Part shown: piece after piece, positions 1 to 64,000 of the stretch
Position numbering within the stretch: position 1 is the stretch's first letter
Layout: the number at the start of each line of letters is the position of its first letter
DNA from: Chiloscyllium plagiosum
Lineage: Eukaryota
Direction: 5' to 3'
Length of the DNA: 64,000 nucleotides
Assembly: GCF_004010195.1 (NCBI RefSeq)
Contig: NC_057751.1
Coordinates: forward strand, 15,118,597 to 15,182,596
The notes under the pieces: model-generated
What the model saw: only the letters and a program-made list of their open reading frames with translations
Database searches by the model: none
Told to the model about the DNA's origin: nothing
Translations under genes and position numbers: made by a program

Positions 1-334
1 TTCCTTTTTCTCCCCCAAGACTCAAACACTCTCATTGGTCTGATGTTGTCAATACATTTAAATTCAAATTCAATTGGGTTTTGGTCGCCTAAGCATTATT
101 TAAATTAATTGGTTAAATTCAAGTCTGGTTGCCTTAACATCAAAACACAACTCCAAGGCAATTGTGACATACTACCAATTCTCAGCACTCTCTGCATCAG
201 TCAGCTAATCACAGACACGTGTGCTATCACAATCTCTCAGTTCAGAAAAGCCCCCTCTCTCTTAAAGTGACCATACACTCTTTCGACTTGCTAACAAGAG
301 AGTGAATGTTTGTAGATGTGGTGCAAATTAAGTG

Positions 335-808
335 TACAAAGTTAAAAATCACACAACACCAGGTTATAGTCCAACAGGTTTAATTGGAAGCACACTAGCT
401 TTCGGAGCGTCGCTCCTTCATCAGGTGATAGTGGAGGACTCAAACCTAAAACGCAAAATATATAGCAAAAATTTACAGTGTGATGTAACTGAAATTATTC
501 ATTGAAAAATACCTTGATTGTCTGTTGAGTCTTTCATCTGTTTGAATACCATGATGGTTTCACTTCTTTCATGTGTAAATCACAAAACCTTTTTTTTAAA
601 AGTTGCATTCTCAAGTTAGCTGTAACAATGGGTGATAATGAGACAAGATGTTGAAGGTGTTAATCCCCTGTGTTCTCTTTCTATGCCATGATGTTTAGAT
701 TGATTCTAATCTAAAAAGTGAGGTAACAGAGTTTTACATGAATTCATGCAGTTTTTGAGCAAAGTACAATGTAACTCTGCAAGTTACACACACACAAACA
801 CACACACA
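335..808 (-). mobile_element. Penelope-like element 3' terminal-repeat fragment (family B) with hammerhead motif, ending in a (CA)n tract
   Basis: Shares aaaatcacacaacaccaggttatagtccaacagg with the copies at 20772 and 51009; contains a hammerhead core at 391-427; (CA)n at about 786-808. Confidence 0.65.
391..427 (-). ncRNA. Minimal hammerhead ribozyme motif
   Basis: Minus strand reads CAC-CUGAUGA-A-GGAGC-GAC-GCUCC-GAAA-GCUA-GUG: stem I CAC/GUG, intact core, 5 bp stem II, palindromic AGCU stem III and a CUA cleavage triplet. Confidence 0.7.
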
Positions 809-1256
809 CTGCAGAGGATATTATTCACTATATTTTGGCACAAAGCCTGTACACAACTCTGTGACAGAAGTACAGTTTACAACTCGCTGTCACTATTCGT
901 TGTCTATTAGACCAGATGTGGGGGAATATTGCCACCTCATGCTCTCTCTTTTTAATCACTCATGTGACCAGCATTTTCAATAAATAATTAAATATTACAT
1001 AAAATTCATAAAATATATTAAGTATCATGAAATAAAATCCTCTTTCAGCATCAGGAGGAAGTGTTAATTTATGACATGAATGTCAAATAACCCAGGACGT
1101 TGTCTCGTTTTCAGCATCTTTCTCCCCAAGTTAAAAATGGTAATGGCTGCTTTTGAAGAGGCAGAAGTTATTTTGACCAAGATGTGACTTTGTAGGGAGG
1201 CAGCTTTTGCCAACAGGTTAAGGGAATATTTCCATTCCTGATTTCATGTATCCTGT

Positions 1257-1575
1257 TGGATTAGATTACTTACAGTGTGGATACAGGCCCTTCGGCCCAA
1301 CCAGTCCACACCGACCCGCCGAAGCGCAACCCATCCAGACCCATTCCCCTACATTTATCCCTTCACCTAACACTACAGGCAATTTAGCATGGCCAATTCA
1401 CCTAATCTGCACATTTTTTTGGACTGTGGGAGGAAACCGGAGCACCCGGAGGAAACCCACACAGGCACGGGGAGAATGTGCAAACTCCACACAGTTAGTC
1501 GCCTGAGGCGGGAACTGAACCCGGGTCTTTGGCGCTGTGAGGCAGCAGTGCTAACCACTGTGCCACCGTGCTGCT
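1257..1575 (-). mobile_element. tRNA-derived SINE (HE1/V-SINE-like)
   Basis: Minus strand begins GCAGCACGGTGGCACAGTGGTTAGCACTGCTGCCTCACAGCGCCAAAGACCCGGGTTCAGTTCC (A and B boxes), then the central GGGTTTCCTCCGGGTGCTCCGGTTTCCTCCCACA; several copies in the window. Confidence 0.85.
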
Positions 1576-1766
1576 CAATACATGTATTCATGTATTTCAT
1601 TTATTGCTATTGGAAGCTGTTCATGTACTCTTTAATTTTCTAATTTTTACATTTAATGGCATTACTGTATATTCTAATGGAGAAACTACGATTCAAACAT
1701 ATTTCATAATTGTTAAGAAACTTTATCACAATTTTACTTTTAAATAACAGAGAAAAATCTTCATGT

Positions 1767-2092
1767 CAGCACGGTGGCTCAGTGTTTAGCACTGCAGCCT
1801 CACAGCTCCAGTGGCCCGGGTTCGATTCCCACCTAGGGCGACTGTCTGGGTGGAGTTTGCATTTCCTCCCCATGTCTGCGTGGGTTTCTTCAGGGTGCTC
1901 CGGTTTCCTCCCACAATTCAAAGATGTGCAGATTAGGTGAATTGGCCAAGCTAAATTGTCTATAGTGTTCGGTGTGTTAGTCATGGGTAAATATAGAGTA
2001 GCAGACTGGGACTGGGTGGGTTACTCTTGGGAGGGTCAGTGTGGACTTGTTGGGCCGAAGGGCCTGTTTCCATACTGTAGGAATTAATCTAA
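1767..2092 (+). mobile_element. tRNA-derived SINE (HE1/V-SINE-like)
   Basis: Same family as 1257-1575 in the opposite orientation; B box GGTTCGATTCC. Confidence 0.85.
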
Positions 2093-2249
2093 TAATTTTT
2101 CATGAAATATACTGTGTTTTTGGATAATTAATTTTACAGTTGTAGATTTTAGATTGTCCATGAGTGACAGTTGAGTTCCAATTACTTCATAGCAGTGTTA
2201 CATATCTTAGCTGGGTATTCTGCTTTATTGTCATTCTGCCTCCTTATGT

Positions 2250-2466
2250 CAGATTGGTTAGCTCATTTGATTGGACTGTGGGTTTGCGATGCAGTGTGAT
2301 CCAACAGCATGGGTTCAATTTCCGCACTGGCTGAGATTATAATCGAGGGCTCCCCGTCTCGATCTGTCCCCTCGCCTGAAGTGTGGTTACCCTCAAACCA
2401 CCACGTGTCATCTCTCTGATAAGAGAGCAACCCTCTGGTCCAAAAGGACTATGGCAACTTTACCTT
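2250..2466 (+). mobile_element. Degenerate tRNA-derived SINE of a second family
   Basis: tRNA-like head (ttagctcatttgattgg...gggttcaattt) and tail ggactatggcaactttacctt. Confidence 0.5.
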
Positions 2467-2945
2467 GTATAATCCTTTAAATTACGTAGTATTCAGAGTA
2501 CACAAACATTTGTGAACTTAATTCTGTGTTCCAAAGATCATATTGTCAACTCAAGTTTGATACAAGTTTACCATAACCGCTCTCCTTTTCAATTCTATTC
2601 CCACAGAAATTGATCCAAGTGCTTTTTTCAGCTTGTGTTATGAACGTAATAATGTGTATCATTCATTTAAGTACCTAACAATACATGCACACAGATTCCT
2701 GTGCTCATTGTCCCACGTAAATGGTTATTTTTCAAGAAGAATACGACCTTCTTATTTTCCCAACCACCCTCGATTAATTATTTTGCAATTCATTTGCCAA
2801 ATACGTACCCATTCTTCATGTTTGTTAACGTTTTTCCTTTGGGTAATGATACAATAATTTTCCTTCGATCTGGTGTGGATTTCTTCTGCCTTTTTGCATA
2901 TAAGCCTCATGTAAGCTTTTCACCAATGTAGCTCTCTACTCCTTT

Positions 2946-5897
2946 TAGAGTCATAGAGTTGTACAGCATGCAAACAGACCCTTCAATCCAACCTGTCCAT
3001 GCCAACCAGATATCCCAACCTAATCTAGTCTCACCTGCCAGCACCTGGCCCATATCCCTCCAAACCCTTTCCTATTCATATATCCATCCAAATGCCTTTT
3101 AAATGTTGCAATTGTACCAGCCTCCACCACATCCTCTGGCAGCTCATTCCATACCCGTAACATCCTCTGTGTGAAAAGGTTGCCCCTTAGATCTCTTTTA
3201 TATCTTTCCCCTCTCACCCTAAACCTATGCCCTCTAGTTCTGGACTCCCTGATCCCAGGTAAAAGAGTTTGGCTATTTACCCTATTCATGCCCCTCATAA
3301 TTTTGTAAACCTCCATAAGGTCACCCTTCAGCCTCCGACGCTCCAGGGAAAACAGCCCCAGCCTGTTCAGCCTCTCCCTATAGCTCAAATCTTTCAACTC
3401 TGGCAACATCCTTGTAAATCTTTTCTGAACTCTTTCAAGTTTCACAACATCTTTCTGATAGGAAGGAGACCAGAATTGCACGCAATATTCCAACAGTGGC
3501 CTAACCCAGGTCCTGTACAGCCGCAACATGACCTCCCAACTCCTGTATTCAATACTCTGACTAATAAAGGAAAGCATACCAAACGCCTTCTTCACTATCC
3601 TATCTACCTGCAACGAGCTATGAACCTGCGCTCCAAGGTCTCTTTGTTCAGCAACACTACCGAGGACCTTACCATTAAGTGTATAAATTCTGCTAAGATT
3701 TGCTTTCCCAAAATGCAGCACCTTGCATTTATCTGAAATAAACTCCATCTGCCACTTCTCAGCCCATTGGCCCATCTGGTCCAGATCCTGTTGTAATCTG
3801 AGGTAACCCTCTTCGCTGTCCACTACACCTCCAATTTTGGTGTTATCTGCAAACTTACGAACTGTACCTGTTATGCTCGCTTCCAAATCATTCATGTAAA
3901 TAACAAAAAGTAGAGGGCCCAGCACCGATCCTTGTGGCACTCCACTGGTCACAGGCCTCCAGTCTGAAAAACAACCCTCCACTACCACTCTCTGTCTTCT
4001 ACCTTTGAGCCAGTTCTGTATCCAAATGGCTCGTTCTCCGTGTTCCATGAAATCTAACCTTGCTAATCAGTCTCCCATGGGAAACCTTGTCGAACGCCTT
4101 ACTGAAGTCCATATAGATCACATCTACTGCTCTGCCCTCATCAATCCTCTTTGTTACTTCTTCAAAAAATTCAAGTTTGTGAGAAATGATTTCCCACGCA
4201 CAAGGCCATGTTGACGATCCCTAATCAGTCCTTGCCTTTCCAAATACATGTACATCCTGTCCCTCAGGATTCCCTCCAATAATTTGCCTACCACCAAGGT
4301 CAGGCTCACTGGTCTATAGTTCCCTGGCTTGTCCTTACCACCCTTCTTAAACAGTGGCACCACGTTTGCTAACCTCCAATCTTCCAGCATCTCACCTGTG
4401 ATTATTGATGATACAAATATCTCAGCAAGAGGGCAGCAATCACTTCTCTAGCTTCCCACAGAGTTCTCAGGTACGCCTGATCAGGTCCTGGGGATTTATC
4501 CACCTTTACCCGTTTCAAGGCATCCAGCACTTCTTCTTCTGTAATATGGACATTTTGCAAGATGTCACCATCTATTTCCCTGCAGTCTATATCTTCCATA
4601 TCCTTTTCCACAGTAAATATGATGCAAAATACTCATTTAGTATCTCCCCCATTTTCTGCGGCTCCACACAAAGGCCGCCTTGCTGATCTTTGAGGAGCCC
4701 TATTCTCTCCCCAGTTACACTTTTGTTCTTAATGCATTTGTAAAATCCCTTTGTATTTTCCTTAATTCTATTTGCCAAAGCCATCTCATGTCCCCTTTTT
4801 GCCCTTCTGATTTCCCTCTTAAGTATACTCCCACTTCCTTTATAAGGATTCACTCGATCTATCCTGTCTATACTCGGCATATGCTTCTTTCTTTTTCTTA
4901 ACCAAACCCTCAATTTCTTTAGTCATTCAGCATTCCATCTATCTACCAGCCTTTCCTTTCACCCTAACAGGAATATATTTTTTCTGGATTCTTGTTATTT
5001 CATTTCTGAAGGCTTCCCATTTTCCAGCCGTCCCTTTACCTGTGAACATCTGCCCCCAATCAGCTTTCGAAAGTTCTTGCCTAATCCCATCAAAATTTGC
5101 CTTTCTTCAATTTCAACTTCACCTTTTAGATCTCGTCTATCCTTTTCCATCACTATTTTAAATCTAATAGAATTGTGGTCGCTGGCCCCAAAGTGCTCCC
5201 CCACTGACACCTCAGTCACCTGCCCTGCCTTATTTCCCAAGAGTAGGTAAAGTTTTGCACCTTCCCGAGTAGGGACATCCACATACTGAATCAGAAAATT
5301 GTCTTGTGTGCACTTAGCAAATTCCTTTCCATCTAAACCTTTAACACTATGGCAGTCCCAGTCAATGTTTGGAAAGCTAAAATCCCCTACCATAACCACC
5401 CTATTATTTTTACAGATAGCTGAGATCTCCTTACAAGTGTGTTTCTCAGTTTCCCTCTGACTATTAAGAGGTCTATAAGACAATCCCAATAAGGTGATCA
5501 CCCCTTTCTTATTTCTCAGTTCCCCCCAAATAACTTCCCTGGATGTATTTCCGGGAATATCCTCCCTCAGCACAGCTGTAATGCTATCCCTTATCAAAAA
5601 TGCCACTTCTCTTCCTCTCTTGCCTCCCTTTCTATCCTTCCTGTAGCATTTGTATCCTGGAACATTAAGCTGCCAGTCCTGCCCATCCCTGAGCCATGTT
5701 TCTGTAATTGCTATGATATCCCGGTCCCATGTTCCTAACCATGCCCTAAGTTCATCCCTGTTAGACCCCTTGCATTGAAATAAATGGAGTTTAATTTATT
5801 TGTCCTACCTTGTCCCTGCCTGCCCTGACTGTTTGAGTCGCTTCTGTTTTCAACTGTACCAGTCTCAGATTGATCTCTTTCCTGACTATCTTCCTGG
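2946..5897 (-). mobile_element. CR1-type LINE, 5'-truncated, with disrupted ORF2 (APE endonuclease and reverse transcriptase)
   Basis: ORFs 3020-4048 (GVPQGSVLGP, KFADNTK), 4154-4390 (NYRPVSLT) and 4995-5606 (VGDF, SDH); ctctatgactcta-type 3' tail; several frameshifts. Confidence 0.93.
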
Positions 5898-5900
5898 GTC

Positions 5901-5936
5901 GGTCTGTCTGGCTGTCTGTCTGTCTGTCTGTCTCTC
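5901..5936. repeat. (TCTG)n microsatellite
   Basis: gtctgtctggctgtctgtctgtctgtctgtctctc. Confidence 0.8.
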
Positions 5937-8900
5937 GCTCACACTCTCCCTGCCAGTATATTTGTCCCCTTGCAATTTAGATGCAATCCGTCGTTCTTGT
6001 ACAGGTCACTTCTACCCCAAAAAAGATTCCAATGATGTGTATAATCCCTCTGTTTTCTCTCACCTGACTTCTTTTAGTATGTGCAGACTCGAATATTCAC
6101 GTTGAGTATTTTTACCATTTCTGTTGTCAGCACTTCAGCTGCTTTATAATCTTTTATCAAGGAATTTTTTTATTTATGGCATTTTTGCTTCATAGATATT
6201 TCTGATTATTTTGGAAAATCGGGCCAACTGTTTGTTGAACAAGAGAGACTTCTTAAAATTTATGATGACAGACATGTTCAGAGGAAACTGGTTCATGTTC
6301 TTGGTTCCAGAAATGTATTGTTGTTCACTTGCTTGACCAAAGATGTCTGTCAATCAAAAGTAAATGACCCAAAAATATATTTCAAACTCATTGCCAAATA
6401 AAGTCGGAAAGTAGTGGAAGATAAGCCATCATCTGTGGGGGAACAAGAACTAAAAATTACATGGTAAGATTTTAACATTGGTTGGAAACTAATGGACAGG
6501 CTTCCTGCTATAAATTCAATCTGATTTCCATTTAAATCATTGACAGCAAAGTAAGTGGATATATCATGAGTGGGTGAATTACTGTTGCCAGTTTTCAGTC
6601 TGTCAGTGCAGATGAAAATCAATCTGTCTGAATTTGGATTCGATAGTACTGAAGACTAAATGGTAAACACCTGGTATAGCAGTCTTCTAAAACTGCAAGT
6701 AGTTTTAATAACTTCAAATTGTATGGACTAGTGTGTTTCAAAAAGGGGAATGTTAGTCTTAAGGAGCAGCACTTGTACTAACTCATCAGGGAGCAGTACA
6801 ACACGGTTAGATACTGAGTGAAGCCTCAAACTCACATGAAATTCGAACTGTTTACAGAAAATGCTGGAAGTACTCAGCAGGTCCAGCAGTATCTGTGCTG
6901 AGAGAAAGAGAAGCAGAGTTAATATTTAATGTCTTTGATGGTTCATGAGAATGATGCTTCTGTTGTCAATTTTCAGCATTCCCAGTATTTTGCTTTGTAT
7001 GAGTGATACTTTTCAAGTTTCAAAGGTAGTTTGCTAAGTGAAATTGAAAATGAGTTCTTTACATGGAACAGTTTTATGCTGTAAACCTATGGCTGCAAGA
7101 AATATGACTACTGCTGCCTAAGCCCAATTCACCTGGGACCCTTACAACTAGTAGATAAAGGAGATTTTCAGTCATCAATCTGAGCTTGATTCAGGAATCA
7201 TTGATCCTCCAAGTGTATCAGCTAGCATTCTTGCTTAATTGTTTTTGAAATAGTAATGTGATGAGAGCCCAGAAGACTAACCTCTCTCTGTTTTGGTTTG
7301 AAAGGAATTGAAATTCATGTTACTTACAAGCCCACAGGCATGGAGATGATCTATGGAAAACATAAAAGAAAAAGTACATGCTCCCGGGAGAATTTCTTAT
7401 TTTGTTTATCTTGTTGGACGGGTTAAGAGAAGAAGGGAGGAGTGGCAGCCAAAGGATCAGTACAGCTGCTGGGATGCTTGAGGCTGTATCCATGTAAAGT
7501 GTGGATATAAATTTAACAAGGGTATTCCTAATTATGTATGTGCCACTGCTCGCCCACTGAAACTGTTGATTGTATGCCATGAATTACTGGAAGTGCTCAA
7601 TCTCACAGTAGATTCCTGTGTGCACTTCCTTTACACAATCATTCATCTATTTGTTTTCAAATTTACTTTAATCAGTGTTAAAAATGAGGAGTTTAGCACA
7701 AGAATTTTGAATGTACTTGGAAATGGAAGGTCTGTAGTGATTAAAATTTGAAAGAAAAAAATGGAAGCCTGCCAATCGTGAAGGGGCAGATTTGAGAAAA
7801 TTAGTGTTTTCTCTCACTTTTAGGCCCTTTGCGCTGTGATGGGCTTCTAGTTCACCTTTTCCCATCTTCTTTCAGTGCTTACTTTGAATTCCAAATGTAT
7901 ATAATTAAGGTCTTGAGCAATGTGCCTTTTGTGGAAAAGTTATTTATTTTCTACTTCATACTCTCTTCCAAACTTCCAAACAAAATAGCAAATTGACTGG
8001 AAACTGAACTGGACTGGCCCTATAAATCCTATGACTATAAGAGCAAGTCGAAGACTGGGAATTATGTGGCACATGACTCACTCCTAATTCCCCGAACCTA
8101 TCCACCATCCACAAGGCACAGACAAAGAGTGTGATGGAATACTTTTCATTTGAATCAGTGAAAGCAGCTGCAATAATAAACGAGAAGTTCAACTCCATCC
8201 AGGGCAAAACTTTCCATTTGATTAAGATCCTATGCACTCCTTTAAATATTTGCTACTGAAACACAGTGGCAGCAATTTCTGTACCATCCAGAAGAAGCAC
8301 TTTCTGTGACTCACCAAGAATTCTTCGAAGCCTGTGATTTCTCTCACATACAAAAGACAGACAGCACACGCACCAACACACCACACTCTTCAGCATATTT
8401 GAAATTTGTTTCATGTTGATTAAGAAGCCCTAAGGTTTTGCAGCAAATAAACTAGGAACAAGAGAAGACCACTCAATCATTTCAGCCAGCTCCATCATTC
8501 AGTAGGATCATATTTGATCTGAGTTTGACCTCAACGCTATACTCCTGTATATGACCAATAATTTTTCATCCCCTTGGTAATCAAGAACCTTTGCAATTTC
8601 CGCAAGTCTGCAGAGTTCTCCATCTGAGTCTAAGCCACAGATTTCCATTCTATATAATATTAATGCTATTGCAGGCATTCTGTCATAATTCTGTCCATTG
8701 GACTACCCGAGGAACACTCATCATTGAACATCAGGCAAAGAATGAAGAGCAAGCCACCTGCCTACCAGTTCTTGGAAAATGTAAGATTTCATTGATCCTG
8801 AGGGAACAGGATTTATATTGTAAAGTTGATGGAAGGCTGTAAACCTTAAATTTGTAACACTGCCAGTTAAATGTGCTTGCCACGTAAGTACGTAATAATT

Positions 8901-10097
8901 CTTTAATGTGTTTGTTGTGTATGTATGGCATGCCTGCAGCAGAGATGAGGAAGTGAGATCTGAGTCCAACACACACTTTCGATAACAAAGACTTCTGGAG
9001 TAGGGAACTGAACTGCAGGATGTGGTTTTTGCAAAGTCTGCTAATGGCATGCTGTATAGGAAGCAGGAGGCTTCACCCTTCTGACTGAGAGTCTCATTTT
9101 GGGCAAGTAATTGATTTAATTATGACTTTGAACTTTACAGCCCTTGTGGGAAGGGGAAGAGGTTTTATAAAAGGATTGGCCTGCAGCTGTACTTTATGGG
9201 AATAACAGAATATCTTATACAAATTACTTGGCACCCATGTCCTGAAAATGGATTATTCTTTTGAGGACTTATCACAATAATTGATTTCAAGTTGTGTAAG
9301 TAGAACATAAGGAACAAGGTTGTGACTGTGTTCGCCTAGTTCACAGAGAACCCTTAAAGCCACTGGGCAGAGGAATATTTATTTCACTGACAAAAGACTT
9401 TTTATTTTATTCTTCAATTACACATCAGGCTTCATGCATTGGAGAAGTCGTATCACAGTGGTGCTAAAGTGTTATCTGCGTAACAGTTTTAAAGGATTTG
9501 ATATTTAGGTCAGGTTCTCCAAAGCCATTAAGGTCCAGACTATATCTCAAAGTTGATTGATAGCATTGCTGCTTTGTTAAGGAGAAGTGAGAATAACTGC
9601 CCATCATGACAGCATTCAGCTGGATATTGCACCAAGGAACCATTGAAACTGAGATTGTTGTTGTCGAAGGGAAATTTCTATCAATTTCTACCAGATACGA
9701 AACAAAGTAGTTATAGTTTTCAGAAGGTAGTCATTGTGGCTGTAGAAGATTATTGCTGTTTGGGTTCCTTTTCAATGACTGAACCATCTTCAGCTGCTTT
9801 ATAAGTAACCTTCCTTCCATCATAAAAATCAGGAGGGTATCTGTTTGCTGACTTCCAGCATTCAGCTGTGTTGACAAATCCTCTGATAATGAGGCAGCTG
9901 ATACCACCAACCCCAGAGTCTTTGTCTTTGTATTTCCCTGCCAGGGTATATCTGAAGGCCACTGAGATAAGTGGCCCAACAACGATGCCTTGCTTGGATG
10001 AGCCTCCTGTAGATATGCTAACAGCTCACATCAAGTAGTCTAATGAGGATCGAGGACCATTTCCATCAAAAAGGGATCCTCTAGATTTGAGTGTTTT

Positions 10098-10780
10098 CTA
10101 GTCACCCAATGCCAAGCCTAGATTTGAAAATGGGTTGAGGAAAAAAAATTGAATCTGAATTATCTCTGAGTACAATCTGGTACATTGGTTAAAAACACTA
10201 AGAAAAACTCCATATTTGCCTTATGTACATCCAAATATATATAATCTGATATTTATAAACTGTAGAACAGAAGGAAAAGCAAATGGACGGCAGCTGCATT
10301 CAGTTTGCTTAAGCTGGTGATTCAGTTTGAGTCTAATATAGACGTCACTTACTTTTGGCATGGGGACAATGGAGAAGGTGTGTTGTTGCAATCATGTTCC
10401 TGAGGACAAAAATGTACAGCAGTTGTGTAATCTGCACGCACATGTTTAATATGAATAGCAAAGATGGGCTGTCCTATAACATCTTTATGTAATGCCAAAT
10501 TTTATAATTAGTTCAAAAATGTCTTGCTTTTTTGTACACCGTTACTTTCATTACAACACCTAGTTGGCACTTTTTAAGTAAAATTTTAACAGCTGTCCAT
10601 TTGCTTTCCCCTCTATCCTACAGTTTATAAGGATCAGAATTACATATATTTGTATGTATATAAGACAAATATGAAGTTCTTCCTGTTTTTGACCAATGTA
10701 CAAGATTGTCCTCAGGGATTATTCAGATTCAATTTTTTCCTCAACCTATTTTCAAATTTTGACTTGGCATTGAGTGCTAG
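10098..10780. repeat. Diverged long inverted repeat (arms about 10098-10296 and 10590-10780)
   Basis: For example, tttgaaaatgggttgaggaaaaaaaattgaatctgaat is the reverse complement, with mismatches, of attcagattcaattttttcctcaacctattttcaaa; the complementarity runs for about 190 bp. Confidence 0.85.
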
Positions 10781-10934
10781 CAGCCTTCTGATAGCTCCCA
10801 AAATTAGACATGTCTTACAAGCCCGGACAAATTAAGTTGACAAGCGATTCATAAGATACATCCAAGACCAGTGTATCATCCCATATTCTGTCCTGTTCAA
10901 GATCAGCTAAACAAACCAGGGTTCTTTCTTGGGT

Positions 10935-11250
10935 ATCCAGCCTCTGAGTGATGGTTGCAAGTTCAAGTTCCACTCCTGGTGCAAAATCTAGTTCATTCTG
11001 AGGAAGTGCTCTTTTGTTTGAAATGCTGTCATGTGAATGAGAATTTAACACAAATCCCTCACCTTGCTTTCCAAAAGATGTAAAATATCCCAGCACACTG
11101 CTTTGAAGAGCAAGGGTGTTATCCTTGGTCTCTCGGCTGATATTTATCTCTCAACCAGTATCACTGAGTCAAATAAAATGATCTAATTGCTGGCTGCCAC
11201 AGTTTGACCTCATCACAACAGTGACTATACTTCTTCAATGTACTTAGCAG
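10935..11250 (+). mobile_element. Old Deu-domain-type SINE (SacSINE1/AmnSINE-like), interrupted; probable tail at about 12168-12220
   Basis: gatgtaaaatatcccagcacactgctttgaagagcaaggg...gatatttatctctcaacc...acaacagtgactatacttc; the tail-like atcctgaggttgtgagaggagctgtataaatgt lies downstream. Confidence 0.55.
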
Positions 11251-11260
11251 ACTTTATAAA

Positions 11261-11900
11261 ATAAGACCGTGAGATGTAGGAGCAGTAGTAGACCATTCAG
11301 CCTTTTGAGACGACACTGCCATTCAACATGATTGCGGCTGATCTGATTATCCTCAACCCCCACTTTCCTGCCTTTTCCCTGTAGCCTCCAATTCCCCTTC
11401 CTGATTAAAAATCTTTCTACTTTAGATTAGACTAGATTAGATTAGATTACTTACAGTGTGAAAACAGGCCCTGCGGCCCAACAAATCCACTCTGACCTGC
11501 CAAAGTGCAACCCACCCAAGCCCATTCCCCTACATTTACCCGTTCACCTAACACTACAGGCAATTTAGCATGACCAAGCTTGAATATAATTAATGTCCCA
11601 ACCATGATTGCCTTCTGTGGTAAAGAATTCCATAAATTCACTGCCTCTGAAGAGAAGAAATTCCTTCTCATCTCTGATTTAAATGTGTAATCTCTTATTC
11701 TGAGATTATGCTGTCTGGTCTTCGACTCTCTCTCACAAGGAGAAATCTGTAAAATCTGCGAAGAATCTTGTTTTAATAATGTCATCTTTATGCTTCTAAA
11801 TTACAGTGAGTGCAAACTCAATGTCTAATAATAAGGTAATTCCTCCAAATCTGGTATCAACCAAATGAACCTTCTCTGGATTGCCTTCAATATCAGTACA
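11261..11900 (-). mobile_element. CR1 3' fragment containing a nested partial HE1-like SINE (about 11421-11577)
   Basis: CR1 C-terminal motif RRNFFS..VNLWNSLPQ in ORF 11447-11785, fused to SINE-derived sequence with an attag tail. Confidence 0.75.
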
Positions 11901-13649
11901 GTGAGTACCTGCGAATGCTTCTTGTTATGAACAAGATTCTACACAAGGATGTATTAATATTAAAGATCTGACATGCAAACATTTCCACAAATGTATGAAC
12001 GGCTCTATTACATTGTCCTGTATTGCACAAAATTACTTACAAACATACACCCATTCTCCACCCACGGACGGCTTTTATATCTTAGATAAGAGGCCCAAGC
12101 CTGTTCAAAATACCTTGCAGTCATTTGACTTGTCCCTTGTATAATTTTGAACAAATCCTCAATTAATATCCTGAGGTTGTGAGAGGAGCTGTATAAATGT
12201 ATGCGTTTTTCTTTCTTTCAAATGTATCAGTACTTTTGAGCTTGAAATTTTAATTTTAAGAAAGTGCAATTTTTCCTTTGCCTCAAATTGCTGCCAGAAC
12301 GCAGGAGTAGTATTAGATACCAATCTTTCCAATAATTTTGAATGCAACGCCACTTTAGTGCCATCCAGTATCTAAGTAAGCCTCTTCAATCTTCTCATAT
12401 TCACTGACCACACACCACTTATAGCACCAACCATCCAGCCTGCTCTCACTAAAAGTTCCAGAGACTTCCGAATGTTTGGCTCATCCCTAAATATCCCCTC
12501 TCAAATATTATATGGTAATAGTCACATACGACCTCATCATTTACTACAAATGCTCTTGCATTCTGATTCTTGCTGCTACCGAGATGCCTCTCCAAGTGCC
12601 ACACCTTAAAACTATTGCATTATTGTCCCTGCCACTTCTCTTCCACCCTGTCATTTTCATGCTCACCACATCCCTCCCAACACTGTCTGCTGTTACGATA
12701 AGAAAGAGGAACAGGAGTAGGTCATTCAGAGAAATCTGCCATTCATTAGGATGATGGCTGATACAATGTTCCCCCGTCCACGTCCCTACATTTTTTCCCC
12801 GTAACCTTTGATTCCCCATTTCTAACTACAAGCCTCCCCCCTTCTATTGAGTTGGGGCTGTTTTTCTGCCAGTTCAGTTTGTTCTGGGTTTTAAAATTTT
12901 AAGACATATGTTTTGAACGATAAACAAAGTTGATGGAGCAGAGATACATTTCATAGTTGTGCAGCCTGAAACTTCAAACTATTGGTGCAATTTAACTAGT
13001 TTGAGCACTGTGAATCTGGGGTCCTACTAACATTTTCTATCTTGAACAGAGCAAGGGTATTGTGGAGTTGGTCGTTGTAGCAGTAAACCAAAGCCATTGC
13101 ACAAATAATCCAGAGAATTTGAGTTATATTGTCACAATGTTGATTGAAAATTTTCATTCAGTTTCAAAAAAAAGACTGGAACTGTAAAATGTTATCAGTA
13201 AAAATGACCATAAAACTTTTGGTCTTACCTGCTAGCTGAAGTAGCTCAGCAAGCCACTCAGTTGCATCAAGCTACACGCAATATGTGTGGACATCAAAGA
13301 GTAGCCTTGTTAACAGCACACAGATCTGAGAATGAACAGTACAATGTGAGATATACGTATCTGCCAATGCGTGTAAATATTTGAAAAGGTGGGCTTTAAT
13401 TGGAAAATGACACACTTCAACAACTTGGAGAGATAAAGGATCAAAATGGGCTCGATGTAAACATTAGTGTTCAGAGTCAGGATAATCCAAATGAGATTGA
13501 TAATGTGACCTGCAGAAGATGATTTGATTTGATCTGACAAGCATGCCTGCTGCCTGTGACAATAGAATTAAGTTTCCCAGAAGAACACTTTGGAGCAGGA
13601 GAATGTCCAGAGTTTGTGGGACCTGGTGCTGGGAGGAGAGAGAAGAGAA

Positions 13650-14040
13650 GTAAAATGAATGTAGGTTTGCTCGCTGAGCTGCAAGGTTCATTTCCAGACA
13701 TTTTGTTACCCTATTATATAACATCTTCAGTGGGCCTCAGGTGAAGCAATGCTGAAAATTCCTGCTTTCTGTTTATATGTTTGAATGCTGAAAATTCCTG
13801 CTTTCTGTTTATATGTTTGGGTTTCTTTGGGTTGGTGATATTATTTCCTGTGATGAAGTCACTTCCTGTTCCTTTCTCAGGGGGTGGTAGATGGGGTCTA
13901 ACTCGATGTTTTTGTTGGTAGAGTTCCAGTTGGAATGCCATGCTTCTAGGAATTCTCATGCGTGTCTTGTTTGGTTTGTCCTAGGATGGATGTATTGTCC
14001 CAGTCAAAGTGGTGTCCTTCCTCATCCGTATGTGAGGATA
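13650..14040 (-). mobile_element. Penelope-like element 3' end: GIY-YIG endonuclease C-terminus plus terminal repeat with a decayed hammerhead
   Basis: Minus-strand translation with one frameshift and one stop gives HTDEEGHHFDWDNTSILGQTKQ/RHA*EFLEAWHSNWNSTNKNIELDPIY; downstream lies CCA-CUGAAGA-U-GUUA..UAAC-AAAAUGUC-UGG; contains a 36 bp tandem duplication at about 13748-13819. Confidence 0.75.
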
Positions 14041-14374
14041 ACAATATCATCAAATAAACTGCTCGTGTCTCACTTCATACTTTACCAACTGCCTGGAATT
14101 GATCTAACACAGCATGTTTCCATAGCACTATGTAAGAAACAGTCACACCATGGGGGCACAGTTTTAAAATTAGACATTTCTTTAGGGCAGAGATGCTGAG
14201 TACGTTTTTCTCTCAAGATGGTTTTGTAGCATTGAAACTCCCTGCCTCAGAAAGCAGTAGAAATGCGTTATGGAATATTTTTAAGGGAGAAAACTCTAAT
14301 TCCCTTGTCTAACAAAAATCTAATGTCATCAGGTGGGAATATGGAATTCAAGAGAGAAGTAGGCTCGGCCATAA

Positions 14375-15150
14375 TCATAGAGTCAAAGAGTTGTACGGCA
14401 TGGAAACAGATCCTTCAGTCCAACTCCTCCCTGTCGACCTGATATCCTAAAATAATCTAGCATTTGGCCCACATCCCTCTAAAATGTTCATATTCATATA
14501 CCCATCCATTTGCCTCCACTACTTTATCTGGCAGCTTATTCTACATACACACCATCCTCTGCATGAAAAAAAGTTGCCCCTTTGGTCCCTTTGAAATCTT
14601 TCTCCTCTCATCTTACATTTATGCCCTCTAATTTTCGACTCCCCCCCAACTCAGGGGAAAAGCCCTTAGCTATTCACCCTATTCTTGCCCCTCAATTTTA
14701 TAAACCTCTATAAAGGTCACCCCTCAGATGTCGCTCCAAGGAAAATAGCCTCAATCTATTCAGCCTCTCCGTATAGCAATCATGGCAACATCCTTGTAAA
14801 TCTTTTCTGAACCCTTTCAAGTTTCACAGCATCCTTCCTATACAAGGGAGACCATAATTGCACACAGTATTCCAAAAGTGGCCTATCAATGACCTGTACA
14901 GCTGCAACATGACCCCCCAACTCTGATACTCAATGCACTGACTAATAAAGGCAAGCACATCAAATGCCTTCTTCACTATCCTATCTTCCTGCAACTCCAA
15001 TTTCAAGGAAATTGAGCTTGCATTTTAAGGTCCCTTTGTTCAGCAACACTCCCCATTAAGTGTATAAGTCCTGCTCTGATTTGCTTTTCAAAATGCAGTA
15101 ACTCACATTTATCTAAATTAAACTCCATCTGCCACTCCTGGCCCTTGGTC
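14375..15150 (-). mobile_element. CR1 3' fragment
   Basis: Degenerate copy of the 2946-4048 CR1 3' end (KKAF.VLAFISQCIEY). Confidence 0.85.
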
Positions 15151-15687
15151 CATCTTGGGGAATCGTTGAACAGACTCAAAAAGCTTGAAGGCCGACTTCT
15201 GTTCTTGTGTTGTTTTATACGTTCATATGTGGCTATACCTGCTGTGCCCCTGAAGGATTAGGAATCTGCTCCCACAATGAATTTCAGATCTGAGCATGAA
15301 TATCACCATTGGTTTTACGCTCTATTGTGGCATCTAGGAATGGCAGTTTGTTGTTGTTTTCCTCCTCTTTAGTGAAATTTAGGCCTTTTGATGGTGTATG
15401 GGGCCTTCTGGCATCGATTTGTTACTGCTTGTGATATTCTGGGCCAAGTTATCGACTTTCCATTGGGATGGCTGTAGAGGCAATCCAATTGGCTTATGCC
15501 CTGGGAAAAGAGGATTAAAAGAGAGGCAAGACAAGTTCCCACTCCTTTACAAATGAAGGTCAAACAGCCCAAAGTCTAGACTCACATATGAAGAATGGTG
15601 ACTTGAGACGAATCCAGAATCAGCCAGATCCAACACTCAATAGAAGTCACTGTCTTCCGCTAAGACAGGGACAAGATTGGAAGGAAC

Positions 15688-16166
15688 ATGGAGACCTTGG
15701 AGTGCAGGTTCATAGCTCCTTGAAAGTGGAGTCGCAGGTAGATAGGATAGTGAAGAAGGCGTTTGGTATGCTTTCCTTTATTGGTCAGAGTATTGAGTAC
15801 AGGAGTTGGGAGGTCATGTTGCAGCTGTACAGGATATTGGTTAGGCCACTGTTGGAATATTNNNNNNNNNNNNNNNNNNNNNNNNNNNNNNNNNNNNNNN
15901 NNNNNNNNNNNNNNNNNNNNNNNNNNNNNNNNNNNNNNNNNNNNNNNNNNNNNNNNNNNNNNNNNNNNNNNNNNNNNNNNNNNNNNNNNNNNNNNNNNNN
16001 NNNNNNNNNNNNNNNNNNNNNNNNNNNNNNNNNNNNNNNNNNNNNNNNNNNNNNNNNNNNNNNNNNNNNNNNNNNNNNNNNNNNNNNNNNNNNNNNNNNN
16101 NNNNNNNNCATGGACGGGTTGGACCGAAGGGTCTGTTTCCATGCTGTACATCTCTATGACTCTATG
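15688..16166 (+). mobile_element. CR1 3' fragment spanning an assembly gap
   Basis: DLGVQVHSSLKVESQVDRIVKKAFGML; tail ctctatgactctatg; N gap at 15862-16108. Confidence 0.85.
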
Positions 16167-17409
16167 TAGAGCAGGCAGGTGAAAAGGGTGGGTATTGTGG
16201 TAATTAAGATGTAACTCAAAGGAGACATTTGGATAACTAAGGACATAAGCCTGAGAGCAGTTTATCTACTTCTTAGTAGTGATAAAGATTGACATACAAT
16301 ATGGGATGAAGGGTATACAATCTTTACCAAAATTTCTATGCCAGATTGAAACAAACGTAATTTGACTTTTGTGACACGAAAAACACCTCAACTGTATTTC
16401 AAAAGAATTGATAAACTAGGGTTCACTGCCACAATTAATTCCCAGAGCTATTGTGTGGTAAGGCATAGGTCCACTAGCTCCAAAACCTTAACCTGAGCTA
16501 CAATTCTTCTCAAAACTCGCTAGGAAGTAAAATGAGTTAAGTGTAGGGGATTCAATAATTAGGGATATGGATGACATAAAGGTTAGACAGTGAGGATAAA
16601 AATCCATTTTGTGGTCTATATTGGTACCTATCGCATAGAAAAGAATAGGTAAGTCTTTTCTGGAGAGAGCTGGGAGATAGTAGCTAACTTAAAGAGCAGG
16701 ACCTCAAGGGAATATTAAACTATGTGGAAATTGGTATAGGGATAAAATTTAAGGGGGGGGTGATCATGTGTCTGAAAGAGTGACAGAGGAAAGAAGGATT
16801 TCATTTCATGGGCGGCTTGTACTGGGACAAGGACGGTTGGTATTGTTGGCACATTCCTCACCTGTACTGGCCTTAGGATGAACAAAAATAAAGGGGAAAG
16901 TCGGGCAGAAACAACAATATAAATGACACTTCTAAAAATGGTGGGAGGGAAAAATGTGACAACTGCTGATATGATTCCAGATTTGGGTAGGGCTGCTTTC
17001 ATTGGGATGCACCTGAGGCTTTTTGAAGTAACTGGGGTGTAACCTGGAATAATGTGTGCAATTTTACTCTTAATCCCAGGAACAACGATCCCTCTAACTA
17101 CAATGTTCCTGTGTGTGTACAACCATTTCAAGGGTCTGAGTGTGGTGATTGGTTTGCAGCATTGGCTTCTGGGACCTGAAGTCACTGCCTCGCATGAACT
17201 TTTGAGATTTGTACAGAAGGTAAAAAATTAGCGGGAATGCTTATCAGGAAAGGTAACATTGCCTAAAGGCAGTGCGACAAAGATTCACCGCACTTACAGG
17301 AACAAGAGAGAAAAGGTTGGAGAAAGGTAAAGATGCACAGAAGATCAGAGAGAAAGCTGATGAAAACATTACAAAGAGAAAGGCCGAGTGTTGGGAAGTG
17401 GGAATAATG

Positions 17410-17930
17410 TCAATTTAGTGCATTCGCTGCTCCCAATGTGGTCTTCTGTAAACCGATGAAGACAAAGGGCAGACTGGGTCACTGCTTTGCAGAACAGGAA
17501 ATGTGTTGCTGGAAAAGCGCAGCAAGTCAGGCAGCATCCAGGGAACAGGAGAATCGACGTTTCGGGCATAAGCCCTTCTTCAGGGCTTATGCCCGAAACG
17601 TCGATTCTCCTGTTCCCTGGATGCTGCCTGACCTGCTGCGCTTTTCCAGCAAACATTTCCAGCTCTGATCTCCAGCATCTGCAGACCTCACTTTCTCCTC
17701 AAAGCTTTGCAGAACACCAATGTTCTCTGAAAAAATGACCCTGAGGTTCAGGTTCCCTGCCACTTCAACACACCACAGCACTTCCTCGTCCAACATTTCT
17801 ATCTTGGGCTTGCAGCAGTGTTCCAGCAAAGCTCATTGCAAGCTGGAACAATAATATCTTATCTTCTGCGTTGGGAATACTGCAGTCTTCAGGACTCAGG
17901 ATCGAATTAAAAAATTTTAGAGCCTGAATA
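17410..17930 (+). mobile_element. Fossil Penelope-like GIY-YIG endonuclease fragment, interrupted by a younger hairpin insertion
   Basis: Frameshifted translation CIRCSQCGLL*..KTKGRLGHCFAEH [insertion] ..CHFNTP..SNISILGLQQCSSKAHCKLEQ*YLIF..GILQSSGLRIELKNFRA*, resembling PLE endonucleases (C-x2-C..YIGET, HFN, GLN). Confidence 0.7.
17497..17703. mobile_element. Fold-back Penelope-derived mini-element (family A) with hammerhead core and 13 bp TSD
   Basis: About 80 bp near-perfect inverted arms turning at about 17583; gctttgcagaaca is duplicated at 17484-17496 and 17704-17716. Confidence 0.85.
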
Positions 17931-17952
17931 CCACCTTCCATGTCCTTCATCT

Positions 17953-18292
17953 GGGCAGCACAGTGGTTCACTGGTTGGCACTGCTGCCTCACAGTGCCAG
18001 GAACCCAGGTTCAATTCCACCCTTGGGTGACTGTCTGTATGGTGTTTGTACATTCTCGCCATATCTGCGTGGCTTTCTTCCGGGTGCTCTGGTTTCTTCC
18101 AGCAATCCAAAGTTGTGCAGGTTATGTGCATGTTATGTGCATTGGCCAGGCTAAATTGCCAATAGTGTCCAGGAATGTGCAGGTTAGGTGGACTAGCCAT
18201 GGATGTGTGGGGGGATCTGGTTTGGATGCCGTTCAGAGGGGCAGTATGGACTTGATGGGTTGAATGGCCTGTTTCCACACGTATAGATTCTG
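17953..18292 (+). mobile_element. HE1-like tRNA SINE, diverged
   Basis: gggcagcacagtggttcactggttggcactgctgcctcacagtgccaggaacccaggttcaattcc. Confidence 0.8.
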
Positions 18293-20005
18293 TGAGTTTT
18301 CGGGGGCTTCGGGCCATGGCAGCTGAAGACTCACCCAACAACATTACAATTAAACTCTGGGGTGCTCAAGCAGCCAGGGTTAAGGAGCTCAGATGCAGGG
18401 CTGGCCTTTATTTTGGAGCTTTAGATTACAAGAGGTTTGATTTTGTGCAGCAGCTGTATGTATAAAAGGTGCTAGAGGTTTGGCATTCTTCAAACAAAAA
18501 AGTAATTAAAATTCATTGCATGGTAGAACCAGCTCGAGGTGCTATGTGACCTACCCTTGATCCTGTTTCTTTCCTTTTTTCTTTTACTAAAGAGCATGCT
18601 GAATTGGTGTGAAGTATTGAATGTGGAGTCTCTTACCTTGTGAATTTTTTCACAAAAGGACAGGAAAGTCACGAGTAAAAATAATTCTTGGAAGATGATC
18701 ATGACTTCTGATACTAGCGATATAATACTGATTCTTTTTGTTTTGAAATGGAAAGTTGGAATATTGAATATTTGTGAAATGCCGATATGTTTATAGTTTT
18801 AGATAATCAGAACAATGCACCAACCTTTGTTCTTTCAATCAACATCTCTTTTCTTGGAAATCATTACTACACAGAATGATATTGAGATAGATGGTGAATT
18901 GCAGTTACCTCCTTGTAATATGGATGGAAACAGGGTGGTATGGGTTGTGGTTAATTTTGACTGAATAAAATTAAGAGGAAGATTATTAGTGGTTAGCCAG
19001 CTGCTGCCTTTTGTCTGTTTGGGATGAACCATCAGTTTGCAGTTTTGCATCTTTGAAGAGCTGGTTGCAGATTTTGCCTGAAGCTCTGGGAATGCCGGGC
19101 TACCGGACAGAAGTCTGCTTTTAAAAACCTGATTGAATGCTGTTTCCTTACTGGCATCAACATTCCATATTGCAGTCTTTGTTTGCCTACCTACCTGCTG
19201 GTAAGGTCTGACTCAATATTTTTCCAGAAATCCTTTCACTGACACTGCTTTGGAGACAGTGATGAGGAACCTAAGTGTTATTAAGTTTTGAACAATGGGA
19301 CCTTTGTAGGTTTTAATTTGCTCAGACCAAACCTCTTCCTTGCTAAAGTCTTAAGACATACTTTGTTAAATTAATTTCCTGGATTAAATCATCAAGTTCT
19401 GAATCACAATAGTAATTACTACAGTAATGACCACAAAATGCAGAATTAGTGTCTTTTGATAGCGGGATTTCCAATATTAAAACTAAGTGGAAGCATAAAT
19501 AAATCATTTATTAAAAAGGGAGTGTGCTCAGTACCTTTTTCAGTTCTCAAGCTATTGTCAAGAATTCCTTAAGTTTATTGAAGAGCTGAAGAATTTACCA
19601 GGTTTTCTCCCCATATTAATAAAACCATTTAGTCCTGCATCAAGATAATTTAAGCTGGTTCTGTAAATTATAGCACTTAGCACAGTCCTGCATTCTTCAG
19701 TCTGTTACACATAATCAGGACACATAGAGGGGAAAGGTCATCATTGATGGCAAATATCTGTTGTTCTCAAAATTCTAAAATGCTGTTGACATGTAGTATC
19801 TTCAGGTTTACTTAAGGGAATCACATACTTGCACTTCAATCAGCAAACGTCTTTTTGACTTCCCAGAAAAGACAGGACAGATTGAAGATCATTTATTGTT
19901 GCAATAAAGAGATCGCAAAGGACTTAAATATGATGTTTCATCAAGATAGTTTAGTTTACAAATTTGTTATTGCGTTGGGTGATATTTTTCCATGGCTTGC
20001 ACTAG

Positions 20006-20240
20006 TCATAGAATCCCGACAGTGTGGAAACAGGCCATTGGGCCCAACAATCTAACCTAGCCAATTCACCTAACTTGCACATCTTGGACTGTGGGAGGAA
20101 ACCAGAGCACCTGGAGGAAACTCACACAGACACAGGGAGAACGTGCAAACTCCACACAGACAGTTACCCGAGGCTGGAATTGAACCCGGGTCCCTGGTGC
20201 TGTGAGGTAGCAATGCTAACAGCTGAGTCATCATGTGACC
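20006..20240 (-). mobile_element. HE1-like tRNA SINE, internally deleted
   Basis: ggactgtgggaggaaaccagagcacctggaggaaactcacacagacacaggg...ggaattgaacccggg. Confidence 0.8.
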
Positions 20241-20771
20241 CTACCGTAAGGGTTTTGTCGTGAAATGGCCAATCAAGTGCTCAATTAATTATGACTTTAT
20301 ATGAGATATTTGGAATGGTGTTGAGAATGCCTCAAGCTCATTTTTCTTCTCCTCACTCGTGGGATATGAGCATCATTAGCTGGCCAGCATTTAGTGCTGT
20401 TCAGTAGTTGGTGGTAAAATGCCTTCTTGAACCACTGCAGTCCCTGAGCTGTGGATTAACCCATAATACCCCCAGGGAGGGAATTTTTTGACCCAGCAAC
20501 ATTGAAGGAATAGTGATATATTTCCAAGTAAGGATGGTGAGTGGCTTGGAGGGCAGTTTGCAAGAGGTGGTGTTCCCATGTTATCTGCTACTCTTATTCT
20601 TCTGGATGGAAAAGGTCATGGTCTAGAAGATGCTGTCTCAGACATCTTTGGTAAATTTCTGCAGTGCAGCTAGCTACTAGAGTGGTGGTGGTGGTGCTGG
20701 GCGTGGATGCTTGTGAGTGTGGTGCCAATCAGGTGGGCTGCTTTGTCTTCAATACTGTCAAGCTTTTGAGT

Positions 20772-20961
20772 TAAAAATCACACAACACCAGGTTATAGTC
20801 CAACAGATTTAATTTGAAGCACACTACTTTCGGAGCATCAGGTGGTATGAAGGAACGCGCTCCGAAAGCAAGTGTGCTTCCAGTTAAACCTGTTGGACTT
20901 TCACCTGGTGTTGTGTGATTTTTAACTTTGTGCACCCCAGTCCAACACCGACATCTCCAAA
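20772..20961. mobile_element. Fold-back mini-element (family B) with decayed hammerhead and about 14 bp TSD
   Basis: Inverted arms aaaatcacacaacaccagg...cctggtgttgtgtgatttt; TSD tcaagctt(t/c)tgagt at 20758-20771 and 20962-20975. Confidence 0.8.
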
Positions 20962-21047
20962 TCAAGCTTCTGAGTGTTGCTGGAGCTTTATCCAGGCAAG
21001 TGGGGAGTATTTCATCACACTCCTGATTTGTACTCTGTAGATGATAG

Positions 21048-21262
21048 CTGAAAATGTGTTGCTGGAAAAGCGCAGCAGGTCAGGCAGCATCCAGGGAACA
21101 GCAGAATCGACGTTTCGAGCATAAGCCCTTCTTCAGGAATGAAGAAGGGCTTATGCCCGAAACGTCGATTCTCCTGTTCCCTGGATGCTGCCTGACCTGC
21201 TGCGCTTTTCCAGCAACACATTTTCAGCTCTGATCTCCAGCATCTGCAGACCTCACTTTCTC
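21048..21262. mobile_element. Fold-back mini-element (family A) with hammerhead core and 15 bp TSD
   Basis: Near-perfect arms of about 85 bp; ctctgtagatgatag at 21033-21047 and 21263-21277; almost identical to the 17497 copy. Confidence 0.85.
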
Positions 21263-21347
21263 CTCTGTAGATGATAGACAGGCTTTGGGTAGGAAGTGAG
21301 TTCCTCGCTGTAGTATTCCCAGTCTGTCAACTGCACAGTTTTTATTT

Positions 21348-21885
21348 CATAGAGTCATTAGATATGCACAGCATGGAAGCAGACCCTTCGGTCCAATTTG
21401 TCTATGCTGACCAGATATCCTAAATTAATCTAGTTGTGTTGGACTCATATTTTTCTGAACCCTTCCTATTCATATACCCATTCAAATGTCTCTTAAATGT
21501 TGTAATTGTACTAGCCTCCACTACTTCCTTTGGCAGCTCATCCCATGCATGCACCACCCTCTGCATGAAAAAGGTGGTCCTTTTTAAATCTTTCCCCTTC
21601 ACCTTAAAACTATGCCTTCTAGTTCTGGACTCTCCCACCCAAGGGAAAAGACCTTGTCTGTTCAACCTATCCATGCCTCTCATGATTTTATAAACCTGTA
21701 TAATGTCACCCTTCAGCCTCCGACACTCCAGGGAAAATAGCCCCAGCCTATGCAGTCTTTCATATAACTCAAACTCTCCAAACCTAGCAAAATCCTTGTA
21801 AGTCTTTGCTGAACCTCTTCAGGTTTAATAACATCTTTCCTATCATAGGAAGATCAGAATTGAACACAGTAATCTAAAAGTTGCT
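21348..21885 (-). mobile_element. CR1 3' fragment
   Basis: ORF 21420-21683 (ESRTRRHSFKVKG..FFMQRVVHAWDELP). Confidence 0.85.
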
Positions 21886-24389
21886 GAAGAATAGTTACTG
21901 ACCTGACAGAAGCATGAGGAAAACAGGAGCTTTATTTTGGAAATACTCTCTTTTCGTTCCAGGTTGCCAGGAGGCTGCAAAAGAGCACAAGATCATGTGA
22001 CACTGCATCACTTCCTGTGATGTAGGCCATTTCACTGGCATACCACAGTGGAACTTAATCCCTTACACTACATGTCACCTACTTCCCCCAAAGTTTTGAC
22101 TCATAGATTACAATATAGTGCTTAGTATTGCAGTCCCCCTGGAAATATATATATATGTAAAACAATTACACAATCTTTTCAGAATAAATTAAAAATATAT
22201 CAGAAGGCAATATGACAGTTTAGCATCTCAGATGTGTGGGGCATGAGTAAGCCAATCAAGTACCACACGTGACCTTCACTTCAGAAAACTGGATTTCAAC
22301 ATTGCCAGAAGCCAGTCTCCTGTCTATATTTACCAGCTAATGTGTGTCTACCTTGCATCTCACTTACATAGAAAATCCCAAGGCAAAGCTTCCTGCAGGA
22401 CTAAGAGAGAGGTCATGGCAGCAATTGGTGCAACACCATCCTGAGCACTACCCACCACAAAATCGGAGCTTACAGTCAGGGTAGAACTGAGGGAGCATTT
22501 CATCTCATGCAAGACATAACATGGTTGTTTGAAACACTGTCTGATAAGGCTGCGCAACCCAAATCCCAAAAATGTTCCTTTTAAAAACATTAGCCTGCCC
22601 TATATCCTCCTCCTCCCTATATACACTGCACCAAGTTTCCCCTTTTGATAGCGGAGCGCTGACTGATTCTTGTCACATCCCACAAGCCGCAATTTCCTTG
22701 GGACTGGAGCAAAAGGTGGGGTGGGAGTGTGCAGCTGCGATGCTGCAGTAAGTCACCCGCCAACCCTGCTAGTCTGCTCAAGAAGAGCAGAATGGAAAAG
22801 AAGTTTTAGCTCACTCAGGCTGCTTCCTGTGATTGACATTGGGAATGGCAGCATTATGAGGTACTCATTGCTCATCCAGCTGAATGACTTCAGGCTAAAA
22901 ACTTGCCTTTCACCTCCCATCTGGGAGCTGTGACTGCAACTAGGAATAAGCTTTACAATTTTTGCAATGATCCATAAGAGGCTCGTCACAACCTTGTGGG
23001 TCACCTCGACCCTCTGAATTGGTTAAGCAATCACTCGAGGTGAGAAAACTTAGCAAAAACAAAAGCATTGGTAGCCTGACATGAGAAATGCTCTTCCAGC
23101 TAACTCCTCGCCCAAGTCCTCAGCAGAGCTTGCAGAACATTTCAAATTCTGTAGCGTTATCTCACAACTCTGCTTAAAGATACCCAAGTCAGCATTGTCA
23201 CAAAGATAGACTCAGAGCTAAAAACATCCCTGCGAATTTAGCACAGCTGTCCACAGAGAAGAGAATTATCAATATTGACTCAGAACCTCGGAATTTCAGC
23301 AATGAAGCCAGTAACACAGAAGCTTATATTTCTCTTGGAGAGAAGGGGTTGAGAAAAAGAGAGCTTGTCTTGTGTGTTTGGTAGAAACAGTTTCCCCAAG
23401 GATACAATGTTTACTTCAGAGTAATTTTTGTAATCTATTTTGAAATAAAGGTTTCAATGTAAGTACCCAATGTTATACATCTGAAGCCTATCTAGTCAGT
23501 ATAATTAGATGCAAAACATCTAATTTTTGGCAAAAAGCTTTTACCAAAGTAGCTCTGGTTTACTTTGCCCCACTCAGCCGTCCACTTTCCCTCCCTAATT
23601 TTTGAGCATCTTATCACTGATTGCCACAATACTGGTTGAACACACAATGCCAGAAAGACCAGTTGGCCTGGAAATGCCTTGGAAAAATTAACATCCAAGG
23701 CTTAGCCCATTTCCTCCATTCATTAGCTGGCATAAGGAACGGCTTTCAGATAAATGATTATGCGTGTACTGTAAGAGGACAGATCAGGAGCAAGAATCAG
23801 TGTGTTCAGGGTCTGAGAAACCCAGTTAGTTTGAGACTCCGGAATTGTACAAGAGCAACGCAAGCCAGTGTGGTTTCTCAGCATAAACCCTGAAACCCAG
23901 ATAAGTGCTAAATGCAGCAAGCCAGCATTTGGGTTGTTTGCACTATTTGAAAGACAGCTATGCACCAAAGGCTATTACTAAGATGGTTTTGTTTCCATGG
24001 ATAGAACCATGCGGAGCATAAATGAAGGGGGCAACCTGGAGTGAATGGAGCCTTCATGTTGGAATTTGACCTAGTTTCACCCATCACCTCGGACCATTGC
24101 GGGGAAATCTTCAACACAGCATAAAACTGGCCAACCACCCAATGCCAGAACTTTCCCTGTGACAAACCAAAAGAGACATTGTAACAAGCAGGTCTGGCAG
24201 TATGGAGAGAGAAACCAAATTATTCTTGAGCCCTGTGACCCTTCTTCAGACCTGAACTCAAAATGTTCACATTAACTCTGGTAGACTTGGTCCTCAGATT
24301 CTGGCAGATCTGCTAAGTCTCTCCAAAAGTTTCCACTGTTTTTGTTTGAGATCTCCAGCACCCGCATCCTTTGTTTTGTTTGTCACTCA

Positions 24390-25225
24390 TAAAGAGTGAG
24401 TACAGTTAAGTTTCTGGTTCATGGTAATCCCCAGGATGTTGATAGTGGGTGATTCAGTGATGGTAACACCATTGAATGGTGGGTGAGGTTAGATTGTCTC
24501 TTAGTGTGATGAAAATGTTATTTGCCACTTGTCAGCCCAAGCCTAGATATTGTTGAGATCTTGTTGCATTTGAACGTGGATTGTTCAGTATCTGAGGAGT
24601 TGTGAATGGTGCTCAACATTGTGCAATCATTGGTGAACATTTCCACTTCTGACCTTATGATGGAAGAAGGTCATTTTGAAACAGTTGAAGATAGTTGAGT
24701 CAAGGACACCACCCTGAGGAGCTCTTGCAGAGATGTCCTAAACCTGAGATAACTGATCCCCAACAACTACAATCATCAGGCTATGTGCCAGGTATGACCT
24801 TAACCAGTGGAGAGTTTGCCCCCTAATTTCTACTGATTCCAGTTAGGCTATGTCTCGTTGAAGCTGTACTCTGTTAAGTGCAGCTTTGATGTCAAGGGTT
24901 GTCACTCTCATCTCATCTCTGGAATTAAGCACTTTTGCTGATGTTTGGACCAAAGCAGGAGCTGTGTGGTCTTGGCAGAACCCAAACTGGGCTTCACTGA
25001 GTAGGGTATTGCTGAGCAGGTGCTGCTTGATAGCACTATTGATGATACCTTCCATCATTTTACTCATGATCAAGAGAAGACTGCTGGGACAGTAATTGGC
25101 TGGTTTGGATTTGTCCTGCTTTTTTTTCTGTGCAGGACATAGCTGGGCAATTTTCCACAGAGTCTGATAGATGCCAGTTTCGTCACTGTACTGAAACAGC
25201 TTGGTAAATTCTGGAGCACAAGACT
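24390..25225 (-). mobile_element. Degenerate LINE reverse-transcriptase fragment (CR1/L2 type)
   Basis: ORF 24843-25280: KSKPANYCPSSLL..MMEGIIN..QFGF..LDIKAA. Confidence 0.75.
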
Positions 25226-26439
25226 CGACAGGGTAAATGCAGGAAGGATATTTCCAATGACTGGAGGAATTCAGAACCAAGGGTCACAGTTTAAGGATAT
25301 CGGGTAGGCCATTTAAGGTGGAGATACAAAGGAATTATTTCACCAGCTTTTCTGTAACTCCAGATGCACAGTTCTCTGGTTGACTCGTAACTGTCATCAG
25401 AAATGGCTGAGCAGCCTACTTAGTTCAAGGACATTTACAATAGGGAACAAATGCAAGCTCTGCCAGCAGTGCCAAAATCCCATGAATGAATGAATGAGAA
25501 AGTCAAGATGGAACAGCTCAAACCCAGAGCAAAAATGAATTGCTCTGTACATCGCTACAGCCAAGTCTAAGTCAACTTTATGAATTTTCTTTAACACAAG
25601 TAACAGAAAAAGATGCTGTTATCTCATTAACCAAATATGTGGCAACATTTCAAGGCTTTGTATTTGCTAAGTGATTATATCTGTCTGTTTGCCCTTGATG
25701 TATCTCATAAGATGGGTTGATCGTAGTTTAACATCATGCCTGAAGAATGACATTCCCCTACTGTTGCACTAAAATAGAAATCCAGAGTGCGTGATCGAGC
25801 CTTGAAGTGGGATTTGAACCCACAATCTTCCCACACAGATGAGAACACTGCCATCAAGTTGAGTTGACATACAAGTACGACTAAAAACTATCAATTGATT
25901 GTTCCAATAAATTTTGGTATACCAATAATATCTCTAGTGATCTGCAGTCGCTTCAGTAGCATGCCACATTTTATCCCTTTCCCATCTGTTTTGCATACAT
26001 TGCCATTTTCACTAGTTTATCAAACATTGTCTGCTGATCAATGCAAAAAGTGACTGTTGAAAGAATAGGGCTTGGTTGGAAAGTGGGTAGATAATCCTTT
26101 TATGACCTAACATATAGGATATAAAAGATACCTACCAAAACAAAGGTAAACCTTGTGTATTGTTAGCTTCCTCACATCATCTTATAAATCTATATAAGCT
26201 GTGGATAGTTAATTACAATTAATAAAGTATCATCAAGATTGGGAGTGACTCTGCCTTGCTAGATATTGTGGTTTTTATTGAATTTGGATCATTAATATGT
26301 GGCGCTTGTTATTGTATCTGATCAACGCTTTAAAACAATTGACATTTCATTGGAATTGCCTTAGTTATTTTTGAAAAACTCTTCTTGTGTCCGTTTAATT
26401 ATTGTTAGCCAGCCTTTTCATTCCATCATTCATATCCAT

Positions 26440-26741
26440 TTTGACGAGAGCAGGCAGCCCGAGGTCCCCTGGAGAGCCGGCCAAAGTGGAGGATGTCATT
26501 TCCTTGTATGGAGTGTGAGCCCAGCATGGCTAAGCACATAAGACAGACAATGGAACTATTCAATTGGTTTCTTTATTTTTCTACTTGATACTAAGAAGGA
26601 CTGTAATGTTGAAATTTCAACTTTATTACTTTGTACCAAGCATTTTGTACCCAGGTGCCTTTGTCCCTAAAATGATGCCGGGAATGGTGACATTATACAT
26701 TTCTGTACTTGAGTACAAGTGACAATAAAATCTAATTCTAA
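26440..26741 (+). mobile_element. Probable L2-type LINE 3' end
   Basis: Ends ctgtacttgagtacaagtgacaataaaatctaattctaa, resembling L2 3' tails. Confidence 0.4.
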
Positions 26742-29700
26742 GCTTCAGTTGGTTTCAATCCATATTTCCTAATGCCTTGTAATGTTGATCTGCTCAGTTG
26801 GAGGTATGTGGTTTAATTTCACTGTGTAGGCAATTTCCTGCCAATCCAATTAAGTCTTGTCTATTTTACAATTATAAATCCTATTCTTAGTCAATCATCA
26901 CAATACTCTTAATATTCCAAAGCAAACTTCAGCGATATGCACTTTTCGAATTAACACATCTGTGAGCAATTGACAATTTTAACCATGGTCGCCTGTTTTG
27001 TTTTGCCATTATCTTGTTCAGAGTTTGTAGAATTTGCACTTTATCTGTCGAGTTGTTTGCCAGTTGGTGACACGCAGTTTAAGGTATGTTTTCACTGTTG
27101 GCCTAAGAATTTTTGAGGCTGAGTGTATTGTCTAAGTCTCAAGTTTTATTGTCGAAGAAATTGTGAAATGTTTTCCAGAAGCATCAGATAAGAAACGTTA
27201 AATAATGAGAATGAAAATTGTCAGTATACATTCTATGAGGTGTTTGAACACCCTGAGGTGGAATAGACCTTCTCAGAAAGAAATCTTTATCCTATCTAGT
27301 TGATATGTGACTCCAGAACCATCAGTCAGTGCTATCAGAAAAGGATAAATAAATAAATGCAAAACACAGTAATTGTTGGCCTTGCTTGCAATACGTTCAT
27401 GAATCCATGAAAAAAAGGTGATGCTGCACGTAACTGTTAGTGAATGGCACCTTCATCTCAACTTGAAAGTTATCCATAGTCTCTTGAGCCTTATATCCTT
27501 TTCAAACTGCTTTGAGAAATATCACGACACTTTTAAACCATTGAAATTTGTTCAAAGGTGTGTTTGGTTAACACCAAAAGCAGCACGTTGATCTCTAATA
27601 GTATCTGCATCTAATACTTTAAAATTTGAAGTTCACTCATTGTTGAGGGACATTCACAGATTCTGCAAAAAAGAGATGGTTGGTTGTATCTGCCAGTGAA
27701 GAAGTTGAGAGGAATGAGGGTGTTTTCAATTCAGTTCCTTCAAGTGCCTCCTAAAGAAGGGTAAAAGCACAACATTGACTAATCCTAACATGTACACTTG
27801 GACAAATCATTCCTGCAACTGAGAACAATTGCATTATTTTCTGCAGTAATAAAAGCAAAAATGTTGTATGTTAGATACTTTTTTTTCCTCAGTGATGAAT
27901 ATATGTTCCAAGCAAATACCTCAATTTGTAACACAATTAAAAGTCAGCACATGCTGAATAATTTTGGCAAATTAGATTTTTTAAAAATTAGGCCCAAAGA
28001 AAAATAAACAGTTTTTGATTATAACTAATTTGTAGAATGAACATAACTGTTGTGAAATCAAAAAGTTGCATTTATTTTATTTGTTTTTTTTTCAAATGTG
28101 CAAGAATTAATATTTATGTAGCAAATTTAACTTGTGAAATATTTTGATGCCCTGCACAGGAGTGCTATTAACTCAAAGTTAAACCAAGCTGCAGAGATGT
28201 TTAGGCAGGTGACCAAACCCTTGATTTTAAAAACCATCAGAAGAAGAAAGGTAAGGTTGAGCGGTTTAGGGACACAATCCCTGAATTTAGGGCTCAGGAA
28301 TCTAAACGTGTGATGGTCAGTACTAGAGTGACTAAAATCAGGAGACTGCGAGACCAAAATTGGAGGAACACAAAAATCTAGTATTTTAAGGCTGTGGGGG
28401 TAAGGTGAGCCTTCCACAGAGAAATAATGTGTTCCAACCTATGTGCTGGGCACATGTCTTTTCAAGTAAACCATGTAACGCAAGAGGGAAATTAGTACAT
28501 ATCTTCCACATAATAGAAATTTGTGTTGTGTGGAAATTGCATAATCCAGAATTTGTTTAGTGCATCATTTTAAGGATTTCCTAACTTTTTAACTTCTGGA
28601 GAAAGATTCCCACCTGGATTGGCTGTCTGCCTTTTCACGTTAAAAGTGCTTGTCAAGATTTTGTGTAGTTTTTCTTATAGTTTCAGAATCTGCAGTTTCT
28701 TTTAATTTTATAATATTTTTCCTACTCTATGGTTGTTGCTTCAATGGGAATGTATGCGTGCACAGATCTTGCAAGTCCAGGAATACTGGATTTACTTTAT
28801 TCACATCACTGTGATGGGGGATGTATGATGTGGACCTCACTTCTGGGTGTGTTACCAAATTTCAATTACCTGTGGATTTGTGATGCTCAAATTTCACATT
28901 CAGAAGGGACTTTACTGCTTTTAAATTGTCACTTGGATGAGAAACATGCAGTAGTAGCAGTTAATCTGATAATTGTATCATGTGAATGCAGAGTCCATAT
29001 TCATTGTTCAGATTATCTTTTTTATTTAAAGCAGCCTCAATTGCTATTTGATATTTTAAATGTCTTACAATCCATAGTGTCACATTCCCAGAATTTTATA
29101 CCTACGAATCAGTATTTGAATCTTGTTGAGATAATTATCGGTCTTGAACGTTGACTTTCTAAGTGTATGATGTCCAAACATTTGCTGTCCACATGACTAG
29201 AAAGAATAACTCTTCTTGCAGTTATGGACAAACTAAAGATTTACTAACGTTCAAAGTAGCTTTGGTTTCTAATGCTCATGGACCTAACTGCAAAATTTAA
29301 TTATAACTTAGGAAGTATACATTCTGCATGATTTGAGCTAATGTCGAGTATGTCATCTGTTTGCCAAGCACCTGTAATTGAGAATATGCTTCCTTTATGC
29401 CATTCTCCAGATATTAACATGCCACAATAGGAATTGTTTGTCAGGAATGGTGCATGAAGAAGATTCGCTGTCTTTTAGCTTTAGACTTTTCCCAGTGGAA
29501 ATTTCCGAGCTGATTGAACAGCTGTCTTCACAGCAGGCTGTCTGAGAGAGATTATGTACTCAGGCTTGAACTGATGACAGCAACTACTTGCAGCAAGCCA
29601 CCTTGATGAGTGCCACTATAAAATGACTCTATACAATTACTTTGTACAATAATCTTTTTGTTGTTTCATCAAAAATATTACTTTTCAACTTTTCGAACAG

Positions 29701-32700
29701 TTTGTCAGCTGATACTGGTATATTTTCAGGGATATTGCGTGGCTGTTGATGCAGACTTTGATACCCAAGTAATTCAATATTATTGAAGATTCACAGCACT
29801 TTTGTTCACACATGCTATCTTGTAGAAATGAAAACGATAGCAACTGCTAATTGTGAAGGAGACTCAGTCTGTAAAGGGAAAGTAATTTCATAAGTTTTGA
29901 AATGACTTTATAGGGATTTTAATTCACGTTACTGAAGTGATAGTGTCAATATTTATAGATAGGCACGCACAGCTTACATTTGTGAAAGAAGGAGTGTCAC
30001 TTTACAAGTATCACTATCCTTCATTTATATCCAGTGAAGTATGCACCTAATGTAACCTCTTTTTCCCCCTTTTTATTCTAACCTAAACAATCAGTGGTTG
30101 CATATTTTTACCCAACAATGCTCCCTATTGCCAGGACCTGGGATAGTGGGAAATCCACCCATCAGGTTTCAAATTACATTTCTTTTAAAATCCACATTAA
30201 TTCACTTCACAAAATTTAATGGTATTAATTCCATGTGTATGAAGACTGATTTACAGCCTCAGTAATCAAGTGAGGCTCGATCAATTTAGGATATCTGGTT
30301 GGCATGGACGAGTTGGACCAAAAGGTCTGTCTCTGTGCTGTACATCTCTGTGAGTCGATAAAAAGTCAGTTTTTTGGAGTTAGTGCTAACGTAGTCACAC
30401 TAAACCATACTAAGGCAGAAAGTACTGGAGATTCTCTGCAAGTCTGAAAGCACCTGTTGGGTGAGAAACAGGGTTAACATTTCAAGTCCACTATGATTTC
30501 TTCAGGCTGAAAGATAAAGCAGCCCACTTGATTTTCACCATGTTCACAAACAGCCACTCCTTCCCCAGTATTGCTTAGTAGCAGGAGTGTGTGGCCATCT
30601 ATAAGATGCACTGTAGAAATTCACCAAGGTTCCTAAGACAGCATCTTCAAAGCCCATGACCACTTCCACTGAGAAGGATGAGGGCAGCAGGTACATGGGA
30701 ACAATATCAGCTGCAAGTTTCCCTCCAAACCACTCACTATCACTGTTCTTTCAGTGTGGTTGGATCAAAATCCTGGAACTCCCTCTCTAAAAGCATTGAG
30801 GATGTCGCTACATCACATGACTGCAAGGGTTCAAGAAGGCAGCTCACCACTGACTTGTCAAGGGTAATAGGGATGAGCTGTAAATGCTGACCCAGCCTGC
30901 AATGCCCACATCCCATCAATAAAATTTGAGTAAGCAGACAACTTGGACCAACTACTACATCCTGGCAGGTGTATTCAGCTGTTGTCTTATACAGCTCTCA
31001 TTTGCAGATACTATCCACTTACATTTTGGTTTATGTTGTGGTTTATTTACTTCCCTTTGAAGACTCAATATTTCAAAACATGTCAATACAAGAATCACAT
31101 TAGACATATTCTTGAATAATGGCTATTGTTAATGCAAGGGTTTTGGGTGCAGTTCCCACCATGCCAAAAATTATCTTTTTTTTATAGAAATTGCATTTTC
31201 AGGGATGGCCCCAGAAAATGGCATTTTGTAATTAAAATAAAAACGCAGGTCATTCATCTCCTTCAGAGATAGTAACTTGCAAAAGCAAATTGCGCATCTA
31301 TTTCAAAAGGAGAAATTTGCAGGGCTTTGCAGAAGGAGCAGTGGAGCAGAGTTCATTCGATGAAGTGCCAGTACAGGGCTGCGACTGCTAAATTGACCTC
31401 ATCTTGCACTGAGAAATGTGGAGAGTCTGTCCTATATGTTAATCCGATCCTTTGTATATCGCCAACTCCTAATGCTAGAAAGTGAATTAAGAATAGGCAT
31501 TAGATAATACCTTGCCACTGTAGCCCTGATCTAAACAATATATAAAAATATGTTTTTAAAATAATGCAAGGATGAAAAACTCATAAGCGGCAGTGTTTTT
31601 TCAGATTTGATGTTTTATTCCATTAAGTTGCAGTTCAAATATAATGTAGTTCAAATATGTTTAATAGCCACTTCTGGACCTTTTTTCCCAAGATTATGTA
31701 ATGGAAATAAAATCCAATCAGAAGCTTCTGAATGGCTCAGTTTGTTTGTGTTCGCTTGGTGACTACAATCAATACAAATGAGATAGTCTCAGGTTCCACA
31801 GCCTTGAACCCTTTGTTCTACAGAAGTTGCTGTTTATGAAAGCTGAAATGAAATTTGTGACAGCCACCATCTTTGAGAGAAAACACCTGACTGAATGCAG
31901 TTTAGAAGCAGAAAAGTTCATATTTCAAACTTTCTTGTGTTGTGACCCATTTTTCTCATGCAGTTAACAAGGCAAGACTGTTTAGTGTTGTAAGAACAGG
32001 AGGAAAAGAGAGATGAAAGATCCAAATTTCTGAAATATAGTTATGTTCCTGTGGAAGGTAATTTGAGCAGAGCTCAGAAATAAGCTTTTTGTCAGGACTT
32101 TCAGGATGTCAATGTTTGCTCTTCCAGCTGCTCCCTTTTTCAATATGAAAAATATCTTTTTCTCACATGTTACTATCTTAAGTTTGCAATGCTGTGTGAA
32201 TTTGTAAATTGTAACTAAAACTGCTGAAAGGGAACATTTAAATGAGCTTGTCATGATTTCCATGAGGCCAGCTTATTTGTGCTGAAATAAGTTGTTGATT
32301 TATCCGTATGATTGCAGTTGCATGTCAATTGTGTTAGCTTGTCAACTTGTTTATTGTTCGTTTTAGTGAATTGGTTTTACCGATAGTTGCAGAATTTTCC
32401 TGTTTTGACCTTGTCAAACAATTATCTCGTTTATGATTGGTTAACTGTTCCCTGAACTCGAGCCATTTTGTGTTAGAGGTGGGCAGTGATTTGGTTTTGG
32501 TTTGAAGACAGACAGGCTTAATGAAAGGAACAGTGTCCCAATTTTATCTGAAAAGAAGCATTGATTGTTATCAAATAAAATATTGTATTTAACTGTCAAC
32601 TGTAAATAATACAAAAGGGAAATCCAATGTCAGTCCTTTTTAATCTGAATGAAAATGTACTAATATGCAATGTCTCCATTTCATTTTTCAAAATTGTAGT

Positions 32701-32949
32701 ACATTTCTGACAGAAACAATTTGCACAGCATTACTTTAAGATGCACACCAATGATATTGGAGTATTTATTTAATTTGAAATCATCTCCCATGATAATCTT
32801 CACAGAGGAAGAATGAGATAAAAAAATTCACAATGGCATTTTTGCTGTAATCATGCTCAAATCCCATGGAACACTGGTCAAAAATGAAGTTTGATATGAA
32901 AGAGAGAACTTGCTTTTCAATATTAGCAGAGAAGCAAACGTGGGGCAAA

Positions 32950-35543
32950 GGGGAAAGCATGTGTTTCTTAAGAGAGAAGAGCTGAGCTGTATGATCAACT
33001 GGAGGGTCAGATGGTGTAAAATCTGTGTGGGTAGAATTGAAAGCAAAGATCATAGTTGGAGTTATGTACAGGCCTCCAAATACAAGTCAGGAGCTGGGGC
33101 GCAAGATACAGCAGCAGCAAAGGAAAGGCAAAGTTACAGTGATCATGGGGGATGTCAATATGCAGATGAACTGGGAAAATCAGGTTGGTAGTGGATTGCA
33201 TGAAAAGGAATGTATGGAATTCCACAAGATGACTTTTGGAGCAACTTGAGGTGCAGCCAACTAGGGAACAGGCAATACTTGATTTAGTGTTGAGAAATGA
33301 GACAGACTTGATAAGGGAGCTTAAGGTGAAGAAACCATTAGGAGGCAGTGATCATAATATGGTTCAATTTACTCTCAATTTGAGAGGGAGAAAATGGAAT
33401 CAGAGATTACGGTATTACAGCTGAATAAAGGCAACTGCAGAGCCATGAGGGAGGAGCTGGATAGAATTCACAGGGAGAGAAGCCTAGCAGGAAAGACAGT
33501 GGAATAGCAATGACCGGAGTTTCTGGGAGTAATTCAGGAGACACAGCAGAGATTCATCCCAAGGGAAAAAAAGCATGGTAAAGGGAGAATGAGCTGAAAA
33601 ATGTGTTGCTGGAAAAGCGCAGCAGGTCAGGCAGCATCCAAGGAGCAGGAGAATCGACNNNNNNNNNNNNNNNNNNNNNNNNNNNNNNNNNNNNNNNNNN
33701 NNNNNNNNNNNNNNNNNNNNNNNNNNNNNNNNNNNNNNNNNNNNNNNNNNNNNNNNNNNNNNNNNNNNNNNNNNNNNNNNNNNNNNNNNNNNNNNNNNNN
33801 NNNNNNNNNNNNNNNNNNNNNNNNNNNNNNNNNNNNNNNNNNNNNNNNNNNNNNNNNNNNNNNNNNNNNNNNNNNNNNNNNNNNNNNNNNNNNNNNNNNN
33901 NNNNNNNNNNNNNNNNNNNNNNNNNNNNNNNNNNNNNNNNNNNNNNNNNNNNNNNNNNNNNNNNNNNNNNNNNNNNNNNNNNNNNNNNNNNNNNNNNNNN
34001 NNNNNNNNNNNNNNNNNNNNNNNNNNNNNNNNNNACACCCCAGAGTTCTAAGGGAGATAGCTGAAGAGATAGCAGATGCATTAATGATGGTGTTTCAGGA
34101 ATTGCTAGAATCACGGAGGGTCCAAGAGGACTGGAAAATCGCTAATATGACATCCATGTTTATAAAAGGGGGTAAGGCAAAAGACCGAAAATTACAGACT
34201 TATTAGCCAAACCTCAATCGTGGGTAAGACTCTGGAATCTATTGTTCGGGTTGAGATGTCTGATTTCTTGGAAGTGTATCGTCAAGAAGGGCAAAGTCAG
34301 CACGGTTTCATCAATGGGAAATCATGCCTGACAAATCTGTTAGAATTCTTTGAGGAAGTCATGAGCAGGTTAGACCAAGGAGAGCCAATGAATGTTATCT
34401 CTCTGGACTTCGTGTGCTGCACACGAAGCTACTAGCTAGATAGGGCCCGTGGTGTCAGAGACATGGATGTAAGCTTGGCTGTCTGGCAAAAAGCAGAGAG
34501 TGGGGATAAAAGGGTCCTTTTCAGAATGGCAGCTGGTAACAAGTGGTGTTCCACCAGGCTCAGTTTTGGGACCACAATTTTTCACTTTGTACATTCGCCA
34601 TCGAGATGAAGGAACTGAGGGCATTCTGGTTAAGTTTGCAGATGATACAAAGGTAGGTAGAGGGGCAGGTAGCATTTAGGAGGCAGGGAAGCTGCAGAAG
34701 GATTTAGATAGGTGAGGAGAGTGGGCAAAGAAGTGGCGGATGGAGGACAATGTGGGTAAGTGTGAGGTCATGCACTTTGGTACAGAGAATAGAGGACTAT
34801 TTTCTAAATGGGGAGAAAATTCAGAAGTCTTAAGTGCAAAGACACTTGGGAGTTCTCGTCCAGGATTCTCTCCACGTAAACTTGCAGGTTGAGTCAGTAA
34901 TTAGGAAGGCAAATGCAATGATGGCATTTATTTTGAGAGGACTTGAATATCAAAGTAGGGATGTACTTCTGAGGCTCGAGAAGGCTCTGGTCAGACCACA
35001 TTTGGAGTATTGTGCACAGTTTTGGGCCCCATATCACAGGAAGGATGTACTTGTCTTAGAATGTGTTTAGAGAAGTTTCACAAGAATAGGCCAGGAATGA
35101 AAAGCTTAACGTATGAGAAACATTTGAGGATCCTGTGTTTATAGTCTGAGTTTAGAAGGAAGAGTGGGAATCTAATTAAAACATACAGAATATTGAATGG
35201 CCTGGACAGAGTAGATGTTGGGAAGATGTTTCCATTGCTAGGAGAGACACGGACCCAAGGGCACAGCCTTAGCGTTAAGGGAAGACCTTTCAGAATGAAG
35301 GTAAGGAGAAACTTTTTCATCCAGAGTGGTGAATTCATGGAATTCATTGGCACAGAAGGCCGTGGAGGTCAGATCATTGAATACATTTAAATCTGAAATA
35401 TTTAGGTTTTTAAATTTCAAAGGGATCAAGGGTTCCGGGGAGACAGCGGGAGAATGGGGTTGAGAAACTTATCAGCCGTGATTGAATGGCAGACTTGATG
35501 GGCTGAATGGCCTAATTTCTGCTCCTGTGTCTTATGGTCTTAA
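32950..35543 (+). mobile_element. CR1 LINE ORF2 remnant (APE and RT), with a nested family-A arm at about 33592-33658 and an assembly gap at 33659-34034
   Basis: VGVMYRPP, MGD.N, ILDLVL, GSDH, QHGFINGKSCLTNLLEFFEEV, RPHLEYCAQFWAP; tail tcttatggtcttaag. Confidence 0.9.
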
Positions 35544-37698
35544 GGATTCTATAAGATTGACTTGGGGGGGTAGACTGGGATATCTGAACTTAATGGATTT
35601 CTCTTGAATTCTTAAATATTATCATTCCTTCGTAAAAGATTGCACTGTCAGCTTGGTCGAGAGGAAATATTTAGGTGGATCCGATGAAGAGCAATCAGGC
35701 AAAAGATTTCAAGAGGCTACTATGTAAGCTGTAGGCATTAAAGTTGGTCTGTGGAAAGCAAGCGATGAGGAGGAGTTTGGGACAGGGGAACCCACAACTT
35801 CCACTGTGATGAATATTCATGATCTGCGGATTTGTATATTTTCGGACCTGTGGAAAGAAATGCTGACCCCCAACCCCAACCCCCCCCCCCAACATGTAGT
35901 TCCAAAAAACTTTGAAATGGTAAATCATTTGAGCATTGCCACAAAAGCATTGAAATTGAAAGTGTCTGAAAGGATCTGCAGTTGTCCTGATTATACTCAG
36001 TGGTAACTTTTGCTTCCTGATAAGCTATTTTGAGTGGGCTTTGTTTAAAAAAACGGTCCTTTGAAGTTTGTAATTGGACTTTTGTATCTTTATTTCTGTC
36101 TGTGTTTTTGATACTGTGCCTCTCACTTTGTAAGAGATACTGTTACTATTTCAGTGGGAAAGTGATTCAGAAAAAAGTCGAACAGGAATACTTATAAATA
36201 AATAACCTCTAGACAAAAATATTTCCAGTGGAGCTTTAAACATTTGCTATATTACAGATTCCTCTTTCATGTTACACATTGGTCAGTGAAGATCAACGTG
36301 AAGAACAATCACAAAGACTTTGTGTGAACTGTTTTGTAAAGTCCATATTGTTCATTTCATGGTAAAAGAGGAATTCCATTGACTGAATTGAATCGGGTTA
36401 GTGGGAACATTTTTGAATGAGCACAGTGGCTTCAACTCACTTGAGTAAGCAAAATACTGTGGATACTGGAAATCTAAAATGAAATAAGGGTGGTGCAGGA
36501 ATGTAGCAGTTCTGGCAGCAATAGTGGAGAGAGAAACAGTGTTAACATTTCAAGTCCAGTGTGACTCTTCTTCAGAAGGAAAATGAAATCATACTGGACT
36601 GAAAATGTTAAATCTGGTTGCCAGACCTGCTGGGTTTCTCCAGGAGATTTGTTTTGGCTTTAACTTACTGTTAAATTGCAAGATCAAGTTGCATGTTAGT
36701 TTGCAATGCAACTCATTTTTGCAATGAGTTCAGAGCTATGAGGTGGATTTCAACACTTTAATATGCATTGCATTTGTTTCTTTTCATTGTTAGAATGTTA
36801 CTGTATTTTAATGTATGACTTGTCAAATTTGCATATCAACAGCCATGTCTTGACAATGAAAACTAACATTGTTAATGTTCAACATAAAAGAACATAAAAA
36901 TTACATGAGCACACTCAAAACTATCAAAGCAGATATAAAGAGTGAAGCATTTATTGACTGATCTTGAACAATTTATTTATGCCGTGATACATTTTCTGTT
37001 TGGAAGACGTATGCAAGAGAAGACTGGAATAAGCAACTACTTCTGACTATTTTTAAAAGTTCTTCCTCATTGGGGTTGTCCTTGCCCACTCTGCAATTTT
37101 CATCTGTTCTGTATTAATATATTTTACAAACCTACCTCAGGGTTCTCCTGATTCAAGACCACTTGCACATCAGGTTCCAGAGCCATTTTCCACTGAGTTG
37201 TCGCATGCCACGACTTCCCTGTGACTTTGATGACCTTTCTGCATTTGATTGCAAAGAATCACATGGGGAGACTTCACTCACAAAAGTGCAGCATTGCTAC
37301 TTATGGAAATCTCATTTACTTTACTGTGTTGTGGTTGCCCTGTTGATCAAATAATGACACTCTGTCCTTTTAATTGACTTTGTCTGAGTGAAAGAGTGGT
37401 GGGTTTGGAATGTGCCAAGGTAATTGCAGAGACCATAATGGGCATTTCTTATTTTGTGCTTCCACGGCAGTTCTGAGGAAGGGTCACTGGACGTGAAATA
37501 TTAACTCAGCTTTCTCTGCACAGATGCTTTCAGACCTGCTGAGCTTTTCCAGCAATTTCTGTTTTTGTTTTCAGAAAGTGGTGTTCTGTGCTGTGATACA
37601 CATGTGCTTGGCAAAATCAGCTTACTCCTGTATTCTATTATCATCTCTTGAACCATGGTGTTTTGCTAACTCTTTGTTTGCGCTTTCTTTTTCAACAG

Positions 37699-37763
37699 GG
37701 TGTCTGCCGATTGCCTGACGATAGTGATGGTAGTGACTATCCATTCAGGAGAATTGACATTAG
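37699..37763 (+). CDS. POLB: DNA polymerase beta, internal exon (equivalent to human exon 12)
   Basis: Acceptor ttcaacag|, donor |gtaatt; 65 bp translating GVCRLPDDSDGSDYPFRRIDIR, versus human [22 protein letters not shown], which contains catalytic Asp256. Size and phase join correctly to the next exon. Confidence 0.96.
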
Positions 37764-40700
37764 GTAATTTAATTATCTGATATTTGTAAATTCTTGAAGT
37801 CACTCAGAATGCGTGCAACTCCACCAACTCTCGCCTACCCAATTAATGTGGTCAGCACCCCAAGATAGTAGTTTGATAACTTCTGCTTTATGAAGTAAAT
37901 CAATGTCATTTGGCCTTTCTTTTTGCCAGCTTTTCTTTTTCACTGAAAAAAATTGTAATCATTCCACTTTCTCACCTTGCCAGTTAGGAACCATGTGCAA
38001 TCTAAATTGACAGCAGATGCAGAATTTGTATGGTTGCAAATGAACAAGTTAATGTAGAAGCCATAATATTCTCTACGATAATTTGATGAATTCTAACAAC
38101 GTTTCCCTTATGTTTGTGAGGTGGCTTGAAGTTCATTTGCGACATTAAGGTTATTGCATGCAAGTTGTGAAACAAACCTTCTTGGCAAAATCATATGATC
38201 AGTTTATACCTCGCTGTGTATCGCTTGAATGCTAATACTCCGTCGTCTTATGTTTCCCAGCTGAATTTTGTTCTGAACTCTTCATCTTGGCTGTTTCCTG
38301 TCTCTCTTGATCTATGCCTTTATACTTGGCTTTCTAAATTCATAGATTTATGGAAGTTTATCACATGTTATTATTTATTAATCTCTAAATGCTATTGAGG
38401 ATTTTTAAAAATTTTCTTTCGTCTCTTGGAATTGTACAGTTGAACCCCCAAATCATCTTGTTTGGTTGTACCTGTTTGCAAAGTTTTAGAATGGGTTCTG
38501 TATTGTAATTCCTTGTTTTTTCCTCCCCAAAATATAGTAACTCGCACTTCTCAATATTAAGTTGTGCTCACCATTTGTTTACCCATTCACTAAGTTTTGA
38601 CCTTCCTGAAGCATTTCTTGTGGTTTGCCAAGTTTTCTACTTTTGTGTTGTTTGATCCTATTTTTCTGTGCTTCCTTTCCTTGACAGCTGAAGATGATAA
38701 TTCCCGAACAGCTTGTGTTGCTGTTGAAAATGTGTATAAGACTGTGACTTTAGCAAAATGATTTTGGACAGAAAGGACAAAGAGGCTACACTTCAGCAGG
38801 AAGCTAAGAGATGGCAATATAATCTCATTACTTTTGTTGCTTGTCTGCACTCACTTCAGAGGTGGTTTCTATTAAATTAATCTTATAATTCTAATCTAAA
38901 AAAGCAAATTCTGACGAGCATAGATTCTTTGCATGGGCTTCAGGAACTTAATGCAATCATAGTGTGATCTGAATTTCGCACTTCAAGAAAATTGAGTTTT
39001 AAGTTCTTAATCAGTATCCAGTTAACTTGAGGTAGTGCAGTTGGCCTCAGTAGTCTTAAGGGTCGAACATTTATTAAGAACTGCTGAAAGTTATGAATGA
39101 CAGGAAAAAGACAGGATCTGGCTGAGTCTTCATGTCCTCCCACTTGGCTAATTGTCCTGCTAGTCCTAATTATCAAGATTAGGTGAACAATGGTTATTTG
39201 GATGTGGTGTAAAATAGTTGCTGGGGTCTATGGAATTGTAATCCAGCATTGCCTTCAAAAGTGAAGCGGAGGTTGGGCGACACACGGAGAGAATGCAGAA
39301 AAGATGCTAAAAGGGAAATCCATAATCCTGTCCCAAACCTACGTGGAGCTGAATTTACATGAACCTAATTTTCAGGGCTAAGCAAGGTCCTTAATTTGAT
39401 GCCAGAATACTTGCCTGTGGCTATTTCTCCATGTAATTGATAATTCCCAATTAACAACTACCAAGGTTGACATAGAAAAACATATTGCGATGATATATTG
39501 CTCAATTGTTCCTAATTCGGCATCTGATTCTGCTTACTTTGTGTTTTCAAATAGCCATTTAAATATGAGATTGATGGTGGTCTTGTAATTGATGCTTTGT
39601 GATGAGATGAGATGCTTCATGTGTGTGGCCTCCAAGAGGAAAAGTAAAATGAAACAATTAGCCTGATATTGCCAGTTACACTTCGGTTTGTGCCAGCTGT
39701 GTTGGTGGGGATGTCAGAGTCATTGGTCATAACTGTTAACAGGAACAGAAGAGTTTCTTGTGTGTTTATTGGATCATTTTCTTATTTCTTATTTCATGAA
39801 CACTAGATAACTTACTCCAAATAGGATGTTTCCTGGAATTTGAACCCATAGCATGTTGCAGGTCAGTGGGAACTATAAGACGGAAGGGTTATTAATTGCC
39901 ACCAAAGTTGTCGTCTTGAGAGTTGCAGGATCAGTGTCTTGGAACGGAGAGAGCAAAGCATTGTGGGACGCTTGGAGATGCACCAATGAAGCAGAAGGCA
40001 TTCACCAGCTTCTCCAGGGCGACCACTGATCAGCAATAAATATTGACTTTGCAACATAATCTGAAAAAAAAGTTTGACTTTTCAACTATGCTAAATAACA
40101 ATCTAAATCAACAGTGTAGCTCTTTAACATTTGAGTCACTCAACGAGGTTTATACTTTTTTTTGAGACCCTTCTAATAGCCATCGAACAGTATACAAAGC
40201 AAAGTTTCTGTCAGATCACCGATAGCTCCCTCACCTGTCATCTCTCTTAAATTATATTTTTGTCTGTTTCTATTGATCTATTTGATACTTTGGTCCTGGC
40301 TCTATGATCTTGCCTTCAGAGCTCAAAATACGTTGATTTGTGCATTGTTTCTCTTCCCCATCTAGCTCTTTTATCATTATTAGTCATTGCAGTTTCTTAT
40401 GTTTAATTTTTTTTTCTAAATTCTGCATCTTCCTCAACTTTTAAAACATTGCTTAATCACTTGTCTTTGATTTACTTTGATCTTTCCAACTTCATGAAAT
40501 ATTGTGGTATCTTTATTATTTCTTGGTTCATCAGCTACATTTCTGACAAAAATCTTTGGGATGTTGACTTATCAGTGGAGCTCATTTGGAATTATTCTCT
40601 TTAAAGTTTCTGAGTTGCTTGCCTTTTCTCTCTTTAACAGTCAGAATATATGTACAAAATTATCTGGTTAGTATTGGAGAGTGTTCTGTAATTTTATAAA

Positions 40701-43138
40701 ATAATTTAATAATTGGTAATAGTTAATGTCTTCGAGCTGGCTTTACTACTCAAATCCATGAATTAAATCTATCTTCTTTGTGACTTAAACAGACAGTTAT
40801 AATACCTGTTGGTGAATCTCTCTTTTTTTCAACCTTATTAATTTTCAAGCATTGGTTCATGAAATTTTGAGTTTGAGATAGCAGTTTTATGATTTATCAT
40901 TGTGTGACTTTGCATACTCTTTCAAGACACTCACAGTTATGAATATTATTTTGTATTTGTTGAATTGTCTAAGTTTTGTCATCTTGTTGAAAAGGATCAA
41001 TTCATGTCGGTTAGCAGTGGTTAGTTTTATATAATTTTCCAAGGACTGAGCTCTTAAACTAAATTATTCTGAAATTTCAGGTGATAGATGCTCACCAAAG
41101 GTAAAGGAGTGATCTCCATGGAATATACCTCTCTTCAAATGTTTCTGTTTATTCAAAGTATTGCGTCCTGCGCATGAGCACTTCGTGTTTACTGCCTGAT
41201 TATTCAATCACAAAGCTCCCAATTTTAGCAGTAAACAGTTTCCTAAGTTGTCAATAGAGCAGTAAGAGATAGTACTGCTCATTGTGGCCCAATTATTGGA
41301 TGCAACATTTCAATCGGCCTCATTTTCTATGCAACAGAATAGTTCATTTTCATTTGAAAATTTTTACAAACCTTTTCTGTTGATCAACTCCCAATTCTTC
41401 TATTGTTTATTTTCCAAAAAGGGACTAGCCAGTTTGCCCACTCCTGGCAGAGTTTTTCCAGTTCCAAAACAAAACCAATCTTTATTATTAAATGGACACG
41501 AAATTTGTAAGCAAGAGATAACTGCCCTGGATTTACACTAGAGAAAAGCAAGAAGTGAACTAAGCAGCAGAAACTAAAATTTGAACAGAGAGATTGAACA
41601 GTAGTGCACTTTGCATGGGACACAAATAACCAGTAATCAGGATTGCAGAAATGGAGAAGGTGATTTGAGGGATAAAGCAAGTCATTTTATTGTACAGCTG
41701 CTAAGAATGGGTGAGTTTATCCAAATGCCATCTTTTGTTGAATGATTCTGAGAGATTACCAGGAAAATTTCAAATGATTGAGTCTGTGGAGTTGATGTGG
41801 ATTCTTGTGATTAAGATACTTCATATGAGCCTGACTGCCATACCTGGATTTACTTCAAATTTCCCTATTCTAATGTAAATTTAACATTTATTTTGCTTTT
41901 ACATCTAGGTCTTGTTTAATGGTGCACTGTCTTACTTTATTTCCACTTTTGGCTATCAGCTCAGATTGCTATGTATTCCTCTTTGTGGTTTAGGTTTTGT
42001 CTTTGTTTAGCCCAAGCACTGTGGACCTCCCATACTGATTATTCTTGGTTGTTTCCATTCACATCAGAACCAAGCCTCCATTTGAAGCCGTAGGCTGACC
42101 ACTTTTCTCAATCTTGTTACAAGCAGCAATTTGCAACTTAAAGTCAATTAAAAACAGCTGGATATTCATTCATTTTATAAAAAGTGACATTTTGCTCAAA
42201 TGAAGCTCATGAAAGTCTGACCATTATGATTAGAAACATAGCCAACTGTTAAGAGACATTCTGCTATTTTATTGGGGACTCTATTGAATTGTCAGTGTGA
42301 ATACTGTGACTGATTAAGATTACTTTGGCATTTGATTGAGTAACCTCTTCAATAAAACATGCTCTTATTGCTTTTGTGCCCTCCATCTTGTTTTCAAAAT
42401 CATACAAATTCCTTGGATCTGACCTATAATATGTCTAGTTTAAAGTTGTTTAATGATCATTTAGGCTGCAGGAAGCTAAACCTAATTGCCACCGTTTCCA
42501 GTAGAGGTTAATCAGGCAATCATGAATTAAATATTAATGTGATGATTTATGCTCAACTTTATGTAATTCTGTTGGAAAGCTTTTCTGACTATAATGTGTA
42601 AATTTAGAAAGAATGATATATTATGGTGAGAATGAGCACTACTCAGTCAAAAACCTCATTATGAAATAGATCATGGGAGTGAAACTGATTCCACATCAAG
42701 TTCAAAGTATTTCCCCTTATTTAGACTTTGTGCTTCATATATGCTCTTCAAATGTGTTCTCTTTTTAGACTTGAACATGCATTGTCTAATTCATTTTGGA
42801 GTGCCCAGTCTATATTTGTGAAAATCGACTGCAGATGTTATGTACTCTGGTCGTATTACTGAAATCGATGACTACAGATCAACACTTCAGAAATGATGCT
42901 GAAAAGGATGCTACTGTGCTTCTGGAGGAACTTTTGGTTGTGTGTGTTTTATTTCTTGAAAGCTGGTTCCAGTTGCTGGTGTTTCAAAAATTAGATAAAT
43001 TATGTCTATATCCAATCTACCATGATACTCAGTTTGGATGAGTTTGGGATTCAAACGCCCTGACCAACAAGTATTGTTTCAACTTATGTGTATTAACTTT
43101 GGAATCTCATTGCTAACCATGCATTTCTACTGTTGCAG

Positions 43139-43278
43139 AGTAATTCCAAAAGATCAGTATTTCTGCGGTGTGCTTTATTTCACTGGCAGTGATCTTTTTA
43201 ACAAGAACATGAGGACCCAAGCACTGGAAAAAGGCTTCACATTGAATGAGTACACAATTCGCCCTGTGGGAAGCACAG
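43139..43278 (+). CDS. POLB: DNA polymerase beta, internal exon (equivalent to human exon 13)
   Basis: Acceptor tgttgcag|, donor |gtaaga; 140 bp encoding (R)[46 protein letters not shown](G). The YFTGS motif and the D276, N279 and R283 equivalents are intact. Confidence 0.98.
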
Positions 43279-43879
43279 GTAAGAACTGAATGATATTGGA
43301 AACTTCATGTTTTCAAAGACTCTGAATGCCTGTTTATTAAACCAACCAAATTGATGAAGATTCCTTCTTCACAAACTAGATTAAATAAAAAGTATGTATC
43401 TAGTTTGTAATTTAATCTATAAAATTCTAATAACAGTTGTTACTAAATAGATGTATAATTTAGACATTGTCACCCTGATGGAGTCTTTACAACTTCAATT
43501 AATTCTATTCCTTCAGAGGGTTGAGGTTTGTGTATCTGAAGGAAACGTTGATCAATATAGATCAAAATGCATGTACTAGGCTTTACTTTGTTGCACTTCT
43601 GGAGGCATGGCAAAAAAACGTAGTAGAACTCCACTGTTTTTTCTTCTTTCAAAAAGACTTGGAGGTAGAGAACTTAACATTCAGCCGAAGAGCATATTTC
43701 TTTGTGAGGACTCTTTATGTGAAGATGATAAATCACAAACTTTAATAATACAACTTAGACCTGTTTGTAGCCAAAGTACTTTCTTCCAGCCTGATAAATA
43801 ACTGCTCACTACTACATGGGTAGTTGTATTACCTGAAACACTGCTTAGGTAGCGTCTCCCACCCATCCACCTTTTAATC

Positions 43880-46800
43880 AAAAAAAAGGTTCTGTGCGCC
43901 GGATTGGTAAATTAACGAGTTTTTTTTCTTTATTTTTCTGCAGTCTCTTTGGGAATTTAGAATAGTGGAAATGATGGTTCGGGCAGTTGAATGTTCCAAC
44001 TGCGGAGCGTGGGAGGAAGGTCACCACCTATGTCTCTGCTGATTTCCTCTGCGGGAAATGCACCCAGCTCCAGCTCCTCTCAAACCCCTTTAGGGAACTA
44101 GAGCTGGACCTGGATGAACTTCAGATCATTCGGGAGGCGGAGGGGGCTAATGAGAGGGGTTACAGGAAGATAGTCACACCTCAGATGCAACAAAAAGGCA
44201 GATGGATTACAGTCAGGGGACAGAAAAGAAACCAGCAGGCAGTGCAGGGAGCCCCTGTGGTGGTTCCCTTCAATAATAAGTTTACCATTTTTGATACTGT
44301 TGGGGAGGCATGACTTACCAGGGTAAGCTATGGGGTACAGTTCTCTGGCACAGAGTTGCTGTATCCCTGTTGCTCAGAAGGGAAGGGGGGAGAAGAGCAG
44401 AGCATCAATCACTGGGGACTCCATAGTTAGGAGTCAGATAGGAGGTTCTGTGGGAATGAGAGAGACTCACAGTTGGTGTATGTCTTGGATCGTGTTTTCG
44501 GGATTCTTGACGGGGAAGGGGAGCAGCCCCAAGTTGTTGTCCACATAGGCACTAATGACATAGGTCGGAAAAGGGATGGGGATTTAAGCCAGAAATTCAG
44601 GGAGCTAGTGTGGAAGCTTAGTGCTGGAACAAACAGAGTTGTTATCTCTGGTTTGTTGCCCGTGCCACGTACTTGCGAGGTGAGAAATAGGGAGAGAGAG
44701 GAGTTGAACATATGGCTACAGGGATGGTGCAGGAGGGAGGATTTCAGATACCGGGATAACTGGGGCTCATTCTTAGATAGGTGGGACCTCTACAAACAGG
44801 ATGGTCTACACCTGAACCAGAGGGGTACAAATATCTTGGGGGGGGCTGGGGGGTGCGTTTGCAAATGCCCTTCAGGAGGGTTTAAGCTAATTTAGCAGGG
44901 GGATGAGAACCTAAATTGTAGTTCCAGCGTCCAGGAGGTTGACAGTAGTGAGATCAGAAATTTCAAGGTTGCACGAGTTCACTGGAAAGCAGGAAGGTGG
45001 TTTGAAGTGTGTCTACTTCAACGCCAGGAGCATCCAGAATAAGGTGGGTGAACTTGCAGCATGGGTTGTACCTGAGACTTCGATACTGTGGCCATTTTGG
45101 AGACATGTATGGAGCAGCGACAGGAATGGTTGTTGCTGGTTCTGGGATTTAGATGGTTCAGTAAGAATAGAGAAGGTGGTCATGCAGGGGGATGTGTGGC
45201 ATTGTTCGTCAAGGACAGTGGTACAGGGACAGGCAGGATGTGTGATGAGGACTCATCTACTGAGGTTGTATGGGTTGAATTCAGAAACAGGAAAGGAGAG
45301 GTCACCCTGTTGGGAGTTTTCTATCGACCTCCGAACAGTTCCAGAGATGAAGAGGATAGGATTGCAAAGATAATTCTGGATAGGAGCAAGAGTAACAGGA
45401 TAGCTGTATTGGGGGACTTTAACTTTCCAGATATTGACTGGATATCCTGTAGTTTGAGTACTTTAGATGGGTCAGTGTTTGTTCAATGTGTGCATGATGG
45501 TTTCCTGAGAGAGTGTGTAGACAAGCCGATAAGGAGCGAAGCCCTGTTGGATTTGGTACTGAGTAATGAACCTGGCCAGGTCTTCAATTTGGAGGTAGGT
45601 GAGCACTTTGGTGATAGTGACCACAATTTGATTATGTTGACTTTTGCGATGGAAAGGGATTGGTATAATACCGCAGGGCAAGAGTAAGAGATGGGGGAAA
45701 GGGAATTATGATGAGAATCGGCAAGATTTCGGATGCACAGGATAGAGAAGGAAACTGAAGGGGATGGGCACAATTGAAATATTTAAGGAACAGCTACTGT
45801 GTGTCCTTGATAAGTATGTTCCGGTCAGGCAGGGAGGAAGTGGTCGAGCGAGGGAGCCATGGATTACTAAAGACGTTTAATCTTTTGTCAAGAGAAAGAA
45901 GAAGGCTTATGTTAGAATGAGACGTGAAGGCTCAGTTTGGGCGCTTGAGAGTCACAAGTTAGCTGGGAAAGACCTAAAGAGAGAGCTAAGAAGAGCCAGG
46001 AGGGGACATGAGAAGTCGTTGTTAGATAGGATCAAGGAACACCCCAAAGCTTTCTTTCGGTATATCAGGAATAAAAGAATGACGAGAGAAAGATTAGGAC
46101 CAATCAAGAATAGTAATGGAAAGTTGTGTGTGGGGTGGGAGGCGATTGGGAAACACTAAATGGATATTTTTCATCAGTGTTCACTCTAGAAAAAGACAAT
46201 GTTGTCGAGGACAGCACTGAGATACAGGCTACTAGACTAGACGGGATTGAGGTTCACGAGAAGATGTAAGCAATTCTGAAAAGTGTGAAAAAAATGTCCC
46301 TGGGCCAGATGGGATTTGTCCTCAGATTCTCTGGGAAGCCTGGGAGGAGATTGCAGAGCCTTTGGCTTTGATCTTTATATTGTTATTATCTACAGGAAAA
46401 GTGCCAGAGAACTGGAAGATAGCAAATATTATCCCCTTGTTCAAGAAGGGTCATCTGATTCCTGATGAAGGGCGTTTGCCCGAAATGTCGATTTCGCTGC
46501 TCCTTGGATGCTGCCTGAACTGCTGTGCTCTTCCAGCACCACTAATCCAGAATCTGGTTTCTAGCATCTGCAGTCGTTGTTTTTACCTCTGTTGTAATTA
46601 TAGACCAGTGAGCCTTACTTTGGTTGTGGGTAAAGTGTTGGAAAAGGTTATAAGAAATAGGATTTATAATCATCTAGAAAGAAATAAGTTGATTAGGGAT
46701 AGTCATCAACACGGTTTTGTGAAGGGTACGTCGTGCCTCACGAACCTTATTGAGTTCTTTGAGATGGTGACCAAATAGATGGATGAGGGTAAAGCAATTG

Positions 46801-47955
46801 ATGTGGTCTATATTGATTTCAGTAGGCCGTTTGATAAGGTTCCCCAAGGTAGGCTATTGCAGAAAATACAGAGGCATGGGATTGAGGGTGATTTAGCAGA
46901 TTGGATCAGAAATTGGCTCGCTGAAAGAAAAGAGAGGGTGGTGGTTTATGGGAAATGTTCATCCTGGAATTCAGTTACTACTGGTGTACTGCAAGGATCT
47001 GTTTTGGGACCACTGCTGTTTGTCATTTTTATAAAAGACCTTGGTGAGGGCTTACAAGGATGGGTTAGTAAATTTGCGGATGACACTCAGGTAGGTGGAG
47101 TTGTGGCTAGTGGTGAAGTACGTTGCAGGTTACAGAGAGACATATATAAGCTGCAGAGCTGGGCTGTGAGGTGGCAAATGTAGTTTAATATGGAAAAGTG
47201 TGAGGTGAGCAACAGGAGTAGAGAGTACTGGGCTAATGGTAAGATTCTTGGTGGTGTCGATGAGCAGAGAGTCCATATGGATAGATCCCTGAAAGTTGCT
47301 ACCCAAGTTGACAGGGTTGTTAAGAAGGCATACAGTGTGTTAGCTTTTATTGGTGGAGGGAATGAGTTTCGGAGCCATGAGGTAATGCTGCAGCTTTACA
47401 AAAGTCTGGTGCGCCGCACTTGGGAGTATTCCGTACAGTTCTGGTCACCGCATTATGGAAAGGATGTGGAAGCTTTGGAAAAGGTTCAGAGGACATTTAC
47501 TCGGATGTTGTCTGATCTGGAGGGAAGGTCTTATGAGGAAAGGCTGAGAGACATGAGGCTTATTTCATTAGAGAGAAGATGAAGGTTTGGAGGTGACTTG
47601 ATTGAGACACATAAGATGATCAGAGGTTAGATAGGGTGGATAGTGAGAGCCATTTTCCTCGGAGGGTAATGGCTAGCATGAGGGGACATTACTTTAAATT
47701 GAGGGGTGTTAGATACAGAACACTTGTCGGAGATAGTTCCTTTACTTAGGTAGTAGAGGCATGGAATGCACTGCCTGCAACCGTAGTAAACTCGCCAACT
47801 TTAAGGGCATTTAAGTGGTCATTGGATTAACATATGGATGACAATAGAGTTGTGTAGGATAGATGGGCTTCAGATTGGTTCCACAGGAAGGCGCAACATT
47901 GAGGGCCAAAGGGCCTGTACTGCTCTGTAATGTTCTATGTTCTAGGTTCTATTCT
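43880..47955 (+). mobile_element. Near full-length CR1 LINE (ORF1 with Cys-motif/coiled coil and SGNH esterase; ORF2 with APE and RT), inactivated
   Basis: ORF1 from about 43971: CGKC..LELDLDEL, GDSIVR, VVVHIGTNDIG, DGLHLN. ORF2: CVYFNARSI, YRPP, GDFN, SDH, QHGF, QGSVLGP, FADDT. (gttctat)n tail; many stops and frameshifts. Confidence 0.93.
46451..46590 (+). mobile_element. Single-arm family-A-like Penelope terminal repeat with hammerhead core, nested in CR1 ORF2
   Basis: ttcCTGATGAagggcgtttgcccGAAAtGTCgatttc...gatgctgcctgaactgctgtgctcttccagc...ctagcatctgcagtc interrupts PLFKKG|..|NYRPVSL. Confidence 0.8.
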
Positions 47956-49086
47956 GCTTTTGTCCCATAGTAAACTTAATGTCCACGCTGCCTGTGTCCC
48001 TCTTCTGGCGAAAAGGCTGAGAGGCCAGAATATCTGTCCACATCTGACCTACTCTAGGCATGTCACATTGATTAATATAATAAATCCAATAAAGGAGAAT
48101 TTTTGTAATGCAGTGCTAGGGCCCTATGTCTGAGGGCCAAGTCGCCAGGTCCAAGTTACATCTGCTCCAGTGTGTATTATGAACAGGTTGATTGTTTAAA
48201 AAAAATCCAATAATGAATTTAGGGAAAGGAATAGAGGTATATACTGATTCAGTTAGATTAAAAAAGGAGTAAGACGAGGCTTGCATGCAAATAAACGCTG
48301 GCATTACCATGTGCGCTAAATGTTGTGTTTTGCAGCTGTCAGTGTGACTTTTCCGTTTAGCAGTAAATGAAAGTAACTTGAGTTCAACTGACTGAAAAAG
48401 ACACTATCTCCAGTTTTTCTTTGGTCAAGTAAATTTTGAACTCAATAAACTTGTCTTTCTGTGGTTTGTTATGGTTTTCATTATGGTGTAAAATAAGTTT
48501 ATAATCTTAAGAGTTTAGACTTGGTTGACTTTGATGCATTAAGTTAATTTGAAAATCTTGCACTGGATGGTAAGAAATTATCTGTTTTGTAATTGGTCAG
48601 AATTTATAGGGGGTGTTACTAATGGTGAACTATTGCAAATCATAATTTAATTGCATGCAGACCAGACCATGTTAGCATTTCAAGAATGTATCCTAATGCA
48701 TGTGGCAAGAAAAATTCAGATTCTGGCTAACCAGTCTTCTAATATCAAATCAGAATTTTTGAATTGGTTACAGATTATTGATTCTTTCTTCAACTCTACT
48801 GGTTAGGTTTTCAGATCCTTTGAAGAGCAATTTGTGGAAATGCCTGGATTTTGTGATTCTCAGTCATTATAGAACCATCACAGCCAGACTGTTTGCATGA
48901 CTTTACTGTCTTTAGAAGTTTTAAACAACTTCTGGCGTCAGCCTCTGCCCTTTTTCATAACAAGTGAGCCACACTTGCAGCAGGACATAAAAGACGATTG
49001 ATGCTGGCAATATCTAATCACACAATGCATGCAGTATGTAGTAGCTCTCTCATAGCAGTAGCTCTTTGAGTTAGTGACTGTGTAAA

Positions 49087-49428
49087 ATCATAGAATCCCT
49101 ACAGTGTGGATCAAGGCCATTTGGCCTGTCCAGCCTGCACCTACCCTCTGAAGAGTATCCCACCCCCATCCTAACCTCAGAATTCCCACATTTACCACAG
49201 CTAATCCACCTAACCTGCTCATCCCTGGACACTATGGGGGAAATTTAGCATGGTCAAGCCACCTAATCTGCAGACCTTTGGACTACGGGAGGAAACCGGA
49301 ACACCCAGCACAAACTCTCACAGATACGGAAAGAGCATGCAAACTCCACACAGACACTCATACAAGGCTGGAATCGAACCCAGGTCCCTGGACCCATGAG
49401 GCAGCAGTGCTAACCATTGTGCCACTGT
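49087..49428 (-). mobile_element. HE1-like tRNA SINE, diverged
   Basis: ggactacgggaggaaaccggaacacc...ggaatcgaacccagg...gcagcagtgctaaccattgtgccactgtg. Confidence 0.8.
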
Positions 49429-51008
49429 GTTGTGTTTTGTCTAACTATCAGAATTATGACAGAAGGGTGACTCAAGGATTGACTGAGACCATTGCAAGAA
49501 AGGCATGCTTTTATTAAAACCATTCAGGCTATAAATCAAAAATAGGTAACCTTTAATGGTCTCTTTACATTGTCCATCAAACTGTGAACTCAGAATTCCA
49601 TGCTTAAAGAATTGTTGCTTTTGAAACTGAGCCAAGCATTCGTAATGACATATTGATAGTCTTTGGGGAAATATCAGACAACTGTATAAACCTGCGCTAC
49701 CAGCTGCTGTTACTTTCATCTCGACTATCAGTCCAAACAGTCCACTGCAAAGGTGTTTTCGAAACTCTTTCACTGACAGCCACCGCATATTTTTTCTTAA
49801 AATTTGAAGAGCAGGGCATTAAAAAACAATTTCAGATCAAGTCTGTAGACAAACCGTATCTGCCCTTGAAGTATGTTTACATCTACTCCAGCACTTTGTA
49901 TTTCCTACAAAGTGAAGATCTGAAGAAGAATTATGTTGGACTCAAAACGTTATCTCTATTTCTTCACAGATGCTGCCAGACCTACTGAGTTTGTCTGCCA
50001 TTTTCTAGGTTAATTTTCAGATCTACAGCATCTGCAAAGCTTCGCTTTTTACCCAGTTCAAATGACCTGCTCAATTTGTGTTTCCGACTTGTGTGAATCA
50101 CACCCTACTTTCCAACTGTATGAAAATCTGACTGACCAGTCTACCTTTCATCAGCGTGGTTCATCTGGTCATTGATATTTTTCAATCAATTTGTAACTCT
50201 CATCTGGAGCAGGTGGAACTTGAACCGAGGCCTCCTGGCTCAGAGGTTGGGACCTAACCAGTACACCATTAGAGACCTCTAGTCTGGTGATTGTTTACAG
50301 GTGGAAATATTTTGCACCTTTTTCTGGTTCAAACACCTAGGCTTCCCTTTAACCTTTAACTACAAAGCCACTGAAATTTTTTGAGGAGCTGAATTCACAA
50401 CAGGTCATGTGATCCTTTTCATCTCTCCATTTTATGAGAGAGAGTGTGCCGAAATGTAAGAATATTACAAATCTCATTTGTGTCACAGGGCATATTCACA
50501 ACATGGTCACTGGTTTCAGTTTTGTTTACTTACCCAAAAAGAACTGAGCTAATTCATGAAATTATGTTAAACATCTCAGACTTCTATATCTGACACCGAA
50601 TTTCACAGATATGTCAGAAAAAAAGTGTCACATGCCAGCAGTTTGCAAGTGTTCAACAGAATGAGAAAGAGCAGGCAGAGTAAAGAAATTGTTTCCAGTA
50701 TTGACTTCAAAATGAGCAGAAAGTGAGAGTTAAATGTTTGACTATGCATTTATTGCTGATGTTAAGCCATTGGACTTTAGATGGTCGCCCAGAAGACTGC
50801 AATTGTGAAAAGGTAGATTTGAGAGATTTTTGTAAATTTGGAAAGGCAGAAGGGATGAAAAAAAACAAATAATCAGCTATGAAGACACACTGTTCCTGCC
50901 TGGTACTTAAGGGGGTAGTTTCCTTGACCCAAAAAAGTTATAGAATCATCATTATTCCTTAATTCAAATAAATCTTGCTGTGAACGCTTTAAACCTATTT
51001 GGCTGTAC

Positions 51009-51145
51009 TGTGGTCAGAAGTCGCATGACACCAGGTTATCGTCCAACAGGTTGTGATTTCAAATAAACCGATTGGACTATAACCTGATATTGTGTGACTA
51101 GTGACTTTGTCCGTCCCAGTCCAACACCAGCACCTCCATGTCATT
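51009..51145. mobile_element. Short fold-back mini-element (family B variant) with the centre deleted
   Basis: acaccaggttatcgtccaacagg...ttggactataacctgatattgtgtg plus tail cccagtccaacaccagcacctcc; gctgtac occurs on both flanks (51002-51008 and 51146-51152). Confidence 0.7.
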
Positions 51146-51560
51146 GCTGTACCAAGTTATGTTTTTGATTACGGCGTAAACATTTTGAAGCAGGGAGTAA
51201 GTTTTAGAGTGGTCATGTTGGTACCATTTTGCTATGACTAATGTCATTGCAGTGAGTCAAGATCATGCTGGAATTTCATCTTCATGTAGAAGAAGACAAA
51301 TCAATTCCTGGTCAACCACTTTATCAATGTAACATTAGAGTTGAGCTTCCAATTTTGCACTGATGACAGGTTATCATGGCTGTCTTCAATCTCACGTGTG
51401 AGGTTTTCAGATTAATGTACAACATAAAAGAACTATTTGAAAAGAAAATTAAAGAAGTTAGTGTTTCACATCCACTATAAAGCTTAAGCATTTCCAGAAC
51501 CTTGGCATTAGACTTACATCAGATTTTAATTGGCTCAAAGAATCTTAATGGTAACAGCCA

Positions 51561-51949
51561 GATCCTGATCGCCTTAAATGAGATGTTATTTTTGTCGCAA
51601 ACGGATGCTCCAATAATTTTTGCTGTTCTTTTTAATGCTGATTTAAAAGTAAAAACTTGAAATAATCTCATCTTGCTTGCTTGTTATTTTTGGCTCTCCT
51701 CTTCTCTGATCCTGATCTGTCTGAGTTTAGACTTGGGTCCTGCATCCTTGTAATGAACCCTTAGTATAAGCCATGCCTCAGCAACCCTGAAATAATCACG
51801 GATGATGCCTAGAGAAGAGGAAGCCAAACAAAACAAGCAAGCAAGATTAGGAGATTATTTCAGGTCTTTACTTTTAAATCAGCATTAAAAAGAACAGCAA
51901 AAAACTATTTGAGCATCCATTTGCTACAAAAATAACATCTATTTAAAGC
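51561..51949. repeat. Local inverted duplication (arms 51571-51707 and 51811-51949); left arm flanked by a 10 bp direct repeat
   Basis: tttgctgttctttttaatgctgatttaaaagtaaa is the reverse complement of tttacttttaaatcagcattaaaaagaacagcaaa; gatcctgatc at 51561-51570 and 51708-51717. Confidence 0.9.
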
Positions 51950-54890
51950 AGTAACCCAGAAGATTGTAATCTTTGTGCCAAAGATTGGAAGCAGAATCGC
52001 AAAGAAGTATGGACTTCTTGGACTGCAGATCCATGCTGCGCTGTGTCCAGACTTTGCAGCTTTATTCACCCATGATTGATGTGTCAGGTATTCCAGAGCT
52101 TTGTCTTCTCTGAAACACAGTTTTGAGAAAGTATTTCTTTCTTTGCTCATAGCTTTTTGGTTTCAACAAAAATAAAAACATTGCGTTCATAACTGCTCAC
52201 TAATTTATTATTGCCTTCAATCAAAAAACTTTTCTGGTTAGATAAACAAGGTAGTTGCGAAAAGGGATTTCAGCACCTTGATTATAAAGATACCAGATTG
52301 TTTTCAAAGCATTGGATGTTTTAACTGTCTATGCACTCAACGTGAATAAAGCCCATAAATAAGTTGTTTTTGTTGATATTTTTAGACTTTTTTTTAAACA
52401 TCTTATAACAATTAAAATATTTCAGAGTTGAGTGAAGAGCTCTGACACTTACTAATCATGGCATAGGCAATGGTAATCTTGAACTTAATTCAAGAAGTGG
52501 AAATCTTTTTAATATTCACGCATTATCCCATTTGCTTCCTCGTGGCGGGAAACTAATATTGTGTTGCTCAGCAGTTAAAATTACAGTTTGCCACTAATTG
52601 GCCAATAATGTGAAAGAGTGTTCCCTGAAGGGATTCCAAAGGATTGCAGGTGTTGTATTAAATAATGTTAAAACATCAATAAACTTGTTAACTAATTTAT
52701 GTCATGTTTTAACAAAATGTAATATATTCATGTACATAACTTAAGAAATTTCAACCGACCTTGCAGGTAACTGAGTAAAAATATCACTGCCTTTGTATGA
52801 AAATTATTTCCATTGGTTTCTGTAACTTCTTAAATGATGACATTGAAACTGAATTTCCGAACTGGTATTGCCATATTTTGCCAGCATATGATGCAAGATA
52901 CTAAGCATTGCCTCATCTAATCATGGTTTCTTATTTTACCTCATTCTATATGTCTCCAGTAGATCCAGATGTCTTTGTGTCACAATGTTTTGTCTCCATT
53001 TGTTAGAGTGTAGTATTGCATCTCTCACTTTTCTTATCTTCGATCTGGATCCTTAGTACATTGACCTAGACACTCCTCATCCAACCTTCATTCCCACTTA
53101 TCACCATCTCTTATCCAACACATAGTTACCATAAAGTCAATGGTAGATAAGGAATGTAGGGTAGATAAGGAAACTTTTCCGAACAGAAAGACCTTTTGAG
53201 GCTGATTGTCTACTGCAAAGACAAATTGAAGAAGTTGGAACAGAAGATGGCTGAGAGGCAGTTTGATAGAGCTTTTCAATGTCATGAGTGAGCTGATGGG
53301 GAAAAGAAGCAAGGGTAACATATAAACAATGTTTTCACTTCGCAAAAGTTAGGAAATAGGCTGCACTGCCTGGAGGTGTGTTGGAGGCAAGTTCAAGAGA
53401 CATTCAAGAAGGCCTTTCATGATTATTTGGATTTAAATGGTGTGTTGGGATATGAGGAAAAGACAGGATTGATAATGATAGTAATTACTTGCTAATGATG
53501 CTCATTTTAAAAAATGGTGCAGGCACAGTGGGCCAAATGGTCACCTTTTATGTCACAGCAATTTTGTGAATGATTTACTCTGTTCTTCTACTTTACCCAA
53601 CTTCTGAATTGTCTGGCACAGAAACCTGCAGGAGCAGAGTGCATTTTTGTGATCTTGATTTCCCAGCCATCCTGACTAACTCACGAGCATGATTTTCTCT
53701 CGAATTCTGCATCTGGAGGACTGAATCTTAAAATTTACTCCACATCCTTGTGAATAGCTGATCCTCTCCATGAAATTCAAAGCAAATAATGGAAGTGTTT
53801 TGTTCTGTCTTCAGTTTACTTTTTTTAAATGTTGTTTTCTTACCTTCCTTACTTACCAGGACTTGTCAAAGATGCTGGCTCAGCTTGGGGCACTTAGCCA
53901 TGTGATCATATCAGTTGTGCTTAAATATTGCTTGAATGCAAGAACAAGAAGCAAGAATAAGCCTCTCGGCCCTTCGAGTCTGCTCTGCTATTCAATAAAA
54001 TCATGGCTAATTGGATTTTAACCTCAACTCTATGTTCCCTCATATCCTTCATAATATTTCAACCCCTTGGTAATAAAGAATCTACAAACCTTTGATTTAA
54101 ACATATTTAAAAATTCTGCAGCCACTGCATATTGAGGGAAAAAAAACTCGTAAGACTCTCAATCCTCTGCAAGAAAAGCATTTCCTCATCTCTATTTTAA
54201 AGGGTTATGGGCAGAAAGCAGGAAAGTGAAGTTGGGAGGTTCTCAGATCCGCCATGGTCTAATTGAATGGTGGAGCAGACTCAGTGAGTTGAGTGACCAA
54301 CTTCTGCAATGTCTTATGGTCTTAATTGAGCAAACTCCTAATTTTAAACTATGGCCTCTAGCTCTAGATTCTCCCTCAAGAGGAAACATCCTTTCAAAAT
54401 TGACCCTGTCAATTCCCTCACAATAAAATATAACATTCTATAAAGCATCCTGATTACTGACTTTATCTGTACACTAACCTTCTGCAGTTCATGAATTAAG
54501 ACACCCAGTCTTCTCTGCATCTCAATTCATCTTGGCACATGTTTCTGCTGGCAACTGAATTGGCGATAGTGTACAATTCTAGTCCTTAAAATGGGCTCAA
54601 AGTACTGTGTCAAAATGAATTAGATGTTCTGTTTGACTCTCTCATGTCATTCAATTGTCAGCCTGTTCCATGACTCCGTGTGAGAGTAATGAATCATACT
54701 TTAGTTGTAATGGAGCAGGGCAGAAGTAAGTGCTGGCTATTGTGATGGGAGGATTGTGAAACACTTTTAAAGGATATAAAAATAATCCATCCAGACTTGG
54801 TTTCCATGAACCATGTAGTTGGGGTCCCGTGTTAAGATTTTGGAACTGCAAGCACTGAGGCAGCAAAGGTTGCTATATAACTTAGACTAA

Positions 54891-55120
54891 AGAGGCAAAA
54901 CGTGTTGTGCTGGAAAAGCACAGCCCCTCAGGCAGCATCCAAGAAGCAGGAGAGTCGACATTTCAAATATAAGCTCTTCAACAGGAATGAAGAGCTGATG
55001 AAGAGCTTATACTTGAAACGTCAACTCTGCTGTTCCTCGGATGCTGCCTGATCAGCTGTACTTTTCCAGCACCGCACGTTTTGACTCTGATCTCCAGCAT
55101 CTGCAGTCCTCATTTTCTCC
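54891..55120. mobile_element. Older fold-back mini-element (family A) with hammerhead core and about 12 bp TSD
   Basis: Diverged inverted arms; CTGATGA-AGAGC..GAAACGTC at 54995-55022; TSD aactt(a/g)gactaa at 54879-54890 and 55121-55132. Confidence 0.8.
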
Positions 55121-55356
55121 AACTTGGACTAAGGACCATGTCAGTGATTGGGTGTTTTTCTAACGGTGAATATGGTGTGACAGAACGATCTTTGAGGCCC
55201 GATGCCTGATGTGAGAAACATCCGTGCAGTTTAAACAATCCCACCCTGCCCCAACCTTTCTCCACCCCAAACTCTTCTCGTTCTCTCCTGCAAAAAGCAT
55301 AATATGTGAACCTGGTCTTATTCTCACCTAATGGTCACAGTTTCCAAAGAGGCTTA

Positions 55357-56105
55357 TAGAGTCACAGAGATGTACAGCACGGAAACAGACCCTTCGGTCC
55401 AACCCGGCCATGCCGACCAGATATCCCAACCTAATCTCGTCCCACTTGCCAGCACCTGGCCCATATCCCTCCAAACCCTTCCTATTCATATACCCATCCA
55501 GATGCCTTTTAAATGCTGTAATTGTACCAGCCTCCACCACTTCTTTTGGCAGCTCATTCCATACACTTATCACTCTCTGCGTGAAAAAGTTGCCCCTTAG
55601 GTCTTTTTTATATCTTTCCCCTCTCACCCTAAACCTCTGCCTTCTAGTTCTGGACACCACTTCTCCAGGGAAAAGACCTCTATTTACCCTATGCACGCCC
55701 TTCATGATTTTAAAAACCTCTATAAGGTCACCCCTCAGCCTCCGACGCTCCAGGGAAAACAACCTCAGCCAATTTAACCTCTCCCCACAGCTCAAATCCT
55801 CCAACCTTGGCAACATCCTTGTAAATCTTTTCTGAACCCTTTCAAGTTTCACAACATCCTTCCAATAGGAAGGAGACCAGAATTGTGCACAGTATTCCAA
55901 AAGTGGCCGAACCAATGTCCTGTACAGCTGCAACATGACCTCCCAACTCCTATACTCAATATTTTGACCAATTACGGAAAGCGTACCAAACGCCTTCTTC
56001 ACTATCCTATCTACCTGTGACTCTACTTTCAAGGAGCAATGAACCTGCACTCCAAGGTCGCTTTGTTCAGCAACACTCCCTAGGACCTTACCATTAAGTG
56101 TATAA
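55357..56105 (-). mobile_element. Young CR1 3' fragment (RT C-terminus still open)
   Basis: ORF 55328-56110 is highly similar to 3020-4048. Confidence 0.92.
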
Positions 56106-56634
56106 TTCACAATAGAAAACGGGGTATTGTACTTTACTGAAAAAGTAAGAAAAGTCGTGCGGATGCTGGAGCACTGAATTTAAAAAATAGTTGCTGGAGA
56201 GGCTTTGCAGGTCTGGCAGCATTTGCGGAGAGATAAGGAGTTAGCATTTCAAGTCCAGTATGACTCTCTTTCAAGTGTTATCTTACGTCTCTCCTCAGCT
56301 GCTGCCAAACCTGCTGATCTTCTTCAGCAATTCTGTTTTTTTCTATAATTTCTAGCCTTGCAGAATCATTTGTAACAGCTTCAATTGTTGCTTTCGCTTG
56401 GATGCACCAGACACTGATCAAATTGGGAATGGAACTGGAGGTGCAGTAGCTGGCTGTTTTTCACATTGAGCAATTAGGAGAGCTGTGTCATATCATTCAG
56501 GTTATTTTTAGGCTGTGATGGAATATCCACAAAACTTCGATTGATTTTAGGCCTTGACAGTTTCCTAGCTGAGAGTTGATTTTGTGACTACGTGTAACTT
56601 CTCAATGAAGGATTGAGGCTGCTAAACTGAGTTA

Positions 56635-57000
56635 GACATAAGACATAGGAGCAGAAATTAGGCCATTTGGCCTATCCAGTCTGCTCCATTCAATCATTAA
56701 TGATTAGTTTTTCAACCCCACTTTCCTGCTTTCTCCCTGTAATCTTTGATCCCCATGGCAATCAAGAGCTTATTTACCACTGTTTTAAATTGGCCTCCAC
56801 AGCCTTCCGTGGCAATGAATCCCACAGATTCATCACTCTCAGGCTGAAGGAAGTTTCTCCTTATCTACGTTCTGAAAGATCTTCCCTTTGCTTTAAGGCT
56901 GTCCCCATGGGTCCTTGACTCTCCCATCAATGGAAACATCTTCCCTACGTCCACTCTGTCCAGGTCATTAAGGATTCTGAAAGTTTCAACCAGATTCCAA
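56635..57000 (-). mobile_element. CR1 3' fragment of the same subfamily as the 35190-35543 end
   Basis: Reverse-complementary to 35190-35540 (ggaaacatcttccc versus gggaagatgtttcc; taagacataggagcagaaattaggcc). Confidence 0.8.
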
Positions 57001-57774
57001 CCCCCCCCTCCTCCTTCTAAATCAAACATCCCCCCTCATCCTATTTCTTGATGAAGAGTGTTTTTTCACTTTTTTGCAATTCTGAAATCATGTCAGGGCA
57101 AAATTCATGGTGATATATTCAAATTAAAATCCTTGGCAGCAAGGATTTATGACTTACTTTTGCCTTGCCCCATGTTACACTGGACTTCTCTTCATCAGCA
57201 GTGTGATGCTGCATATATTTAATAGAAGCTCTTCAAAGAAATGCAACTTCTGTAATCTTGCCTGCTCTTTGACTTACTATCAGTCTTGTGCAAGCAATTC
57301 TTTTTCGATTCAGAATAGTCTCTACTTGCAAGCAGTATATTGACAGATTGAAGATAGCCTGGTGTGTATCAACTGCAGTTTTCTTTCAGTTCTCTTAGAC
57401 TTTTAGATCCCACTATCCCTGCATCCTTGGTGATGTGTCCAGTACCCTTAAGAGTGAGAAGTATTATTGACCTAATTCATCTCAGTTACAATGGTGAATT
57501 GATGGAATTGAAGTTGAAGTCTGTGTCACTTTTTAAGACCTTAAAACCTGGGAACAGAAGTAGGCCATTTCGCCCAGTGAGTCAGCTCTGTCATTCAGTG
57601 AGATCATGGCTGATCTGATAATCCTCAACTCCAATTTCCTGCCTTTTCCCCCAACCCTTGATTCTTTTGCTATTAAAATTCTGTTTACCTCCACCTTGAT
57701 ATTAAAAATGAAAGTGATTGCATTCAGGAAAATTGTGTCAGTATCTTTAATAGCCTACTGTTTGTTAACTGCAG

Positions 57775-57869
57775 GAGTGCCAGGGGAACCCCTGCCAGTG
57801 GAAAGTGAAAAGGACATCTTTGATTACATTGATTGGGAATATCGAGAGCCACAAGAACGAAGTGAGTGA
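57775..57869 (+). CDS. POLB: DNA polymerase beta, last coding exon (exon 14) to the TGA stop
   Basis: Acceptor aactgcag|; 95 bp encoding (G)[30 protein letters not shown], matching the human C-terminus [31 protein letters not shown]. Confidence 0.98.
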
Positions 57870-58107
57870 CTGTCACCTGAGGGTTACCCTAAGAACCTCT
57901 TTACATATGAAATACTCTGAAGTTCTGTCAGAATGAGAATACAATGAGTCCTGATAAATGTAGAACTAGTTGAAACATTCATAAGAATTTCTGAAGTTGC
58001 TTGCTAAAGAACATTGTGTATGCAGATATCGCTGGTATTTTATGCATCAAGTTTGAATGTATTTGTAGAGAAGACCATCTTTCTATAAAGTACTGTGTAG
58101 TAATATC

Positions 58108-58153
58108 AATAAACCACTTTGTAGACTCATTGTCACATTTAATAATGAATAAA
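58108..58153 (+). terminator. Candidate POLB polyadenylation signals (AATAAA at 58108 and 58148)
   Basis: Two AATAAA hexamers about 240-280 nt after the stop codon; more occur further downstream. Which one is used cannot be told from sequence. Confidence 0.5.
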
Positions 58154-61100
58154 AATAGAATATTAAATACACAAAATACACACGATTAATCAATACTGTT
58201 TGTAAAAGTAGCAAAACCAAAGGGCCGCACAGATGTGATCTTAAAGAACACAAGCGACAACAACTTTCACTATTGGATCTTGTTGAAAGTTAGTCTAATT
58301 ATACTGATACTTTCCAAACAATACCCTCTCGTTTGTAAGTACAGTATTCAGGAACTCCTTGGAAAGCCAACAGAAGACTGTACAAATCTGAGTGGCCCAC
58401 ACTTTGCTAACCTTGTATAATATTCAGTATATATTAGATGAAAGCTTCATAAATACTCACTGATCAGTGGCTGTGTATGTTATTCATTGCTTTTATATTT
58501 ATGGCATGCCCACGAACAGAGGGTAACACTGCACTCCAATTAGGTTCTCTCTGGCAATGAGTGCCCCACATGTTGTGAATGCTGTAAGTTGTCTGCAACA
58601 GGTCCTGGGACACAGCTTCCAACTGTTGGTGCAAATGCTGTGCATTTAATTTAACATGTAGTGTGACATCTGTTTTTGTGCAGTGTGCTGTTTCTAAGCT
58701 AAATCATTTATTTTGATCTTTAAAATACAGGAGACATTCACTGCAATGAATAAAAGGTAAAGCAGTTTAGAATAAAAGAAAATTGTTATATGATATTTTT
58801 AGTGCACAATTGCAGACTCATTTTCAGAATATACAACAAGTTTTGATATTTTGTGTGTATTTTGCTGTTGCAATGCAGTCAGCACATGGAACCGATAATT
58901 GAGTTATCAGTGTTGGAGTAAATAAAGGATAAATAGGTAAGTTACTGTTCTATTATCAGAATGAAAAATGATCCTAAGACATGCAATCTCAGATTTATAA
59001 TGTGATAGCAATAAATAAATAAGAGCCGGCACTTTGAATAAAATAAGAACACTTTTGACGACACAATTTTTTTTTTGTTTTGGAGTATCATCAGCTATGT
59101 CATTGGGATTTAAAGCTGAACTGCAGCTTGATCATGAAACAAGCTGAAGTCAGGGTTGCTAAGTCTTGTGAAAAACTGATTTTTTTTTAATTTCTACCAT
59201 AAACTGACCATCGTGATGGTAAACAGTAAAATTCACTTTGACCTCTATGGTGGGGATAGGTCTCAAATTTTTTAAAACTGACATGAATAATTGGCAGCTT
59301 TAAAGTGTGAGTCGAGAATTCCAGTGAACTGCTAAATTATTGGTTAAGTCAGATGTTCTGCTTCAAGTAGTTACTTGTGAACACTTTCTGTAGCATTTGC
59401 CAAACTGATTAGTCATCCAATAATTTGCTAGTATCATGAGAGACTTTCACATTTTATCTCATTTATAAAATATATAGATGGTTATTTATATATATGTCCA
59501 AACTTTCACATCTTTCAGAAATTAATGTGAAAATAATATAAAGAAGAGCGAGCAGGAAATTAGTCCAAGACTTCTTTGGAATTTGGATCAAATTCTATTG
59601 GTGCTAGTCTGAGATGCAGAATTCTGACTTTAGCAAGGTGAAAACTTTAGAAAAAACCTGGTGTATGATGATGAAGTCCTGCCTAATGTGTCAATGGGCA
59701 TGATATTTAAGATGGCAAGCATTTGCTCCAATCTCTGAACAGAACCTAGCATTGCTTAGTGACTGCTGATTTGCTCAGAGACAGGACATCTATTCAGTTC
59801 TGTTTGCTGGGATGGAAGATAAAACATCAACATGATGGTGTCAAATGGCATTTTTGAACAACATCTTGTATTTCAGGTCCTTTATCTGTGCCAGCTATAC
59901 ATTATCATGTAATGTGTATTATAAGCATTTGAAACATAGGTGACATATACTAATTGCCCCCATTGTTATACAATGAACAAAATATTCGGTTATATTGACA
60001 ATGGTGATTCAATCAAGTATTCTTACAGAAGACTGCACCTAATTGATTTTTCAATTTTAGTCAGCATATAGGCCATAAACAATGCAGACTCTGACCCTTA
60101 CATTGATCGTATCAAACAATCAAATCAAGGTATTTTGTCTGTGGAGCCTTTGTTATGCTGCTCAGGGTGCGATCATATTGAAAGATACATTTAACACTGA
60201 GCTTTGCAAGAAAATTGGATTACTCTAAATGTACAAGGTGTGATGGAGCAAAAGGATGTAGACATACTTTTGCCAAATGATAATATTGGGAGTGTGGAGG
60301 GGGTGGATTTCCAAATACAGAATGTGGAGAGTCAGGAAGCTGGTTGCAAAACCTCCCATCTGCATCTTTTATGGCTGGCTGCCTAGTGGAGACTAATATA
60401 AGAACAACCCGAGGAGTACGGAGCAGAACCTCAAAGAGGATTACGAGGAGGCCATCACATTATCTCAGGGATGAAGAATAAAGCTGCAAAAGGTGACAAG
60501 ATTTAAAGTTTGGAATATGGACAAGAGACGAGAATATGAAAAAGAGAAGCTTTCTTGGTGCATTGATCCTAACTGATTTTGTTGTGATGTCAGTCAATGC
60601 TTATCATGGGGTTTCAACGAGTTAATTGTACAAAGTTTGACAATTAGATCTTTAAGTATTTCTGTTGAACATTTAACCTTGATATCATAACAAAACTAGC
60701 GTAAGGTGATTGGTAAGTAGAGAATGACAGTGGAATGCTTCAACAGAGAATGATCCAAAAAAAAGGTTTGAGTCACTTTCAGACCTCTGCACAATCCACA
60801 GTTACACAGCTTTTCCAATTTTAGAGCATTTTCCAAAATAATCCTAAAATAAATTTGTGTTCTTAACATCAGGATAAGCTGATAAGACCAACAGCTTGCT
60901 CTGCTAGCTGTCTTAATTACTGAGGTCTGGGTATACACAGGATTAACCATTTGTTTTCTCCATTTATAGAAGTCTGTAAACTGTGAGATTGAAGAACAAC
61001 ATTCTCTGTAGTAGATAGAAAATTAAGAGCTGCCAGTGCTGCAAATAGGTAACACAGGCGAGTCAAGGTCTGAAAGAGACAGGGTAATTAATGCAGACCT

Positions 61101-61707
61101 CCATCAGTTCTGACATAACTGCACCTGAAACATAAACTCAGCTTTTTCCAGTTCTGATATTGACAGACCTGGATATTTCAATATTCTGAATACTTTTAGT
61201 TTGTCTCAGTTTTAAAAGCCATTTTCTGCTTCTGCACTCCCCAAGTTTGGTGGCCATTCACATTTTGGCCTCATGTCATGATACAAGGCATGTGTCAAGA
61301 ATGGAAGATCATAATGTTGGATTGTCTGGGCAGACATTTTTCTTAATTCAAATATTCATGATATTCAGCTTTCACATAATTGACTGAAATACTGCATTGG
61401 TTTGTTCTGCCATATTTGTTCTCTGTTACTTGTCTTTGAAAATGGGACACCACTGTTGGCCATCAAATACTTGCATCTAATAATACACTTTCAAAAATTC
61501 AGCTAACATCTCTTCCATCACACACACCATGCTACACCTCAAGTGCTTCGCCTAACAGAACAGAAAGTTTTAATACCTTTTTGCACTTTGATGCTCAGGT
61601 TTCAGTATTTTCTGTTTTGATGAGTTAATTTTACTTTAACTCGTTCAATAGCTGATGATGTTAATTTGTGACATAAAGAGTGCGGGTTAGGATTGCTCTC
61701 TCTCTTT

Positions 61708-61961
61708 CTAGACACGTTGACAGACTCGTAGTCGGGAGTTAGGTTGAGATGTGCCTTGGTTTTGATTGCGACAAGCTAAACCTGGGCCACAGTCGCATCG
61801 TTGGAAGATCTCTGGTCCTTGTGGGCCTTCCTTGCGACCACGTTTTGAGCAGACTTGCCCCTCTTTCAGTACAGGCCGACAAATCTTCGACCAGAAGTGG
61901 CGAGCGCAGCATAGGCCAGCAGAACAGTCTGATGTTCGTAAGCATGTCTCTCCTTCTAAAC
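61708..61961 (-). CDS. DKK4: Dickkopf-family Wnt antagonist, last coding exon (cysteine-rich domain 2), most likely DKK4
   Basis: Minus-strand acceptor gtgttgcag|; encodes (G)[83 protein letters not shown] with 10 Cys. [13 protein letters not shown] and RLRVCQ are DKK4-like, and POLB-DKK4 adjacency is the mammalian gene order. Upstream exons were not found in the window. Confidence 0.9.
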
Positions 61962-62338
61962 CTGCAACACAGAGAAAGTAATACTTATTTGTTCTAATGT
62001 CAGTTATTAAATATTTACACCACTCTTCTGCATACAAGAAATTTTCATCTGTTTGCTCACTGCAGTTTTTCTCTGAATATTCATTGAGCCACCGAAGTTG
62101 TCATCTCATTTTGACGTTTAGTTTGAAACTCTCTTTTGAATAATACCCAGGACATCTTGAAAGCCTCTCAACCGATAGTCCCAAAAGTTCACAGTTCCTG
62201 ATATCTTCTGATACCAAATTAAATCTCAATTAATTTCACCTTTATTTTTCTACAGTTTGAGTGTGAATTTCTGATCCTAAGGAAAAGATTTGCTTCAATG
62301 TTCTTTTTTATAAAAAATGTTTTAGATTCTGCTTCATT

Positions 62339-62371
<33 letters not shown>

Positions 62372-62385
62372 AATAATATATATAT
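62339..62385. repeat. (TA)n/(CA)n microsatellite in the DKK4 intron
   Basis: tatatatgtatatatatatatatatacacacataataatatatata. Confidence 0.85.
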
Positions 62386-64000
62386 CCCAAACTTGACTGT
62401 GTGTACGCTTCAAGATTGTGATGCATAGCACCCATTTGGAATTGAGACTGACTCATTTTGTTTTTTAAAATGCATGTTATAAGTAAGCCTTCATTAATTT
62501 TAAACAGTTTACAATTGTTGTCACTGTTATATAAATTTCATTCCAAATGTTTACCCTATGTTGACACCTCCCGAACGGCATTTTCAGCCTTTCCTGTTGT
62601 TTATTCTAGTGAAATTGGAAATAAATGCTTCATGAACATGCTAGCAAGTACCCAGGAGCAGAAATCTTCATAAACTCATTCACAGCATCACAGAGGAATT
62701 CTTATCGTGTAGTTAGGTCATCCAAGAGCTGGTGTTTCAAAAATACTTGCAACATTCTACAGCAAGGTAAATACTAATAGTAAAGTGAAAAGCAAGGCTC
62801 AAATATTCATTGCAGGATGTAAAGGTAAGGACTCTCTTATCGTATCAGTGTTGGTATTTATATTTTGCACAGCTCAAAGAGCAAAACTATATTTAACCTT
62901 GACTGTGATCAAAGTGCTAGATGGCACTCATTCAGCATTGACTTTTATTGATAGATTCAAAGAAGTAGCTGTGAGAGTAAACGTCCATTAGCATAAGGTT
63001 AATTTGATTTTAGAAGTTGCAGTGGCCAGAAACATTTACTGAAACACTGTGCAATTGGAGCAACACAAAAATGTAAGCTGTTGGATGCAGCTGGACAGTG
63101 TTCTATTAGCAGAAATTGGAAATTGTTCTTGAGTTTTGAAGATTATCTCAAAGACTTGACAGACCCTTATAAAAAGGAATAACATCGAAGCAAATCTTTT
63201 TCTTAATATCAGAAATGCACCCTTTCATACCTGCACCATTTTCTCTTGAATAGATAGATTCACTGGCTGAGGTTTGCTCTGGAATTTATATTTAGGGTTA
63301 TGTGCTGTTGAAGATTGTATATTGTTCAAGCCTACCCTTCAGGTTCCTGAATTTCATGATTTGTTCCAACCAAGAAGAAATACATTACTTGGAAATAACA
63401 TTAACAAATGCAAACTAAGGGTAATTCTATTCTAATTATTAGTCAATCAAACCAGAATGTACCCAATACACTGACACACAGCAACGATCCAACTAGGCTT
63501 TTATGTAAGGTCAAAGTTTTCCATGGTGTTTGATTGTGGAAATGAAACCACTTTTGTTCATTTTTCATTCTACACAATTTAAATCTAAACCATTCTAAAT
63601 TTTCTCCAAAAATTACTGGTTCTGTCTGTGTAGAGTTGGTTAAATCCCACTTGGATTACAATTGGGGCAATTAAGGTAACTAGTAAGAAGATCATGATCC
63701 AGCATTGAGTGAGAACAGAATCAGACTCAGCTGTGGTGTGTCCTGCAGGGCTCCACTGTGCTGATGTTCCACTCTAACAAATGGTGTGCGAATGAGTACC
63801 AGATGGTTAACTGTTGCTCATGAAACAGGACATTGATAAAAGACAGTGGAATACAGATTCCTCAGGCTCGAGTGATCTCCCATTGTAACTTGAGTAGGAG
63901 ATCAGAGGAAACCCAAGAGAAATAAGTGACAGTAGATTAGGAATTGCTTTCCCCTTGCACTTCTGCCTTGTGTCTTCACAAAGTAAGGGGAGAAACTCAG

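Follow-up and report, generated by a model that had tools for sequence, protein, structure and literature searches.

A head-to-head pair of truncated, hammerhead-bearing repeat ends in Chiloscyllium plagiosum, probably a Penelope-like stub assembled at its insertion site

The stretch of Chiloscyllium plagiosum DNA analysed here (the window, 64 kb) contains the last three exons of the DNA polymerase beta gene on the plus strand, at 37699-37763, ~43140-43270 and ~57774-57869, identified by Pfam match and motif scans. Scans with short motifs revealed no earlier exon of this gene in the window; the insert under study, at 17497-17703, is therefore probably located within a long intron upstream of these exons, read on the plus strand. 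A Dickkopf-family C-terminal exon (~61711-61970, minus strand) lies tail to tail with the polymerase beta gene. Decayed LINEs with endonuclease and reverse transcriptase (RT) domains are present at 44431-47580 (plus strand) and 3020-5795 (minus strand), the former with a GDSL-esterase ORF as well and host to one copy of the repeat family described below. That family has 11 related loci in the window, approximately one per 6 kb, and its copies are spaced at least 3.5 kb apart.

The insert is 207 bp long and lies between exact 13-bp direct repeats, a target-site duplication (TSD) with a rough chance probability of 2.5e-5 (Table 1). Its arms (17497-17576 and 17582-17660; 80 and 79 bp) are arranged head to head and differ by one substitution and one indel. 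Only the right arm carries a tail, of 40 nt (17661-17700), which is followed by AAA. These measurements agree with an earlier note made from the sequence alone, which had described an insert of ~205 bp with arms of ~80 bp, a tail of ~45 bp and a perfect 13-bp TSD. Two copies of a single short repeat end, each truncated differently, make up the insert and overlap by 3 nt (AGG) at its centre. The whole insert was predicted to fold into a single long hairpin (-174 kcal/mol, z -22.6). In the RNA of a single arm, CAGCAUC of the tail was predicted to pair with GAUGCUG of the body; this body-to-tail helix encloses the internal 3′ end in six aligned copies, and its predicted pairs hardly vary.

Table 1. 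Features of the 17497 insert and of related copies in the window
Feature	Position	Strand	Description
Left TSD	17484..17496	+	13 bp; exact match to 17704-17716; single-copy in the empty-site contig of a related species
Tail-less arm	17497..17584	-	element sense is minus; contains the whole hammerhead core; stops at the internal 3′ end point
Minimal hammerhead core	17551..17584	-	CUGANGA at 17583-17577, extra A, 4-bp stem II, GAAA, ACGU palindrome, GUC
Fold-back centre	17577..17584		5-nt loop plus 3-nt overlap AGG (17582-17584) common to both arms
Tail-bearing arm	17582..17660	+	element sense is plus; 5′-truncated at stem II, hence without CUGANGA
Tail	17661..17703	+	40 nt plus AAA
Right TSD	17704..17716	+	
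Sister fold-back	21033..21277		15-bp TSD; different centre (4-nt loop; arm extends to ATTCC)
Tail-less arm of another copy	33591..33658	-	remainder inside N gap 33659-34034
Single-arm copy	46452..46590	+	full core, both stem I strands, tail, no TSD; within LINE
Older fold-back	54879..55132		12-bp TSD with one mismatch; third type of centre

A contig from a related species (X13 record 9) connects 17226-17496 to 17724-17905 through nine intervening letters, compared with seven expected for an empty site with one TSD copy. The evidence for an empty site is this one contig, judged by the length of its nine joining letters. In its left piece 12 of 271 bases differ from the window; the two arms of the insert differ at 2 of 80. 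The 17497 insertion is therefore younger than the split between the two species, or still polymorphic. Of the recent activity that the earlier note had read from near-identical copies at 17497 and 21048, this relative youth (or polymorphism) and a 98% likeness of the right arms are what stands.

The same note had listed related copies at 21048, 33592, 46451 and 54891. All four belong to the family, and a fold-back was confirmed for 21048 and 54891 only. The copy at 46451 is a single arm with a tail and not a fold-back, 77% like the 17497 arm and without a TSD. At 33592 one arm is visible, followed by an N gap. The gap begins inside the family arm, at the hammerhead, and the hairpin may have broken the assembly there. 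Six older relatives were found beyond the earlier list (6862-6893, 24187-24380, 36490-36660, 37464-37575, 49912-50056 and 56144-56364). Several of these have a longer stem II, carry U where cleavage would occur and show compensatory changes in their stems; three resemble fold-backs. A TSD search at five older copies gave just 6-9-bp repeats, which is chance level. Three single-arm copies, which represent different subfamilies, were compared over 300 bases of upstream DNA, and no shared sequence was found.

The minus strand of 17551-17584 had been read as a complete minimal hammerhead core. The core is as proposed, with a predicted cut after 17556, but the ribozyme is incomplete, the 5′ strand of stem I being absent. 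Because this strand is cut off, only 1 bp of stem I is possible in the 17497 copy (C2.1-G1.1, with a probability of 2e-31 in the whole insert). In the fold-back, GAAGA of the hammerhead core itself forms the loop, and the predicted pairing probability of stem II was 3e-13 in the whole insert versus 0.997 in the isolated arm. The plus strand of this copy, probably the transcribed one, has no CUGANGA at all. In the copies where stem I is present (21048 and 46451), its third pair is a U-U mismatch. The hammerhead of the 17497 copy is thus predicted to be inactive, with stem I missing and the motif buried by the 80-bp hairpin.

A relaxed descriptor of the hammerhead core gave six matches in the window, five of them in the repeat family; 50 shuffles gave a mean of 0.5 and a maximum of 3. 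The sixth match, at 424 on the minus strand, lies outside the family and is within chance expectation. When 10 arms from 8 loci were aligned, 82% of the cells were paired, compared with 18-38% when the alignment was slid. Compensatory changes across copies were seen: 5 of the 10 hammerhead pairs change on both sides among 10 rows that are related to one another, a count reached by 29 of 500 shuffles. This stem covariation lends moderate support to a real hammerhead across subfamilies. The Rfam hammerhead search proposed in the same note gave no match at gathering score in the window; in 17400-21400 and 46380-46640 there was none even at E values up to 10. Matches to Rfam microRNA families lay far below the gathering score and were rejected; they merely reflect the long hairpin.

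Two traits of the core, an additional base following A9 and a palindrome at 15.2-16.2, fit minimal hammerheads of metazoan Penelope-like elements (PLEs), with which the shark motif also shares the position of that base (between 9 and 10.1), the G10.1-C11.1 pair and the short helix I (PMC4209133). Dispersed minimal hammerheads and opposite-strand pairs, described there as truncated PLEs, are likewise found in the shark family (PMC4209133). Stem II has 4 bp in the shark copies, versus 7-8 bp in Schistosoma (PMC4209133), and the 17497 copy differs from the metazoan PLE hammerheads in having lost stem I. One supplement file of PMC4209133 contained no shark terms.

Four contig runs were placed on 17200-18000 (58,570-64,731 contigs, with depth nearly all on repeats). 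Among the best 15 of 658 joints, 12 depart from the inverted arm at 17581-17584 and re-enter at 17619-17677. On a single-arm reference (21139-21265), the joints listed connect the front edge at 21140 to 21140, 21146, 21147 and 21228, and those listed with intervening letters, often ending in TTCC, connect 21140 to 21169-21251. The joint from 21140 to 21147 reached a depth of 256 in one contig, versus ~15 on the unique flank. Tail-to-head joints were absent from the best 15 of 16 joints and from the best 12 of 48 joints with letters between; both sets are the best-supported ones, and perfect palindromes may be under-represented in contigs.

Loose 3′ ends occur at 21224 (165 reads in X21, the RNA run described below; 169 contigs in X5) and at 21262-21264 (at least 785 reads and at least 836 contigs), giving two alternative 3′ ends ~40 nt apart. 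The tail-less arms of all four window copies end within 8 nt of one another. The 5′ edge clusters at the front of the hammerhead; in the sequencing runs, one arm mostly reaches it, and the other is cut at many places. Loose ends beyond ATTCC agree at just 0.4-0.54.

Fold-back points and TSD lengths of the window copies, whose tabulation the earlier note had proposed, both vary. The centres are all different in the three readable family fold-backs (17497, 21048 and 54891), and 17497 and 21048 differ in centre and outer ends although their right arms are so alike. TSD lengths are 13, 15 and 12 bp (the last with one mismatch), with none at 46451. The hairpin is probably not the mobile unit. The earlier proposal of a non-autonomous, retrozyme-like "mobile hairpin system" was not upheld: joints vary, no tail-to-head tandem occurs among the joints listed, and the ends lie off the cleavage site.

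Raw reads from a polyA single-cell run (X21, ~2% of the run) were matched to 21139-21265, and 2459 were obtained. Of these, 91% continue into unlike sequence, and both orientations are present. No pile-up of read starts or ends was listed among them, including at the predicted cut after 21166, which is a weak test. The reads look like passengers in host transcripts. For 17200-18000 itself, no RNA data set was listed that contains it.

These reads also carry an A-to-G signal. Counted in one sample, with reads pooled over loci and duplicates included, A-to-G changes were found at 8 of 24 A positions in X21 (5% listing threshold), versus 2 in the unmatched contigs of X5. All eight sites were higher in reads with the first mate on the minus strand; in most stranded libraries such reads represent sense RNA. 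The median log2 odds ratio for this strand bias was 1.8, versus 0.15 for 22 other changes (Mann-Whitney p 1e-6, with sites treated as independent). The core GAAA (21160-21162) was read as G in 7.5, 11 and 13% of minus-first-mate reads, in ~2% of other reads and, by depth, in 0.2-0.5% of X5 contigs. The mirror T-to-C change was clear at one of six listed sites; the 5% threshold may hide this signal on the minor strand. At 21217, 21219 and 21221 other changes were also enriched in RNA, on both strands; thus, a bias toward expressed loci exists. Site 21233 is a tail position that also varies between subfamilies. The A-to-G signal was absent from X8 contigs.

We put the probability at about 0.75 that the insert is a dead-on-arrival Penelope-like stub whose hairpin was probably assembled at this insertion and not copied as a unit. 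In layout it matches an endonuclease-positive Penelope-like insertion; four of five defining features were found, and membership is likely. Published Penelope-like insertions have an inverted 5′-truncated pLTR, a 30-40-bp tail at one end, and TSDs of 8-10 bp or none (PMC3846280, PMC8557442). The earlier view of the locus as Penelope-like in anatomy, with a minimal hammerhead, and not as a MITE is borne out by the one-sided tail, the variable TSD and the inverted 5′-truncated arm. Its claim of Penelope derivation gains from the insertion layout and the hammerhead features; however, no Penelope ORF tied to the repeat was found among 76 of the 88 window ORFs. The search for an ORF with RT and GIY-YIG domains gave no GIY-YIG match in these 76, and the other 12 overlap N runs. 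Short Penelope protein motifs gave nothing convincing in six frames of the window. One frame is open across arm and tail (21143-21265, plus strand; 41 codons, ATG at 21185), which would suit the beginning of an ORF. Protein searches with this frame gave no match, which is weak evidence from so short a query. Family sequence patterns had no match in collections of metagenomes, viruses and prokaryotes, the outcome to be expected of an animal repeat.

We propose that the element's GIY-YIG nuclease would cut both target strands 12-15 bp apart, and that both cut strands would prime reverse transcription on element RNA in its uncleaved form, one of them at the end of the tail and the other at an internal pre-tail site. 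One copy would run as far as a fixed 5′ boundary immediately ahead of CUGANGA, most likely where the RNA starts; the other would stop earlier, and the two cDNA ends would join via ~3 nt of microhomology. The hammerhead would be inherited from a master element. Copies would then be transcribed passively in host RNA and form double-stranded RNA, a likely ADAR substrate. On the single-arm reference, the consensus of loose ends before the core ends in CCTCATTCC, which we take to fit the initiator pattern YYANWYY with +1 at the A at which the copies end; the chance of a match at a given spot is ~1 in 128. The start of the RNA is the most likely meaning of this fixed 5′ edge, an RT stall at the ribozyme being the alternative.

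Part of this scheme has a counterpart in Poseidon of Anolis carolinensis, whose protein cuts and extends both strands in vitro, starting at two sites that bracket the tail on uncleaved RNA; its ribozyme cuts solely with the protein present (PMC11167929). The shark family resembles it in having two 3′ ends that bracket the tail, ~80-120 nt downstream of stem II, with a presumably uncleaved template, and in having no RNA read that ends at the cut site (PMC11167929). Two shark features, the head-to-head products and the fixed 5′ edge, are absent from the available part of the Poseidon description (PMC11167929). Some points stand against assembly at the insertion site. High-depth recurrent joints are also expected from secondary copying of hairpins; at the old 56144 copy the longer arm is the tail-bearing one; and PMC11167929 saw no strand difference in start site, so that the asymmetry of tails does not follow from it. 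Neither a shark description nor a twin-priming model of Penelope was found in the literature searched, which lay outside subscription journals and Repbase.

A further parallel is provided by Pen2/Pen2a of Adineta vaga, in which a head-to-head 5′-truncated repeat, a palindromic joint, a 30-40-bp tail at one end, a variable or missing TSD and an empty site are likewise described (PMC3846280, PMC8557442). The shark copies differ from Pen2/Pen2a in consisting of the repeat end alone (~200 bp, no ORF), in their longer TSDs (12-15 bp) and in their density (~11 loci in 64 kb).

A different origin for such hairpins, proposed in PMC3846280 and PMC8557442, is self-priming (snap-back) on an antisense template or first cDNA of a Penelope element, with nuclease trimming of one tail afterwards. 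The native end can indeed self-fold, AGG pairing with CCT over a loop of 5 nt exactly as at the 17497 centre, and RNA reads come from both strands. A lone snap-back is nevertheless insufficient, because the second arm has a tail that the first arm lacks. Joints whose second arm begins far downstream or in the tail (17663-17677; 21239 and 21251) also lack a symmetric centre, and the 8-nt zone in which the tail-less ends of all four window copies fall looks like a start site rather than a trimmed end. We regard this origin as unlikely. Still less probable is that the hairpin moves in its entirety as a retrozyme-like or SINE-like non-autonomous unit, transcribed as such and then re-inserted by a Penelope RT. 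Mobilisation in trans through pLTR sequence has been described (PMC3846280), some centres recur, and the closeness of the 17497 and 21048 right arms would also suit such a unit. The differing centres and outer ends of these same two copies argue against it, however, as do the hundreds of distinct joints in the runs, the missing tail-to-head joint among the best 15 of 16, and the 91% of placed RNA reads that run on into unlike sequence with no start or end pile-up among those listed.

The hallmark of a MITE is fixed terminal inverted repeats with a fixed short TSD. A palindromic DNA transposon of this kind, with a hammerhead-like string present by chance, would account for the long inverted arms, and frog has palindromic DNA repeats of ~200 bp (PMC5625713). 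This reading conflicts with TSDs that vary from 12 to 15 bp, a tail on one side only, copies with a single arm, uneven termini and hammerhead stems that covary; it is already largely refuted and has the smallest probability of those weighed here. We also rejected a retrozyme, since the window copies are not direct tandem units with a complete hammerhead each and their ends are not set by ribozyme cleavage; the core-bearing arms span the predicted cut site. Non-LTR retrozymes, reported in one chondrichthyan, share with the shark copies a non-coding nature, a type I hammerhead and a relation to Penelope; they form direct tandem repeats with a complete ribozyme per unit and circular RNA, whereas the shark copies are dispersed, inverted and truncated (PMC7229834; 10.64898/2026.07.22.740005).

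The strand-biased A-to-G signal resembles ADAR editing of the repeat family, and we treat it as a lead. Heavy editing has been published for Penelope, named as such in lizard, and for a palindromic repeat (Harbinger) in frog (PMC5625713). The shark hairpins have in common with these a ~200-bp self-folding repeat as putative double-stranded substrate (PMC5625713). In contrast to frog Harbinger, the shark palindrome was probably made by a retrotransposon, and the signal is a strand-biased A-to-G in one run over pooled loci. It is possible, if on balance doubtful, that the assembly mechanism and the editing belong together, such that the resulting self-folding hairpins would be the shark counterpart of inverted Alus, a main ADAR substrate, and editing would hit the ribozyme GAAA.

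As an element, the insert is an ordinary stub of a known retrotransposon class with a published layout. The origin of the inverted repeats and tails of Penelope-like elements is described as open in PMC8557442; the many copies that are short, young and readable at their ends could test double priming versus snap-back by counting alone. Such stubs mislead annotation, being taken for MITEs, microRNA hairpins or retrozymes, and they may cause assembly gaps. If the A-to-G signal is true, cartilaginous fish would, as published for lizard Penelope and frog Harbinger, have in these stubs an abundant source of double-stranded RNA.
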